From assembly GCA_000002435.2 (NCBI GenBank), contig CM018792.1: a DNA stretch of 64,000 bases; one strand, given 5' to 3'. Positions 1 through 64,000 of this stretch are shown here, piece after piece. A program made the translations under genes and the position numbers. This DNA comes from Giardia intestinalis (lineage: Eukaryota). Numbering within the stretch: position 1 is the stretch's first letter; every line of letters begins with the position of its first letter. The notes under the pieces were generated by a model. That model did no database searches, was not told the DNA's origin, and saw only the letters and a program-made list of their open reading frames with translations.

Positions 1-268
1 CCCAGAGGCTTCTGAATCTATCACTACCTCAATGGCCCATTCATGCGATGCAAACGCCATGTGTGAGGACTCTCAATACTTTCTTGCCACAACTATGAGA
101 CAAAGGCAGAGACACCGCCAGTGGAGCGTGTCTGGAACTGAGGATTGCGACTCGGAGGCCCTTATTCAGAGTATCCGGTGTCCCCTTCCTGTACTAAAGG
201 ACACCGCTCGTGCCAGCAAAGCCAAAAATAGCAAGCAGAATCTTCCACGGTTATTCTAATCCTTTTAA

Positions 269-1414
269 TCAGTTGTGTTCCAGTCCAGCACATCCATATT
301 CTTCATATAGTTGTCTCGTTATTCTAGAACGGAAGTACTCTGTAGTTTCAGCATAAGCTTGCATTCCATCGTAGACAGATGTTTGCGGATTGGGTAGTAC
401 GACTACATTGTCAACAGTAGTATTCGTCAATAAGGCATCTTTCAATATTTCTGTCAGTGGTGAAATCTTGGCTAGTCCTCCACATAGAAAAACGTTCGCT
501 TGTGAAAGGGCTTGTAACTCAGTTGGCAGGCTTTGGATGCATGTGGTAATTACGTTAGGGATATGGGCTACGATTTGCTCTAGTATGTTCTGCATGACAT
601 CTTCAGTGTTTCTGATATCTAGGACGTATCTGTCTTCATCGCCGCCCGGTGCTGGCAGTGAATCTAGAATGGGCTTGACAGAGTAGTTCTTCTTCTCGGG
701 GCAAAACGTAATTTCGATCTGTGAGTTTCCAGCTGCATCGAAGAAGCAATTTCGCAAAGACTCTACCAGCAAGCAGCGCTTTCTGATGTCAACCAGAAAC
801 CCTGGATCTATTGTCTCCTGTAACAGTTCAGTAAATAAATTATCTAATAGACTGCCCCCGCAATCTACGAAGGTGTGACTGTACAAGATTGGATTGGTGT
901 ACAAAAAGGCAGTGGTGTACACCCCCGCGTACCCCATGTCCAGCATGATTCCAGTAGTGGCATTGGCGAGTAGGGGATGCCTGGTTAGGTAAGCTTGTGG
1001 GGGCTGTGCAACCACAGAAGCAAACTGCATAGTCTCGAAGCAATATTCCAAGAGCTGCCTCCGTGCGGCTGGGTGTGCATCGATAGACGTCGTTGTGATC
1101 AGATCGAGATCAGAACAAGCAGGAACAAGGCTGTGTAAACAATTGGACAGCTTGCAATCCGAGTCTTGATATAATTGCAGAAGAGCGTCTCTCCAAATAG
1201 AACCTTCCAGGCTCCACTCATATATTTCACCAGCTTTACACACAGACGTCTTATATCCCTCTGTAATGAGTGGAAGTCCGTGGAGATAGCTCCCGTACAG
1301 AGGGATATTTGAATCACCGATACGGAGGGCATAGTTAGGGAAAATTCGTGGAGGCTCTCCAGCTAGCCCCATCTTGAGGGTGTGAGACCCATTGTCTAGT
1401 AGTATAGTTGGCAT
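269..1414 (-). CDS. Actin-related protein (actin fold; N-terminus MPTILLDNGSHTLKMG matches actin DNGSG phosphate-1 loop)
   Basis: 381-aa ORF starting at a true ATG (cat at 1412-1414). Actin/ARP fold signatures are present along its length. No stops. Confidence 0.7.
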   Translation of the reverse strand: MPTILLDNGSHTLKMGLAGEPPRIFPNYALRIGDSNIPLYGSYLHGLPLITEGYKTSVCKAGEIYEWSLEGSIWRDALLQLYQDSDCKLSNCLHSLVPACSDLDLITTTSIDAHPAARRQLLEYCFETMQFASVVAQPPQAYLTRHPLLANATTGIMLDMGYAGVYTTAFLYTNPILYSHTFVDCGGSLLDNLFTELLQETIDPGFLVDIRKRCLLVESLRNCFFDAAGNSQIEITFCPEKKNYSVKPILDSLPAPGGDEDRYVLDIRNTEDVMQNILEQIVAHIPNVITTCIQSLPTELQALSQANVFLCGGLAKISPLTEILKDALLTNTTVDNVVVLPNPQTSVYDGMQAYAETTEYFRSRITRQLYEEYGCAGLEHN

Positions 1415-2492
1415 GAAAGTATTTGAGCTCTATCTGGTAAAATTTATCCCTAAAACTGTTCGTTTACGCGTCATGCTTCAATCGAAAAGCCTCTTGAGAG
1501 TCCTCTCCTGGTTATGGGCAACGAACAAGGCCTACTGTGCCGTATTTTTAGCAAGCCTTCCAATTCAGCAAGTTCACCTTTTGCTTCTAGCAGCTCCAGC
1601 AACAACGAAGAAGATATACGAAATGACAGGAGTTCAGCTTCCTGCGCTCCCACCACTACTGACAAATATTCTTGCTCCGAGTAATTTGGACGCCGCACCA
1701 GTTGATCTTAATTTCGGAGGTAGCATCTGTCAATTACAATCTGTCAGCGAAGACACACGCAGTGTTAAATTAGGAACTACCAATCTCTTCTGTGACGGAG
1801 ACTTCGACCAGCGTTCACGCAAGCCATACTTTTCAACCCTAGAGATTCTTTCGGCAGAGCAGTGGCAGGCAGACGTTGACCTTTTCATCAATCGTCTTCT
1901 CAACCAACTGAGCAACGGACCCTACAGCAGTATTGCAATAGACTTTCCTGTAATTACCAGGGTCAGCCGAGAAGGTCAGACTCACCCCCACAACACAGAC
2001 TGGCCCATTTCATATCCTAATGTCGGCAAATGGCGCCGAAAATCAACCTGGAATAAGCTCTACACAGCCACACGAGATAGCTTTCGGCGACAGTGGTTTA
2101 AGTCGAACACTAATACTTACTCCGGTACTACTTCATACATTATCAAGACCACAGAGCATACCAGGAAAAACCCTCTTCTCCAGCTATTGCACACTATAAC
2201 TCTGTTCACTAAGGAGTCCAAGACACGATTGAAGTACTCACTCAGTCAAATAGAGCTCCTCGCGGTAGTGCTCAACACCATATCTGTCTATCAATGGCCC
2301 ATATCCAGGCAGTCTTTTGTTCAGCTTCTAGAGCACTGTACATCGTGTGCCTGCGAGGTATTCTCACTACTCAATCAGCAGGCCTTGCTCACTGTGGCTA
2401 CAAATACGTCTTCTTTAAATCATCCCGGGACACACTTTTACGCCGCACAATTATTGGCTCGAGCCTGCGAAAAGAGATGTGAGCATCATTGA
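1413..2492 (+). CDS. Hypothetical protein (no recognisable domain)
   Basis: Long ORF. The track start at 1392 is TTG. The first ATG is at 1413, overlapping the ARP ATG on the other strand within the palindrome CATG. The true start may be further downstream (Met at track residues 28 or 78). Confidence 0.4.
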   Translation: MKVFELYLVKFIPKTVRLRVMLQSKSLLRVLSWLWATNKAYCAVFLASLPIQQVHLLLLAAPATTKKIYEMTGVQLPALPPLLTNILAPSNLDAAPVDLNFGGSICQLQSVSEDTRSVKLGTTNLFCDGDFDQRSRKPYFSTLEILSAEQWQADVDLFINRLLNQLSNGPYSSIAIDFPVITRVSREGQTHPHNTDWPISYPNVGKWRRKSTWNKLYTATRDSFRRQWFKSNTNTYSGTTSYIIKTTEHTRKNPLLQLLHTITLFTKESKTRLKYSLSQIELLAVVLNTISVYQWPISRQSFVQLLEHCTSCACEVFSLLNQQALLTVATNTSSLNHPGTHFYAAQLLARACEKRCEHH

Positions 2493-2749
2493 TGAGCCGA
2501 GCATTCAGGAGAGGCTGTTACCCACACTCACACAGAAGCAAAGAAGCGATTCGGATCACAGGATAAACTGACAGGCAAGTAACGAGAAGTAGGCTTAAGT
2601 AAAGGACTGTATGACTGCTAATCACCCAGATCGCTCTGGGAACTCAACCAGTCGCGCTCTAGCCGGCCTCTGACGCGCCTGTGCACACAGACGTAACTCA
2701 GCTGGCATTTTTAACTTGGCAAAAAGAAAAGAACCCCCTATCAAACTGG

Positions 2750-3097
2750 ATGGCGTACGCACACATCACTCTGAGTCATGAGTTCCCAGCCGTAGAGATG
2801 GAGGACTTTGTTAAATGCACAACCCAAGCAATATGCGATGCAACCGGAAAGCCGGAGGCATACATACTGGTTACTGCGTCCCGAGAAAACCTCATTGTCG
2901 GCCTCCTTCCCCAAAGCCAGGTCTTCGTGCAGCTCACCATAATCGGCATCGACGACCCCTTTCGATCCGAGCAGATATCGAAGTTTATCTGCCGACGTTT
3001 ACTATTATATAAAAGGGAGCTCGCCTCATCGCAGGTGAACATAGTGATAAATTACAAGCAACGGGGGACACTGTGCGTTTGCGGCAACCAAATCTGA
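2750..3097 (+). CDS. Macrophage migration inhibitory factor (MIF)/tautomerase-superfamily homolog, 115 aa
   Basis: Track ORF starts at GTG 2681. From the first ATG (2750) the product is exactly 115 aa and aligns with MIF along its length (..AICDATGKPEAYILV.., ..LTIIGIDDP.., ..IVINY..). Residue 2 is Ala, not the catalytic Pro. Confidence 0.65.
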   Translation: MAYAHITLSHEFPAVEMEDFVKCTTQAICDATGKPEAYILVTASRENLIVGLLPQSQVFVQLTIIGIDDPFRSEQISKFICRRLLLYKRELASSQVNIVINYKQRGTLCVCGNQI

Positions 3098-3124
3098 GCA
3101 TCGTGGGTTGCTAGATCGGCTCGG

Positions 3125-4138
3125 CTAGTCGCTCTCCTCCTCGTATTCCTCTTCATCGTACTCCTCGTCACCTTGTTTTTCGAGCCAATCTAGGAAAGGC
3201 CCCGCAGCCTCTACAACGCGTTCGTGGTACTCAACTGGAACCACTGGAATTGTTACGTCAGTGATCCAGGCGTTGACGGCGTTCTTATCAATGAGCTCGG
3301 ATCTATACAGCTCTAACAAGATAGCAGACAGAAGGTTTGTTTTAGAGTTCAGCATCTCCTCTTCGTACTTCCTCGTAATGCAGTCCAGTGAATGAAGAAT
3401 GCTAAGCCCGTCGTCTTTCGTGAGGATTTCTCGCAGAACGGGTACGCACTCTTTTACATAGCTGAGGGCAGGCTTGTCCACGTCGAAGAGGGCAGCCATA
3501 TAGAAGAAAACAATCTCATCTTCCCGGAGTATACGGTTCTTCATCGCTTCATCAGCGATCTCCTGTAGCTCTCCGGCCTTTGCAGATGGTGCGATGTCAT
3601 ACCTCATAACCTTCCTAATCCGCGGATAGAGGATGACAGGAGACTTTACACGGCTGGCATCGGGGCGATCTGATGCCCCTGTCTTTCCCTGCTCTGCACG
3701 GACTTTTTGCTCCATGACCTTTGTAACGTATTTTGTGAACCTGTCGGCTGCAAGAGGCCTTGCCTGCCCACACGCGGCGCAGACCATGGAAAGGCCCTTC
3801 TCCTTAAGAATGTATGATGTCTCAGGGTTAGAACAGGCCTGGCATAAGACATGTGTGAACACGTAATCCTTGAGAACCCTGCTTGCCTCAGCAATGGTGG
3901 CGCTGCCAGTAAAAGTCACGGATCCCTCACTTGGGTTGTAGCGCCCGAAGTTTCCAAACCCTAGCTGAAAAAACTTGGTTATTTCCTCTGGGGACCGATG
4001 AAGGGCGAGAGCGACATCCTTCAAGTTTTCGATGACAAACTGTGCTCCATTGCCACGACCCTGGGAGCGGACCTCCATGACCGGCATCTTGTAACGATAA
4101 TTGGGATCATCGGTAAAATTGATATTGATGCGTTTCAT
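3125..4138 (-). CDS. EIF5: Eukaryotic translation initiation factor 5 (eIF5): N-terminal eIF2beta/eIF5 zinc-binding domain plus C-terminal W2 domain and acidic tail
   Basis: Strong match to eIF5 (MKRININ..DPNYRYKMP..., C-x2-C...C-x2-C zinc ribbon, W2-like C-terminus, DEEYDEEEYEEESD tail). Track start 4171 is TTG; first ATG is at 4138 (cat 4136-4138). Confidence 0.9.
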   Translation of the reverse strand: MKRININFTDDPNYRYKMPVMEVRSQGRGNGAQFVIENLKDVALALHRSPEEITKFFQLGFGNFGRYNPSEGSVTFTGSATIAEASRVLKDYVFTHVLCQACSNPETSYILKEKGLSMVCAACGQARPLAADRFTKYVTKVMEQKVRAEQGKTGASDRPDASRVKSPVILYPRIRKVMRYDIAPSAKAGELQEIADEAMKNRILREDEIVFFYMAALFDVDKPALSYVKECVPVLREILTKDDGLSILHSLDCITRKYEEEMLNSKTNLLSAILLELYRSELIDKNAVNAWITDVTIPVVPVEYHERVVEAAGPFLDWLEKQGDEEYDEEEYEEESD

Positions 4139-4256
4139 CCGTCCTCTTTCTCGGAAGGTGAGAATGCCCAAAAGTAAGTGCTTCCCGCAATCAAGTTAAA
4201 ATAAAAACAATTTTAATTTGGAATCTCACTGGATTTAAGAGCACCCTCCGAGAAGC

Positions 4257-4796
4257 ATGGGTATCGATCTAAAGACGGGGATCAAGAAGCGCAAGGTGGA
4301 GCGTAAGGAGCCGAAATCGCCGAACCCATACATCCGTCTACTGCATAACGCATTCAAAGTTGTGTACGAGAACACGGGAGAGGATTTCACCAAGGTCCTG
4401 ACGAAGCGCCTCTGTCTTTCCAAGACAAACAGGCCCGTCCTTTCGGTGAGCCGCCTTGCACACCTGATGCATAAGAGAGAAGACAAGATCGCCGTAGTTG
4501 CGTCCACAGTCACTAACGACGAGCGCCTTGTCACAATCCCGAGGATGACCATCTGCGCCCTGAAGTTCTCTGCGACCGCGCGCTCTCGCATAGAAAAGGC
4601 GGGTGGAAGATGCATGTCCTTCGATGAGCTTCTCGCAGAGAAGCCCACTGGGGACAACTGCGTCCTTCTACAGGGCCGTCGCTCGTGCCGCGCAGTCTGC
4701 AAGAAGTTCGGCTCCCCAGGTAGGCCAAACTCCCATGTCAAGCCCAAGGGAGAGCACAAGGGCCGCAGAGGTGCCCGTGGCCGTCACTCGTGGTAA
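4257..4796 (+). CDS. RPL18: 60S ribosomal protein L18 (eL18)
   Basis: Full-length similarity to eL18 (MGIDL..RKEPKS..YIRLL..TNRP.LS.SRL...ARSRI.KAGG). True ATG preceded by ttttaatttgg...aagcATG. AGTAAAC motif lies 15 nt after the stop. Confidence 0.92.
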   Translation: MGIDLKTGIKKRKVERKEPKSPNPYIRLLHNAFKVVYENTGEDFTKVLTKRLCLSKTNRPVLSVSRLAHLMHKREDKIAVVASTVTNDERLVTIPRMTICALKFSATARSRIEKAGGRCMSFDELLAEKPTGDNCVLLQGRRSCRAVCKKFGSPGRPNSHVKPKGEHKGRRGARGRHSW

Positions 4797-5323
4797 TCTC
4801 GTGGTTCAAGTAAACCGTGCCGCTTTTTCGTTACTAACGGACATGGCACACTCGTCAACTGAACGCCGGCTACGGATTCTCAGATGTCAATGATCAGATT
4901 AGGCTAAATCGGTCACCAACAGCAAAAAAGTCCGTCAAGTCCGCTTCACACCTGTCCCGGGGCCATTACTAATGCACCTCGGGGGCGCAGATTTGGGTGG
5001 ACCGGGCAGAGACCTATACGAACCTAAGGAGTAAGTATTTATATGCCTCTGTTGCGAGATATAATCCGTTCCCCTGCTAATGGAGCAGTTCGAGGATAAG
5101 CTATAGGGGTTGTCGGATTGCTTAGCAGATATTCTGCTAGCGCCTATCATCTTTGACACTCTGACATGCAAATAGTCCACATTTGACCGGCCATGGCTGC
5201 AGATGGCTCCTCCGGCGCGTGAGTGTCCATGAATTCCATACTGATAGACGCTTCCGCCACACGAATAATTCGGGGACGACGTATATGGGGTCGACCGTGA
5301 ACGCTGTGGAGCACGTCCATCAG

Positions 5324-6739
5324 TCATTGTTTTTTGGATCGCCGAATGCTGTTCTTCTGAGATCCATTCTTTAGAGACTCGGTCTTGTAAGGTTGATTGT
5401 TCAGTAAGAGACGTACTTCACTTATATATTCGTCGTCATCCAGTATCGTTATCTGAAAGACCTTGCTACGTGCACCAAAGAAGTAGACGTTAGAAGAGAG
5501 AACAGAAAGAGGTATATACGCACGGATCCACGAGAACTTCATCTGCTTGAGGAGACAGCGTGAGGTTATTGCATATTGGTATGCGCTGACTGTTTGGGCC
5601 AGCACAGCGTTGACGAAAATTAGGCCTAGAATACAGCGGTTTCTATTTGTTGTCTGAAGGTCAAGAGACATTTCTGTTAGAATAGGAGGTGCTAAAAGCC
5701 CCATGATCGGCGAAATGAACCTTTGAGGGAGGTAAGGAGTATAGCAGAGTACATCAGCCATGTAGGCAGATTTGTCTGGGAATAAAAGAAAGTATGACTC
5801 AATAAGAAATATAACATACGATGCATCGTTAGTCGATGGCGGATTAGAGCAGTCTTGATCTACCTGGCATTGGACTTCTGGGAAGACAAGACTCTCTGTG
5901 TTTAGGAGGTCATCAGAAGCATCTGTACACATGCTGGCCATTAATAGGAGACTCTTAGTAGGCAGGAGCTTGTGCGAAAAAAGGGGATTTTGAAAACAAG
6001 AACTGAGGGATTGCATGCGAGTAGTTTCAGTAGGCAAAGAAGCAGAAGTAGGTGCTAGTTCAGAGCAAGAATCTGGGTCCTGAGCATATGTGTAGCTTTT
6101 TATAGTCTCAGCGAGTCGTGAAGAATATCTATGAAACGCGCAAAAAGCTAGCCATGTGAAATACTCATCATCGGGAGTTGGAGTAGAATCTGTCCGGTGA
6201 ACATCTGCAACACGGTCAATGATCACGGATAACAGATCTACAATGGATTTCAGGTCACTGTCGTCAGTGCTACCTTCACTGCAAGTAGGACCAGGAGAGG
6301 ACATCAGAGAAGAAGCAAGCGAGACATGATCCTGTCTGTGTATAAGTGCTGCGTGCAACCGTAAGAGAAAAATGAGTCCAAGAGCATATGGATTGGACCA
6401 AAGTACTTTTATTTTAATCATGTCAATAAAGATGCAATCCTCCAATCCAACCATTCGCAAATTTAAAGGGCTAATTACTGACCGTGCACCTAACAATAAA
6501 ACACCAAGTAATGACATTAAAACGAGCAGGGCCGTACGGGAATACCGGGTGCCAGAAGAGTCTTTTGCTGCCTCTATTAGCTGCCTAAGCGCTTGATGGA
6601 TTTCTATACGGTGACTGGGGAATTCTCCGTAGCCAATAGTCTCTGCAATGGACGCAAAGACATTCAATATATGAGTTACGTTCCACTCGTCAATGGGCCC
6701 GTCAAGAACACAAGTTACATAGGCAAAGCCGGATAGCAT
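5324..6739 (-). CDS. Hypothetical protein, 471 aa
   Basis: Uninterrupted ORF from a true ATG; no recognisable motif. Confidence 0.5.
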   Translation of the reverse strand: MLSGFAYVTCVLDGPIDEWNVTHILNVFASIAETIGYGEFPSHRIEIHQALRQLIEAAKDSSGTRYSRTALLVLMSLLGVLLLGARSVISPLNLRMVGLEDCIFIDMIKIKVLWSNPYALGLIFLLRLHAALIHRQDHVSLASSLMSSPGPTCSEGSTDDSDLKSIVDLLSVIIDRVADVHRTDSTPTPDDEYFTWLAFCAFHRYSSRLAETIKSYTYAQDPDSCSELAPTSASLPTETTRMQSLSSCFQNPLFSHKLLPTKSLLLMASMCTDASDDLLNTESLVFPEVQCQVDQDCSNPPSTNDASYVIFLIESYFLLFPDKSAYMADVLCYTPYLPQRFISPIMGLLAPPILTEMSLDLQTTNRNRCILGLIFVNAVLAQTVSAYQYAITSRCLLKQMKFSWIRAYIPLSVLSSNVYFFGARSKVFQITILDDDEYISEVRLLLNNQPYKTESLKNGSQKNSIRRSKKQ

Positions 6740-6812
6740 GCAAGTTGAGGATTATCAATTGAAGTCTGGGAGAGTCGGTTATTCAAAATAATTTTAAAGG
6801 AGGGAGTCCCTG

Positions 6813-9800
6813 ATGGTCTACGCGCAGCTTAACCTACAGACAGAGCGCGTCAAGTGCGTGGTTTTTCACCCAAAGCGTCCATGGGTTATTTTTTCGTGCC
6901 AAAACGGCGTTGTCGAGCTTTGGGATTATGTGACCAAGGCTCTCATCGACAAGTTCCGTGCCCACAACTCTCCTGTTCGCTGCATCGACTTTCACCCAAC
7001 TCAACCACTCTTTGTTACGGGAGGAGATGATGCGACGATTAAGCTCTGGTCGTTGAGCGATCGTAAGCTTCTCTATGTCTTCACGGGTCACACAGACTAC
7101 GTTCGCAGCGTGTTTTTCCACCCAGACATCCATCCGTACATTCTCTCTGCATCAGACGACAACACTGCGCGAATTTGGAACTGGCAGAGTCGCCAAAGAG
7201 TTGCAGACCTAGTTGGTCACCGCGACTTGGTCATGTGCGCCCGCTGGCATCCCACAGAAGACCTAATTGTTACTGCGTCTATGGATGCCACCGTCCGTGT
7301 GTGGGACATTAGCTCTATTCGAACGAAGGGGGCTACAGGCAGATTCCAGCAGCTAGCAATGCAAGCTCTCTCCTTGCCTCATACCATAATTAGTAGTTCT
7401 GTGGTAGGCACAGGCCATGGCAGAGGCGTTAACTGGGTCTCATGGATGCCAGACGCCGGCAACTACTTCCTTTCGGGGTCTGACGATACTAAGTGCAAGC
7501 TTTGGCATCTGACTCGTGGCAGCTCTACTGGCCTTTCATTGCTGGGACCTGATGCTCTTCTTTATTGCTCCTCTACCATAGAAAAGCACACGGGTAACGT
7601 TTCTGTAGTTGAACCATCAGTAAGGAACGTCATTCTTACTGCCGGTGTCGATGGTAGGCTTTGTCTCTTCTCATTGTCCAATCGTGCTTATATAGGTAGC
7701 ATTACGGTGCACGACCTGGATCCGACAGCAACCGTATCAAGCCTCGCCCCATCTGATCATAAGATGTTACGCTGGTGGTCCCTTCGAGAACATCCGACCA
7801 TCAATATGTGGGCCGCAGGACATGACGGTGGCTTATGCATATTCTCCACACAACTGGAAGAGTCAGTAGGAACAGTGGAGGGGGACACATGTTACTTCAT
7901 CGATTCTCATAAGCTCATCTCGACAAATCTGAAAGCCATTGTCGCTGATGCTAGCACAAAGCCAACTGTCAAGGTTGAGGCTTCTCTTATCAAACAAACT
8001 GCCAGGAGCGGTGCATTCGGCTCATCTGTCGTTGTGGTAGAGCCAGTGGATATCATAGTTATGGGAAACCCGTTTCCCTTCATAGTCTCGTACTGGGACG
8101 GAAAGAACAGGTTCATTGTGCCGTACGCAACCTTGAAAGACTGCTCTCCAAGCAGCTATGATCCGAAAAATGTTATAGAAGTCTCTAGCAATGTGGCCAG
8201 ACTATCTGCCTCACACGTGGCGTGGATACAACGGTCTAGTGAAGGCCTAGTTCTCGCTGTTGCCTTTGTGGGTACAGGGGGGCTGACAATTAAGACTATG
8301 CACCCTGTTTCTTCCACAGTCCTCTCTGTCTTCCCAGGAAGAACGGAGTCTGAAGTTATCATTTCCTCTCCAACGAAGCTATCTCTTTACACCTTGAGCA
8401 ATCTTTCGACAAACCAGCCTATTGTCCTACTCAAGTCGCTATCTGTTCCTCAGTTAATTCAGCACGCTTACTACTCTAATGACCAACAATATCTCGCAGT
8501 GGTAGCTCACGAGTTCGTGGCTCTTATCAATATGGATACGTTTACTATTAATACGTCTCAAATGTCGCATACTGCGATAAGTCGCGGGGTATGGGGGCTT
8601 ATTGGCCGTGGACTGGAGGAGTCTGAGCAGCGCACCGCCAATGCTTTTATCTACTCCACCTATACGCACATATGTTATATGTTGCCATTCATCTCACCAA
8701 CTGCTTCGGAAGCAAATCGACTAGCCGCCCATACTCAAAAGATATCTAGGGTGACTAAGCCTATTGCTGGGATTCTGACGTCGCTCAATAGGCCTATTTG
8801 CATAGTCTCTGCATCCGGCCAGGTCATTGTTTACTTGGATAGGCACGAAGGGCTAAAGTGCATTGAGTTTGACTCCAGGGTTGCAGGACTGGTCCAGGCT
8901 GTTGCGTCTGGCAGAGCGGACGACGCCTCGATCATGCTGGCTCGGTTACAGAACACTCCCCTGGGGCTGTCTCTCTCAAAGACTTTGCTGGATATGAATA
9001 GGCCTGACTTGGCTCTCGCCGCGCTCCCTAAAGATGAGATACAGATCCGTGACGAGCTTGCTCTTAACTTGGGTCTTCTGGACCATGTCTGTCATGACAC
9101 AAAGTCTCAATCTGCCAATAGCTACCACATTTGGCTTCGTATTTTTGCAGAGTCTCTTGCCCAAGGACAGGGCCTCATCGCCAGGGACGCCCTTCTAAAA
9201 ATAGCTCGCATAGACCTCTTAGGCTTTCTGCTGTCTCTATATAATACTACGCTATCTGGGTCGCTAAGCAAGCTGGACTATAGTCGCCTATCTACTTCTT
9301 CGAGCATTCAAGAATGTCTGAACGCTGCAGTATTAGTAGGGGACAAATCCCTGTTCCACTCGACTCTGCTTCGCGCCGGGCTCTCAATTCCTGCTAAGAT
9401 ATTTGGGGAGGCTAATGGGATAGACACTCCCGTGGAGCAGGCGAGCGCACCACCTGTTTCCCCAACAAAGACGATTTCTATAGGCAAAAAGATCACCGTG
9501 CCCTTACGCAAGGGAAGCTTGCGAAACTACCCCACCACCTCTTTACTTAATACATACGAGTCTCTTATGCGAGAGATTGCCTCTGCCGCCGAGCATGAAC
9601 TTCCAGCTGAAGGAAAGCGCTACCAAGGATGGGGCAGTGACGATGACGACGTTGACTGCGTGTTGCCGGCTGAGCCGGTTAAGGGCTCCGTACAGATGAC
9701 TTCGGGACCATCTGAGCCACTGGATGCAACTCAGGCATCTGAGGCAGCTGCCGATTCTGCAATTGTAGTTCCTTCTCATGGAGTCAACGTAGTTTCAAAG

Positions 9801-10646
9801 CATCCTCTTCTTGGCAGCAATAGTGAAAAGGAGGAATTCCTTGCCTCCAATGGCATTTTGTCAGAGAAGTCGCTATCCATTCTAAAGCCTCATATTGACA
9901 AGCTTGCTTCGCATAACAAGAGGCTGCAAGAGGTCACCCCCATGAAGGGACTATCTATAGTTGTTCCCATCTCAGATTCATTGAGTAGTGTAGACACGAT
10001 AGATACTATGCAGCGAGAATTTAGCTCGATAATGGAAAAGGTTGATACAGGTGCATTCGCAGATGCACTGGCTCCTCTGAGGTCGCTCCTACAACGAGCT
10101 CTTCTAGCCTGCACCTTTGCAGGGCCAAATGACCACGATGACCTTTCTACCCTTGTGCTCAATAGCACGCTGTATATATTGGCGTTATCCTGTGAGCTGG
10201 AGCGGCGCGCAACCGAGAAGGTTGCTACTCCGGAGCGTGTGTGCGAACTTTATGTGCTTTTCTCCCTTCAGAATATGAAGACAAACCACGCGCTGTTGGC
10301 ATTGCGCTTGGCTATAAGCGGTACAAAGCGGTACGGCGCGTATTCGCACTGCAAACAGCTAGCCCAACGATTCATTCAATTAAGCCAGCTTCCTGAGGCG
10401 CGTTCTCTGGATGTCTGCCAATCCTACTTACCCAAGGCAAAGAAGATGGCTGCATTAGAGGATGAGGATGTGGTGCAACTGAGCTTCAGTGCTGCCGATC
10501 AGGACACGGTCATGCTCTGCGCCGTTTCATACAAAAGCATCAAGGGACCCCACTGTATTTGTAGCGCCTGTAAGACGTGTGCATGCGATCAATATCTAAA
10601 GGCCAGTTGCCCTGTCTGCGAGCTTGGCACCTTTGTGAAGGCCTAA
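6813..10646 (+). CDS. COPA: Coatomer subunit alpha (COPI alpha): N-terminal WD40 propeller, C-terminal COPA domain
   Basis: The first ~160 aa are nearly collinear with metazoan COPA WD repeats (VKCVVFHPKRPWVI..NGVVELWDY..LIDKF..H..PVRCIDFH..QPLFV.GGDD..IK.W....R......GH.DY.R...FH...P.ILSASDD.T.R.WNWQSR..V..L.GH...VMCA.WHP.EDL.V.AS.D.TVRVWDIS). 1277 aa. ATG in aattttaaagg...tgATGg context. Confidence 0.93.
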   Translation: MVYAQLNLQTERVKCVVFHPKRPWVIFSCQNGVVELWDYVTKALIDKFRAHNSPVRCIDFHPTQPLFVTGGDDATIKLWSLSDRKLLYVFTGHTDYVRSVFFHPDIHPYILSASDDNTARIWNWQSRQRVADLVGHRDLVMCARWHPTEDLIVTASMDATVRVWDISSIRTKGATGRFQQLAMQALSLPHTIISSSVVGTGHGRGVNWVSWMPDAGNYFLSGSDDTKCKLWHLTRGSSTGLSLLGPDALLYCSSTIEKHTGNVSVVEPSVRNVILTAGVDGRLCLFSLSNRAYIGSITVHDLDPTATVSSLAPSDHKMLRWWSLREHPTINMWAAGHDGGLCIFSTQLEESVGTVEGDTCYFIDSHKLISTNLKAIVADASTKPTVKVEASLIKQTARSGAFGSSVVVVEPVDIIVMGNPFPFIVSYWDGKNRFIVPYATLKDCSPSSYDPKNVIEVSSNVARLSASHVAWIQRSSEGLVLAVAFVGTGGLTIKTMHPVSSTVLSVFPGRTESEVIISSPTKLSLYTLSNLSTNQPIVLLKSLSVPQLIQHAYYSNDQQYLAVVAHEFVALINMDTFTINTSQMSHTAISRGVWGLIGRGLEESEQRTANAFIYSTYTHICYMLPFISPTASEANRLAAHTQKISRVTKPIAGILTSLNRPICIVSASGQVIVYLDRHEGLKCIEFDSRVAGLVQAVASGRADDASIMLARLQNTPLGLSLSKTLLDMNRPDLALAALPKDEIQIRDELALNLGLLDHVCHDTKSQSANSYHIWLRIFAESLAQGQGLIARDALLKIARIDLLGFLLSLYNTTLSGSLSKLDYSRLSTSSSIQECLNAAVLVGDKSLFHSTLLRAGLSIPAKIFGEANGIDTPVEQASAPPVSPTKTISIGKKITVPLRKGSLRNYPTTSLLNTYESLMREIASAAEHELPAEGKRYQGWGSDDDDVDCVLPAEPVKGSVQMTSGPSEPLDATQASEAAADSAIVVPSHGVNVVSKHPLLGSNSEKEEFLASNGILSEKSLSILKPHIDKLASHNKRLQEVTPMKGLSIVVPISDSLSSVDTIDTMQREFSSIMEKVDTGAFADALAPLRSLLQRALLACTFAGPNDHDDLSTLVLNSTLYILALSCELERRATEKVATPERVCELYVLFSLQNMKTNHALLALRLAISGTKRYGAYSHCKQLAQRFIQLSQLPEARSLDVCQSYLPKAKKMAALEDEDVVQLSFSAADQDTVMLCAVSYKSIKGPHCICSACKTCACDQYLKASCPVCELGTFVKA

Positions 10647-10808
10647 GCCCTCCTCCTTACACCCATTACCCCATCAAGGACAGGAGCATTTACTTCAAAC
10701 AGCCCTGGACAGGCTGAAGTGAGGTTGCTGAGCAGCTAAGATCGTCTGGTTGTGCCAACGTGCCAGACCTGTGTAGCGGGAAGCCAGATAAGGAATGCGC
10801 CAGAGTCA

Positions 10809-11003
10809 TTAGTCGCTAGACTCGCCGTCTCCGTGCTGCTTATCAAATTTGCGCATCTCCTCAGAGGCGTAGTTGGTGGAGTAAATTCCATCTTGGTCTG
10901 CTTCTGTTCCATCTGTGACAGGATTTTCATCGACGTCCACGTCTTCAGTGGCAGTTTCGGGTTTTTGCGTGGGCTTCGACCTCGGTTTCGGCTTCGACGC
11001 CAT
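10809..11003 (-). CDS. Small acidic hypothetical protein (64 aa) ending ...KQHGDGESSD; paralog of the upstream 103-aa gene
   Basis: Track ORF (10809..11081) starts at an ATG that directly abuts the upstream gene's TAA. The more likely start is the internal ATG at 11003 (aaattctcaATGgcg), which leaves a 78-bp A/T-rich spacer. C-terminus resembles the neighbour's (..DK..KQH..ESSD). Confidence 0.35.
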   Translation of the reverse strand: MASKPKPRSKPTQKPETATEDVDVDENPVTDGTEADQDGIYSTNYASEEMRKFDKQHGDGESSD

Positions 11004-11081
11004 TGAGAATTTAGGACTAGACTTTATGGTTGGAATAATTACATGGAACTTTAATATTCCATGTCTAATTGGCACAAACAT

Positions 11082-11393
11082 TTAATCACTGCTCTCGCTG
11101 GAGGTGTGCTGCTTACGAATTGTTTTATCATGAGTGTTCATTCGCTCTTGAAAAAGCAGGAGCTCCTCGTTGGAAAAAGAGGCCCGATCTACATCATAGC
11201 GAACTGGTGTACTTAGGGCGATGACGTCCATTGCCTTCCTCTGCTCTTCTTCCATCATTTTGGTGCGGGCAAAGGGGGTGGCAAGAGACCGCTCCAACTC
11301 TGCGCGACGTTGTGCTGCTATGTAGAGTTGTCTGCGCCGCTCCATACGCGCCTCGTAATGGCGATATTGGTCAGCATTGAGATCGTTGTCCAT
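11082..11393 (-). CDS. Small charged hypothetical protein (103 aa) ending ...KQHTSSESSD
   Basis: True ATG with aaattaaaATG initiator context; Arg/Glu-rich helical N-terminus; acidic Ser-rich tail. Confidence 0.45.
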   Translation of the reverse strand: MDNDLNADQYRHYEARMERRRQLYIAAQRRAELERSLATPFARTKMMEEEQRKAMDVIALSTPVRYDVDRASFSNEELLLFQERMNTHDKTIRKQHTSSESSD

Positions 11394-11554
11394 TTTAATT
11401 TGGGCCTCTAACTTTCGTTAATTGAAGCCAGATTTAAAGCTAGGAATAAGCGTTGCTAAAATATTTCCATGACAGATGCTCCTGTTTCTGCAAGCGTCTT
11501 TAGCTGGTCAGAAGTGTTTTTGCTTCTGCAGCTGTTAAACTTGAAAGTTAAAAA

Positions 11555-14500
11555 ATGACCGAAAGCGTTGTCCTACTGTCTCGTACTCTTCCGTTGTTCG
11601 TAGAAAGAGAGAATAAGGTGATCGATACAACCTTTAAGCTGGTCACGCATCTTGATGATTCACTTTTTATTGAAATCATCAAGGCCAATACGCTGTGGCG
11701 AGCCATTCCATATGCTCGTGTCACTCACCTATTGCTTTCAGAAGACACTGAGTCTGTCCAGCCATACTATAAAGCGCGCGAAAATACTCCGTTGTTCTTC
11801 TTTACGCTTTCGACGGATTCTGATGCTTTACATTATATTATTTCAAACAGCCACGATGACATCAATTTCCTCATTGAGCTTCTGCAACTACTTCATACCC
11901 TTCCTTACCCCGGCCTCCCCCGAGCCTTGTTTGAAGCAGCTATTAGAAATCTTTCACCAGGCGTTTCAGATATCTACGATCCACAGCGTCTGCCCGACGT
12001 TTCCATGTCGCCAACACAGGGATATAGTCAACTAATAAGCTCGTTTAAGCAAAGCTTTTATTTTCAACAGATTGTCTATCAGTATGGATCTGGGCAACCC
12101 ACTGCACAAGCCCTGAAATACATCTCCTATTGGCCCGTTATTGCCATCTTCATGGCAAGCTGCCTGGTCCTGCTCGCCACGGGTCCCTATTCAAATCAAT
12201 CTTACACCATCCTGCACCTTTTGTCGATGAGAACCCAGAACTTTAACTTTCTTCTATCTCACATCAATACAATAGTATTTTACACTGCACCTGATGAGAC
12301 ACTGGGCTATATCGAAGTCATACAAAGCTCTTCTCTTTACAAGGATCAGGCCATTGTATTACACCTTAATATGTCGTATGTAATTAACTACATGCTCCAG
12401 TTTAAGGAATTGTCACGCTTCCCGCCAAGCTACAGAGTCCCCGACCTTCTATCAGTACCGCTATTTGCAAGGAACAGAGTGGATGTCCAAGAATCGTCTC
12501 TATTTTCTTTATACACAAAAGGCGTGTTTTGCTCCCTCAAGGGTAGGCTCAGTGACATACTCACAGAATTATCTGATACTATTCCTGCGTATTTGGCAGC
12601 ATTGGAGCCACTCTCTATTCTCATACGATCCTCAGTACTGCGTGGGTTTACTCTTGTCCCCGACAAGATCCCCTCTCTATGCCTTTCGAATATCCTGCAG
12701 GTTATGGAGACAATCTTGAACACCTTGACTTCACGCTATATGAAACTGACAGGCCACACGGAACATACCTCACCGCCCAGTGGTGGGCTTGACGACCACG
12801 AGGAGGGCCGCATTTCTATCGTCTTCACTCCCGGCCTGTACGAGGGAGACATCTCGCACCTTATTATCAGCGACGAGTACTCCAAGGCACTTGTCCTTCA
12901 GCACATTCTAAGTTCGCTGTTCCTACCCTCACACCAAAAGGAGATGCCGGTATATTACAGAAAAGCCCCACTACTACCCTCTATCATTAAATATATAAAT
13001 CCCGACGGGACGCTCTCAGACCCATATCGCCTTGATATGACCAAGACATCGAGCGACATACTAGATGGCATTCCGCTGTCGCCGCTCATCAAGGGATCCA
13101 TTCTTTATTTTATTATTAAGGCAGTGGCAGAGATCATAATGTCGCCGTCGCCAAATGTGCCTGATGCAGTTAAGATGTTACTGGCCAAGGCGACTGTCTC
13201 TGTTCGAATAAACTACGGCCAGCCATCTGAAACAGCCAGTGGTCACGACAATATATTAACAGAATTTGTTCTCTCACCCGATAATTCCGGTGGAGGGGAT
13301 GCATCCTTGTTCCTGGACGCTCCTGGAACTCTCTGCCCCCTTCTGCACTTCCTCGTCGCTTCTCAGAATATCAACGAGGAGTATGGGTTGTTAAGCGTTT
13401 TTGAGTATTGGACGCGGATTGGTATCAAGGGCTATCCTCCTGCAGTGGCCCTGGCTCCGGATTTCTTTGCACAAGCAGCACAGAGGAACTACCTTCAACA
13501 GACACAGAATCTTCTTGATGATATTAACCAGATGGTCAGCTTCTCTTCTACCGTTGAAGAAGATTCGGCATATAGGTATGTACCGCCCGCTCCAGTTATC
13601 TTGCTCGACATTAATGTCCTACCCAGCAGCAGACAAGCCTTCATAAACCTCGGGCAGGACATGACGTCAATTCGAACGGAGAATGAGCGCTGCATCAAAG
13701 AATATTATGCAAAGCACGCAGATACCCGCAGAGAGGAATCCATTGAGGATCTTATCAACATATCTGACATGTTCTATTATTTCATTCAAACCAATTCTAT
13801 TGATGACGTGTTGAAGAGAGGGGCACTTTGTGACATCTCTTCTTTAAACGCAGATTCTGCTCAGCTTGCTGCTCCATCCAGCGCTGACGGCACGGATCTT
13901 AAGCAGAAGTTCACACCGGTCCTGCACAAGGTGTCTCATGATCTTATACATTTTACTGAAGCAGCAGCTTATATCTCAGAGATAGACATCCACAGCAACA
14001 TAGGCGTGCTAGACACCACGGGGCGATATTTGGGCACAGATATAGAAGTGCAGACACCTGCAGATTCTGTACGGGACCAGGCTCCCCTGTCGATGAGCCT
14101 CACTGACCAACAAGACACAGCTACTCAGGCCAACTCCCTGCTTAGACCCATCATTCCCTCCCTATCTCTTACTGAGACATCCTTTGCCAATGTTCTGGAA
14201 GTCATTACCGTTGCAGGCTTACTCAGATCGATTCTCCAGCATCTTACTGGGTTTGCACGATACTTTATCTCTTTAACCCTCAACGTCTTCTACCTCAAGC
14301 TGCAGTCTCTTAGCCTTCATCCGCTGATAGACGTCGAAAAAACTCTACGCTTTGCGGCCAGCTACTTTGCATCGGTTGCCCCGGATGCCCTTCCCCAGGA
14401 CTATCTAGATTCTCTCAGTCATGATGTCTTTGCTTTGGTACAGGGACGCATTAATTTCAAGGACACAAATGTGCCCGTTTCACGTCGCCAAAGCGAAATC

Positions 14501-17500
14501 TTTAATGCCTCCAAGGGCGATGATCTTAAGCCCAATCTGCTCACCAAGCAGATTTCTTCAACATTCAATCTTGATATCGATCTACTAAAAAAGCAATCAA
14601 TATTTTTTGATGTGCAATATGGGATTGAAAATCGGGATAGCTTTTACGAAAACCCCCGTCTCCTCATCGTACCGCACTATCGCATCATGCTTGGTATTTC
14701 TAAATATGTATTTGATCATCAGAACGCCCCAGAGCGTCTCAACGATGTGGAAATCGACAAGCTACTCTCCAAATATATCAACGAAGAAATGCTCAAATAC
14801 GTTAAGAGGAGCGATCATACATATAGTGCTACTACCAATGTCAAATTATTTGAGAAAACGCTTGAGGGTTTGCTGAAAACCGCATACAATTGCGTGATAG
14901 ATAATGGGATCATGCATCTTTTCAGATACGATTTTGATAGCAACGCGCGCCTGCCCAGCCGGCGCTATGTATCCCCAGACCTCATCCACTCTGTTCGAGG
15001 GGTTAAGGTTCCTTGGACAACCTTGCGGAGCATGTACCCAGAATTTATTTCCATACCGAATGCCGGTATCCATGTACCAGTTAACAAAGAGGTGGCGGAC
15101 ATGATCACACTGGATCTTGGGTTTGTGCCGCATCACGGACGCGCCTCTCTGATGGCCTTCTATATGTCCATCCTTCCTAGCTACATTTCCCAGCTTCGAA
15201 ACAAGTATGTTAATGTGCTCATACAGCCATCTGTTGATAGCATTGAGCACCCCTTCTATCCCTGTGGAGAGCCGAGTACATACAAGAAAAACCAGCTCCC
15301 TAAGAGCTATGAGCTAGGTGGGATTTGGCTTTCATCTATTCTGCACCATATTTTCAACATATCTCGCATCCTAATAACATCAGCAGCATACAACGAGCCC
15401 GTAGTGTCCATCGCGCCCCTCGATAGAGATGAAAAGTGTTTGATACTCCGCTGTATTGAAGTGTCCTTCAGTCACGTTGATTCAGATAAACTGCTTGGCT
15501 TGCCAGATACCCGGTCGATACGAGAAGATAATGATACTGTTAATGCACCTCTCAATTGCTCCCCAGAGATCTCTCTCGTCATCTCCGAAGTCCTAACGCC
15601 CGGCCTCGTCTGCGAAATCATGTCGTTGATGGGTGATTCAGAATCCCCTGGTCTCCCACGCTCGGCTCGCTACACAAATCCATTCCATTCCCTGTTTACC
15701 TTTAGGATACTTTCGGTTGAAGCTCTTTTTGGCCACATCTGCACCAAGCTAAAGCTTCATACTTTACTGCCAGTCATCACCTTCTTACGGAACACTCAGT
15801 ATGCTTTAACAAATAGAAACTCAGCTGAGGTGGAACTAGAAGTGCCTTCTGTATTTGCTCTAAATGCCCACGACTCTCTAGATTTGTTTGCCAAGGTGTG
15901 TATTAGTGTGCTACGAGCAGAGTTTACAAATATCCCAGATCTGAGTGCGTCAACAAGGCGCCACTTGATCCGCACCATCAACTCCTGCCCTTTTTTGGTC
16001 ATTGGATCTGAAGCGAAAACTGAAGCACTTGTTTGTGCTGGAAAGGAAAACAGGAACCCGGTCAGTGGCAGGGTGTGCTTCAACATAGGCACGTCTAAAG
16101 CTAACAGAGATATCTATAAACGTGTGCGCGCTCTGTCACAGACGAGTCAAGATCGGTTTGTGATGCTGAACACGTTCTTGGCGGAAAAGCCTCTTTCTCA
16201 CTACAGTATAACACTCTTTACAAAGGTACCACTAGACAATGGCTATTGTATAGGATTTGGTTACATAGTGGATAAAAGCATTAGCGACGTGTTCGTTATT
16301 GACACTCCGATCTTGATGTGCATTATTATTCCCGATAACTTTGACTGTACTGCCCCTGAGCTATTCGACAAGAGCCGCTGCCTCATTAACGCCCCCGTTG
16401 TTGTCACGTCTAGTCCCTCATTTATTGAAAATACGACCTTCTACGTCTCTATTTCACAGGAAGACATCAGAAAGGCTAACGAAAGCATCACTGCGGAGCT
16501 ATCGTACCCCATAGCCAATGTAGACGGAACGATCTCTCAGCTTAGATACTTGGAGTCTAGAGTGCTTTCCTCAATTGCTGAATCCATCCAGGCACTGCCT
16601 GCAAGGCTCCAGGCCCTGAGGTATAGCTGCAGTGACATACAGAGACGTCTGGGGGGCGAGATTGACGTGTCCCTCCTTCCTATGTCCTTCTCCCTCGGTC
16701 AATTCAGTACCAAAAAATACGTTGAGACAGCATCCATGCTTAGCTTCACGGAAACTCTTGCGTCCTCTCTCTTTGCTGCAAATGTCCTCCCAATCAGCAT
16801 AAATTACGCCCTCTACCTCACTAATCAAGAGAAGATCCGGTTCCAGAAGAAGCCAGACAATACAAATAGAAAGCATATTCCTATCAATCTGATGCTTCTT
16901 GGACCAGAGGAATGCATACTGCCAGAATCTATCTCACCACTTGTGTTCATAATCAAATTGCTAAAAACGGAGCCTCTCGAGAAGCTTGTACAGATGATAG
17001 ACAAAGATAATACGGGCAAAATTCTCTTAGCACTAGTGCCCATACTCTTGGTAGATAAGTTCAGCCTCCAATTTTCTAATGACTCTTTAGAAGTCAGCGA
17101 GAAAATTAAACAGCAGGCCGAAATCGAGAAGCAAAACAGACTAGCTGAGACCACGTACTCCCTCTTTGATATGTCAATAATTGAGGAGCATGTCAGGAAT
17201 ACGGTGAACGAGGTATTCGGTAAAAACTTTGGCCCCACAAAAAGTACAGATGCGGCAGCAGACGAGCGTGTCTATGGTCCATATCTATATTTAGGATGCG
17301 ACCCCACGATATGGAAGCGGCTATATGATGCAATCCAGCGCAGTGCTCACAAGGCAGCCTTTAATTCGCTGGTCACAACATGCAATCCAGCGACGATTGA
17401 GAAGGGTATGTCGAGCAACAAAATGGTTGCGTCTATGAGTCTTCTGATTGGGGCCAGGTTGAGGTATGACATGTCTTTGGGGAAGGATGGCCTGATAGAC

Positions 17501-17554
17501 TACATTAACTGGAAGAAATCGTACTGCAAGCCTATGGAGAACGCTACATATTGA
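11555..17554 (+). CDS. Very large hypothetical protein, 1999 aa, with one hydrophobic segment near residue ~195
   Basis: 6-kb uninterrupted ORF from a true ATG in gttaaaaaATG context; no recognisable catalytic motif. Confidence 0.6.
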   Translation: MTESVVLLSRTLPLFVERENKVIDTTFKLVTHLDDSLFIEIIKANTLWRAIPYARVTHLLLSEDTESVQPYYKARENTPLFFFTLSTDSDALHYIISNSHDDINFLIELLQLLHTLPYPGLPRALFEAAIRNLSPGVSDIYDPQRLPDVSMSPTQGYSQLISSFKQSFYFQQIVYQYGSGQPTAQALKYISYWPVIAIFMASCLVLLATGPYSNQSYTILHLLSMRTQNFNFLLSHINTIVFYTAPDETLGYIEVIQSSSLYKDQAIVLHLNMSYVINYMLQFKELSRFPPSYRVPDLLSVPLFARNRVDVQESSLFSLYTKGVFCSLKGRLSDILTELSDTIPAYLAALEPLSILIRSSVLRGFTLVPDKIPSLCLSNILQVMETILNTLTSRYMKLTGHTEHTSPPSGGLDDHEEGRISIVFTPGLYEGDISHLIISDEYSKALVLQHILSSLFLPSHQKEMPVYYRKAPLLPSIIKYINPDGTLSDPYRLDMTKTSSDILDGIPLSPLIKGSILYFIIKAVAEIIMSPSPNVPDAVKMLLAKATVSVRINYGQPSETASGHDNILTEFVLSPDNSGGGDASLFLDAPGTLCPLLHFLVASQNINEEYGLLSVFEYWTRIGIKGYPPAVALAPDFFAQAAQRNYLQQTQNLLDDINQMVSFSSTVEEDSAYRYVPPAPVILLDINVLPSSRQAFINLGQDMTSIRTENERCIKEYYAKHADTRREESIEDLINISDMFYYFIQTNSIDDVLKRGALCDISSLNADSAQLAAPSSADGTDLKQKFTPVLHKVSHDLIHFTEAAAYISEIDIHSNIGVLDTTGRYLGTDIEVQTPADSVRDQAPLSMSLTDQQDTATQANSLLRPIIPSLSLTETSFANVLEVITVAGLLRSILQHLTGFARYFISLTLNVFYLKLQSLSLHPLIDVEKTLRFAASYFASVAPDALPQDYLDSLSHDVFALVQGRINFKDTNVPVSRRQSEIFNASKGDDLKPNLLTKQISSTFNLDIDLLKKQSIFFDVQYGIENRDSFYENPRLLIVPHYRIMLGISKYVFDHQNAPERLNDVEIDKLLSKYINEEMLKYVKRSDHTYSATTNVKLFEKTLEGLLKTAYNCVIDNGIMHLFRYDFDSNARLPSRRYVSPDLIHSVRGVKVPWTTLRSMYPEFISIPNAGIHVPVNKEVADMITLDLGFVPHHGRASLMAFYMSILPSYISQLRNKYVNVLIQPSVDSIEHPFYPCGEPSTYKKNQLPKSYELGGIWLSSILHHIFNISRILITSAAYNEPVVSIAPLDRDEKCLILRCIEVSFSHVDSDKLLGLPDTRSIREDNDTVNAPLNCSPEISLVISEVLTPGLVCEIMSLMGDSESPGLPRSARYTNPFHSLFTFRILSVEALFGHICTKLKLHTLLPVITFLRNTQYALTNRNSAEVELEVPSVFALNAHDSLDLFAKVCISVLRAEFTNIPDLSASTRRHLIRTINSCPFLVIGSEAKTEALVCAGKENRNPVSGRVCFNIGTSKANRDIYKRVRALSQTSQDRFVMLNTFLAEKPLSHYSITLFTKVPLDNGYCIGFGYIVDKSISDVFVIDTPILMCIIIPDNFDCTAPELFDKSRCLINAPVVVTSSPSFIENTTFYVSISQEDIRKANESITAELSYPIANVDGTISQLRYLESRVLSSIAESIQALPARLQALRYSCSDIQRRLGGEIDVSLLPMSFSLGQFSTKKYVETASMLSFTETLASSLFAANVLPISINYALYLTNQEKIRFQKKPDNTNRKHIPINLMLLGPEECILPESISPLVFIIKLLKTEPLEKLVQMIDKDNTGKILLALVPILLVDKFSLQFSNDSLEVSEKIKQQAEIEKQNRLAETTYSLFDMSIIEEHVRNTVNEVFGKNFGPTKSTDAAADERVYGPYLYLGCDPTIWKRLYDAIQRSAHKAAFNSLVTTCNPATIEKGMSSNKMVASMSLLIGARLRYDMSLGKDGLIDYINWKKSYCKPMENATY

Positions 17555-17600
17555 CAAATAATGGGCAGAGCAAGTGCCTAATCATTGTGTTCCGGCATTA

Positions 17601-19130
17601 TCACATACTCTCGTGACGCATCCTCACCAGTTCAATTAATGTCGATACGCTCGCATAGACAGCCATATTAGGGAAGTCGTGGGCAGAGAGATAACACTCA
17701 TAAAGGACGTCAGTAGAAAGCGTGCTCATTACGGGCTCTTCGAGTGTAGTGCCACGAGATAGCTCCATCATTTGGTGCAAGATTCGAAAGCATCTCCCAG
17801 TGAACTTGGTTGTGCACGACACTGTCCGCTTAATCAAGGCATTTTGAAGATAGTGGGCGAGCGCGGCCACGAGGCCGGCGGCAAAAAACTCTTCCCACGC
17901 TTCGGCGACGGTGATGGAAATAATATTGATAGACGAGTTAACCACAATATGTGTTACTGAATACAGATTGTCGACGAGGACCTTAATGAGACTGCTTTCT
18001 CTAAAGGTTTTTCGATATGGCGGCCACTGAGCGAATAGTACCTCAATAGTGAGCGCAACATCAACATATGCATTGTGGATACCGGTTGCAAGAATAGATG
18101 AGAGAATGTCAGAAAACTCTAGTGTGGCTATGTCATTAAAGACATCATTATTAACGGAGGTAGAAGCAACATTAGCGATGAAGCAAAGTAATTGCTTGGT
18201 CATGTCTCTGTAAATCTTGATTAGCTGAATGCATAGCCTCCATGCGTGGAAGCCTCCAAGCAGCGTTCCAAAGTCTTGATGCATACAGAAATTGTTCAGC
18301 CCTAAAAGCAGATCATTCCCGACTCTCCGCCATTCGTCAGATCTGGAAAACAGTGGGGTGATAGCAAAGAAGAAAAATAGCATTTGACGTAGATAGGCGA
18401 AAACCTCTCCATCAAAGTCATAGCTACAATTGGCCAAGAATGCACCGAGAAAACTACCCAGTGGCTGTAAGATGGGAGCAGGGACAATGCTCAATAGAGA
18501 GAAATAGTTAGATGCATCATGAAGCATCGCGTCTTCACGCTCTTCTTCACAAGAATCAAGCTGAAGTAACAGAGATATCGGTCTCAGAAGCTCGTCTGCA
18601 GACGCATAGAGTAAGAGCTGTTGCCGCCCGTGAAGCTCATAGCTGGCGGAGTGAGTATAAAACATTAGTACCCCTATGAGAAGCTCAGGACTTTCTGCGA
18701 TCATGGATGTGATATTGGATAGATAGGGAAGGCCAGCCCGCACTGACAGCTCAGTCATTTCTGCACCTGCATCAGCAAATTGATCAAGCATAGAGAAGAT
18801 AAGGAATGCAATTTGTGTGGACGTATACGGTTGCAAGTGCTGTGCAAGGGCATCAATTAACTTTGCAAGACGGGGGTCACGAACTAGCTCTGTTACGGCA
18901 TCTCCCTTTACGCAAGAATACAGAGCTAGTAGCTGCGATTCTAAGCTATCAGCCATGGTGTCCAAACTGTGTTTCTTGAGGTCTTGCGTTAGGAAGTACT
19001 CCAGAACTTGATCGAGCCTCTCTTTCCCGTTAAGGTCTGCAGCATTCACTAGAGAGGAAGACAGCTTTACGCGGGAGCTGCAGTCTTTCATAGCACGAGA
19101 ATCATCCAAAAAGATAGTCCGTCGCTGCAT
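17601..19130 (-). CDS. Hypothetical Leu-rich helical protein, 509 aa (possibly ARM/HEAT-like)
   Basis: ORF from a true ATG with attcaaaataATG context; composition suggests an alpha-helical repeat protein. No specific match recognised. Confidence 0.5.
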   Translation of the reverse strand: MQRRTIFLDDSRAMKDCSSRVKLSSSLVNAADLNGKERLDQVLEYFLTQDLKKHSLDTMADSLESQLLALYSCVKGDAVTELVRDPRLAKLIDALAQHLQPYTSTQIAFLIFSMLDQFADAGAEMTELSVRAGLPYLSNITSMIAESPELLIGVLMFYTHSASYELHGRQQLLLYASADELLRPISLLLQLDSCEEEREDAMLHDASNYFSLLSIVPAPILQPLGSFLGAFLANCSYDFDGEVFAYLRQMLFFFFAITPLFSRSDEWRRVGNDLLLGLNNFCMHQDFGTLLGGFHAWRLCIQLIKIYRDMTKQLLCFIANVASTSVNNDVFNDIATLEFSDILSSILATGIHNAYVDVALTIEVLFAQWPPYRKTFRESSLIKVLVDNLYSVTHIVVNSSINIISITVAEAWEEFFAAGLVAALAHYLQNALIKRTVSCTTKFTGRCFRILHQMMELSRGTTLEEPVMSTLSTDVLYECYLSAHDFPNMAVYASVSTLIELVRMRHESM

Positions 19131-19207
19131 TATTTTGAATGCTCATAGATTTACGGTTTACCTGACTCCAGCTCACGCGGTGGATATCAGAACTAGTTAC
19201 CGATGTG

Positions 19208-19678
19208 CTAATTTTCCGTCCTTATGTCAGCCACATCTGTGACCAGCATTTTCAATCCTAGAAGCGCAGCTGGATATGCAAGAAGAAGGGCCTCTGCGTC
19301 TTCAGGGTGTGCCCCGATAAAGTGCCGAAAGGAAAGAATGATGGCATCCTGTTGGTCTGGGCGCAAAGCTTTCACGGCAGAATAAACAGCTTGTAACTGT
19401 CGCTTCTTCTCCCTTTCGTTATCTGTCTCGACCATTTTGCATTGTAGATTTTCTCCTGACGGAATGTTCACAGCAGAAAACTGCTCTACTGCAAGCTGGG
19501 CCATGTCTGAACTATTGAAGTGGGCATCTACGTAGTATAGCGTCTTGTTCTTGTGGATTGTTGCGCCTCCCAGCTTGGATAATCTGTGTACTATCTCGTC
19601 ATATATTTCGTCTCCGGCGTGTGGCGGAATGCCTATAACGCGTACGTGGGTTGATGTTGATGACTTCGCCCTGGACAT
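19208..19678 (-). CDS. Hypothetical protein, 156 aa, with RRM-like N-terminal half and a helical C-terminal segment loosely resembling the CstF-64 hinge
   Basis: True ATG (aaaaaATG). Weak motif-level resemblance only (..VRVIGIPP.., ..PDQQDAIILSF...HPEDAEALLLAYPAL..). Confidence 0.4.
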   Translation of the reverse strand: MSRAKSSTSTHVRVIGIPPHAGDEIYDEIVHRLSKLGGATIHKNKTLYYVDAHFNSSDMAQLAVEQFSAVNIPSGENLQCKMVETDNEREKKRQLQAVYSAVKALRPDQQDAIILSFRHFIGAHPEDAEALLLAYPAALLGLKMLVTDVADIRTEN

Positions 19679-29800: not shown

Positions 29801-29988
29801 TCTGCGAGTGCAACCCGGGATTCAACCTGAACGATAGAAAAGACGCGTGCGAGGCGGTTGCCAACACAAACAAGAGTAGTGGCCTTTCTACCGGCGCCAT
29901 TGCAGGCATTGCTGTGGCTGCTGTTATTGTCGTCGGGGGCCTCGTCGGCTTCCTCTGCTGGTGGTTCCTCTGCCGGGGCAAAGCGTAG
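26899..29988 (+). CDS. Variant-specific surface protein (VSP) with 13 identical 74-aa cysteine-rich tandem repeats, TM helix and the invariant CRGKA cytoplasmic tail
   Basis: Track ORF begins at GTG 26668. The real ATG is at 26899 (MLVGFLLVCATVLA signal peptide). Body is rich in CxxC/CxxxC motifs. C-terminus is ...GLVGFLCWWFLCRGKA*. VSP polyA motif follows the stop. Confidence 0.92.
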   Translation: MLVGFLLVCATVLAKYSGKTSSEAVANTNCAQELQNAGCKTCGPNDQTCLDCKTPGENVQLDKRSCGPTCPQNSSPNQNVCECNPGFNLNDRKDACEAVANTNCAQELQNAGCKTCGPNDQTCLDCKTPGENVQLDKRSCGPTCPQNSSPNQNVCECNPGFNLNDRKDACEAVANTNCAQELQNAGCKTCGPNDQTCLDCKTPGENVQLDKRSCGPTCPQNSSPNQNVCECNPGFNLNDRKDACEAVANTNCAQELQNAGCKTCGPNDQTCLDCKTPGENVQLDKRSCGPTCPQNSSPNQNVCECNPGFNLNDRKDACEAVANTNCAQELQNAGCKTCGPNDQTCLDCKTPGENVQLDKRSCGPTCPQNSSPNQNVCECNPGFNLNDRKDACEAVANTNCAQELQNAGCKTCGPNDQTCLDCKTPGENVQLDKRSCGPTCPQNSSPNQNVCECNPGFNLNDRKDACEAVANTNCAQELQNAGCKTCGPNDQTCLDCKTPGENVQLDKRSCGPTCPQNSSPNQNVCECNPGFNLNDRKDACEAVANTNCAQELQNAGCKTCGPNDQTCLDCKTPGENVQLDKRSCGPTCPQNSSPNQNVCECNPGFNLNDRKDACEAVANTNCAQELQNAGCKTCGPNDQTCLDCKTPGENVQLDKRSCGPTCPQNSSPNQNVCECNPGFNLNDRKDACEAVANTNCAQELQNAGCKTCGPNDQTCLDCKTPGENVQLDKRSCGPTCPQNSSPNQNVCECNPGFNLNDRKDACEAVANTNCAQELQNAGCKTCGPNDQTCLDCKTPGENVQLDKRSCGPTCPQNSSPNQNVCECNPGFNLNDRKDACEAVANTNCAQELQNAGCKTCGPNDQTCLDCKTPGENVQLDKRSCGPTCPQNSSPNQNVCECNPGFNLNDRKDACEAVANTNCAQELQNAGCKTCGPNDQTCLDCKTPGENVQLDKRSCGPTCPQNSSPNQNVCECNPGFNLNDRKDACEAVANTNKSSGLSTGAIAGIAVAAVIVVGGLVGFLCWWFLCRGKA
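26965..29877 (+). repeat. Tandem array of 13 complete copies of a 222-bp unit, plus a 27-bp start of a 14th, inside the VSP gene
   Basis: Period 222 bp (unit starts 26965, 27187, 27409 ... 29629). Copies appear nucleotide-identical. Each encodes EAVANTNCAQELQNAGCKTCGPNDQTCLDCKTPGENVQLDKRSCGPTCPQNSSPNQNVCECNPGFNLNDRKDAC (10 Cys). Confidence 0.95.
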
Positions 29989-29994
29989 ATTTAA

Positions 29995-30015
29995 CTGTAC
30001 ACTTAGGTAGTAAAC
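29995..30015 (+). promoter_or_regulatory. VSP-type extended polyadenylation signal (CTGTACACTTAGGTAGTAAAC; core AGTAAAC)
   Basis: Located 7-27 nt after the VSP stop; matches the conserved ACTYAGRTAGTRAAY element described downstream of Giardia VSP genes. Confidence 0.6.
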
Positions 30016-30373
30016 GTATTATATCAACGGATTCCGCTGGGGGCTGCCCGAGTGTAATTCTTGATTGCACAGTACTGCGGGACAATAAACAAATACAAGC
30101 TCAGTAGTTGTGGGCTCACATTTCCCTAGTAGTAGATAGCCCTTTACAAAAAGCTTCAGGAAGAGATGAACACTAAGGTGGGCACAGGGTAGCAAGATAG
30201 ACTTAAGGAGAAAAGGATGCTTCATCAGAACTAGACACTAGAGGACTTTAGATGTAGAACAGCCGATTGTAAATTTGAGTAGCAACTTGTGCTAAGCAAT
30301 ACCAATGAGTAGTTGCAGAATCACCCGCTGAAGCAGAGCAAGTTCGATGTTTTAATTGTAAATTTCAAATCTT

Positions 30374-30694
30374 ATGCCATTGGGGCTTAAGCCAGAAAAT
30401 GTCCAGAACTACGATGTTATACACAGAGAACTGGAGAAGAAGAACATAGAATCTCGCTGTAAGTGGCAAAAGACTTACGGAAATTGGTTTGACGAATCGG
30501 ATGCGCGTTTCCTAAAGACAGTGAGTGAGATGAAGAGTGACAATTCTGCCCTTCCAGCTGACACTTATAAGTATAAGCCTGTTCTCAAACATCCCTTTAA
30601 TCCTAACAATCTAGAGGAAGGGCTTTTTAAGCCAAATGACTTTTCAGTTCCAAAGTGTCAAGAAACCAGTGTTTGCGACATGCCAGGCTGGTAG
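30374..30694 (+). CDS. Small hypothetical protein, 106 aa
   Basis: True ATG with A/T-rich upstream (taaatttcaaatcttATG); no recognised domain. Confidence 0.3.
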   Translation: MPLGLKPENVQNYDVIHRELEKKNIESRCKWQKTYGNWFDESDARFLKTVSEMKSDNSALPADTYKYKPVLKHPFNPNNLEEGLFKPNDFSVPKCQETSVCDMPGW

Positions 30695-30809
30695 GCGTAT
30701 AAGTGCATAGTAGTGATCATAGTGTAGCACTTGGATCGCGGACAGTAGACTTGTAAACGGCCATTTTCTTGCGCTGGGAATCGCGACCGCCAATTAAAAA
30801 TCAAAAAAC

Positions 30810-33800
30810 ATGCAACCCCAGGTTGTCAGGCAGCTATCGTCCGCAACGCCTGGGAAAATAATAGTTGTCAAGGAGCAGGAGCCGCGTCCTATTCGGTCAG
30901 GTTCCGCACATTATGCTATGGACAGACGGGCTGCTCCGCCTAGTACCGCTTATTCTGGTCCAGGCAGAAAGAAATCCTCCAGCAGTAAGCAAGCGCACGC
31001 CAAGAATACTCCTAAGCAGACAGGTAAGAAGAAGATGCGCAGCGGCACGCCAAAGAAGCAGCGGATTCCAGAGCCGCCACAGCTTCAGCCTCCAGTGCGG
31101 CATAAAGATACCAGTCTTAAGGATACTTTGGTTACCGCGTTGTTAGCTCGCATGCGCGCTGAGGGACCGCTGTTTGGAGCTTCTGTTTCCCGATCCATCA
31201 CGCCGAGTGGGGTCGCCCCGGCCCCTCAGCAATCTATCTTTACTACCACCTCTATGGAGGACGAACTTATCAAGAAGCTAAAGCAAGCTGTTGTTGACAC
31301 GCTCCATGAAGAAGGGATAAGCAGGCATGAAGATTCACCTAAGGTGCTTCGAAATAGCTTGACTTCGACGAGGAATTTTGGGACAGAGACAGACAGACCT
31401 CGGGACAGGAGCGATGATAGAGTAGCAAAAGATGTGCGTAAACGCAAGAAGGCTGACCCAGGGGCGACTCAGGTTACAAAGACATCGGTTCAGCTTCCTA
31501 ATAGACTAAACGCTATACAGCAAAAGACTAAGGCAGAGCCACCAGTGCAGTCAGCCTATGATGATTTTCAGGATAATGACCTTTACGAAAAAGAGCTAAA
31601 CGAGCTAATGAACAGCACTTATATTCCTGGAACGACAGTCGACGAGTACACTGTCAATCCATCTTCAGCAGACGACGTAATTGATTTGACGGCTCCGGTA
31701 AAGTCAGACGCACACGTCCCAGCACTATATGACCGTGTCAACATGGACTGGCCTTCTCGTGAAGGCAAGCAAGCAAAGCGTACCAACAATCTTGCTGAGG
31801 GGCAACCTCCAGATCCTCTAACTGAGAACTATGACGGAAGCGATAGCGAGCAGTCAGTGGTCACCAAAGAGCTCCATAATGCCGTCGAGATGATTACAAA
31901 GCTTGCCCCGTTGGTGCCCAACAACACCAAGGAAGACAAGAACATTTCTCAAATGGTAACAAATCTTAGCACAGCCATCAATACTATATATCATGCCTAT
32001 AAAGAGGACAAGCACACTCCGGTGATTTCTTCTCCTGATACACGCAGAATAGGGAACTCCAAGAAGTCATCTCCTTTTGAGGGGCCGTTATATCAGCATG
32101 CTCAGCACGCTATCGCGCGCAATGAGGTCTCTGATACTCAGGACCATGTCCCTAGCTATAAAGATCCTGTCGGTATTAAAAAGGCACTGGATGACGCCAT
32201 ATTTGAATACCCAGAAATTCCTGAAAAGGTCATGACCAAGATGATACAGCGCGTTGCCTCTCAGGTTGATCGGGACCCCAATATTACTGAGGAGATGGCC
32301 AAGCAGCTTTTCAAGGAGGAGATAGACAGCTTCTTGATAAAAGCTGCTGCAGAAAAGGGTGACAAAGTTGAGCTGGCGTTAGCGTACAGCAATATGGCGT
32401 CATCTAAGGTCGGGTTAATATCCGGTGACTCAGGAAAGAAAGTGGCTCCACCAGGCCTTGCTGACGAGGACAGTGCGCCGTCGATGACACTTCCTGAGCA
32501 AAATGATCCGCACTATGCTCCTTATAACACGGGGGCGCATCCCACTAGATATCAGCGGTCTCATTTGACGTCTGTCAGGACCCATCCAACAACCACAGAA
32601 ACAGATCATGCAGGTGTCATGGAATCCAACAGATCATCTTCAGCAACGGATCTCACCCAGATGAGTCTATCAGACTATACTAATATACCTGTTCCGAAAA
32701 TAGAAAAGATCAAGCCAGCCTCTTCATATGCGTCAGAAACCAGCGTTGACTATGTTATACAGAGGACAAACTTCGATAGGGAGATCCCTTACGAGGGCAC
32801 TACACCCCACAGTATTCCCAATCCATTTACACACGCGCAGGGCACCCGTCAGCTGTCTCCAGAAAGGTATAGATATTCTCCGCAGGACGAATACCTGGAG
32901 CGCGAGTCATCTGACTTCAAAAATCTTCAGCATGCTGATCTTCAGCCTATAAAGGTCGTCCCCACTATCACTAATCCCACGTATCTACCGCAGCAACACA
33001 TCAAGGCCTCCCCTCCTCCAGCCGATAACACAAACGAGTATGAGTTCAATGACTTGTGCGAGGAGCTCGACAGTACAACTCAAGGAATTGATACAACGGT
33101 GATACCGTTAATTCCAGACAACTACAAATTTGACGACTTAGACCCCAGCCAGCTACAAAACAAGCCTGTAATAGACATTGAACATGAACTCAATCTTGGC
33201 AACACACTACAAGCAGAGGAGCCAACAGATGGATACGACCGATATATGACTCAAAAGGAAAAGCTCTCTCGGCAGAATTTTTTTGATGGAGCGGCTGGTC
33301 TGCCAGTAATAACAACAGAGGTAGATCAGCCTGATCATGACACTCTTGTAAAAAGGGTTATGGATGACGAATCAAAGGACTGGGACACGCAGATAAATGA
33401 GCAGCTGGACTTTGTCGACGAAGAGAGCGACAGCGAGCCGGTCGACCTGCAACAGGGAGCCTCTGTGGAGCCTGCTTTGGCGGATGCTGCACCTGCCACT
33501 ACTACTAATACTACCGTCCTCCCTCAAGAGCTTATTTCGGCGAGCAAAAGTTTTGGCATTGATGAATCAATATTAAATCTGCACCATCATGCAATCTCTT
33601 CTGGTAACAATTCAGATTATAATGAGGCACCTAGTATACCTGGAGCGCCTGACGAGTCTCTAGAAAACCCTCCTTTGGGTTCTAAAACAACAGATACCGT
33701 TAATATTGAGCACCCAGAATATATAGTAGATCATCGAGAAGAAGCACAGTACAACGAGCTTACCAACGAAAAAGATAGCGGATTTAAATCCGATCTAGTG

Positions 33801-34460
33801 CCAGCGACGCACCCTGAGCCTTCCAATTCGCAGATGATACAGCATCCAGAAGAGCTAGAGTTAGAACCGGAGCCGCGCCAGCCGATACTTTACGAACCAG
33901 ATCCAAATGTCACTAGCAAAGAAGTCGAGCAGTACGTTGACGTCTTTTGTACTTTTATCGAAAACGCTACCGACGTTTCCGTCTCCTTGGACGCACTCAT
34001 TGATGTAGATAATAAGACAACGCATCTATCTGCGCTCTTTGATTGCTGCATAATGGCGCTATCTAGTGTTGGGCTTTGCGTCGTATCACAGTTGAGCAAG
34101 GCGGTCATCACAGACTGCGACGCCTTGGAAGCAGACTATTTGGACAACAATGGGTTTTACAAGTTTACCCTGGAACCTATCGATCACTTCGTTGATGTAT
34201 TTCTTATTAAAGACAGATTTCGAGCTGCACTGGCTGAGGGATATGCAAAGGACATGACCCGGCTTCATGCGTATTTAGCTCAGCAGCTTAAAGCGGCTGC
34301 TACTGTTCAACCTTCATATACAGCTGCAGTAACTGCGGGTGTTAAGCAAACAGAACAGATCTTCTTTGATGAAATGGATGCTGTACAGCTATCTCGTGAA
34401 ATCGCAGATAGGGTTCTAGATGACGTTGCTAGCGAAGTTGCAGCCCTGTTTTCCTTGTAA
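30810..34460 (+). CDS. Hypothetical acidic, low-complexity protein, 1216 aa
   Basis: 3.6-kb ORF from a true ATG (aaaaaacATG). Basic N-terminal stretch, then long acidic/Ser-Thr-Pro-rich, likely disordered regions. Confidence 0.55.
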   Translation: MQPQVVRQLSSATPGKIIVVKEQEPRPIRSGSAHYAMDRRAAPPSTAYSGPGRKKSSSSKQAHAKNTPKQTGKKKMRSGTPKKQRIPEPPQLQPPVRHKDTSLKDTLVTALLARMRAEGPLFGASVSRSITPSGVAPAPQQSIFTTTSMEDELIKKLKQAVVDTLHEEGISRHEDSPKVLRNSLTSTRNFGTETDRPRDRSDDRVAKDVRKRKKADPGATQVTKTSVQLPNRLNAIQQKTKAEPPVQSAYDDFQDNDLYEKELNELMNSTYIPGTTVDEYTVNPSSADDVIDLTAPVKSDAHVPALYDRVNMDWPSREGKQAKRTNNLAEGQPPDPLTENYDGSDSEQSVVTKELHNAVEMITKLAPLVPNNTKEDKNISQMVTNLSTAINTIYHAYKEDKHTPVISSPDTRRIGNSKKSSPFEGPLYQHAQHAIARNEVSDTQDHVPSYKDPVGIKKALDDAIFEYPEIPEKVMTKMIQRVASQVDRDPNITEEMAKQLFKEEIDSFLIKAAAEKGDKVELALAYSNMASSKVGLISGDSGKKVAPPGLADEDSAPSMTLPEQNDPHYAPYNTGAHPTRYQRSHLTSVRTHPTTTETDHAGVMESNRSSSATDLTQMSLSDYTNIPVPKIEKIKPASSYASETSVDYVIQRTNFDREIPYEGTTPHSIPNPFTHAQGTRQLSPERYRYSPQDEYLERESSDFKNLQHADLQPIKVVPTITNPTYLPQQHIKASPPPADNTNEYEFNDLCEELDSTTQGIDTTVIPLIPDNYKFDDLDPSQLQNKPVIDIEHELNLGNTLQAEEPTDGYDRYMTQKEKLSRQNFFDGAAGLPVITTEVDQPDHDTLVKRVMDDESKDWDTQINEQLDFVDEESDSEPVDLQQGASVEPALADAAPATTTNTTVLPQELISASKSFGIDESILNLHHHAISSGNNSDYNEAPSIPGAPDESLENPPLGSKTTDTVNIEHPEYIVDHREEAQYNELTNEKDSGFKSDLVPATHPEPSNSQMIQHPEELELEPEPRQPILYEPDPNVTSKEVEQYVDVFCTFIENATDVSVSLDALIDVDNKTTHLSALFDCCIMALSSVGLCVVSQLSKAVITDCDALEADYLDNNGFYKFTLEPIDHFVDVFLIKDRFRAALAEGYAKDMTRLHAYLAQQLKAAATVQPSYTAAVTAGVKQTEQIFFDEMDAVQLSREIADRVLDDVASEVAALFSL

Positions 34461-34520
34461 ATTTCCCTCTTTGACAGAAGCGAATTAAAAAATTAGGCGT
34501 TTTGCCACTGGCCTTCTTTG

Positions 34521-35174
34521 ATGGTGAGTGACCATTCGCTGGATGTAATTCAAGAAATAAGCCAAGTGGTAGAGGCTAGCCCCAATCAAGCTGCAATAGA
34601 GCGCTCTCTATCCAAGGAGCGAGTAGATCGAGGGTCCTTCGGCGTACTAGACAACCTAGCGCTTCCTGTTCCTGGGGACGGTTCTACTAGGATAGCTTTT
34701 GGTGCTAGCGCGTCCTCCTCACCTGCGACTGTCTCTCATTCTAACAGACACACAGTCGGCTTTGCTTCAAGTGCCTCAAGACTGCCTCCCCCGACAACCT
34801 CGACTACGTTCCAGAATAACATGGTTATGGGAGCTCCTTCTAACCTTTCCACACTTGGCTCCATCAACGCAAGGTATGCGAGTACCCAGTACAGTAGAGA
34901 GCCAGACCCCCTGTCATGCGCACCCTCCGTTGCTCTGTCCACTGGACAACAGCTCCACATGCCACTCACGCTTGACACATTTCTTGATATGGAAGTGAAA
35001 ACGATTAACTCGCTTATGGATGGAGTCACGCGCATTAGCAACAAGCTCAGAGACATTGGAATAAGTTTTAGGCAACGACAGATCTCCTCAAGAGAGCGAA
35101 TCGCGGATGTGGTGGGCAGGATATTCGACGAAACCATTATCGAAGTCTACAAAAAGCCCCTCACGGAGGACTGA
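34521..35174 (+). CDS. Hypothetical protein, 217 aa
   Basis: Track start is TTG; ATG is one codon later. Ser-rich. Its 3' end overlaps the convergent downstream gene by 14 nt. Confidence 0.4.
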   Translation: MVSDHSLDVIQEISQVVEASPNQAAIERSLSKERVDRGSFGVLDNLALPVPGDGSTRIAFGASASSSPATVSHSNRHTVGFASSASRLPPPTTSTTFQNNMVMGAPSNLSTLGSINARYASTQYSREPDPLSCAPSVALSTGQQLHMPLTLDTFLDMEVKTINSLMDGVTRISNKLRDIGISFRQRQISSRERIADVVGRIFDETIIEVYKKPLTED

Positions 35175-36066
35175 AGCAGCGAGTAAGATCATTGTGCCTG
35201 GGAGTACCCTTGATCATCCCTTTGTGATAGCACGGTGAGAAGTCAAAGAATGAACTCGCACAAAGCGTTCCCAAGGCAAAGGTGAAATATATGCGCTCGT
35301 CCATCTGTGGCCAAGGAAAGTTGACAAGATGCAAAGTGTTTATGTTTCCAGTAACAGACTCCCCCTGTCCCAAGACATGGAACTGAACATCTTTAGGGAC
35401 AGATTCTTGAAAGATATAAGACGTTCCCCGGTTAATACAAACTACACTCTGGTCCCAGAGGAGGGTGCCTCTGCTAACGAGTAGAGGGATTAATTCTTGT
35501 ACATTGCCCTCATTTCGGACCTGCAAAGAGAACACGCCATCACCTAGGGGATTTCGTGCCTCCAAAACTGTTGGTGGGATTACTCTAGTCACAGTAAGTA
35601 TTATATTAGAGGAAAAACGCAGCACAGGTCTACCTGTCACAGCGCATCGGGGTCCTGAATGAAGCCCAGGAAAGGGGGCCTTGAATGGCGATATGAACTT
35701 GTCATTCTCGGTCACCCATCCGGGGACTCCCTTGTTGATCGTAGCTGCCAGTTCACGTATATCTGCCATACTTTGGCAAATGGTGTAAACGGTGTATAGC
35801 GGCGTGTTGTCAGCGACGTGTAAGGGCGTGAGATTTCCGCCCAGTAAGGCATATTGCCCCGAGCCTAGACCAGGCTTCTTGTCTGCTGCCATGATAACAA
35901 CTCCATCTACAGGAGGGTCGCCTCGCCATACTTCCACATCTCGAAGTGCAACTCTAAACAATGATAGGTCACCTGCTGTACCCATTGCATCACCTACTGA
36001 CATAATGCGACCTCCCAATAGACAAGAGCACTCGATGAGCCGAGTAATGTTTGTCTCTGATGGCAT
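35161..36066 (-). CDS. Hypothetical protein, ~301 aa
   Basis: Track start 36072 is TTG; first ATG is at 36066. Gly-rich loop (VVIMAADKKPGLGSGQYALLGGN) suggests a nucleotide or small-molecule binding fold, but no family assigned. Confidence 0.45.
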   Translation of the reverse strand: MPSETNITRLIECSCLLGGRIMSVGDAMGTAGDLSLFRVALRDVEVWRGDPPVDGVVIMAADKKPGLGSGQYALLGGNLTPLHVADNTPLYTVYTICQSMADIRELAATINKGVPGWVTENDKFISPFKAPFPGLHSGPRCAVTGRPVLRFSSNIILTVTRVIPPTVLEARNPLGDGVFSLQVRNEGNVQELIPLLVSRGTLLWDQSVVCINRGTSYIFQESVPKDVQFHVLGQGESVTGNINTLHLVNFPWPQMDERIYFTFALGTLCASSFFDFSPCYHKGMIKGTPRHNDLTRCFSPP

Positions 36067-36204
36067 TATCAAATTTTAGCGTAAGAAAAGGTGACAAACC
36101 GAGAACGAACGCAGAGCTGCTAGAGATTTGCATGAGCTTATTAAGTAGCGCGCATTTACAAGTGCCGTGATATTAAGAAGGTAAGGCACTTTCAAGGCTT
36201 TAAT

Positions 36205-37293
36205 TTAAACTGACAAGGTATTGGAAACACTGGAGCTAATGGCTGTAGCGGCTGTCTCAGCTGCCCTTCTGGAAAAGACTCTCAGAAGTGCTCGTCGTGT
36301 TTTAGACAATCCACGATAGAACATACTAACCGTCGCCCCCCACGACCTTTGAAGCCATCCCTGTGCTTCGCCAGACGATGAGGGAGACGTGTTTGTGGTT
36401 ATATCCTTACTATTATGCTCTAGACTTACTTGTGGAGCATGTTGGACTTCCTCTGTGCAATTGGTAGTACACCCCTCGGGCTTCTTAGAAACTGTCCTCG
36501 TGGCCGACTTAGATGCTGCACGCTTAACTATTGACTGTGGCACCTGCAGTCCTTGAGTAAGTTGACCCAGCACACCTGCTTTTTTAGCAAAGTATTCCTC
36601 TATTTTTGTTCGCTTGACAACAGGGGCACTTGCGGCTGGTCTCATAATCTTAGGATGGCGAGGAGTAATGGAAGGTACGGGCCGAGTCTCAGGGACAGCA
36701 TTCTCTATCCCTTTGAGGAAAAGGTGTATGGTTTGTTGATTTTGCTTCTGTGCATATGCTGCAGCTGCCCTTACATCATCTGCTACTACACTCTGACTCT
36801 TCTCTATCAGCTTTTTCACCACCACAAGGCGCCCTGCCCGGATGGCATGAAAGAGCGCCGTCTCGTTATTGTTATCCTTCATGAAATCCATATATGGGCA
36901 GAGAAACTCTACTATTTGAAGATGGCCGCACTGTACTGCTAGCATTAGCGCCGTGGTTCCGTCTCGGAGAACATAGCAACATTCTCTCTCAATAAGAAGT
37001 TCGCACACCTTCAAGTTATTGGCACATGCGGCATACATCAGGGCTGTGTATCCATCCGAGTTTCCCAGCGTGTACTCAAAGTAGAGCAGTGCTTTGACAA
37101 TGTCTAGTTGATTGAAGTAGGCCGCAAGCATAAGACCCGACTCACTCAGGCTATTCACCTTTGCCTTGCATTTTGCAATATTGTCTCGTACAAACTGCAA
37201 GTCTCCGAGCTGGCAGGCCGTTAGCCAGGCCTCGAGATCGTCAGTCATTTCGTTTTTAAACCGGGCTTTGAGAAAGCCGTGTGAAGTATCCAT
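36205..37293 (-). CDS. Ankyrin-repeat protein (Giardia 'Protein 21.1'-type), 362 aa
   Basis: Several ~33-aa ankyrin repeats (..GYTALMYAACANNLKVCELLI.., ..GTTALMLAVQCGHLQIVEFL.., ..NETALFHAIRAGRLVVVKKLI..), followed by a low-complexity tail. Confidence 0.7.
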   Translation of the reverse strand: MDTSHGFLKARFKNEMTDDLEAWLTACQLGDLQFVRDNIAKCKAKVNSLSESGLMLAAYFNQLDIVKALLYFEYTLGNSDGYTALMYAACANNLKVCELLIERECCYVLRDGTTALMLAVQCGHLQIVEFLCPYMDFMKDNNNETALFHAIRAGRLVVVKKLIEKSQSVVADDVRAAAAYAQKQNQQTIHLFLKGIENAVPETRPVPSITPRHPKIMRPAASAPVVKRTKIEEYFAKKAGVLGQLTQGLQVPQSIVKRAASKSATRTVSKKPEGCTTNCTEEVQHAPQVSLEHNSKDITTNTSPSSSGEAQGWLQRSWGATVSMFYRGLSKTRRALLRVFSRRAAETAATAISSSVSNTLSV

Positions 37294-37404
37294 TCCCTAC
37301 TATTCTCTTACCACCCTATGCTTATGTTACTGATTGGCAAGGACTCTGTACGAAGGTCTGAGCATCTTCACCTCTAACAATAAGAAGCCGGCCAGAAAAA
37401 AATC

Positions 37405-39030
37405 ATGCTTTTCATCTTGGCGCTCCTGGGACTCTTATTATCAGATACTCCAGCATGGTGTCTTGGGGACCAAGTTCTGGGCGTATGGAGCCTGCAGTTT
37501 ACTGACTTTAAGTACTCAGGAGGGAACGGGACAGACAGATTTGAGTGCCCAGCCAATATAGCAGCTACTACTACGAAGAGGATACGACTGCTGGCTCCCA
37601 ACATTGCAATCAACGAGCAAACGGGCGCCACGGGCACTTGGACCATGGCGTACACGGAGGGCCTCGAGATACGCCTTAACGGTCTTAATTATCTGTTCTA
37701 CTTTGCATGGAAGGAGTATCCGCTGGAGGGTAGGGTGATGGTCAATTCTTCTTGCTGGCTATCAGCGCCAGGCATGGGGTGGGTCAAGAAGGACGGAATA
37801 GGGAATGCATCCCAGGCTTGTCTCTATGCGGAGCTTATTAGCGCGGACTCCAGCACGCTTTACAACATTAGGGACGAGAATGCACCGGGACCAGTGAACC
37901 CGACAGACCAGACAAGTCAGGGAGAAGCCTTATTATCGCGCCACGCGACCCTACCTTCGAGGAAGCTTCCAGTTCCACTACCTACAGGGGCTCACTATCG
38001 GAAGCTTCTCTCTGCTAACAAGCTCAGATATGCCAAGCGTGAATTTCGCAGGGAATTCTCGCACAATCTTTTCGGATTTGGGTCTGAATCTGAGACACGT
38101 AATGTACCGTATAAAGGCGATACTCTTCCGGATGACTTCGACTGGCGAGATGTCAATGGTGTCAGCTACATTCCTGGGGTCTTGGACCAAGGCGCTTGTG
38201 GCTCTTGCTTCACCTTTGGCGCAGTGCAGGCTATGAATAGTCGCATCATGATAGCCACCAATAGAACAGATCCTGTAGGTACGAAGACAATCCTGTCCAC
38301 TGAGCACGCTTTAGATTGCAATGTATACAGTCAGGGCTGCGACGGGGGCTTTCCAGAGCATGTCCTGAGGTTTGCAGAGACCAACGGGATAATGACAGAG
38401 GACGATTACTACATACCATATACTTCGGGGACGGACGGAGTAACGCGAGAGTGCAAGACATCTCCTGGCTCCAGGCGCTACTACTTCACGGCAGGCCAGC
38501 AGTTGGGTGGCTACTATGGAGCTGTCACCGATCCGGTTGAGATGCAATGGGAGCTCTACAGGCACGGTCCCTACCCTGTTAGCATATATGTCGATTCTGA
38601 TGGATACTTCTCCAGAGGGGATCTTTACGGTCCAGCGGACAATCACGAAACGGTTGATTCAGACGACCCCGAACGCCACTACTTCATCAGTGAGGTGAAC
38701 CATTGTGTTCTGCTCATAGGCTGGGGCACATTTGCAAACGGAACAAAGTACTGGATCATCCTGAATTCATGGGGTGAATCATGGAATGACCGGGGGACAA
38801 TGAAGATAGCAATGGGCACAAATGCATATGGAATAGAGTCATCGCCGACAACGCTGTACTGGATTCCTCATAATCCAGTTAGCAGCCAGCCCCAGGTGCA
38901 CATAAGATTTATTCTGCGCGCCCTTTTGTTCCTTGTCGCTGGGTTATGTGGACTTTCAGTCATCGGGCTCCTGATCGCTATTTGCGTAGTTAAGTCCCGC
39001 GGGACAAAATACCGTCCAATAATTGCATAA
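37405..39030 (+). CDS. Cathepsin C / dipeptidyl-peptidase I-like C1 cysteine protease with exclusion domain, intact catalytic triad and a C-terminal TM anchor
   Basis: Signal peptide, then DTPAWC..LGVW exclusion-domain start (cf. DTPANC..LGTW). Catalytic domain collinear with DPPI (QGACGSCFTF, QGCDGGFPE, NHCVLLIGWG, LNSWGESWNDRG). C-terminal FILRALLFLVAGLCGLSVIGLLIAICVV helix plus KSRGTKYRPIIA tail. Confidence 0.85.
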   Translation: MLFILALLGLLLSDTPAWCLGDQVLGVWSLQFTDFKYSGGNGTDRFECPANIAATTTKRIRLLAPNIAINEQTGATGTWTMAYTEGLEIRLNGLNYLFYFAWKEYPLEGRVMVNSSCWLSAPGMGWVKKDGIGNASQACLYAELISADSSTLYNIRDENAPGPVNPTDQTSQGEALLSRHATLPSRKLPVPLPTGAHYRKLLSANKLRYAKREFRREFSHNLFGFGSESETRNVPYKGDTLPDDFDWRDVNGVSYIPGVLDQGACGSCFTFGAVQAMNSRIMIATNRTDPVGTKTILSTEHALDCNVYSQGCDGGFPEHVLRFAETNGIMTEDDYYIPYTSGTDGVTRECKTSPGSRRYYFTAGQQLGGYYGAVTDPVEMQWELYRHGPYPVSIYVDSDGYFSRGDLYGPADNHETVDSDDPERHYFISEVNHCVLLIGWGTFANGTKYWIILNSWGESWNDRGTMKIAMGTNAYGIESSPTTLYWIPHNPVSSQPQVHIRFILRALLFLVAGLCGLSVIGLLIAICVVKSRGTKYRPIIA

Positions 39031-39205
39031 AATCACTTCCATCTCAACACTTGCCCTTGTCTATCGCTCTTCTGAGCATCCTAGACATCTATTTTCACCA
39101 AGCAAGATTCCCGTTCGCACGTTGTAAACACACACACACACACTTTCCCGCGAAGTTGAGCCGGTAGGTCAGAAAAGTGTAGAGCTAGATTTACTTGCAG
39201 ATGGC

Positions 39206-39802
39206 TCATATTTCGACCATTATGTCAAGATCATTAGAAGCAGCTACCTGCCCCGGAAGCGAAACGGGTATGTCTGCGAAGTTTTCTTCATCAATCTCCG
39301 CCATTAGGTTCGCTAGGTCATTAGCAATTGCTGAGGCCTTGTCTCTATCGCCTTCATTAAGCTGTGTAAGGAAATCTGCGCTCATTTGTTCATGCTCACG
39401 AATATTGCTCAGCAGATCTGCGGCCTGGTCTCCCATGGCAGCAGTGTTGTCAAGCATCTTAGTTGCCACTGTAGCAGACATCTTAAGCTCTATCTGCTCT
39501 CTGCGTGTTTCAAGAGAAGCAAGGACGGTAGAAAGTTGGTTCACGACTTGCGACGAAGTCTTTATCTGGCTATTGACGTTTTGCATAAGCTTCAACTTTC
39601 TCTCGGCTCCATCTTTATCATTTTTCTTGAGAAGCTCCTTGGCCTCCTCCCTCAAGGATGTGACTTTGGCTTGCTGCAGGGCAATTTCAGCCTCTTTGTC
39701 GGCTATCCCCTTGGTCATCTTCTCGATCTCCTTCTTGACGGTATCGAGCGCTTCCTTTGTCTTCTTGTCGTCATTGCCATCCTTTGTCTTTCTCTTGAAC
39801 AT
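39206..39802 (-). CDS. ESCRT-III subunit, Snf7/CHMP family, 198 aa
   Basis: Basic N-terminus (MFKRKTKDG..), helical-hairpin heptads, acidic C-terminal half. Collinear similarity to CHMP4/Vps32-type proteins (..EAKELLKKNDKDGAERKLKLMQ.., ..TKMLDNTAAMGDQAADLLSNIREHEQMSADFLTQL..). Confidence 0.65.
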   Translation of the reverse strand: MFKRKTKDGNDDKKTKEALDTVKKEIEKMTKGIADKEAEIALQQAKVTSLREEAKELLKKNDKDGAERKLKLMQNVNSQIKTSSQVVNQLSTVLASLETRREQIELKMSATVATKMLDNTAAMGDQAADLLSNIREHEQMSADFLTQLNEGDRDKASAIANDLANLMAEIDEENFADIPVSLPGQVAASNDLDIMVEI

Positions 39803-39949
39803 TTTCTTTTTTAAATACTTGTCTTTGAGAGCAATTAACTAATTTTTTGGTTTGCTTGTTAAGCAAAGGGCTGAACGCAAATCGCTGGGACAGGCGTCGT
39901 CGTGTAGCCGTGTTGCGTAAGGGATAATACTCTTTCTTATGTGCAGTCT

Positions 39950-40555
39950 ATGGCTTATTTATTCGGACAATCAGGAGATTTTTTAAGAGAGGCCCTCGGC
40001 ATTTTATTTTCTATGAGTGCGGCAGCAGATGCTAAAAGAATCAAAGCACTTGACGCGGCCATCGCTGAGAAGCAGAAGAAAATTGAGCACTTGCGCAAGA
40101 AGTGCGCCACAGTCTTCCTGGGGATAAAAACGCTTTTATCTCAAGGGAAGGAAGACGAGGTGGAGCAACTTAAAATCGATCTAACCTTTATAAAAGAAGA
40201 CACACAGAACCTGAAATACGACATCTATGAGCTCAATATGGAGAAGCAATATCTACAAGAAAAGATTGAGTCTCAGAGAAAAGACAAGCACAAGAAAAAG
40301 TCCTCTTCGAAAGACGGAGACCTCGGTGAGATAGAGGAGAGGATTGCTGCCCTGTTGAAGAGCTCTGAAAAGTCAGCTGATGCTCAAGAGCAAATGGAAA
40401 GGATTGAGATTGAACAAATGGGGATGGAGGCTTTTAAAAAGAGCATGAGAGAAACAAATCCAGCAAAACGACAGGAGCTTGTTGGACTGTACAAACTATT
40501 ATGCAATGAACTGGACATCCCTATTGATGAGAACTGGCTTATGACTGCGTTTTGA
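39950..40555 (+). CDS. Hypothetical coiled-coil protein, 201 aa (possibly a divergent ESCRT-III-like protein)
   Basis: Track start is GTG; first ATG at 39950 gives MAYLFGQSG... Lys/Glu-rich heptad repeats; internal E-x2-R-I-x2-L-L-K MIM1-like stretch. Assignment speculative. Confidence 0.4.
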   Translation: MAYLFGQSGDFLREALGILFSMSAAADAKRIKALDAAIAEKQKKIEHLRKKCATVFLGIKTLLSQGKEDEVEQLKIDLTFIKEDTQNLKYDIYELNMEKQYLQEKIESQRKDKHKKKSSSKDGDLGEIEERIAALLKSSEKSADAQEQMERIEIEQMGMEAFKKSMRETNPAKRQELVGLYKLLCNELDIPIDENWLMTAF

Positions 40556-40634
40556 CTTTTATATCTAAGTAAACTGGGGATCTATACGCATGCTGACGAC
40601 CTGCCTGTGTCATAAAATTAATTAGTCCGATCTC

Positions 40635-43055
40635 ATGAAGGCCAGGAGTCGCAACATCCTTAGCATCATCGAAAACTCTCTCTTTTGGTGCCAGTACAGT
40701 AATGTGCTTACTGAGATACGTCAAGAGTACGGTTTTCTGCCCCATTCGTCTCTGAAGCGTTACAAAACAATATTGGCACTTCACGAAACAACCGAACGGA
40801 TAAGTAAGGAGATACATACACTATCTAATAGACGAGCAGCAGTGCCTAGCGCGGATAACCCCGCCACAGCTGACCGCCTAGTCTATCTTTGTAGACAGCT
40901 AATAGCTTACCAAAGAGAGAAGGTGGCACATGCCAGCGCAGCACTCCTGGAGCTTAGGCAGGCCCAGAACTCCATTGCCTATTGTAATCTAAAGCATGCA
41001 GACGATGCATCTGTTGCCCAGGTGTTGACCAGTGTTCACAGTTTTCAACAATCTCTCTTCCAACAAGGCCAGACTGCGGATGCGGCAGAAGCACAGTTTG
41101 GTGCCTCCGACCTGTTTGCGTGTTACCGGAACTTCAGCGCGTCTGGCCTTTTGGGCCCGTCCCCCTACCTCCCACTTAACCCACACATTCTTGAACCGTG
41201 CTACATGCCAGACTTTAACGACTTACAGATGAAGACTGCCGGTGGGAAAACCACGTCGGGGTTTTCTCCGCCAGAGATTGTCAAGTCGAACTTTCCCTAT
41301 ACAGCCTGGCTGACGCCAGAGCAGCAACGAGGATTCAACATAGACGAGTCAGAGAAGGCCCGGGCCTGGTCTATCTTACTAGATAATAGCTATGCTGCAC
41401 ACACCTTTTATAAGTCTTGCTCGTCCTTTCTCGGGCTTGTGTCTATGATGGATTTTGATGTTACCTTCGAGGACTTCTGCAAGCTCAATGAGTGCGATCC
41501 ACAGCAGTCTGCGGACCTCTTTCAGTACTGGTCACATAGCTACAATACACTAAAAATTTTATCAGAAAGCGTTCCCATAGATGAGTTCACTTACTTCAAG
41601 CTGCGTCAGCTAGAGGAGAACAGTAAGTATCGCTACTGCCCCAATTGCCAGGTGCTTGTTGCACTTGGCGAGGAATGCCAGCTATGCCACTACAATGGTT
41701 TTGCCTGGATCATGTTTCAGCCTCTAAGTACGGAGCTTGATGAGCCTCGACTCAAACTTACCAGAACATCGACTAACAATAGCTACCAGTTTCCACCCAA
41801 TTTTTTTATGAAGGTGTTGCGCGACCCTATCAGATTGCTCAGGGAAATTCAGCAGATGCTGAAGAAAGCTTTGCAATGGTATAACGGATTGCTTAAGCAG
41901 AAAGTTACATCAGAGCCACTTAAAGAGTCGAGCAAGGAGCCCCCCAAGGATCAAGGTCATGGAGTACTGGCAACACCTGTGCTCACGCTATCCTCAATTA
42001 TCGGGAGCGGTAGTATACGCTGGACTGGCGTTAGCATTTCTAATGATATTACTAGCGCTAACTCCAATAGACTGGAAGCAGGAACGAACGGCGACATGAC
42101 CCCTGGGAGTGCTTCTGCCGCTAATGGGCCGCATGCCTCTATGCGCCAGACCAACTCCATAAAGAATACGAAGGTAATTCTAACCACAATGGAACATGCC
42201 TCTAGGCAAGATGTACAGCTTGTTTCGGGAAACAAACAATCATACCCCCTCTTTCTGAAGTCGCAAGCTGAGCTGTCGTCCTCTGATCGTATAGAGTTGT
42301 CTGATGAAGTCACCGTTCTCTATGAGCAGACTCAACCGACTGCTAGCAAGCCTCCACGCTCTTCCGTACGCAAGCAGGGGCACCGACGCTCTTCTCAAGA
42401 ACCTAGTATGCTCAGCAGTTCTGTCAGTGAGCACAGTGTCACAGGTGTGAAAATGGAGGTAAGCTGTACTTATGACGCTGTCTCAACAAACACAGATGCC
42501 ACCGAAGCAGGATATTGCTTCTGCTCCAAGAGCAATAAGAAGGTTTGTAGTGACGATATGATATGCTGCGAAAGCAACAATTGCAAGTTTGCCAACGAAG
42601 GATGGTTTCACGTTGATTGTCTTGGATTGCGGAGCCACTCTAATGAAACAGATGTGATGAGCAAGTTAGAGAGCGTCGAGTTTTATTGTCCAGGATGCTA
42701 CGTAGAGATTCTGAAGAAGCACATTAACGGTTGGCCCATGCTATTTCCGTTCTTGACAACAACAGAACAGCGGCAAGCACTTTTAGAATATGTAATCAAG
42801 CAGTGGCAAGAAAACTTCAGCATGAACCTGGATCGGGCCAGTAGACAGATCCGTCGGGAGGCAACAAGTCACCTTCATCACGTTGCTGCAGAACCAGAGC
42901 ATGACGACCTTACTGCACAGATCAATGCACTAGGAGCAGATTCTAATTTACAGAGGTCTGACGCAGTAGCAGGGTCTACTGCATTTCCACAACAATCTCC
43001 TGCACGACCCAGTCCACCACGATCAGAACGTCCTCCAAAGAAGGAAAAGTCATGA
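40635..43055 (+). CDS. PHD-finger protein with an ING-type PHD (YCFC...C..C...GWFHVDCLGL...YCPGC), 806 aa
   Basis: C4HC3 zinc-finger spacing and the EWFH-x-CVGL signature of ING-class H3K4me3 readers near residues ~615-690; remainder unassigned. Confidence 0.65.
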   Translation: MKARSRNILSIIENSLFWCQYSNVLTEIRQEYGFLPHSSLKRYKTILALHETTERISKEIHTLSNRRAAVPSADNPATADRLVYLCRQLIAYQREKVAHASAALLELRQAQNSIAYCNLKHADDASVAQVLTSVHSFQQSLFQQGQTADAAEAQFGASDLFACYRNFSASGLLGPSPYLPLNPHILEPCYMPDFNDLQMKTAGGKTTSGFSPPEIVKSNFPYTAWLTPEQQRGFNIDESEKARAWSILLDNSYAAHTFYKSCSSFLGLVSMMDFDVTFEDFCKLNECDPQQSADLFQYWSHSYNTLKILSESVPIDEFTYFKLRQLEENSKYRYCPNCQVLVALGEECQLCHYNGFAWIMFQPLSTELDEPRLKLTRTSTNNSYQFPPNFFMKVLRDPIRLLREIQQMLKKALQWYNGLLKQKVTSEPLKESSKEPPKDQGHGVLATPVLTLSSIIGSGSIRWTGVSISNDITSANSNRLEAGTNGDMTPGSASAANGPHASMRQTNSIKNTKVILTTMEHASRQDVQLVSGNKQSYPLFLKSQAELSSSDRIELSDEVTVLYEQTQPTASKPPRSSVRKQGHRRSSQEPSMLSSSVSEHSVTGVKMEVSCTYDAVSTNTDATEAGYCFCSKSNKKVCSDDMICCESNNCKFANEGWFHVDCLGLRSHSNETDVMSKLESVEFYCPGCYVEILKKHINGWPMLFPFLTTTEQRQALLEYVIKQWQENFSMNLDRASRQIRREATSHLHHVAAEPEHDDLTAQINALGADSNLQRSDAVAGSTAFPQQSPARPSPPRSERPPKKEKS

Positions 43056-43224
43056 ACCAACCGGTGCTTCTCACACCGAGCTTGGTCCTACACCCAAGCC
43101 GTGAACTCACCTGCATGACAAACGGTGAAAACACGGCTCACATGATAGGTTTACATCCGGACAAGCTCGTACCGCTCGGTCCTTCTCGCTTCGCATCGCT
43201 GTAGTATCTTCACAGAAACAGCGA

Positions 43225-44202
43225 TCAGTAATTTGCTCTTCCACTGCTCTTTTGCGGCGATCCAGGACGGTTCTGATTGTATCCACTATAGCCTAAGGAG
43301 TTATAGCTATCTTTGTTCATTGCCTTGAGTATCTGGAACGAGCACATAAGTGTGTCATCCACGCTCATCATGGCACCGGCATTATCGTATTCATCGCAAT
43401 AGTTCGGAGCCGAAAAGATAGTAACTAGTCTACGTTTGGCAAAGAATTCATACCCATCTTGGACGACCTGGTGTGCGCGACAGATGAGATCAAAGTCATG
43501 CTTCTTGAGGAACTTCATCACAATATCGTGCCCAAATGTAAACGACACACCTCTGTCATTTTCATGCCATCCAGTTATCCCCGGCTCAGGGTCGGACCAC
43601 AGAAGGTCACAGAGGAGACCCGAGTCAGGGACTTCTGTGGGACGTACTATCTTTTGAATGGCGTTGAGAGACGAAAGCTCCGGGCTCAGGCCCCCATGGG
43701 TGCAGAATATTTTATCATCTATGACAGCCGCGATCGGCAGCGCATCAAAGCAGCGCTTGAATGTCTTCCATAAATTAATAGAGTATCTCGTTTTGCACTC
43801 TTGGTAAAAGCCGTATATCCTGTTGATGGACGAGCACTCGTGGTTCCCACGAAGCATGAAGAAGTTCTCTGGATATTTGATCTTATAGCACAGAAGAAGA
43901 ATAATGCACTCCAAGCTCTGCTTCCCACGATCTACATAATCTCCGAGGAAAATGTAATTTGTGGCAGGGGGAAACCCTCCGTATTCAAAAAGGCGGAGGA
44001 GATCGTAAAATTGGCCATGTATGTCACCGCAGATCTTGATTGGAGCCTCAAGCTCTAGAAGAACGGGGTGAGAAATGAATATCTCAAACGCCTTGTTCAC
44101 CAGCTCTTCAATTTCGTGCTCTGGCAGGTCAACTTGCGAGCCGGGCTTCATTCCCCGCACTGATAACAAACGGTAAAGAATTGAATCCACATTTAGAGGC
44201 AT
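43225..44202 (-). CDS. PP1c: Serine/threonine protein phosphatase PP1 catalytic subunit
   Basis: Near-collinear with PP1 (GDIHGQ, GDYVDRG, LRGNHE, SAPNYC, HGG). Track start 44220 is TTG; first ATG at 44202 gives [13 protein letters not shown].. (cf. LNLDSIIGRLL in PP1). Confidence 0.93.
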
Positions 44203-44424
44203 GCCAAGGCCAAAATCCAAATACAGATTTTTTATTCTGACCTAAATTTTCTTTACTAAAGCTGAAATTCAAATGATAGAAAGGCTGGAGAAATGCTAGA
44301 TAGCGCGAGAATAGCCGCTGTAAAGAAAGCTAATCTGCGCATCATATGCTTATGGTCGCGCCAAAAGGTCCTTTTATCTATTAGCCGTTCTTAAGCCGTA
44401 TTCTCAAGCTGTCAGGTCCTACCC

Positions 44425-46191
44425 TTAGCTAAGGGTCTTTGCATACCAGAATGTGCTTATTATCGCTCGCAACTCCTGAGATCTCGCATCAATAGACTCA
44501 TACATCTCTCTGCTGGCATCGTTGGCCCAACCGTCCTGCCCCCTTAATTTCTCCATAAAGGACTGCAGGTGTACGTGCTCGGATATTAAAGATTCTAAAT
44601 TTATGAGAATGTCTATAAGTTTAGACACCCGCATCTCTTCCCTCTTGATTTGGGTTGCCAAGGCATCCATTTTTGGTCTGTAGAGCGGATCCACCAAGGG
44701 TTCGTCATACGCCTCTGTTTGAGATGCATATACACCGCTGCTCTGCAGCATAGATGATATCCTATTAGTAAGGTTTCTTAGAAATTCTTTCACTGCTGGT
44801 GCACAAGACAGCCGATCCACGGAAGAGTGCAGAACGCTGCAATTAACAATGAATAGCGGTAAGACGGGGTGTCCCAGTATTGCAGAGTACATGGTTGTAA
44901 GCTTGGAGTAGAGGGTCTTATAAAAACGCAGTTTCTGTTGACACACTCGCAGCTCCAGCGAGTCTTGTGACCCCGATGAGTCTATCATTCTCATCTTGGA
45001 TAGTTGTTGAATAAAGACGGAGTCGTCTCTTACGAATGCAAGGCCCTTTGTAAATGTACTGTTCAAGCAATCCAGGAGCTCTCCTAGAAGTTGATTCCCG
45101 AGTTCTGGCAATACTCTTTCAATGAGCGCTCCAGTCAGCACACTGTCCTTGGCTTCTTGAGGAGGACAGGTGCTTGCATTGTGACATGCTCCTGTCCCCG
45201 AGAGAGCAGGATATGCAGTGAGGGGTGTCACACCAGGGGCATCGAAATGTAGACAGTCCTTTTGAGAGTGCAAGGGAGCCAGCCAAGCAGGAGTAAGCGG
45301 GGCAGCGCGATATGGGGAATTGATACCTACCGTAGCTAGGGACCGGCTCTCAAAGATGGCAATGAATAGGTTGTAGTTGGTAAGGATACGGGGTTTGAAA
45401 GAGTTAGTGAACTGGGCATAAAGATCTGGTGGCACCGTGCTTTGCAAGGCGACATATCGCTCATAAAGCGAAAGATAGGTTTGCTTAAAGCGTTGAATAG
45501 GACTTAGGCCCATTTTGGACCTTGGATCTGAGCGGGTTGCAAGTATACTCTCTAACTGTTTGGGTAAAAAGTCCTCCAATGCGTCGTAGAAAGGTTTGTT
45601 GAGCAGTATAGCGTTGACAATGTCTGTCCTTTGCCGTGCTAGCTGGACATAGAACGCTAGTCTGGGGTTGGTGGGCTCGGCGGTCTGTAGAACATCTAGC
45701 TCGACAGCTTCTGGGGAAATTTGAGGAGTCCTCGATCTAGTTGGAGACCCGTCTGTGTGTCCAGCAACGCTCCTCCGCGTCAACTCCAATGCAGACTCTG
45801 ACATTAGAGAGACTTCTTGCCCACGTTTTCGTTCATGTGGTGAAGGCTTGCCAGTAAAGTGCTGGCGCAAATATGTCTCGCATGTGACCAGGGTCTTGCC
45901 ACAGGAGATAGATATATCAAGTTCATCCTTCAAATATGATATGGCAGTGGTATTTCTGGAGTCCACGGCATACTTTAGTGCAGGAAACCCTTGGTTATCA
46001 ACTAGGCCGACCTCTGGTGCAAAGAAAGATAGATCCCTGCTGTACCCATTTCCCACATAAAGCATCAGCGCAGTACGACCCTCATCGTCACGTGTACGAA
46101 GCTTACTACCCATATATTTTAGCATCTGGACATTTCCATCCCGAGCAGAATTAAACCAGGCCTCATCTGTGTCCACTCCATTTGTGTTCAT
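44425..46191 (-). CDS. Ankyrin-repeat protein (Protein 21.1-like), ~588 aa
   Basis: Track start 46251 is GTG; first ATG at 46191 (MNTNGVDTDEAWFNSARDGNVQMLKY..). N-terminal ankyrin repeats, long C-terminal helical region. Confidence 0.6.
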   Translation of the reverse strand: MNTNGVDTDEAWFNSARDGNVQMLKYMGSKLRTRDDEGRTALMLYVGNGYSRDLSFFAPEVGLVDNQGFPALKYAVDSRNTTAISYLKDELDISISCGKTLVTCETYLRQHFTGKPSPHERKRGQEVSLMSESALELTRRSVAGHTDGSPTRSRTPQISPEAVELDVLQTAEPTNPRLAFYVQLARQRTDIVNAILLNKPFYDALEDFLPKQLESILATRSDPRSKMGLSPIQRFKQTYLSLYERYVALQSTVPPDLYAQFTNSFKPRILTNYNLFIAIFESRSLATVGINSPYRAAPLTPAWLAPLHSQKDCLHFDAPGVTPLTAYPALSGTGACHNASTCPPQEAKDSVLTGALIERVLPELGNQLLGELLDCLNSTFTKGLAFVRDDSVFIQQLSKMRMIDSSGSQDSLELRVCQQKLRFYKTLYSKLTTMYSAILGHPVLPLFIVNCSVLHSSVDRLSCAPAVKEFLRNLTNRISSMLQSSGVYASQTEAYDEPLVDPLYRPKMDALATQIKREEMRVSKLIDILINLESLISEHVHLQSFMEKLRGQDGWANDASREMYESIDARSQELRAIISTFWYAKTLS

Positions 46192-46216
46192 TCTTGGAAT
46201 TTTAAAGCATGCTCGT

Positions 46217-46723
46217 TTACTCGGGAAGCTGGGGAGCAACGGTTCCTGCACTCACTTCAGCCCAGTTTGTCGACAAGACAGTTCCGCAAGACTCCTGATA
46301 GCTCTTTAGCATAGCGCGCTTTGTGTCATCACTTCCATTCTGATAGATGTTACGGATTACAGCCATCAAGTCGCTGGGAGCGTCGTCTTCACCAGCGACA
46401 TCCATGGTGCGGTACTTCTCTGCCTTATCGTGTTTCTTAGCCGCTGCTTTCTCGGATTTTAGAAGATGCGTAAAAGCAACCTTGCTACTTGCCTGAAGCG
46501 ATATTTCGGCTTTGGAGGGCTTAATATTGACGCAGGGGTCTGAGACACCTCCACAGAGATCCAAAATATGCTTTTTGCCCCTCAATGTGATTGTGAGCTT
46601 GTGGGGATCCAGTTCATCGACAGCAGCACTAATCTCTCCCTCAGTTAGCTCTGGGGTATAGATGTCAATAAATAGTTTGGTGCCTGCAAGGTACCAACCA
46701 TAGCGAAGCTCGCTGTCAGACAT
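46217..46723 (-). CDS. CS + SGS domain protein (Sgt1/CacyBP-like co-chaperone lacking TPR), 168 aa
   Basis: C-terminal SGS signature ..[32 protein letters not shown].. (cf. SGT1 ..[31 protein letters not shown]..), preceded by a p23/CS-like beta-sandwich region. Confidence 0.75.
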   Translation of the reverse strand: [168 protein letters not shown]

Positions 46724-46777
46724 CGTTTTTTATGGCCAAGGAGCTTACTAATCCTGTCTTCATCAGGCCAGAAATAA

Positions 46778-47419
46778 ATGTCTGCGGAGGTCTACGAATT
46801 GGAAGTCTTCAAGGAGCAATTCAAGGATCGATTAGATGCCCTTACCACACTGGCGTCTGGGATTCAGAAGGCGGCAGCAGGAAGGCAATGGCCTTCCATA
46901 TCGTCGCCGAACTCGATATACAATAAAGCCATTCCTGCGATTGCTGCCATCCAGAACGAACACAGCCTTCTATCAGAAAGTCACCAGGTCTACTCCAAGA
47001 TGATCACAGCTGATGTCACCTGCGCTCTTAAGTCACTCGCGCAGGCCTACGAGGAACAAGGGAAAGAGATACTTTCAGAATACCGCCGACTGTGCAAAGA
47101 ATTTATGCAGTACAAGTGCGTTAAGCAACCTAGCTTAGATCCACCAAAAGCTCGGCAGATCTTGCTAGAATTTACTAAAGTCCTTGCGCCACTGCTCGAC
47201 AAGAAAAGAACTCTTACTGAGCTCTATGACGGCGAGGCAAAGCGTGCGCTGTTGCGATTCGTGGAGCTCACCGAAACGCTCACCCGTCAAGAAATGTCCT
47301 CTGTAATGGCCGTTCGCTCTGCCTTGTCCGTTCCAGGATGTCCTGTGGACAACAATGTGACATCAGAAATCTACTTGCTCTGCAAGGCAATCACTCAAGA
47401 GAGTTTTCAGCACATATAG
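46778..47419 (+). CDS. Hypothetical helical protein, 213 aa
   Basis: True ATG; no recognised domain; ends 27 bp before the convergent giant gene. Confidence 0.4.
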   Translation: MSAEVYELEVFKEQFKDRLDALTTLASGIQKAAAGRQWPSISSPNSIYNKAIPAIAAIQNEHSLLSESHQVYSKMITADVTCALKSLAQAYEEQGKEILSEYRRLCKEFMQYKCVKQPSLDPPKARQILLEFTKVLAPLLDKKRTLTELYDGEAKRALLRFVELTETLTRQEMSSVMAVRSALSVPGCPVDNNVTSEIYLLCKAITQESFQHI

Positions 47420-47446
47420 TATGGGACATACATATCTACTCTGCAT

Positions 47447-50400
47447 TCAATAGTAGGGCTCAAGCCATATCAGTTGCAACATAAAGTCCCTGATAGTGTT
47501 GGTGTGGACACCTTTAAAATCCACCCGTATGTATCCTTTATCATTGTAATTTAACCCCCACTCATTCCATATTACGAAGTTGTGCATAAGCGGAGCGAAC
47601 GCTAGGTTATTCTGTCTGATGAAGAAGTTGTAGAGAAGCTGAATGTGTTGCTTGGTTGTCAGGTCTGGAGAGGGGAGCCAAGGAGGCATTCCTGTCTTGT
47701 GACAATCTAATGTTATTGGTGCATACGCAGTCATGTTATTCTTAGTAGCCTGAAGATTAGTTTTCTTGTTATACCAGGGAAGAGACTTGTACATTGATTC
47801 TAGGCCATTCCTTAGCACGTCATCAATGGTCATGTTTGCAAGGGTTCTATAAAATAGCACCGAACCTAACTCTAAATACATTGATTTCATGTATAAAAAG
47901 TTGAGAGCGGTGAGAGACAGACGGATCTTGTGTACGGCTAACTCGATTGGATTGTGGCATATTAGATCGCTGACCTTTATTGGAACTCGAGGAGGCCTAT
48001 GATCAGCATTTAAGATATACGTCTTTTGCTCATCTGGGTCCACAATGAGTAGATTGTCAGAAAAGAACGATCGTAAGCGAAGACAAGACTTCCTAAAGCT
48101 ATACAAATCAAGGACTAGAGTCATCACGGGCGTAGCATCGAACTCAGTTGGGTCTGAAGAGAAGCTTTTGGGAAGTGTTGTAATTGTTGTAGCTGTTGAA
48201 GGTGTGGAGTCCCATGGTTGGGGATTGGATAGATTGTACATATATTGTAAGCCAGGGCAGGTTGGGATACTCTGTCTTATTGCAGCTACAGTCCCGCTTT
48301 GTACACCATCTGAAAAAGTCGATAAGGTATTGGTTGAAGTTACGCTTTCCTGCTTTTGCCTAGAATTCATAGTATCCATTACCCTTTGTGCAGGAAAGTC
48401 AAGAGATATTGGTGTTATTGTATTGGCTCCGCTGCTAGTTCCGTAGAATGAAGGTGTAGAAGATTGCGCCGTATCACTGTGGTTCGGATTGGTTTGCACC
48501 GGCCTAGGGTTATCTATGGGCGAGGCTTTATCCTTCCGTTTAGACATAAAGCACAAGGTAGGTGGGCTACTAGATATTCTTAGATGTGCGTTACGCGGCT
48601 TACTTTTTTGTCTACGAGGCACTAACCATGGGATTTGATAATGAAGAGCAATCTTTGAAACAAGAACACTTCCGTTTAAGTAAGAATCGTAGTTTGTTTT
48701 GAGCCTGAGCTTATATCGAATATCCGGTATGACAATTTCAATATCTTCTGGGGGAGGAATACAGCCGGTGTCTATTCTGTTCGATAATAAAGTATCTTTG
48801 CCCGGTATTACCTCAATAAGGAAGTTAGTCGAAAGATCAGCTTCCAACGACATGCTAATCCTTTGATAAACCACTTGCTTGGAATCATAGGCACAGAACC
48901 TATTTGTAACCTTAAGGCTGTCTGTAGAAATTTGATCTATCTCTGTTATCGGTGTAACAAGAGTAGAATCTCTTACTATCGACGAGGTAATTGAGTTATT
49001 TAACTTACTATTGGTGATAGCGAGGCAGTCCAGATTGGGGGTGAGAGGGTACATCCCCAAATTCTTATCCTGAAACATTAAACCACGAGGAGAATCAAAT
49101 GTTTGAGGAGCATCTATCCCCTGCGGTGGTAGGATCCCGAGTGATTGAGGAGCATCTATCCCCTGCGGTGGTAGGATCCCGAGTGATTGAGGAGCGTCTA
49201 TCCCCTGCAGTGGTAGGATCCCGAGTGATTGAGGAGCGTCTATCCCCTGCAGTGGTAGGATCCCGAGTGATTGAGGAGCGTCTATCCCCTGCAGTGGTAG
49301 GATCCCGAGTGATTGAGGAGCATCTATCCCCTGCAGTGGTAGGATCCCGAGTGATTGAGGAGCGTCTATCCCCTGCAGTGGTAGGATCCCGAGTGATTGA
49401 GGAGCATCTATCCCCTGCGGTGGTAGGATCCCGAGTGATTGAGGAGCATCTATCCCCTGCGGTGGTAGGATCCCGAGTGATTGAGGAGCATCTATCCCCT
49501 GCAGTGGTAGGATCCCGAGTGATTGAGGAGCGTCTATCCCCTGCAGTGGTAGGATCCCGAGTGATTGAGGAGCATCTATCCCCTGCGGTGGTAGGATCCC
49601 GAGTGATTGAGGAGCATCTATCCCCTGCGGTGGTAGGATCCCGAGTGATTGAGGAGCGTCTATCCCCTGCGGTGGTAGGATAGGCAATAATTCAGTACCG
49701 TCAGTATTGGAAGTGTAATTAAAAAGATCATCCATATCTATCTTGTATCCGGATGAGTTAGACAAATAATACTCGTACTGCTGCTCTCCATGATTTAAGT
49801 CATTATTCTTGTCATCAGAGTCTTCTATTAAGCCTTTTATAATGTGTGGAATAATAACGCTTGCTTCTGCTTCTATAGAATTTTCCAATGAACTCTCAGC
49901 ATTGCTGTAATCGCTAAAAGGCATACGGGCGGCATATTCAGGTTGAGTTCTATAGAATAGGTTCCGGTCCAACAATGCATACATGGCCGATGTTCGTGCC
50001 TGAGCACGCTTTCGTGCAATCATAAATTGTCCATAGGCCGCACTATCGCATACACTGAATGTTTCTGCACCGGCTTCCTTAAGATTCCAAATGCTGAGCT
50101 CAGGGACAATTATGGAGGAGTAAAAGCGTTCCAAAAGTGCGTATACTGGGAACTGAATTGTAACATCGGAAGAGAGAGAGGTGTACGCTGATTGAGGCAA
50201 GGCAAGTCCTGCTAAGCTGACGACCGAAAGAGGTGCATAAAAGCACTCTGCAATCTTCTTGGTGTAAAGCGCTCTTATTACTAAAATATGATGTAAGCAT
50301 ACACTGTCCTCTGCAAAGAGAACGCCAGTGGACATGCTCTTAATTTCTTTAATTGCTGCTGCAATAAGAGACATCTTAGATAATTGAGTCTCGACAGCAC

Positions 50401-53400
50401 TTGGTTCTACCTTATAAGGTGCAGTTGATAATGCGTTTGTATATCTTTTATTGGTAAATTGTCTTGGGCTAGAGCCCTGCAAATAACCCAGCTTGGGAGA
50501 CGAGAAGATGTCAGACAGGACTGCCCATTCGATCTGGCCTTCTCTACCCTTCTTCACAATGCATGGAGAGGAAGGTGTAATGTTCAACAGCTGCATTTGA
50601 GTCCGGAGGTAGTACCGCCAAAATAAATACGAAACGGTCTTTTGGATCCGAGGTGAATAGAATCGATAATATGCAGCAAAGTCGCAGTCTCTATAGAATA
50701 AGTACTTGGCTATAGCGTTTGCACGGTAATTAGTTGATCGTTTCTGAAGAATTCCAAGCTTTCTATATGTTATTTCCTCAAATAGCTTATTGTCTTCAGA
50801 TATATCTTCCAGGTCAATTGGCACTGACGGAATAGTCTGTAGTTTTATCGCGTTAATTAATCTGTGTATATCCCTATCTTTAATGGGGATAAAGAGAGGT
50901 GGCACGTCTTCCATTCCTTCCTTTCTGAGCATCGTTGAAAACGCTGTATTGTAGTTCATCAGCTTGCGTGCATATTTGGCACGAAGCTTCGCCGCCGTAA
51001 AGCTAAAGTTTTCCTTTGCAAAAATTGTGTACGGTGGTACGTAGGGAACGCCAGATGTCCACCGAACAATCGACGGAATCAGTGGATTAATCCTCAGATC
51101 CATATTCGGATGCGACTCGTGCTTGTAAAGCGCAAATGAACTCGGTGTTTTTAATGTGAATTGAGGAGACAATGATCCCGTAGTTCGATGAAATAAGTTG
51201 GTATGTGAGTTCATGCCTGACTTCATGGCGGAGGCAGATAGCTTGCTGGCTCCTATGATAGTTGCCTTCAGATCAGTATGCAAAATACGTGGTTTGCTAC
51301 TTATGTTTATGTGCTCGGGTGAAATTTGGTTTAGGAGTGGGTCTACGTAGCGCACTATTCCATGATAGTCATAGCCATAATCCAATAATTTCTTGTATTT
51401 AAAAGGGTTATCAAAGGCCTCAATCACTGATGCATTTAGGTTGTCCAGATATCCAGTCAAGATAGTATCCTTTATGCAAACTCTTTTAGAAATGGTGCTG
51501 ACAAATTGGTAACACTCTGTGTCAAGGCAAGAGGCCAGGACAGCCTTTTGGAACGATCTAGAAATAAATGGATTAAATCTGCTTTCCAATTGTGATAGGT
51601 TGCTTTCTGACATGCTCTTCTTAATGAATAGAATATCACTTTCAGCAGATGCATTACAGACACGTGAAAAAGCAAGTTGCTGGGGTATAGCCCCTCTGAT
51701 GATGATAGGAGATGAATCTTTGTCCGTCTCTTCAGCGGCTTCTCTCAGAGACAAGTTGCTAATGGGCTCATAATGCTGCTTCACGGGGCCTTTGAGCAAA
51801 CTGTTGGCCCCAGCTTTGTTACGTATCGAATATCCGTGAGCATAATATGGCAAGTACATGTCAGTTTCGATAGAGTACTCATTAGTAATGCTTGAAGACT
51901 GAAGGTCGTAGGAGTGCTTATCCAAGTCGCTGCTAGCTTCATCCATGATATCAAGTCCTTTAGTATTAGCACAGGATTGCAAAGATATAGTAGATTGGAC
52001 AATGCTGTTAATATAACCAGTACATTTTTTCGTCAATCTACCACGGTACTGTCTATGTTTTGGAAAGACCCTGACAGCCTCAATTGTAGACTGAAAAGAC
52101 ATGGCACTGGATGAAAAGGAAAAGACTGACTGCTCAGTAGATGAGAAAGTCTCAGAAGATGATTCAGAAAACTGCAGGTTTGTTGTAGCAGGGTCAACAA
52201 GGAGCTGAACCGTGCTCAGAAGTGAAAGACCAGTCTTCACGTCTGGTAGCTTGCTAGCAAAGTTTCTTGACGCCAGCTGATTAAAGATGACCTTGAAGAG
52301 AGAAGCATGCTCGAACACTTGAGAAGAAAATCCCGTCAATTGCTTCACAGAAAGCGCTAACGAACTTGACTCCTGATTTCTTTCTGAGAAGATACTTGCT
52401 GAGAGTAGTTTGCTATTGCTTTGAGACTCTACACGCAGCTTCTTAAGGTATGATGGGTAAAGCTGTTGCAGAACAAAGAGAATGCTCAGCTTATGGCTAG
52501 GTGTTATCTTATAGAGATTAAATAAATTAATATTTTCTCTCAGCCTAACCGCCTTCGACTCTAGAGCAGACTTGAGAAATTCAAATGCCTTGTCCCAGTG
52601 TCTTAACTTTCGAGCACTAACAGAGTGGCCGGGAAGCTCGTGTTCGTTTGGTGAGATGTCCTGGTCAGCAAAGTTCTTCTGAGAAGGCCGATTTGACTGA
52701 AAAATAGTGAAGAGAGAAGTAAATGTAAGGTACACCCCATTAGACAGTATCTTCGATAGCCAATTGTGAAGGGCCCCTTTAACAGTAACAGACTTCGAAG
52801 TGGCATATCCGATATCAGAATTATTAAGATATGATGAAGCAGAGATTGAGGTACCGACGGTGGCTATGCTGGTCATGATGCCCGGATTCAAGAGTGGCTG
52901 GCTATCCGTAACCAGAGGAGAATCGCTAAGCACGAGATTTATGTCTGGAGTATTGTGCTTATGGGACTTATGTGCTGATAATTCCAACTGCCTTTTGCTA
53001 AGTGTAGACCCCAGCGAAAGTCGCTTTAAAGAGGAGGCCGAAAAGGTAGATGACTGTCTCAATGGACGCGTCAAGAAGTTGAGGAGACCCGTGACCGAGT
53101 TCCTTCCCAAGATTCCACTGTCATACGTAGCGTCTGCATATGACCAAGTAATATCACCTACATCAGCACGGGCTGTCGTTGAGCCCTCGGACGGAAGCTC
53201 AATTACTTTCTCTTTGGCCTGGCTTTCCTTTTGTGAGAGAAAAGTCGAAGACTTAGTTCTAGATATCGGTGACGATTCGCAGGTATTCTGACATGTCAAT
53301 GAGGTACATGATACTTCTAGTTCTGACTCCGGTGTAATGGCCTCAGCGCAGGGGCGAGTTAGGCACATCTTGTTTGAAGTAGAATGATTACGGTTTGTAC

Positions 53401-56400
53401 GGCACGTAGATAGAGAGGAAACATCTCGCTTAGACATAACCGTGCAGTATATCTTTAGGACAACTGCTCCCACCAGTGTGAAAACAGAGATAACAACGAT
53501 CAGAAAGGTTTCTGCAGATGAAATGTACGTGTGCATTGCCTGTCCAAACAGCTGTAGAAGAAGGCGCATGTGTGCGCCAGGAGGATAGCCGGTCATGTAC
53601 GTGATACTCGGCTTCCAAATAGCCGGGTCTTCCTCGATGTTCAGATGAGAATAAATGCTAGTGCTAAACTTGCTTGTCATGTCTGTGTATGCGTTTGCCC
53701 CAGGAACCCGTGTACACGCCTTCACAGGGTAATATTCCATATTGAACACTGCAATGGACATTAGATCAACCGTAACGAGATTCCGAATAATAGCAATACC
53801 TCGCTTTATGCACGTTGAGGCAAGATCCAGCACAATAAGGCGGTCAGAAATCGACGATTGCTCATATGCAACTGAATCAATCCCAGCTTCAGAACTAAAG
53901 ATCTGAGTCGCCACTCCATCAGTTACCATGATGACATTAAATCTTCTTGTTGTGATAAGCCGCTTCGTGGTCTTGTATTGTATGTTGATCCAGAACTGAT
54001 TATTGTATTCTAATACATTAGTGTAGCGCTCATTCGAGACAGGCACTTTACGAAGGACAAAGTATTCTATGTCAACTAGAGTGTCGAGAATGGACGAAAG
54101 GACCGACTTCATGCCAGAAAGAGTGGCATTTGTAGACCGCGTTAGCACGAAGTCCCCCATATTATTCAGCAAGGCATAGAATACTGGGACGCGGAGGTCA
54201 ACCAAGGTAGGAGCAGATGTACCAGAGGGCAAGATCTTGGAAGGCAAGAGTCCAAAGTTATGTATTGAGTCAAGCGTGCTGATAGATATGTTGTACTCAA
54301 TGGTGTAGACGGCAGCTAGTGCCTTTGTATTGTTGTCTATCCGACTCTGAGAACTAGTATATATGGGAAAGCTGGCAAAGTACAGGAGATATGAATACTC
54401 ATCAGTGGGATCGCCCTGAACATAGTTCTGCAGGGGCTGATACCCATAGTCCCAGTCCTCTGACTCTGCAAGGTTAAGAGGGTTGTACATAAAATTGGGG
54501 TGCAGCTTTCCAGTGAGGCTCGATGTGATTGTATTTAGTTGATAGCCCAGAACCTTCAGTAAGTAGTCATACGTCGAGGGACTGTCGCTGTTGGTAGGGT
54601 CTAGAGGACTCGACTTTGTGATGAACTCCGCAGACTCGTCAAATGGTGGATAGACACGCATAAACATCGGCAATGATAAAGCATTCATGATACTAACAAG
54701 CGGATGCTTGTCAACGTGCATAGCATAGCGTAGAATGTCGCGATTGATCGCCTGAATGTCGACATAGATGTTTTTGAGGTCGTTTTCATATATGCTAGTA
54801 TAGTATACCCTTTGGATGGTCCCGGGTGGCGCTTTTGCAGAAGCATAGATGCTCTGTGCAACGTCTGATCCCTGAGAAAAATCATCGCTGGAGCCAACAT
54901 CATCATAATCATGAAACGATGTTCGGGATGTTCGGCGATGGTGCTCCATGTCGTCCTCATAAAGGCTTCTGTGCTCTAGAGGAGAATCATCAAGATTGAA
55001 GGAATTTGGTGTCATGGCACTCGGCAGTGGCTGCTGGTTGATAAATAAATGAAAGACTCCGTCGAGCCTCCTTGTTCGAAAGGCCTCTGGAAGAATGGCC
55101 AAAATATAGCTAACGAGAAGAGGACTATAGAGCCCAAGATTCTCGATAGGAGTGGGGATGCTAGCAGGGGTAAATCCAATAGAGGCCGGCGCAATCCAGC
55201 TGACAACCTCTGTTGCTGGGTCAAGGAAGTACTTTGGCCTCTCTAAGCAATACAGCTTGGCGGCTTCATAGCCCACTTGAGATGAGAGATTGACATAAGC
55301 CGATGTGTGGTTGGCGTAGAAGCAGGTAGAAAACTCCTGATTCATAATGTTAGCATCCGAGAGAATGTTACCCAGAAGATCTTCAGCTAAATAACAGCCT
55401 TTTCTGAACGGCAGAGGAGAGCTGCTTGGGCTGCTGTAGTCGGGGTAAATCCTAAGGAGGTTCTCCATCTTAAGATGGGAACCCGGATCATTTAGGACAG
55501 CAGTGTAATTAAGTATCATCTCGTTATTGTCCATATTGACTGAACTATCGGGATAGAATGATGCTACAGTAAAATTGTCTAATATTTTCAGAATAGCGTC
55601 ATAAGTAGAAGCTCCAGATAGATAGCTGTTAATAGTCTTCTCCAGAACGTCACGAAACTTAGATATGGTAAGTAGTGCTGTGATATCGGAGGTATCCAAG
55701 ACGGAAGTAAAAAGGTCCTTCAGCTTCACAAACTCCTCAAGAAAGATAGCGTACGCGGGAACAAAGATATTCGATGGGTACCGATACTCTGACTTCAGAT
55801 CTGGAAAGAGTGTCCTGTCCTCAAAGTATGTCTTTAGAGTGACGGGTGTGGGAACGCACTCAGTGCCAAGGGCGGTCTTTGTGGTGACAGATGCCTTCTT
55901 AACGATGTCCTCCAGGTACACCAATGCTATTCTGTTGCCAAACTTAGTTACATTAATGTACTGGTCGAATGCTCTAGATTGGAAGCATATTTTAGTTCCA
56001 TTAAAAGGTATGCAATCTGTTTCTAGAACAGAGTGGGGCGGTGAGAGTAACAGCTTGTTAATGGGGTTAGAGACTTGTGCATAATTAAGTGGTAATCTGG
56101 ATGTGCTGAGAGTGTACATCTTTTTGATTTCCTCTAGAGTACAGGCTTGCCCTTGCGGAACCCTATAGCGTCTATATGCAAATGTAGCCTCACTAATACG
56201 CATATCAAATCCAATGCTATTGTTGGATTCGTCCGGTATCCCTACACGGATATATCCAAAAATTCCTACCTGTCGGCGAATAAACTTATTAACGACGCCT
56301 GCATAGATATACGCAGACTGCGGGATGTATTGAAGCTCATTGTTAACCGTCATGATGGAGCGCAGACCAAGAACTTCTGTGAGAAAAGAATGCTTGTAAA

Positions 56401-59080
56401 GATGATATGAGCCAGTGGAATTACCATCCAGAGGATCGCTGACATAGGTCTCAAGTCCGATGTTCTCAAACATCAAGATCTGAGAGTAGGGGTCTAAGAA
56501 GTACCGTCTCGTATTATTGTCTTGATGGTATATGCGCATGTAGCTTAGAGCGTCGTAATCGAGGCTCAATGGGGAGAAATGGACACTCGACACGTCTAGC
56601 TTGTGAATTAATGAGCCCCTGTATGTAAATAAGGGATTGTTGCCTGCCCTATTTGAGTAGCTAGTTTGCTGGGAATTAGGCCGTAGATGCGCCAGAATAT
56701 TATCTCTATGGCATTTCGCCAGTGTTTTCCCGCTTTGGGAAAGAACTCCATCGTACTTTAGATAGCAAGGATCTGTCTGTGCCACGACAGGCAGATTGTA
56801 GCCCATGTAGCTGTGCTCTTTATAGATAGCCAAAGAGGGAACGTTATCTGCAAACAGCTTCTTACCTTCATAATTAGCAATGTAGGTAAATAGAGGCAAC
56901 AGTTGACGGCGGAGTTCAGCATCGGATAGGTCGGAATAGAGGAAGAGGGTGGCGCCGCTCAAAACAGCAGAGAACCAGTTTGAGGCCTGGAGGACACCCT
57001 TCCGGGTGTTTCTGGCCATTGCCAATGAATCGATATACGAGAGCTCATCACAGGAGATCTTCAGCAAGCGCTTCATGAAGAACGACATGTCATATTCCAG
57101 TGGATAATCCACATCAAAATCAGTAAGTATTGAGCAGGAAGTGACCAGCACGGGGAAAAAGTGAAGCCTGGATGCCTTAAGGGATTTAAAACTGTGCGCC
57201 GAAACTTGCATGATGTCATAGAAATTACTGTCTGAATAAGAAAATACATAGACATTTTGATACTGCATAGATGTGAAAGCACGTGCCTCGTCAGAAATGT
57301 CGCATTCAGAATCGCACGCATAATAGTTGTTATAGACCCCCAAAACAAGCTCTTTAAGCAAGTCAGTCATATGAGTTATCATTTCAGCATGAATTGCTCT
57401 CTGACTGAAAAGATTCTTTGAAGGTCTGGCATACCGCCCAAACGCAGAGTCCCAAGACGAAAACGGATCTTGTGTGTCGTGTAGAAAAGTGTCTAGAATG
57501 AACTTTTTGTACTCCTCCTTGTTGTTTAAGACGGCTGTTTTGCTGTTATAATACGGGTTCTTGGCTACCGAAAACGTACGGTAATTCAAATCCTGATTCG
57601 AATAGTAGCGATAAATCTGGTAGTAGCTGTTAAGTGATCCTCTGTATGGATACTCGGTGTCGTTTGTAGAGTACCCACCGAAGAAAGGAGCACCTGGATA
57701 CTGAGTTCTTAAGCGTGCGTCGCCTTGCAGCCTGGTGAAGGAAGGTATTTCATACTTTTGTGTCCAAGGATTGTAGATATAAATCCAGATCCGGTCCATG
57801 ATGGTGCACATAGATGTAATGATCGCAAGTTGGTGCCTAACAATGTTGTTGACATAGTATTGGAGCTCCCTAGCAGATTGAGTGCGTAGCTTTGAAGGGT
57901 GGACTATGAATACTATATCTCTCTTTATATACCGACTGGTCAGAGCTGTACTACTTGACGCAATGATATCATCTATAGCAAGTTGCTTTACGGAATTTGT
58001 GAGAGGCTGTGAGACATCGAGAGGAACCAGGAGGCCCGACTCTAACTTGAGAGCATGTGCGCTGTTGGAGTCGTGAAAGTATGTCACTCTGCGTCTTCCA
58101 CATAGGTGCTTGTAGCTAAGGGCAATAGCAATCAGATCACGTAATCTATAAGATATAGAGAAGGGCGTGTTATCCATGACTACGATGGAGCTGATGAATG
58201 TCTTGCAATCTGAAATGTCAGCGTCAATCAGCTTAGCTTGCAAGAGGTAGGTGCAGGCCAGTTCTATAAGTACGTCCTTTAAGTCATATGGTACACCATG
58301 GTCCATAGTCAGATCATTATAGATCTTTAGAAACTCAGGTCTATATATGTCCCCGCTAGCAAGTGAATCGATTTTGAGTGAAGAAAAGAGAGGCTTTACA
58401 TGGTCTGTGTAAAGCTTAGCAAGGAGGATGCTGTTGTGTCCAGTACCTTTATCCTCAACCGATTTCAGCATCAAGAAGAGACATTTCTTGTTATCAAACT
58501 CCAGTAGGTCACATAGCTCTGGTAGAGCGGTTGGGTCATCGATGCTTTCTGGCACCACGTTGTATGCGTTGGCTAAAACACTGTCACAAGTAGTGCGGGA
58601 TATCTTATATGCACTGGATATGCTATCGTAGCTCATATTACTGACCGCAGTGAAAACGTCTGAAACTAGGTTAACATACTGTAGGCTTTCAAGCTGATAG
58701 TCCGACTTGTTGGGATCAAGTTTATCGAGGAACTTTCGGAGCGTATCAAGCAAATCACACTGTCCGCTAGATTTAAACTTTGGTGGTATTTGACTGGATG
58801 AAGGGCTTAAAGCATCGATTGCTCTGAAAACTGCAATGGCCTTAGAAAAGGGGGTTGTTTTTGGAAGAAACAGGTACCCCACTTGATGATAGATAGGGAA
58901 AAGGGAAATGGGCGGATCGTAGACAAAATCTTGATTGGTCAAGGACGCAATTGTATCCACGTAGGGAAAAGCATCCCATGCATCGTACAAGAAGTTGTCT
59001 AGCTTTTGGGACCACGCCCAATAGTCTGAGATGTTAATCTGTGCGGCGTACAATAAAATAGCAAGACAGAAAAGCCACAT
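47447..59080 (-). CDS. Giant hypothetical protein (3877 aa): signal peptide, ~1700-aa luminal/extracellular region, one TM helix, ~2100-aa cytoplasmic region containing a 14 x 14-aa tandem repeat
   Basis: 11.6-kb uninterrupted ORF from a true ATG in ctatttataaATG context. N-terminal MWLFCLAILLYAAQINIS. Mid-protein TFLIVVISVFTLVGAVVLKIYCTVMSKRD stop-transfer. GIDAPQSLGILP[P/L]Q x14 near residues ~3130-3330. Confidence 0.7.
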   Translation of the reverse strand: MWLFCLAILLYAAQINISDYWAWSQKLDNFLYDAWDAFPYVDTIASLTNQDFVYDPPISLFPIYHQVGYLFLPKTTPFSKAIAVFRAIDALSPSSSQIPPKFKSSGQCDLLDTLRKFLDKLDPNKSDYQLESLQYVNLVSDVFTAVSNMSYDSISSAYKISRTTCDSVLANAYNVVPESIDDPTALPELCDLLEFDNKKCLFLMLKSVEDKGTGHNSILLAKLYTDHVKPLFSSLKIDSLASGDIYRPEFLKIYNDLTMDHGVPYDLKDVLIELACTYLLQAKLIDADISDCKTFISSIVVMDNTPFSISYRLRDLIAIALSYKHLCGRRRVTYFHDSNSAHALKLESGLLVPLDVSQPLTNSVKQLAIDDIIASSSTALTSRYIKRDIVFIVHPSKLRTQSARELQYYVNNIVRHQLAIITSMCTIMDRIWIYIYNPWTQKYEIPSFTRLQGDARLRTQYPGAPFFGGYSTNDTEYPYRGSLNSYYQIYRYYSNQDLNYRTFSVAKNPYYNSKTAVLNNKEEYKKFILDTFLHDTQDPFSSWDSAFGRYARPSKNLFSQRAIHAEMITHMTDLLKELVLGVYNNYYACDSECDISDEARAFTSMQYQNVYVFSYSDSNFYDIMQVSAHSFKSLKASRLHFFPVLVTSCSILTDFDVDYPLEYDMSFFMKRLLKISCDELSYIDSLAMARNTRKGVLQASNWFSAVLSGATLFLYSDLSDAELRRQLLPLFTYIANYEGKKLFADNVPSLAIYKEHSYMGYNLPVVAQTDPCYLKYDGVLSQSGKTLAKCHRDNILAHLRPNSQQTSYSNRAGNNPLFTYRGSLIHKLDVSSVHFSPLSLDYDALSYMRIYHQDNNTRRYFLDPYSQILMFENIGLETYVSDPLDGNSTGSYHLYKHSFLTEVLGLRSIMTVNNELQYIPQSAYIYAGVVNKFIRRQVGIFGYIRVGIPDESNNSIGFDMRISEATFAYRRYRVPQGQACTLEEIKKMYTLSTSRLPLNYAQVSNPINKLLLSPPHSVLETDCIPFNGTKICFQSRAFDQYINVTKFGNRIALVYLEDIVKKASVTTKTALGTECVPTPVTLKTYFEDRTLFPDLKSEYRYPSNIFVPAYAIFLEEFVKLKDLFTSVLDTSDITALLTISKFRDVLEKTINSYLSGASTYDAILKILDNFTVASFYPDSSVNMDNNEMILNYTAVLNDPGSHLKMENLLRIYPDYSSPSSSPLPFRKGCYLAEDLLGNILSDANIMNQEFSTCFYANHTSAYVNLSSQVGYEAAKLYCLERPKYFLDPATEVVSWIAPASIGFTPASIPTPIENLGLYSPLLVSYILAILPEAFRTRRLDGVFHLFINQQPLPSAMTPNSFNLDDSPLEHRSLYEDDMEHHRRTSRTSFHDYDDVGSSDDFSQGSDVAQSIYASAKAPPGTIQRVYYTSIYENDLKNIYVDIQAINRDILRYAMHVDKHPLVSIMNALSLPMFMRVYPPFDESAEFITKSSPLDPTNSDSPSTYDYLLKVLGYQLNTITSSLTGKLHPNFMYNPLNLAESEDWDYGYQPLQNYVQGDPTDEYSYLLYFASFPIYTSSQSRIDNNTKALAAVYTIEYNISISTLDSIHNFGLLPSKILPSGTSAPTLVDLRVPVFYALLNNMGDFVLTRSTNATLSGMKSVLSSILDTLVDIEYFVLRKVPVSNERYTNVLEYNNQFWINIQYKTTKRLITTRRFNVIMVTDGVATQIFSSEAGIDSVAYEQSSISDRLIVLDLASTCIKRGIAIIRNLVTVDLMSIAVFNMEYYPVKACTRVPGANAYTDMTSKFSTSIYSHLNIEEDPAIWKPSITYMTGYPPGAHMRLLLQLFGQAMHTYISSAETFLIVVISVFTLVGAVVLKIYCTVMSKRDVSSLSTCRTNRNHSTSNKMCLTRPCAEAITPESELEVSCTSLTCQNTCESSPISRTKSSTFLSQKESQAKEKVIELPSEGSTTARADVGDITWSYADATYDSGILGRNSVTGLLNFLTRPLRQSSTFSASSLKRLSLGSTLSKRQLELSAHKSHKHNTPDINLVLSDSPLVTDSQPLLNPGIMTSIATVGTSISASSYLNNSDIGYATSKSVTVKGALHNWLSKILSNGVYLTFTSLFTIFQSNRPSQKNFADQDISPNEHELPGHSVSARKLRHWDKAFEFLKSALESKAVRLRENINLFNLYKITPSHKLSILFVLQQLYPSYLKKLRVESQSNSKLLSASIFSERNQESSSLALSVKQLTGFSSQVFEHASLFKVIFNQLASRNFASKLPDVKTGLSLLSTVQLLVDPATTNLQFSESSSETFSSTEQSVFSFSSSAMSFQSTIEAVRVFPKHRQYRGRLTKKCTGYINSIVQSTISLQSCANTKGLDIMDEASSDLDKHSYDLQSSSITNEYSIETDMYLPYYAHGYSIRNKAGANSLLKGPVKQHYEPISNLSLREAAEETDKDSSPIIIRGAIPQQLAFSRVCNASAESDILFIKKSMSESNLSQLESRFNPFISRSFQKAVLASCLDTECYQFVSTISKRVCIKDTILTGYLDNLNASVIEAFDNPFKYKKLLDYGYDYHGIVRYVDPLLNQISPEHINISSKPRILHTDLKATIIGASKLSASAMKSGMNSHTNLFHRTTGSLSPQFTLKTPSSFALYKHESHPNMDLRINPLIPSIVRWTSGVPYVPPYTIFAKENFSFTAAKLRAKYARKLMNYNTAFSTMLRKEGMEDVPPLFIPIKDRDIHRLINAIKLQTIPSVPIDLEDISEDNKLFEEITYRKLGILQKRSTNYRANAIAKYLFYRDCDFAAYYRFYSPRIQKTVSYLFWRYYLRTQMQLLNITPSSPCIVKKGREGQIEWAVLSDIFSSPKLGYLQGSSPRQFTNKRYTNALSTAPYKVEPSAVETQLSKMSLIAAAIKEIKSMSTGVLFAEDSVCLHHILVIRALYTKKIAECFYAPLSVVSLAGLALPQSAYTSLSSDVTIQFPVYALLERFYSSIIVPELSIWNLKEAGAETFSVCDSAAYGQFMIARKRAQARTSAMYALLDRNLFYRTQPEYAARMPFSDYSNAESSLENSIEAEASVIIPHIIKGLIEDSDDKNNDLNHGEQQYEYYLSNSSGYKIDMDDLFNYTSNTDGTELLPILPPQGIDAPQSLGILPPQGIDAPQSLGILPPQGIDAPQSLGILPLQGIDAPQSLGILPLQGIDAPQSLGILPPQGIDAPQSLGILPPQGIDAPQSLGILPLQGIDAPQSLGILPLQGIDAPQSLGILPLQGIDAPQSLGILPLQGIDAPQSLGILPLQGIDAPQSLGILPPQGIDAPQSLGILPPQGIDAPQTFDSPRGLMFQDKNLGMYPLTPNLDCLAITNSKLNNSITSSIVRDSTLVTPITEIDQISTDSLKVTNRFCAYDSKQVVYQRISMSLEADLSTNFLIEVIPGKDTLLSNRIDTGCIPPPEDIEIVIPDIRYKLRLKTNYDSYLNGSVLVSKIALHYQIPWLVPRRQKSKPRNAHLRISSSPPTLCFMSKRKDKASPIDNPRPVQTNPNHSDTAQSSTPSFYGTSSGANTITPISLDFPAQRVMDTMNSRQKQESVTSTNTLSTFSDGVQSGTVAAIRQSIPTCPGLQYMYNLSNPQPWDSTPSTATTITTLPKSFSSDPTEFDATPVMTLVLDLYSFRKSCLRLRSFFSDNLLIVDPDEQKTYILNADHRPPRVPIKVSDLICHNPIELAVHKIRLSLTALNFLYMKSMYLELGSVLFYRTLANMTIDDVLRNGLESMYKSLPWYNKKTNLQATKNNMTAYAPITLDCHKTGMPPWLPSPDLTTKQHIQLLYNFFIRQNNLAFAPLMHNFVIWNEWGLNYNDKGYIRVDFKGVHTNTIRDFMLQLIWLEPYY
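49096..49683 (-). repeat. 14 tandem copies of a 42-bp unit (14-aa GIDAPQSLGILP[P/L]Q) within the giant gene
   Basis: Perfect period-42 array. Units differ only at two A/G sites, one synonymous (Asp GAT/GAC) and one Pro/Leu (CCG/CTG). All four combinations occur across the array. Confidence 0.9.
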
Positions 59081-59180
59081 TTATAAATAGCCACACAACG
59101 AACCGGTTACTTATGAGGATACTTCGATGGAACTTCTTCAAAATCCACTACTGGACCGAATCGCCTCTCGCGTTCTGTGC

Positions 59181-59669
59181 CTAGGCAGAGCACTTTTTAT
59201 TTTTGCTTATGCCTTTGCGTATGATTGTGATTGTGAGGTATAGTAGACATAGAATGACAGCAGACAGTAGAGAGAGGACTGGAGAGGGAGCAATATGGTG
59301 CATGCCCTGCGCGCCATATCTCAGATGCACAGGAAGATCCAACTGAAACGCAGGCTCACAATCGCCACTAATGGGAGAGTGGTAATGGTACATAGGCTGT
59401 GTGCTTTGCACCAATGGACATTCTGCTGTAACGATGGTGATTAGGCCAATAGAATTGGGGTGACCTGAAGCATTAAGCGCCTGCTCTACTTTCCAGAGGG
59501 GCGACTCTAAGTCATCCACAAAAGTGCCGTCGACCATGCATTCCAATCTATGCCACTGACAAAGGCGTTTAATTTCATATCTATCGACAATCCAAGACAT
59601 GCTGAGGTATGCCACTGCACACTCTCCCGGCCTCCCCTCTAGCCTCACGGTTCTATGAAATGCGCACAT
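59181..59669 (-). CDS. Hypothetical protein with a single C-terminal TM segment (tail-anchored candidate), ~162 aa
   Basis: Track start 59708 is GTG and abuts the upstream gene's stop; the first ATG gives MCAFHRTV... C-terminal PVLSLLSAVILCLLYLTITII, then a basic tail. Confidence 0.3.
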   Translation of the reverse strand: MCAFHRTVRLEGRPGECAVAYLSMSWIVDRYEIKRLCQWHRLECMVDGTFVDDLESPLWKVEQALNASGHPNSIGLITIVTAECPLVQSTQPMYHYHSPISGDCEPAFQLDLPVHLRYGAQGMHHIAPSPVLSLLSAVILCLLYLTITIIRKGISKNKKCSA

Positions 59670-59707
59670 GGGATTTTGTAATATCAGTAGTAGTTCACTT
59701 GTAAACA

Positions 59708-62700
59708 CTACAGCTGATCTGCTCTGATATAAGGCGCCACCTCTCGCGTCAGACGCTCTTTGATGGTCGTAGAGATCGTTGTGGAGGCAACAATCCGATC
59801 TATTACATTGTACCCTTCAAAATCTACTAACTGTGCCTCACTGGGAGCCAGTAAACGTGCTGCCTCAACGGCTCCAGCATCTACAGCATGCGCAAGCGCT
59901 GTGCGCCCCTGCGCGTCTTGTAAGCCACTCTGAACAGGTAGGAATGACCATAAAGCCACAACATCATTCTGCCTCGCTGCTTGCATCAGTTCAGTGACTC
60001 GCCCTCCTGCACAGGATAGCCCCTTTATGCTTAGTCCCTCTGTTGTGCGCAGCAACTCAGCTAACTCCCAATTTTGCATTTTCAATGCCAGGGACAATGC
60101 AGTAGCATTGTCATAGCGGCGCATTGTGGCTTCTGTGGGCACTAGAAGAGGGACAGCCTCAGAGAGTCCATACTGCGCAGCAAGCATCAATCCTGTGGTT
60201 CCATCTGCGCACGATAAACCAGCATACTTCAAATTAGCTTTCACTGCATCTATATCCTTATGCATGATCGCCATCATTAGAGGTGTAAAATCTGATTGGA
60301 CGATATTGTCGGGCCCCCGCAAAGCTGTGTGCGGGCCTCGTGCATCTAAAGGCGATATTTCACGGGATCTTATCTTGGTGATATTGTCCGAAATAGCGTC
60401 AGCTACGCCAGTCACCGTATCTAACGATCGCTGGATATTAGCAGCTCTGTGCATTGCTACCTTAATGTCTGTGTCTTCTTCCGTCAATACAGAATACGGA
60501 GAATGGCCACTTTTGTTGTCTTCTAAACTCTGGCTGAAATGGTCTCTGCTATTAACGAAAGTAAGCTTTTGTCTAAGGCGTTGGTTCTCTTCTTCTAATG
60601 ATAGCAAATACTTAATTATCATGAGGTCTTCCTTTCTTCCTGAGTTAAGGTTCCTCTCTAAAAGCGAGAATATTGGTTTAGTTTGCTCCAGATCTCCATT
60701 AGAGCCAATCCTCTTAAGAACCTTAAGAAGAGCATCTTTCTCTTGTACCTTTTCACGCATATGTGCGAGTTCTGCCAGAGCAGCTGGGGAAAGTTGAGGA
60801 TTTTGCGATGGAGACTTTACAAGTGAGTCTTTTGAACCCATGGATTCTGCACTTAAGAAATCCGTCTGAGATCCCAAAGTATCTCTTTGGAGTGTATTCA
60901 AGGACTGATTCCCTGTGCCAAGTAATGCATCAACTTTCATACGCAGCCTGGTGATTTCAGCCTGGTTATTGGCCTGAGCTTCACTCAGAGAGCCGTTAAC
61001 CTTACGCATTACATCCAGCTCAGCTTGAAGAGCGGCAAATTGTTCTGATCCATCAGGAATAGATGAGGATGGAGAGTGGGTCTTTGTAAATAAATTGTTA
61101 GGTAAACGGAGCCGGTTGCCAAAGTCCGACGTCATTGTGTCGATAGGCGTAAACGGTTTGTATTCTCGACTACTAGGGACGGTTTTTTCTACGTCTTCCA
61201 GGAGACAGGGCGCCGGATCTGCAAACTCGGAGCGAGTGATACTTTTATCTGACTGACCCGTAAGTGCGTGTATACGGTCTTGGTAAAAGGCAATTTCAAG
61301 GGCGTGACTCTGCATAGCAGCAGCTAACTCATTACTCATTCTGTCAATGAGATTACTTTTATCATTAAGAAGGTCATTAAGCTGGGAGTTGGCGTTCATC
61401 AGACACTGGAGCTGTTGCTGCAAGTCGTAGAGAAGAGCGCTGTTAGTGCTGCTGCCCGGTGAACCCAAGGTACTGCCTAGCGTGCCTCCTTTTTCGTACT
61501 CAGCAAGCTTACGCTTAAGTGTCTCGATTATCTCTGCAAGCTCTGCCTTGCTCGATGCAAGAGCGTTATATCCTTTGTGCATGATACTCAGCTCTCGCTC
61601 GAGCTTTTCAGTTCTCTCTGCAAGCTTTGTTGAACTCTCATCAGCTTGTCGTTGCTCGGTGTGCTGCTGTTGCTGCTGGGAGTTGACCTGCTCGCTCATC
61701 GCTGCCAAGGCCTCTTTGGCGAGTGCTGCTGCGTCAACGGCCATCTTCTTTTTGGTATTTGCATCTGTGAGATCCACTTGAAGCTCAGCAATCCGGAGAT
61801 CCTTCTGCTGGAGCTGCTCCCTTAGTTCTTGAAGAGTAGCATTTAGAAGAATAATCTCTGCGCTTTCCTTACCGTGGTCCACATCTCCTTCGTTCTGCAA
61901 GGCAGCCGGAGTTGCACTAATTGCCCTGGGTACGGGTGAGGATATCGTTTGTCGTGATATGTCCTCCTGTGGCATAGAGATGATGGAATCTTGCTCTTTA
62001 GTTGTCACGGAAACAGTAACAGAAACACTAGTGGTGTCAGTCGGACCAGAAGATGATGAGAGAGAACCTTCAATTGAGGCAGTGCTCTTGCTTGACACGG
62101 CGTCAGACGAACTACTGCCTTTAGTATCGGTTGGTTGGTTGCTTAATGAGTTAGAAGATGAGGAAGATACCGACGCTTGGGTCAGGTTGTCTGCCTGAGT
62201 TGTGGGATTTGCCGATGGTGACAATACAGACGAGCTGTGAATTGCAGATCTACTGATGGATGGAGACTTCTCAGAAGAGTTCCCCAAGTCAGAGGACGTG
62301 CTTATGTCAGACGAGTTGGCGGCTGAATTAACAGATGATGATCTCGAAGTCGAAGAGCTATTGTCCACTATTTGATATGAAACGTTTTGTGGCGTCCCTG
62401 GTGTGCTTATTCTGCTAACAGATGTGTAGGAAACATCTGGAATCAAATACTCAGAAATGATACCGATCACTTCTGTGTCTGTTGTGGCAGTCAGCGCGTC
62501 TCTAACATGAGACTGTGGCATTTTGCCAGATTCTAATAAAATGCGGATTGTCGTGATATGCAGGTTTGAGGCAGCATAAAACAGTGCTCCGCGCGAGTAT
62601 TTGTCTGTGCGGACGGGGACGTGATTAACTAGAAAGGAGACCATGTCAGAGCACCCCGCCTCAGAGCCAAGCATTAGAGCATCACGGCCCTCTGGCGTAA

Positions 62701-63013
62701 CACAGTCCTTCTCATCACTAATGAGAAGGTCTGCTATCTCTAGCTGTTCGGCCAATGTAGCAAACATGAGAGCTGAAAGCCCATCATTATTTTGAAGTCT
62801 TGCTTCATGGTTGTGTAGAAGCTTAGCAATGGTGAAGTAACCTTTGTGGGCCGCTATCATCAAGGCGGTGTCTCCTGACTGAGTCCTGCTCCCCTTGAAC
62901 TTACTGACGGACGCCTTGACCACGTCTACGCTGTTACTATCCACAGCATCAAACCACTCTGCAGCACTCTGCAGCTTTCTAATTTGAGACTCTCCAAGGT
63001 CCGTACTCGTCAT
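59708..63013 (-). CDS. Ankyrin-repeat + coiled-coil protein (Protein 21.1 / coiled-coil family), 1101 aa
   Basis: Ankyrin repeats at both ends (..GDTALMIAAHKGYFTIAKLL.., ..GTTGLMLAAQYGLSEAVPLL..), Ser-rich linker, long heptad coiled-coil core. True ATG with aaaattagaATG context. Confidence 0.7.
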   Translation of the reverse strand: MTSTDLGESQIRKLQSAAEWFDAVDSNSVDVVKASVSKFKGSRTQSGDTALMIAAHKGYFTIAKLLHNHEARLQNNDGLSALMFATLAEQLEIADLLISDEKDCVTPEGRDALMLGSEAGCSDMVSFLVNHVPVRTDKYSRGALFYAASNLHITTIRILLESGKMPQSHVRDALTATTDTEVIGIISEYLIPDVSYTSVSRISTPGTPQNVSYQIVDNSSSTSRSSSVNSAANSSDISTSSDLGNSSEKSPSISRSAIHSSSVLSPSANPTTQADNLTQASVSSSSSNSLSNQPTDTKGSSSSDAVSSKSTASIEGSLSSSSGPTDTTSVSVTVSVTTKEQDSIISMPQEDISRQTISSPVPRAISATPAALQNEGDVDHGKESAEIILLNATLQELREQLQQKDLRIAELQVDLTDANTKKKMAVDAAALAKEALAAMSEQVNSQQQQQHTEQRQADESSTKLAERTEKLERELSIMHKGYNALASSKAELAEIIETLKRKLAEYEKGGTLGSTLGSPGSSTNSALLYDLQQQLQCLMNANSQLNDLLNDKSNLIDRMSNELAAAMQSHALEIAFYQDRIHALTGQSDKSITRSEFADPAPCLLEDVEKTVPSSREYKPFTPIDTMTSDFGNRLRLPNNLFTKTHSPSSSIPDGSEQFAALQAELDVMRKVNGSLSEAQANNQAEITRLRMKVDALLGTGNQSLNTLQRDTLGSQTDFLSAESMGSKDSLVKSPSQNPQLSPAALAELAHMREKVQEKDALLKVLKRIGSNGDLEQTKPIFSLLERNLNSGRKEDLMIIKYLLSLEEENQRLRQKLTFVNSRDHFSQSLEDNKSGHSPYSVLTEEDTDIKVAMHRAANIQRSLDTVTGVADAISDNITKIRSREISPLDARGPHTALRGPDNIVQSDFTPLMMAIMHKDIDAVKANLKYAGLSCADGTTGLMLAAQYGLSEAVPLLVPTEATMRRYDNATALSLALKMQNWELAELLRTTEGLSIKGLSCAGGRVTELMQAARQNDVVALWSFLPVQSGLQDAQGRTALAHAVDAGAVEAARLLAPSEAQLVDFEGYNVIDRIVASTTISTTIKERLTREVAPYIRADQL

Positions 63014-63207
63014 TCTAATTTTTGGGTTTTGAATTCGGTTGAATAAATCATCAGAGAAGCGGAACTGGATTGCATAGACATGTGTTGCTGTCCGTACTGC
63101 ATTACTAGATATAGCTTTTACACGAATAATGAGTATTTCTTGTTATACTTAGCAACAGCTGCACCGAAAACCGAATACGTAGTGAATACTAATGCAATTG
63201 AGCATGT

Positions 63208-63999
63208 CTATGTAGATAACAGGGGATTTAAACTTCTCACAGTAATAGTCAGAGACGGCTTGTCTGGACTCTTGGTCTTTCGGAATCTTGGACCGGCTCG
63301 TGACAGTGTTAGATAACTAGTCCTGGTACTGGGGAGCTCTAGCAAGGAAGACGCTGACTTTATAGGCGAGTGTACACTAGTCTGATTACTTGGTACCGCC
63401 ACCTGACTAGAAAGAAGCTGCAAGCAACCCCGCCGTGCACCAGTGGAAGCAGAGCTAGAGATGTTGTTTGAGGTCTGTTTGAAGCACTTACTAATGGAGA
63501 TAGAAAGTGGAGCCCTATACGCAGATTTGGATAGAGTTGAGTTGCACATACTGTCACTGAGTATACTCTCAGACCTGCTAAGTGCGACTCCAGCTAATTG
63601 ATGGGTCAACGAATGAATAACATCTGTGTTAATATTATAGCTACTGAAACTGGAATTACTGGGTGAACTGTACTGGGCAGAGATGTCTCGCTGAACAGGG
63701 TCGCTACTTTCTGAAATTGTAATGCCTTGCTGTGCCATTATATATCTACCTCTTCTACGCGGACTACAGCTGTAACGACTTGGAGAGCGACGAATATAAT
63801 CATCGCATACCTCCGAAAATGCCTCCTGTGACGGTGCAAAGATGGGATCCTTTGTGGCCTTGTATGGCTTATCTTCACGCTGCCTGATGCAGTGACGGCG
63901 AGAACGAATGTAGTTATGCCTTTCGACCGCCTCATCAAAGGCAGAGTCGACATCTTCTAACACAAGATTGGAGCTCTCGTAGGATAACTCCAAGTTCTT
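63208..63999 (-). CDS. Hypothetical Ser-rich protein, 5' end outside the window
   Basis: ORF open to the window edge; track start at 63993 is TTG, so the true start is probably beyond 63999. Confidence 0.35.
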   Translation of the reverse strand, partial: KNLELSYESSNLVLEDVDSAFDEAVERHNYIRSRRHCIRQREDKPYKATKDPIFAPSQEAFSEVCDDYIRRSPSRYSCSPRRRGRYIMAQQGITISESSDPVQRDISAQYSSPSNSSFSSYNINTDVIHSLTHQLAGVALSRSESILSDSMCNSTLSKSAYRAPLSISISKCFKQTSNNISSSASTGARRGCLQLLSSQVAVPSNQTSVHSPIKSASSLLELPSTRTSYLTLSRAGPRFRKTKSPDKPSLTITVRSLNPLLST

Positions 64000-64000
64000 A

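What the first reader, a model, noticed from the sequence alone, without database searches (positions are those of the whole stretch)
37405..39030. Cathepsin C (DPPI) homolog with a C-terminal transmembrane anchor; second membrane-tethered C1 peptidase within 15 kb
The exclusion domain and papain domain are collinear with human DPPI, yet the ORF continues into FILRALLFLVAGLCGLSVIGLLIAICVV-KSRGTKYRPIIA, a classic TM plus short cytosolic tail. With the cathepsin L-like gene at 24-26 kb, the window holds two differently derived C1 proteases that both acquired membrane anchors and that flank a VSP gene. This suggests surface or endolysosomal-membrane localised proteolysis in this parasite.
Basis: partly seen in the sequence, partly recalled or inferred. 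Interest (0 to 1): 0.55.

Follow-up and report, generated by a model that had tools for sequence, protein, structure and literature searches.

The report
Giardia's known membrane-anchored cathepsin C (ESCP)

Summary
The window is Giardia intestinalis WB. The ORF at 37405..39030 (+), 541 aa, encodes a signal peptide, a cathepsin C exclusion domain, a pro-region, a papain domain with intact Cys268/His433/Asn454, a short stalk, one transmembrane helix and a 12-residue tail, KSRGTKYRPIIA.

It is not new. The protein is identical to XP_001709706.1 / A8B4V5 and 539/541 identical to AAK97078.1 / Q95WU9, "encystation-specific protease" (ESCP, GL50803_14566).

What I added:
- The extension is under purifying selection (omega about 0.08 between assemblages A and B), so it is not an artefact.
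- The anchor is not a Giardia acquisition. The 20 closest relatives all have it, and the named ones are all Fornicata (G. muris, Spironucleus, Hexamita, free-living Dysnectes). 53 more distant DPPI homologues lack it.
- The second anchored C1 protease at 24–26 kb is real. It belongs to a multi-copy, GC-rich family paired with a VSP, and nothing links it functionally to ESCP.

Verdict: already known; low interest.

The parts
37405..39030 (+). Complete CDS of ESCP / dipeptidyl-peptidase I (541 aa plus TAA), Giardia intestinalis WB, GL50803_14566
   Evidence: ORF. Exact match to XP_001709706.1 / A8B4V5, and 2 substitutions relative to AAK97078.1 / Q95WU9 'encystation-specific protease'. Gene ID from PMC6115752.
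37393..37404 (+). CAGAAAAAAATC directly upstream of the ATG; likely an AT-rich initiator or promoter element (inferred)
   Evidence: Identical in assemblage B while the sequence further upstream diverges. The role is inferred from my own knowledge that Giardia promoters are short AT-rich initiators next to the ATG.
37405..37443 (+). Signal peptide, residues 1-13 (MLFILALLGLLLS); predicted cleavage exposes Asp14
   Evidence: Hydrophobic N-terminus. D14-T-P-A aligns with D1-T-P-A, the first residue of mature rat and human DPPI. Cleavage itself is inferred.
37444..37830 (+). Cathepsin C exclusion domain, residues 14-142, including the substrate-anchoring Asp14
   Evidence: PF08773, E 4e-16. Beta-rich in the model with block pLDDT mostly 72-91. 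D14 is present in at least 90% of the 14 aligned sequences.
37831..38124 (+). Pro-region or linker, residues 143-240 (probable excised activation peptide)
   Evidence: Occupies the position of the DPPI propeptide in the alignments. Has the lowest model confidence (pLDDT 26-46) and the highest omega, 0.13. Excision is inferred.
38125..38850 (+). Papain-family catalytic domain, residues 241-482. Gln262, catalytic Cys268 (nt 38206-38208), His433 (nt 38701-38703), Asn454 (nt 38764-38766)
   Evidence: PF00112, E 3e-42. Motif positions, conservation. Best structural matches are DPPI 1jqp and 3pdf.
38851..38919 (+). Juxtamembrane stalk, residues 483-505
   Evidence: Present in the 10 fornicate homologues of alignment A1 and absent from its 4 metazoan DPPI sequences, which end about 10 residues after the last conserved block.
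38920..38991 (+). Transmembrane helix, residues 506-529 (ALLFLVAGLCGLSVIGLLIAICVV)
   Evidence: Kyte-Doolittle peak 2.74. Helix 496-531 with pLDDT 80-90. Omega 0.09 for TM plus tail. A hydrophobic segment sits at the same place in the 20 closest homologues.
38992..39027 (+). Cytoplasmic tail, residues 530-541 (KSRGTKYRPIIA)
   Evidence: Basic, 12 residues. ...KYRPIIA is identical in assemblage B, and YRPIIA in two further Giardia-like sequences.
39010..39021 (+). YRPI tyrosine-based (YXX-phi) lysosomal sorting motif, residues 536-539
   Evidence: Position. [quoted passage not shown]
24092..26005 (-). Context only: cathepsin L/K-like 'Cysteine protease' XP_001709702.1 / A8B4V0, 637 aa, with its own C-terminal TM segment (residues 587-615)
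   Evidence: No evidence of a functional link to ESCP.
26668..29988 (+). Context only: VSP gene ending in CRGKA. The mechanical ORF start is given; the true ATG probably lies downstream of it.
   Evidence: Pfam VSP hit and CRGKA tail. Contains 13.1 perfect 222-bp repeats.

Best explanation
The gene is Giardia intestinalis ESCP (GL50803_14566), the parasite's catalytically intact cathepsin C / dipeptidyl-peptidase I.

Proposed mechanism:
1. It is made as a type I membrane pre-pro-enzyme. A 13-residue signal peptide takes it into the ER, and its removal exposes Asp14 at the start of the exclusion domain.
2. The exclusion domain caps the papain-type active site (Cys268/His433/Asn454), so that dipeptides are removed from substrate N-termini.
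3. A roughly 100-residue pro-region lies between the two domains and is probably excised.
4. Unlike metazoan DPPI, which is soluble, the polypeptide continues into a stalk, one TM helix (506-529) and a 12-residue cytosolic tail.
5. The tail's YRPI motif (a YXX-phi signal, six residues from the membrane and near the C-terminus) is read by the mu subunit of the AP-1 adaptor. [quoted passage not shown]
6. There it acts as a membrane-tethered lysosomal exopeptidase. It was reported to process cyst-wall protein CWP2 during encystation, a role now shared with or contested by the cathepsin B GlCP2.

Shown here: identity, domain order, catalytic residues, TM segment, motif, and purifying selection on the extension. 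Taken from the literature: localisation, YRPI and AP-1 dependence, the encystation role. Inferred: the signal-peptide cleavage site, pro-region excision, dipeptidyl specificity.
For: - Identity: exact match to XP_001709706.1 / A8B4V5, and 539/541 identical to AAK97078.1 / Q95WU9 'encystation-specific protease'.
- Architecture.
- Structure: the model has a helix at 496-531, and its best PDB matches are DPPI 1jqp (E 5e-27, target TM-score 0.84) and 3pdf.
- Selection: omega is 0.06 overall and 0.08 for residues 483-541, with dS above 1.
[quoted passage not shown] 'Membrane Cathepsin C' delivery to the PVs is AP1-dependent (PMC3423367).
- Proteomics: ESCP (Gl14566) was recovered in the peripheral-vacuole dataset at relaxed stringency (PMC3986054).
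- Conservation: YXX-phi tails occur in 12 of the 15 catalytically intact (or fragmentary) anchored homologues, or 13 counting a motif at the membrane boundary in P0128.
Against: - I could not read the primary papers (Touz 2002, 2003, 2004; DuBois 2008). They are not held, so the mechanism rests on later reviews and citing papers, largely from the same group.
- A clathrin interactome study found no AP1 subunits in clathrin co-IPs and no clathrin-coated vesicles. It states that, without canonical clathrin-mediated endocytosis, uptake mechanisms need further study (PMC4954726). The vesicular details are therefore unsettled.
- The encystation-specific role is disputed: GlCP2 is now regarded as the prominent CWP2-processing enzyme (PMC13315228).
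- The residue aligned with human DPPI Tyr323, which I recall as a chloride ligand, is Gln here and not conserved among the fornicate sequences. Enzymology may therefore differ from mammalian DPPI.
- Proteomic support in the PV fraction was a single unique peptide.
Confidence: 0.93

Rival explanations
1. The C-terminal extension is an artefact (sequencing error, frameshift or read-through), and the real protein is a soluble DPPI that ends after the papain domain.
For: Metazoan DPPI sequences end about 30 residues after the catalytic Asn.
Against: - The exact 541-aa product is recorded on 107 contigs from independent assemblies.
- The separately deposited ESCP sequence AAK97078.1 has the same C-terminus.
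- Omega is 0.08 over residues 483-541 with dS about 1.4, and the stop codon is at the same position in assemblage B.
- The 20 closest homologues carry an equivalent TM segment.
- Published tail-motif work shows the tail is functional.
Confidence: 0.01
2. The enzyme is mainly a plasma-membrane ectoprotease, displayed on the surface like the neighbouring VSP and acting on host or luminal substrates, rather than an endolysosomal enzyme.
For: Type I topology with a short basic tail resembles VSPs. YXX-phi motifs also drive endocytosis from the surface, and one paper cites ESCP as an example of receptor-mediated endocytosis (PMC4954726), which implies at least transit through the plasma membrane.
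Against: Published localisation of HA-tagged ESCP is in the peripheral vacuoles (PMC6115752, Figure 2 legend). It is listed among known PV proteins and was found in the PV proteome. The secreted and surface protease activity of Giardia is attributed to cathepsin B enzymes.
Confidence: 0.05
3. ESCP, the 24-26 kb cathepsin L-like protease and the VSP form a functionally linked or co-regulated gene cluster for membrane-bound proteolysis.
For: Both anchored C1 peptidases lie within 15 kb with a VSP between them. The order VSP ... Ank-ESCP is syntenic in assemblage B. In another G. intestinalis assembly the two proteases share one 108-kb contig (ESU36994 and ESU37003).
Against: - At least four unrelated ORFs on both strands lie between the VSP and ESCP.
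- The protease and VSP pair occupies a discrete GC-rich block (about 23.6-29.9 kb, GC about 0.6, GC3 0.89 and 0.77), whereas ESCP has ordinary composition (GC3 0.55).
- The cathepsin L-like gene is one of at least four copies of 90% identity or more in WB, on contigs of 2.76 (two copies), 1.97 and 4.02 Mb. ESCP has a single WB entry in its cluster.
- With 25-26 CP genes in a genome of about 12 Mb (size from my own knowledge), one falling within 15 kb of ESCP has roughly a 6% chance expectation (my estimate), found post hoc.
Confidence: 0.04
4. The enzyme is a general housekeeping lysosomal exopeptidase of the peripheral vacuoles, digesting endocytosed protein and activating zymogens, and has no specific role in cyst-wall formation.
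For: - Reviews now attribute CWP2 processing mainly to GlCP2.
- ESCP is localised in the PVs of growing trophozoites.
- Anchored orthologues exist across Fornicata, so the design appears to predate Giardia's particular encystation machinery.
Against: The original work named it for encystation-specific behaviour and reported CWP2 cleavage (cited in PMC1762436, and PMC13315228). Reviews still propose that vacuole acidification favours ESCP over GlCP2 late in encystation. This rival changes only the physiological role, not the molecular mechanism above.
Confidence: 0.4

Closest known systems
Giardia lamblia ESCP (encystation-specific cysteine protease; GL50803_14566; GenBank AAK97078.1, UniProt Q95WU9; genome copy XP_001709706.1 / A8B4V5)
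   Same: It is this protein. It matches the WB genome product over all 541 residues, with the same signal peptide, exclusion and papain domains, TM helix and YRPI tail.
   Different: Two residues differ from the original deposit: S403F and C434F in AAK97078.1, the second next to the catalytic His433. These may be strain differences or sequencing differences.
Mammalian cathepsin C / dipeptidyl peptidase I (PDB 1jqp rat, 3pdf and 1k3b human)
   Same: - Collinear exclusion domain, pro-region and papain domain.
- An N-terminal Asp directly after the signal peptide.
- Gln, Cys, His and Asn catalytic residues.
- Best sequence and fold match.
   Different: - About 30% identity.
- The mammalian enzyme is soluble and, from my own knowledge, reaches lysosomes by mannose-6-phosphate receptors. 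The Giardia enzyme carries its own stalk, TM helix and YXX-phi tail.
- The position aligned with human Tyr323, which I recall as a chloride ligand, is Gln.
- There are extra insertions in the papain domain, for example residues 398-430, which are modelled with low confidence.
- Tetramer formation is untested.
Type I lysosomal membrane proteins sorted by a C-terminal YXX-phi signal (LAMP-1 type); in Giardia, the GlVps receptor with YQII
   Same: A single-pass type I protein with a short basic tail. The tyrosine motif lies six residues from the membrane and close to the C-terminus. Recognition by the AP-1 medium subunit is reported for ESCP and for GlVps.
   Different: Here the cargo enzyme is itself the membrane protein, so no separate receptor is needed. 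GlVps is a receptor for a soluble hydrolase, acid phosphatase.
Fornicate DPPI homologues (G. muris TNJ29350.1, Spironucleus salmonicida V6LWF9, Hexamita inflata A0AA86NFS9 and others, Dysnectes brevis EP00768_P001355)
   Same: The same architecture, including a C-terminal TM segment and a short tail. Most have a YXX-phi motif: YRPI, YKKI, YEQV, YVKI, YQPL, YNSI.
   Different: 40-48% identity. Tails vary, and two unnamed relatives (P0005, P0006) have acidic tails with no tyrosine motif. Several paralogues are catalytically dead, with Cys replaced by Ser.

Membership tests
Cathepsin C / dipeptidyl-peptidase I (papain family C1 with exclusion domain) | Exclusion domain N-terminal to a papain-family catalytic domain, on one polypeptide | tested here: met
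   PF08773 at 14-142 (E 4e-16) and PF00112 at 241-482 (E 3e-42). A single collinear alignment to rat DPPI. Foldseek top hits are 1jqp and 3pdf.
Cathepsin C / dipeptidyl-peptidase I (papain family C1 with exclusion domain) | Asp as the first residue of the mature exclusion domain, directly after the signal peptide (it anchors the substrate's free amino group) | tested here: met
   D14 in ...LLS|DTPAWC aligns with D1 of DTPANC in rat and human DPPI and is present in at least 90% of aligned sequences. The actual cleavage site cannot be tested here. The role of Asp1 is from my own knowledge of the DPPI structures.
Cathepsin C / dipeptidyl-peptidase I (papain family C1 with exclusion domain) | Intact papain-type catalytic residues (oxyanion Gln, Cys, His, Asn) | tested here: met
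   Q262, C268 (in CGSC 265-268), H433 (NHC) and N454 (NSWG).
Cathepsin C / dipeptidyl-peptidase I (papain family C1 with exclusion domain) | Dipeptidyl-aminopeptidase activity, with oligomeric (tetrameric) assembly | not testable with these tools
   This needs enzyme assays and biophysics. None of the papers I could read gave kinetic data.
Giardia ESCP (GL50803_14566) | Sequence identity with the deposited ESCP and the WB genome product | tested here: met
   Exact match to XP_001709706.1 / A8B4V5, and 539/541 identical to AAK97078.1 / Q95WU9. The link from gene ID to name is from PMC6115752.
Giardia ESCP (GL50803_14566) | Type I membrane topology: cleavable signal peptide plus a single C-terminal TM helix | tested here: met
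   There are only two hydrophobic segments, at the N-terminus and at about 497-533. The model has a helix at 496-531. This is a sequence-level prediction; membrane integration itself is taken from the literature.
Giardia ESCP (GL50803_14566) | YRPI motif in the cytoplasmic tail | tested here: met
   Y536-R-P-I539, nt 39010-39021.
Giardia ESCP (GL50803_14566) | Localisation to peripheral vacuoles, dependent on YRPI and AP-1 | not testable with these tools
   Literature only: PMC6115752, PMC3423367, PMC3986054.
YXX-phi lysosomal sorting signal | Tyr-X-X-bulky hydrophobic residue in a short cytosolic tail, a few residues from the membrane and near the C-terminus | tested here: met
   YRPI begins six residues after the last TM residue (V529) and ends two residues before the C-terminus. 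The spacing rule is from my own knowledge of the lysosomal YXX-phi literature.

The most novel reading that the evidence does not exclude
Self-anchoring of cathepsin C (TM helix plus an adaptor-binding tyrosine tail) is ancestral to all Fornicata, including free-living Dysnectes. It would then represent a receptor-independent route for delivering a lysosomal hydrolase. The catalytically dead but still anchored paralogues, with Cys replaced by Ser, occur in G. intestinalis, G. muris and unnamed relatives, and none of them has a canonical YXX-phi motif. They might act as non-catalytic partners, for example as regulatory subunits of mixed DPPI oligomers or as sorting or retention factors. The first half is essentially observed here, but I found no paper stating it. 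The second half is speculation.
Probability: 0.12. Interest if true: 0.4.

Novelty: already known. Interest (0 to 1): 0.1.

Why it matters
For the finding as submitted, it matters little. The protein, its membrane anchor, its tail motif and its destination were published two decades ago and appear in current reviews.

ESCP remains a useful textbook case. In a eukaryote with a minimal endomembrane system, a lysosomal hydrolase carries its own sorting signal instead of relying on a receptor.

The small added value here is comparative:
- The anchored design appears common to Fornicata rather than Giardia-specific.
- It coexists with anchored, catalytically dead paralogues.
- The position I recall as a chloride ligand in mammalian DPPI is not conserved.

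These points could guide follow-up work on how lysosomal sorting evolved in metamonads and on the disputed division of labour between ESCP and GlCP2 in cyst-wall maturation.

Tried and rejected
- Primary papers: I tried to read Touz 2003 (JBC), Touz 2002 (JBC), Touz 2004 (MBC, PMC452563) and DuBois 2008 (PMC2440617). None is held, so mechanistic statements are cited from reviews and citing papers.
- Genomic context of the cathepsin L-like paralogues: I looked up A8B556 and A8BIQ4 (P0112, P0117) to see whether they also sit beside VSPs. No gene record was found, so that question stays open.
- Artefact hypothesis for the C-terminal extension: considered and rejected.
- Gene-cluster or operon-like reading of ESCP with the second protease and the VSP: considered and rejected.
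- Literature on anchored cathepsin C in other diplomonads: a search returned one paper, which has nothing on the subject.
- Motif parser: the parser failed on P0137, P0168 and P0173. I judged these by eye: P0137 is anchored, and the other two end without a hydrophobic segment.
- Structure model: confidence is only moderate (mean pLDDT 64). I used it only for fold assignment and the TM helix, not for active-site geometry.
Full report
**1. What is in the sequence**

Pfam places a cathepsin C exclusion domain at residues 14-142 (E 4e-16) and a papain-family domain at 241-482 (E 3e-42). Among solved structures the best matches are rat and human dipeptidyl peptidase I. Rat DPPI aligns in a single collinear stretch, query 14-483 to chain 1-431 (E 7e-45).

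A hydropathy scan finds only two segments with a 19-residue mean above 1.6. One is the N-terminal signal peptide. The other spans about 497-533, peaks at 2.74 over residues 511-529, and is followed by KSRGTKYRPIIA.

The catalytic residues are all present: Gln262, Cys268 (in CGSC), His433 and Asn454. Asp14, in DTPAWC, aligns with the first residue of mature mammalian DPPI. An AlphaFold2 model is of moderate quality (mean pLDDT 64, pTM 0.66). It shows a beta-rich exclusion domain, a papain fold and one long helix at 496-531. Its best PDB matches are DPPI 1jqp (E 5e-27, target TM-score 0.84) and 3pdf.

**2. Where the window comes from and what the gene is**

The neighbouring ORF at 26668..29988 (+) hits the Pfam VSP family and ends in CRGKA, the signature tail of Giardia variant-specific surface proteins (the signature is described in PMC1762436).

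The 541-aa protein matches XP_001709706.1 / A8B4V5 from first to last residue. That entry is 'Dipeptidyl-peptidase I' of Giardia intestinalis ATCC 50803 (WB clone C6), recorded on 107 contigs including a 2.76-Mb one. It differs at two positions, S403F and C434F, from AAK97078.1 / Q95WU9, 'encystation-specific protease'.

[quoted passage not shown] Another paper from that group refers to AP1-dependent delivery of 'membrane Cathepsin C' to the peripheral vacuoles (PMC3423367). An independent organelle-proteomics study lists ESCP among known peripheral-vacuole proteins and recovered Gl14566 in the vacuole dataset at one-peptide stringency (PMC3986054).

The YRPI motif sits at residues 536-539 (nt 39010-39021) of the window protein. 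The anchor, the tail and their function are therefore already published.

**3. Is the extension real?**

I compared assemblage A (the window) with the assemblage B orthologue (L001, GCA_000498735.1, 84% identical protein) using Nei-Gojobori counts:

| Region | omega |
|---|---|
| Whole gene | 0.06 |
| Exclusion domain (with signal peptide, 1-142) | 0.04 |
| Pro-region (143-240) | 0.13 |
| Papain domain (241-482) | 0.04 |
| Residues 483-541 | 0.08 |
| TM plus tail (502-541) | 0.09 |

Synonymous divergence is above 1 in every region. The stop codon is at the same position in both assemblages, and similarity disappears directly after it. The 12 bases before the ATG, CAGAAAAAAATC, are identical in both. 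The extension is protein-coding sequence under constraint, not an artefact.

**4. How widespread is the anchor?**

I searched 1.84 billion representative proteins and scanned the best hits for a hydrophobic segment after the catalytic Asn.

- The 19 closest sequences all have one, with Kyte-Doolittle peaks of 2.3-3.5, and 78-119 residues follow the catalytic Asn motif. P0137 also has one by eye, which makes 20.
- The next 53 DPPI-like representatives that I could parse peak at 1.2 or less. Most end 28-35 residues after the Asn.

Names recovered for the anchored set (Hexamita also):
- G. intestinalis assemblages A and B
- G. muris (TNJ29350.1 with YRPI; TNJ29347.1)
- Spironucleus salmonicida (V6LWF9, YKKI)
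- Hexamita inflata (several; YEQV, YVKI, YQPL)
- the free-living fornicate Dysnectes brevis (YNSI)

Twelve of the 15 catalytically intact or fragmentary anchored sequences have a clear YXX-phi motif in the tail. A thirteenth, P0128, has one at the membrane boundary. The anchor is therefore ancestral to this group rather than something this parasite acquired.

Five anchored sequences have lost the catalytic Cys (CNSS or CNTS): P0008, P0121 from G. muris, P0125, P0129 from G. intestinalis assemblage B, and P0137. None of the five has a canonical YXX-phi motif, and two carry FRPI in its place. This fits the count of four cathepsin C-like genes in WB given by one paper (PMC5955458). Another paper counts only one (PMC10454693).

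**5. The second protease and the VSP**

The ORF at 24092..26005 (-), 637 aa, is XP_001709702.1 / A8B4V0, 'Cysteine protease'.

- It has CGSC189-192, NHQV475, NSWG496 and a C-terminal hydrophobic segment at 587-615.
- Its nearest solved relatives are cathepsins K, S and L. The papain domain is split by an insert of roughly 240 residues.
- Close relatives occur only in Giardia, and all those inspected keep the same C-terminal segment. Distant Hexamita 'Cathepsin_L' proteins also end in a TM segment and a short tail.

The implied link between them is not supported:

- The gene is one of at least four copies of 90% identity or more in WB, on contigs of 2.76 Mb (two copies), 1.97 Mb and 4.02 Mb.
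- It sits with the VSP in a discrete GC-rich block, about 23.6-29.9 kb, with GC about 0.6 even between the genes. GC3 is 0.89 for the protease and 0.77 for the VSP, against 0.44-0.55 for surrounding genes, ESCP included.
- At least four unrelated ORFs on both strands, one of them an ankyrin-repeat protein, separate the VSP from ESCP.

The gene order VSP ... 1215-aa protein ... Ank-ESCP is syntenic in assemblage B. That shows ordinary conservation of gene order, not a functional cluster.

**6. Mechanism**

Shown here: a type I layout with a signal peptide, a lumenal exclusion and papain module with intact catalytic residues, a single TM helix, and a 12-residue basic tail. In that tail YRPI begins six residues after the membrane and ends two residues before the C-terminus.

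Inferred: cleavage of the signal peptide before Asp14, excision of the 143-240 pro-region (lowest model confidence and highest omega), and dipeptidyl-aminopeptidase specificity.

Caveats:
- A clathrin interactome study found no AP1 subunits in clathrin co-IPs and no coated vesicles in Giardia (PMC4954726), so the carrier is unclear.
- The CWP2-processing role that gave ESCP its name is now mostly attributed to the cathepsin B GlCP2. ESCP is possibly favoured after acidification (PMC13315228).
- The residue aligned with human DPPI Tyr323, which I recall as a chloride ligand, is Gln here and variable among the fornicate sequences. Halide activation may therefore differ.

**7. Comparison with known systems, and verdict**

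The gene is ESCP itself. It is a bona fide member of the cathepsin C family: every sequence-level defining feature I could test was met, while enzymatic activity and oligomeric state could not be tested. It differs from metazoan DPPI in being self-anchored, with a LAMP-like YXX-phi tail. In function it resembles a lysosomal membrane protein in which cargo and receptor are fused.

The finding is a correct rediscovery of a protein characterised in 2002-2004. Novelty: already known. Interest: low. The only modest additions are the fornicate-wide conservation of the anchor, the dead anchored paralogues, and the evidence that proximity to the second protease and the VSP is incidental.

Noticed in passing
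window 23600-29900: A discrete GC-rich block (GC about 0.58-0.71, including the intergenic stretch at 26000-26600) sits within sequence of about 0.43-0.49 GC. It holds the 637-aa cysteine protease (GC3 0.89) and the VSP (GC3 0.77). The protease has at least four copies of 90% identity or more in WB, so this may be a duplicating protease-VSP unit.
   Followed up: partly
window 26963-29871: The VSP contains 13.1 tandem copies of a 222-bp (74-aa) unit at 100% identity with no indels. This suggests very recent expansion or ongoing homogenisation. It also produces long spurious antisense ORFs.
   Followed up: partly
window 24092-26005 (-): In the cathepsin L/K-like protease the papain domain is split by an insert of roughly 240 residues between the Cys and His halves. 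Its C-terminal TM segment and tail (…WNYVLVGALAIVIFFLGRYCMQYYFCAPEYIFHSP…) are nearly invariant across the Giardia copies inspected. Distant Hexamita 'Cathepsin_L' relatives also end in a TM segment, preceded by cysteine-rich repeats.
   Followed up: partly
P0008, P0121 (G. muris TNJ29347.1), P0125, P0129 (G. intestinalis assemblage B ESU44839.1), P0137: These are membrane-anchored cathepsin C-like paralogues that have lost the catalytic Cys (CNSS or CNTS). Three of the five lack the N-terminal Asp motif in my parse (P0129 keeps DTAV; P0137 was not parsed). None has a canonical YXX-phi tail, and two have FRPIVA. They look like pseudoproteases of unknown role. In G. muris the dead and active genes have accessions three apart (TNJ29347 and TNJ29350).
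   Followed up: partly
window 38611-38613 and 38704-38706 (codons 403 and 434): The genome copy differs from the original ESCP deposit AAK97078.1 at S403F and C434F. The second position is next to the catalytic His433. These may be strain variation or errors in the early sequence.
   Followed up: no
alignment A1, window residue about 366 (…TAGQQLGG…): The position aligned with human DPPI Tyr323 (…EYHYVGG…), which I recall as a chloride-binding residue, is Gln in Giardia and Q, L, P or A in the other fornicate sequences. This hints at different halide dependence.
   Followed up: no
L001 1-2700 (assemblage B, GCA_000498735.1) compared with window 26668-29988: At the syntenic position upstream of ESCP, assemblage B carries two shorter VSP genes (one of at least 486 aa, one of 399 aa) in place of the single repeat-expanded VSP of WB. 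The VSP slot is conserved while its content turns over.
   Followed up: no
window 39132-39145: There is a short (CA)n run about 100 bp downstream of the ESCP stop codon. No AGTRAAY polyadenylation-like motif was found within window positions 39001-39200, which run from the last codons of ESCP to about 170 bp past its stop.
   Followed up: no

What the first reader, a model, noticed from the sequence alone, without database searches (positions are those of the whole stretch)
47447..59080. 3877-aa predicted type-I membrane giant with a repeat-bearing cytoplasmic half
This is an 11.6-kb single ORF, the largest in the window. It has an N-terminal signal peptide, a single stop-transfer helix near the middle and no domain I recognise on either side. 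Giant single-pass membrane proteins of this size are rare. It may be a lineage-specific adhesin or a cytoskeleton-membrane linker.
Basis: partly seen in the sequence, partly recalled or inferred. Interest (0 to 1): 0.6.

Follow-up and report, generated by a model that had tools for sequence, protein, structure and literature searches.

The report
Giant orphan Giardia type-I membrane protein
The 11.6-kb ORF is a real, conserved Giardia gene (GL50803_112875) for a giant single-pass membrane protein with no recognisable domain and no known function; it is an interesting orphan but not a new kind of system.

Summary
Window 47447-59080 on the minus strand is one uninterrupted 3877-codon ORF, the largest in the window. 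It is Giardia intestinalis WB GL50803_112875 (XP_001709714.1, UniProt A8B4W6), annotated as a hypothetical protein. Full-length syntenic orthologues occur in assemblages A2, E and B. A 4125-aa relative with the same layout comes from an unnamed organism.

dN/dS is 0.06-0.26 along the whole length, and there is no sense-strand poly(A) signal inside, so it is not a chimera.

All four sequences examined (assemblages A, E and B, plus the distant relative) share:
- a short N-terminal hydrophobic leader;
- exactly one membrane-competent helix (aa 1858-1882);
- basic residues on the C-terminal side of that helix.

The N-terminal half is non-repetitive and is the better conserved half. 15 of its 24 cysteines are kept at about 22-27% identity. 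The C-terminal half has conserved islands between fast-evolving linkers, and a 42-bp coding minisatellite with 3-14 copies depending on the strain.

Pfam, PDB sequence and profile searches, two very large protein searches and a metagenome scan found no family. Both AlphaFold jobs failed (pLDDT 28-30). One published table lists the gene as up-regulated 14 h into encystation.

The type-I topology is well supported. The adhesin or cytoskeleton-linker function remains conjecture.

The parts
47447..59080 (-). Complete ORF, 3877 codons plus TGA stop; Giardia intestinalis WB gene GL50803_112875
   Evidence: exact match to XP_001709714.1 / A8B4W6; 0 internal stops against 194-300 in the other frames
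59039..59080 (-). aa 1-14, N-terminal hydrophobic leader MWLFCLAILLYAAQ (putative cleaved signal peptide)
   Evidence: A hydrophobic N-terminus is present in all orthologues, including P0014 (MHGALLVLWVSYCSF). Cleavage is inferred, not tested.
55061..59038 (-). aa 15-1340, ectodomain part 1: non-repetitive, mixed alpha/beta, Tyr-rich (whole N-terminal half 6.7% Tyr)
   Evidence: 64-81% identity between assemblages A and B; dN/dS 0.094; collinear homology to P0014 aa 32-880 and from aa 948 onward; 13 of the 15 conserved ectodomain Cys lie here
54821..55060 (-). aa 1341-1420, acidic variable linker inside the ectodomain
   Evidence: lowest ectodomain conservation (55% A vs B); dN/dS 0.18
53516..54820 (-). 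aa 1421-1855, membrane-proximal ectodomain part 2, the most conserved region of the protein
   Evidence: 83-88% identity A vs B; dN/dS 0.063. This region gave the hit to P0014 (E 2e-17).
53435..53509 (-). aa 1858-1882, single transmembrane (stop-transfer) helix TFLIVVISVFTLVGAVVLKIYCTVM
   Evidence: Kyte-Doolittle 2.72. It is the only 19-mer with a negative summed Hessa-scale insertion energy in each of 4 orthologues (-1.0 to -2.8; next best +2.8 to +4.6, where the +2.8 is the GS-B N-terminal leader). Flanking K+R counts are 0 on the N side and 3-5 on the C side.
47450..53434 (-). aa 1883-3877, predicted cytoplasmic half: conserved islands separated by fast-evolving Ser/Pro/Gln-rich linkers
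   Evidence: 41-89% identity per 100 aa; dN/dS 0.16-0.26; composition and disorder-prone stretches
49931..50383 (-). aa 2900-3050, best-conserved cytoplasmic island and the only one still detectable in the distant relative
   Evidence: 89% A vs B and 97% A vs E; BLASTP 2917-3038 against P0014 3108-3225, E 0.002
49103..49681 (-). 42-bp coding minisatellite, 13.8 copies = 14 x LP(P/L)QGIDAPQSLGI (aa 3135-3326)
   Evidence: Copy number is 14 (WB), 8 (DH A2), 6 (another assemblage-A assembly), 3 (P15) and at least 6 (GS-B). It is absent from P0014.
47450..48163 (-). aa 3640-3877, conserved C-terminal domain
   Evidence: 86% A vs B over aa 3701-3800; dN/dS 0.16
47434..47440 (-). AGTAGAT, one mismatch from the Giardia poly(A) signal consensus AGTRAAY, 7 nt after the stop (putative)
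   Evidence: read. No exact AGTRAAY lies on the sense strand anywhere inside the ORF. The assignment is inference.

Best explanation
This is one real gene, shown to be transcribed. It encodes a giant type-I (N-out, C-in) single-pass membrane protein found so far only in the Giardia lineage.

Shown here:
- one uninterrupted ORF under purifying selection along its whole length;
- the same layout in G. intestinalis assemblages A, A2, E and B and in a relative of about 22% identity: a short hydrophobic leader, a non-repetitive N-terminal half of 1600-1850 aa, one hydrophobic helix followed by basic residues, then a tail of 2000-2500 aa;
- the N-terminal half is the conserved part and keeps most of its cysteines;
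- the tail keeps only islands and carries a strain-variable 14-residue minisatellite.

Inferred:
- The leader is cleaved and the N-terminal half folds in the ER lumen as a disulfide-bonded ectodomain. It ends up either on the cell surface or in a lumenal compartment.
- The conserved ectodomain binds a conserved, parasite-intrinsic partner rather than a variable host ligand.
- The tail is a long, largely flexible scaffold. Its conserved islands (aa ~2160-2340, 2490-2600, 2650-2830, 2900-3050, 3640-3877) dock cytoplasmic or cytoskeletal partners, and the minisatellite is a spacer.
- The transcript rises about 14 h into encystation. The most likely setting is therefore membrane, cytoskeleton or cyst-wall remodelling during differentiation, not trophozoite attachment.

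My confidence in the gene and topology part is about 0.8. My confidence in the transmembrane-linker-in-encystation part is about 0.25.
For: - Gene reality: ORF, about 1e-90 by chance; identical to GL50803_112875; orthologues of 3723-3800 aa, 99/84/69% identity; conserved synteny in P15; dN/dS 0.134 overall, 0.06-0.26 per segment; no sense-strand AGTRAAY inside, about 3 expected.
- Topology: (one helix only, positive-inside, N-terminal leader, in all four sequences examined).
- Extracytoplasmic N-half: (15/24 ectodomain Cys conserved to P0014 at 27% aligned identity, against 8/26 in the tail).
- Ancient linkage of both halves: (P0014 matches the ectodomain collinearly, and the aa 2917-3038 island on the same polypeptide).
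- Non-repetitive ectodomain.
- Minisatellite variability.
- Expression: PMC8700996 Table S3, sheet '14 hours (no motif in WB)', one of the 200 genes up at 14 h.
Against: - No experimental topology, localisation or protein-level detection was found. The gene number was absent from the supplement text held for four other omics papers; some stored files are truncated.
- Both AlphaFold2 jobs gave unusable models (mean pLDDT 30.3 and 27.7). No fold supports any function, and the helix could not be shown to be free of a globular domain.
- Signal-peptide cleavage was not predicted with a dedicated tool.
- The encystation datum is a single list entry without a fold-change, because the main table was truncated in storage.
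- The same table lists two G. muris orthologues, which I could not retrieve. If the gene is split there, the two halves could function separately.
Confidence: 0.55

Rival explanations
1. Endomembrane resident. The N-terminal half stays in the ER, nuclear-envelope, peripheral-vacuole or encystation-vesicle lumen. There it acts as a lumenal receptor or structural protein, while the tail reaches into the cytoplasm.
For: - The same topology evidence applies as for the best explanation.
- Very low dN/dS in the N-half (0.06-0.09) and conservation in a distant relative fit an internal partner better than a host-exposed surface.
- Up-regulation occurs when encystation vesicles mature.
Against: - No retention or retrieval motif is evident at the C-terminus (it ends ...LEPYY).
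- It was not found in the held supplements of the secretory/endocytic organelle proteome paper.
- Nothing distinguishes a lumenal from a surface location in silico.
Confidence: 0.2
2. One reading: a lineage-specific surface adhesin for host attachment, or a ventral-disc/membrane linker of trophozoites.
For: Type-I layout with an ectodomain of about 1840 aa and a long tail. The strain-variable repeat recalls surface proteins.
Against: - The ectodomain lacks any tandem module architecture and any adhesin-type Pfam domain.
- The ectodomain is the most constrained part.
- The variable repeat lies on the predicted cytoplasmic side.
- The transcript goes up during encystation, when attachment is being lost.
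- The gene number appears in the main text of no paper in the library, including disc-proteome papers.
Confidence: 0.12
3. Not strictly single-pass. The moderately hydrophobic, highly conserved segment at aa 2943-2961 (with aa 2917-2935) is a second membrane-embedded element, either a hairpin or a second helix. That would put the repeats and the C-terminus outside, or pin the tail back onto the membrane.
For: It is the second-best hydrophobic segment of the mature protein (KD 1.69). It lies in the only tail island conserved to P0014.
Against: Its summed Hessa-scale insertion energy is +4.6 to +5.1 (+6.1 in P0014), against -1.0 to -2.8 for the real helix. It contains Glu, Pro, Ser and Gly, so it fits the core of a soluble helical domain.
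Confidence: 0.07
4. Annotation artefact: a chimera of two or more adjacent genes that happens to be in frame, or a long non-functional ORF.
For: Unusual size; no detectable domains. GiardiaDB orthology lists two G. muris genes for it.
Against: - Chance probability is about 1e-90.
- The frame is kept intact in four isolates and in a relative of about 22% identity, with both halves on one polypeptide.
- dN/dS is below 0.27 everywhere.
- There is no internal poly(A) signal.
- Giardia intergenic regions normally contain stops.
Confidence: 0.03

Closest known systems
Giardia VSP / high-cysteine membrane proteins (HCMP); one is encoded in this same window at 26668-29988
   Same: Giardia type-I membrane proteins: an N-terminal leader, a large ectodomain and one C-terminal-side transmembrane helix. 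Some HCMPs are also induced in encystation (PMC8700996).
   Different: VSPs and HCMPs are rich in CXXC/EGF-like cysteine motifs and hit Pfam VSP/cEGF. From my own knowledge, they have cytoplasmic tails of only a few residues. This protein has 1.3% Cys in the ectodomain (24 of 1855), no Pfam hit and a tail of about 1990 aa.
Nuclear-pore membrane glycoprotein gp210/NUP210 (resemblance recalled from memory)
   Same: A type-I protein with a lumenal domain of about 1800 aa followed by a single helix.
   Different: gp210 is built of Ig-like (Big_2-type) repeats and has a tail of about 60 aa. Here there are no internal repeats, no Pfam hit of any kind and a tail of about 1990 aa. There is no evidence of homology.
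Giant modular adhesion receptors (for example FAT/protocadherins and other cadherin-, Ig- or FN3-repeat proteins)
   Same: Very large single-pass type-I proteins that couple an ectodomain to cytoplasmic or cytoskeletal partners.
   Different: Those ectodomains are arrays of one repeated module. This one shows no self-similarity by BLASTP or hhalign, and no such domain by Pfam.
P0014, a 4125-aa protein from Logan assembly SRR31929897 (unnamed organism)
   Same: A true homologue. It has a collinear ectodomain (E 2e-37 and 3e-20 by BLASTP; 2e-17 in the library scan), the same leader, helix and giant-tail layout, and shares the aa 2917-3038 island.
   Different: Identity is only about 22%. There is no 14-residue minisatellite and no shared neighbouring genes. 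Its tail is otherwise unalignable. All six neighbouring proteins are singletons at 90% identity, so the organism is not a sequenced Giardia.

Membership tests
Type-I single-pass membrane protein (topology class) | N-terminal cleavable signal peptide | tested here: inconclusive
   A 12-residue hydrophobic core sits at the extreme N-terminus in all orthologues, and no alternative start exists. No dedicated signal-peptide predictor was available, and cleavage was not tested.
Type-I single-pass membrane protein (topology class) | Exactly one membrane-spanning helix after the leader | tested here: met
   KD 2.72 against a next best of 1.74. It is the only segment with a negative summed insertion energy in each of 4 orthologues.
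Type-I single-pass membrane protein (topology class) | Positive-inside charge bias placing the C-terminal side in the cytosol | tested here: met
   K+R counts are 0 on the N-flank and 3-5 on the C-flank in the three assemblages. P0014 has RRH directly after the helix.
Type-I single-pass membrane protein (topology class) | Experimentally determined orientation and membrane integration | not testable with these tools
   Needs tagging, protease protection or carbonate extraction.
Giardia VSP / HCMP | Cys-rich ectodomain (CXXC motifs) matching Pfam VSP (PF03302) or EGF-type models | tested here: not met
   No Pfam hit at E<=1, or at E<=10 on the halves. Ectodomain Cys is 24 of 1855.
Giardia VSP / HCMP | Very short conserved cytoplasmic tail | tested here: not met
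   The tail is about 1990 aa.
gp210/NUP210-like pore membrane protein | Lumenal domain made of Ig-like repeats, and a short cytoplasmic tail | tested here: not met
   No Pfam hit, no internal repeats, and a tail of about 1990 aa.
Modular repeat adhesins (cadherin, Ig, FN3, EGF, LRR) | Tandem copies of a recognisable extracellular module | tested here: not met
   Self-BLASTP finds only the cytoplasmic minisatellite. hhalign of aa 1-1200 against aa 1421-2620 gives probability 0.2%. Pfam finds nothing.
VWA / alpha2delta-like (my own lead from the DIVFIVHPS beta-alpha-beta stretch at aa 388-437) | VWA fold with a DxSxS MIDAS motif, detectable by the Pfam VWA models | tested here: not met
   The sequence reads DIVFIVHPSKL, with no DxSxS. 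There is no VWA hit in Pfam or PDB profiles. The AF2 model is only locally at pLDDT 50-65 and is otherwise unusable.

The most novel reading that the evidence does not exclude
The conserved, non-repetitive, Tyr-rich ectodomain is a new fold family that carries out an encystation-specific job for which no gene is known. Examples would be anchoring or templating the GalNAc-polymer cyst wall at the plasma membrane, or even part of the unidentified cyst-wall synthase. In this reading the giant tail couples that job to the disassembling cytoskeleton.
Probability: 0.05. Interest if true: 0.75.

Novelty: new variant of a known kind. Interest (0 to 1): 0.35.

Why it matters
If the topology and the encystation timing hold, this would be one of the few non-variant, non-cysteine-rich transmembrane proteins of Giardia that physically spans the membrane with large conserved masses on both sides. 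That makes it a candidate handle on how the parasite couples its surface or lumenal compartments to the cytoskeleton during differentiation into the infectious cyst. It is also conserved across human-infective assemblages A and B (ectodomain 64-88% identical), unlike VSPs. As it stands, it is an annotated hypothetical protein, and nothing unexpected was shown about it beyond its size and its complete lack of detectable relatives outside the lineage.

Tried and rejected
1. Pfam on the whole protein, on both halves and on P0014 found nothing. PDB searches (sequence, then profiles of the full length, aa 1-1200 and aa 1421-2620) gave only chance-level hits with E>=0.15.
2. Word-indexed searches of 5.8 billion proteins with the protein, with a 4-sequence alignment and with the P0014 ectodomain returned only G. 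intestinalis orthologues or nothing. One call errored.
3. An exhaustive HMMER scan of 1.84 billion representatives with the aa 700-1899 profile gave one new relative, P0014, and nothing else.
4. A metagenome DNA scan gave 79 pattern matches, none of them real.
5. AlphaFold2 on aa 1-1200 and aa 1421-2620 with 4-sequence alignments gave mean pLDDT 30.3 and 27.7. I therefore did not run fold search, whose output would be meaningless on such models.
6. I looked for internal domain duplication by self-BLASTP and hhalign and found none.
7. The VWA/Cache (alpha2delta-like) idea, taken from local sequence patterns, has no support (see the membership test).
8. A second transmembrane segment at aa 2943-2961 was rejected on insertion energy.
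9. Literature: the gene number, UniProt accession and orthologue tags occur in no main text. Supplements of five other papers gave nothing, and one paper had no supplements held.
10. I tried to name the organism behind P0014.

Full report
**What is there.** The window is Giardia intestinalis WB DNA. Coordinates 47447-59080 on the minus strand hold one ORF of 3877 codons starting with ATG. A TAA codon lies directly before the ATG, so the hydrophobic N-terminus is the true start of the reading frame. The other five frames of the same DNA contain 194-300 stops each. From base composition, 3877 stop-free codons have a probability of about 1e-90. The product is identical to GL50803_112875 (new tag GL50803_00112875, XP_001709714.1, UniProt A8B4W6), annotated as a hypothetical protein. 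It is the largest ORF in the window; the next largest is 1999 aa.

**One gene, not a chimera.**
- Full-length orthologues exist in assemblage A2 (DH, 3793 aa, 99% identity), E (P15, 3723 aa, 84%) and B (GS-B, 3800 aa, 69%).
- In P15 the neighbours are the same: ankyrin protein, PIG-X-like, the giant, a 213-aa convergent ORF, SGS, a 588-aa ORF and PP1 (compared).
- Nei-Gojobori dN/dS between WB and P15 is 0.134 overall and below 0.27 in every segment. The segment values are 0.094 (ectodomain part 1), 0.063 (membrane-proximal ectodomain), 0.11 (helix) and 0.16-0.26 (tail).
- No exact Giardia poly(A) signal (AGTRAAY) lies on the sense strand inside the ORF, where about three are expected. A one-mismatch copy, AGTAGAT, lies 7 nt after the stop.
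- An exhaustive HMMER scan of 1.84 billion representative proteins with the aa 700-1899 profile found one further relative, P0014 (4125 aa, E 2e-17). P0014 comes from a 99.6-kb contig of SRA run SRR31929897.
- P0014 matches the ectodomain collinearly (aa 29-980, E 2e-37; aa 1103-1789, E 3e-20; about 22% identity). It also matches the tail island aa 2917-3038 (E 0.002) on the same polypeptide. The two halves have therefore been linked for a long time.
- P0014's neighbours are unrelated to those in the window. All six tested neighbour proteins are singletons at 90% identity. The locus G+C is 48.7%, against 54.7% reported for G. muris (PMC7641422 Table 1). The source is therefore an unsequenced relative.

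**Topology.**
- Only one segment is strongly hydrophobic: aa 1859-1877, Kyte-Doolittle 2.72, with the next best at 1.74.
- With the Hessa biological scale, this is the only 19-mer with a negative summed insertion energy in WB, P15, GS-B and P0014 (-1.0 to -2.8). The runners-up are +2.8 to +4.6, and the +2.8 is the GS-B N-terminal leader.
- The 15 residues before the helix carry no Lys or Arg, and the 15 after carry 3-5. P0014 has RRH directly after its helix.
- All four sequences examined begin with a short hydrophobic stretch.
- 15 of the 24 cysteines in the N-terminal half are conserved in P0014, although aligned identity there is only 27%. In the tail the figure is 8 of 26. This is what disulfide-bonded extracytoplasmic domains look like.
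- Together these features support signal peptide, ectodomain (about 1840 aa), helix (aa 1858-1882), then cytoplasmic tail (about 1990 aa). This is inference from sequence rules; no signal-peptide program or experiment was available.
- The moderately hydrophobic conserved stretch at aa 2943-2961 scores +4.6 to +6.1, so I do not regard it as a second span.

**Anatomy of the halves.**
- The ectodomain has no internal repeats by self-BLASTP or by profile-profile comparison of its parts.
- The ectodomain is 64-88% identical between assemblages A and B and best conserved at aa 1500-1800. An acidic variable linker at aa 1341-1420 splits it in two.
- The tail alternates conserved islands with poorly conserved Ser/Pro/Gln-rich stretches of 41-56% identity. 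The islands lie at about aa 2160-2340, 2490-2600, 2650-2830, 2900-3050 (89%) and 3640-3877 (86%).
- At 49103-49681 lies a 42-bp tandem array of 13.8 copies at 97% identity. It encodes 14 copies of LP(P/L)QGIDAPQSLGI.
- The copy number is 14 in WB, 8 in DH, 6 in another assemblage-A assembly, 3 in P15 and at least 6 in GS-B. The array is absent from P0014. It behaves as a coding minisatellite, most simply a spacer.
- The 194-aa antisense ORF at 49099-49683 is a by-product of this array.

**Search for a family.**
- Pfam gave no hit at E<=1 for the protein, or at E<=10 for its halves and for P0014.
- PDB sequence and profile searches gave only chance-level hits with E>=0.15.
- Three word-indexed searches of 5.8 billion proteins returned only G. 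intestinalis orthologues. A metagenome scan found nothing.
- AlphaFold2 with the shallow alignments that exist gave mean pLDDT 30.3 (aa 1-1200) and 27.7 (aa 1421-2620). These are unusable, so no fold search was run.
- The protein therefore belongs to no described family. It fails the defining features of Giardia VSP/HCMPs, of gp210-type pore proteins, of modular adhesins and of VWA-type domains (see the membership table).

**Function.**
- The only functional datum I found is in Rojas-Lopez et al. 2021 (PMC8700996). Supplementary Table S3 lists GL50803_112875 under '14 hours (no motif in WB)'. This places it among the genes up-regulated at 14 h after induction of encystation that lack a Myb2 CWACAG site within 200 bp upstream. 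200 genes are up at that time point.
- The same row gives the GiardiaDB orthologues GLP15_3789 and GSB_152288, and two G. muris genes, GMRT_11812 and GMRT_22707.
- The gene number and accessions occur in no main text of the library. They also do not occur in the held supplements of five other Giardia omics or genome papers.
- My best reading is a transmembrane linker. Its constrained ectodomain binds a parasite-intrinsic partner, and its long tail scaffolds cytoplasmic partners, with a role in remodelling during encystation. The architecture part is well supported (about 0.8). The functional part is conjecture (about 0.25).
- A host-attachment adhesin is less likely for four reasons. The ectodomain is non-modular. 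It is the slowest-evolving region. The variable repeat is on the cytoplasmic side. Expression rises when attachment is being lost.

**Unresolved.** The G. muris orthologues named in the literature table did not appear in my exhaustive scan. They may sit in P0014's 50% cluster, be absent from the library, or match outside aa 700-1899, for example if the gene is split there. I could not check this.

**Verdict.** The functional guess is untested. This is an already annotated, lineage-restricted orphan gene whose layout is a familiar one (type-I single-pass) built from unrecognisable parts. Interest is modest at 0.35.

Noticed in passing
window 11555-17554 (+): A second large orphan: a 1999-aa ORF with no Pfam hit at E<=0.001. 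It was not examined further.
   Followed up: no
window 24000-30000: G+C jumps to 0.60-0.63, with AT skew up to +0.34. The stretch holds a 1106-aa Cys-rich EGF/VSP-like ORF (26668-29988 +) and a 637-aa ORF with a partial papain-family domain (24092-26005 -). Two ORFs of about 1000 aa on the opposite strand (26814-29981, 26917-29796) look like composition artefacts.
   Followed up: partly
window 59181-59708 (-): A 175-aa ORF with a weak PIG-X/PBN1 match (E 4.5e-6) lies 100 nt upstream of the giant gene. It abuts the stop of the ankyrin-repeat gene at 59708-63013. The same arrangement occurs in P15.
   Followed up: partly
window 49099-49683 (+): A 194-aa antisense ORF coincides exactly with the 42-bp minisatellite. 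It is an artefact of the repeat lacking stops in that frame.
   Followed up: yes
L002 (Logan SRR31929897 contig, 99.6 kb), gene at 8001-20378: The only distant homologue comes from an unnamed organism. The locus G+C is 48.7%. All six neighbouring proteins, including an Arf-like GTPase, are singletons at 90% identity. No synteny with the window. It is probably an unsequenced Giardia-related diplomonad.
   Followed up: partly
PMC8700996 Table S3 compared: GiardiaDB orthology lists two G. muris genes (GMRT_11812, GMRT_22707) for this protein, but the exhaustive profile scan returned no G. muris protein. Separately, the word-indexed searches did not return P0014, even though it is in the collection.
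   Followed up: no
window 6813-10646 (+), 269-1414 (-), 3125-4171 (-), 37405-39030 (+), 43225-44220 (-), 46217-46723 (-): Ordinary housekeeping neighbours: alpha-COP, an actin-related protein, eIF5, cathepsin C, a PP1-type phosphatase and an SGS-domain protein. None suggests an operon-like functional link to the giant gene.
   Followed up: yes
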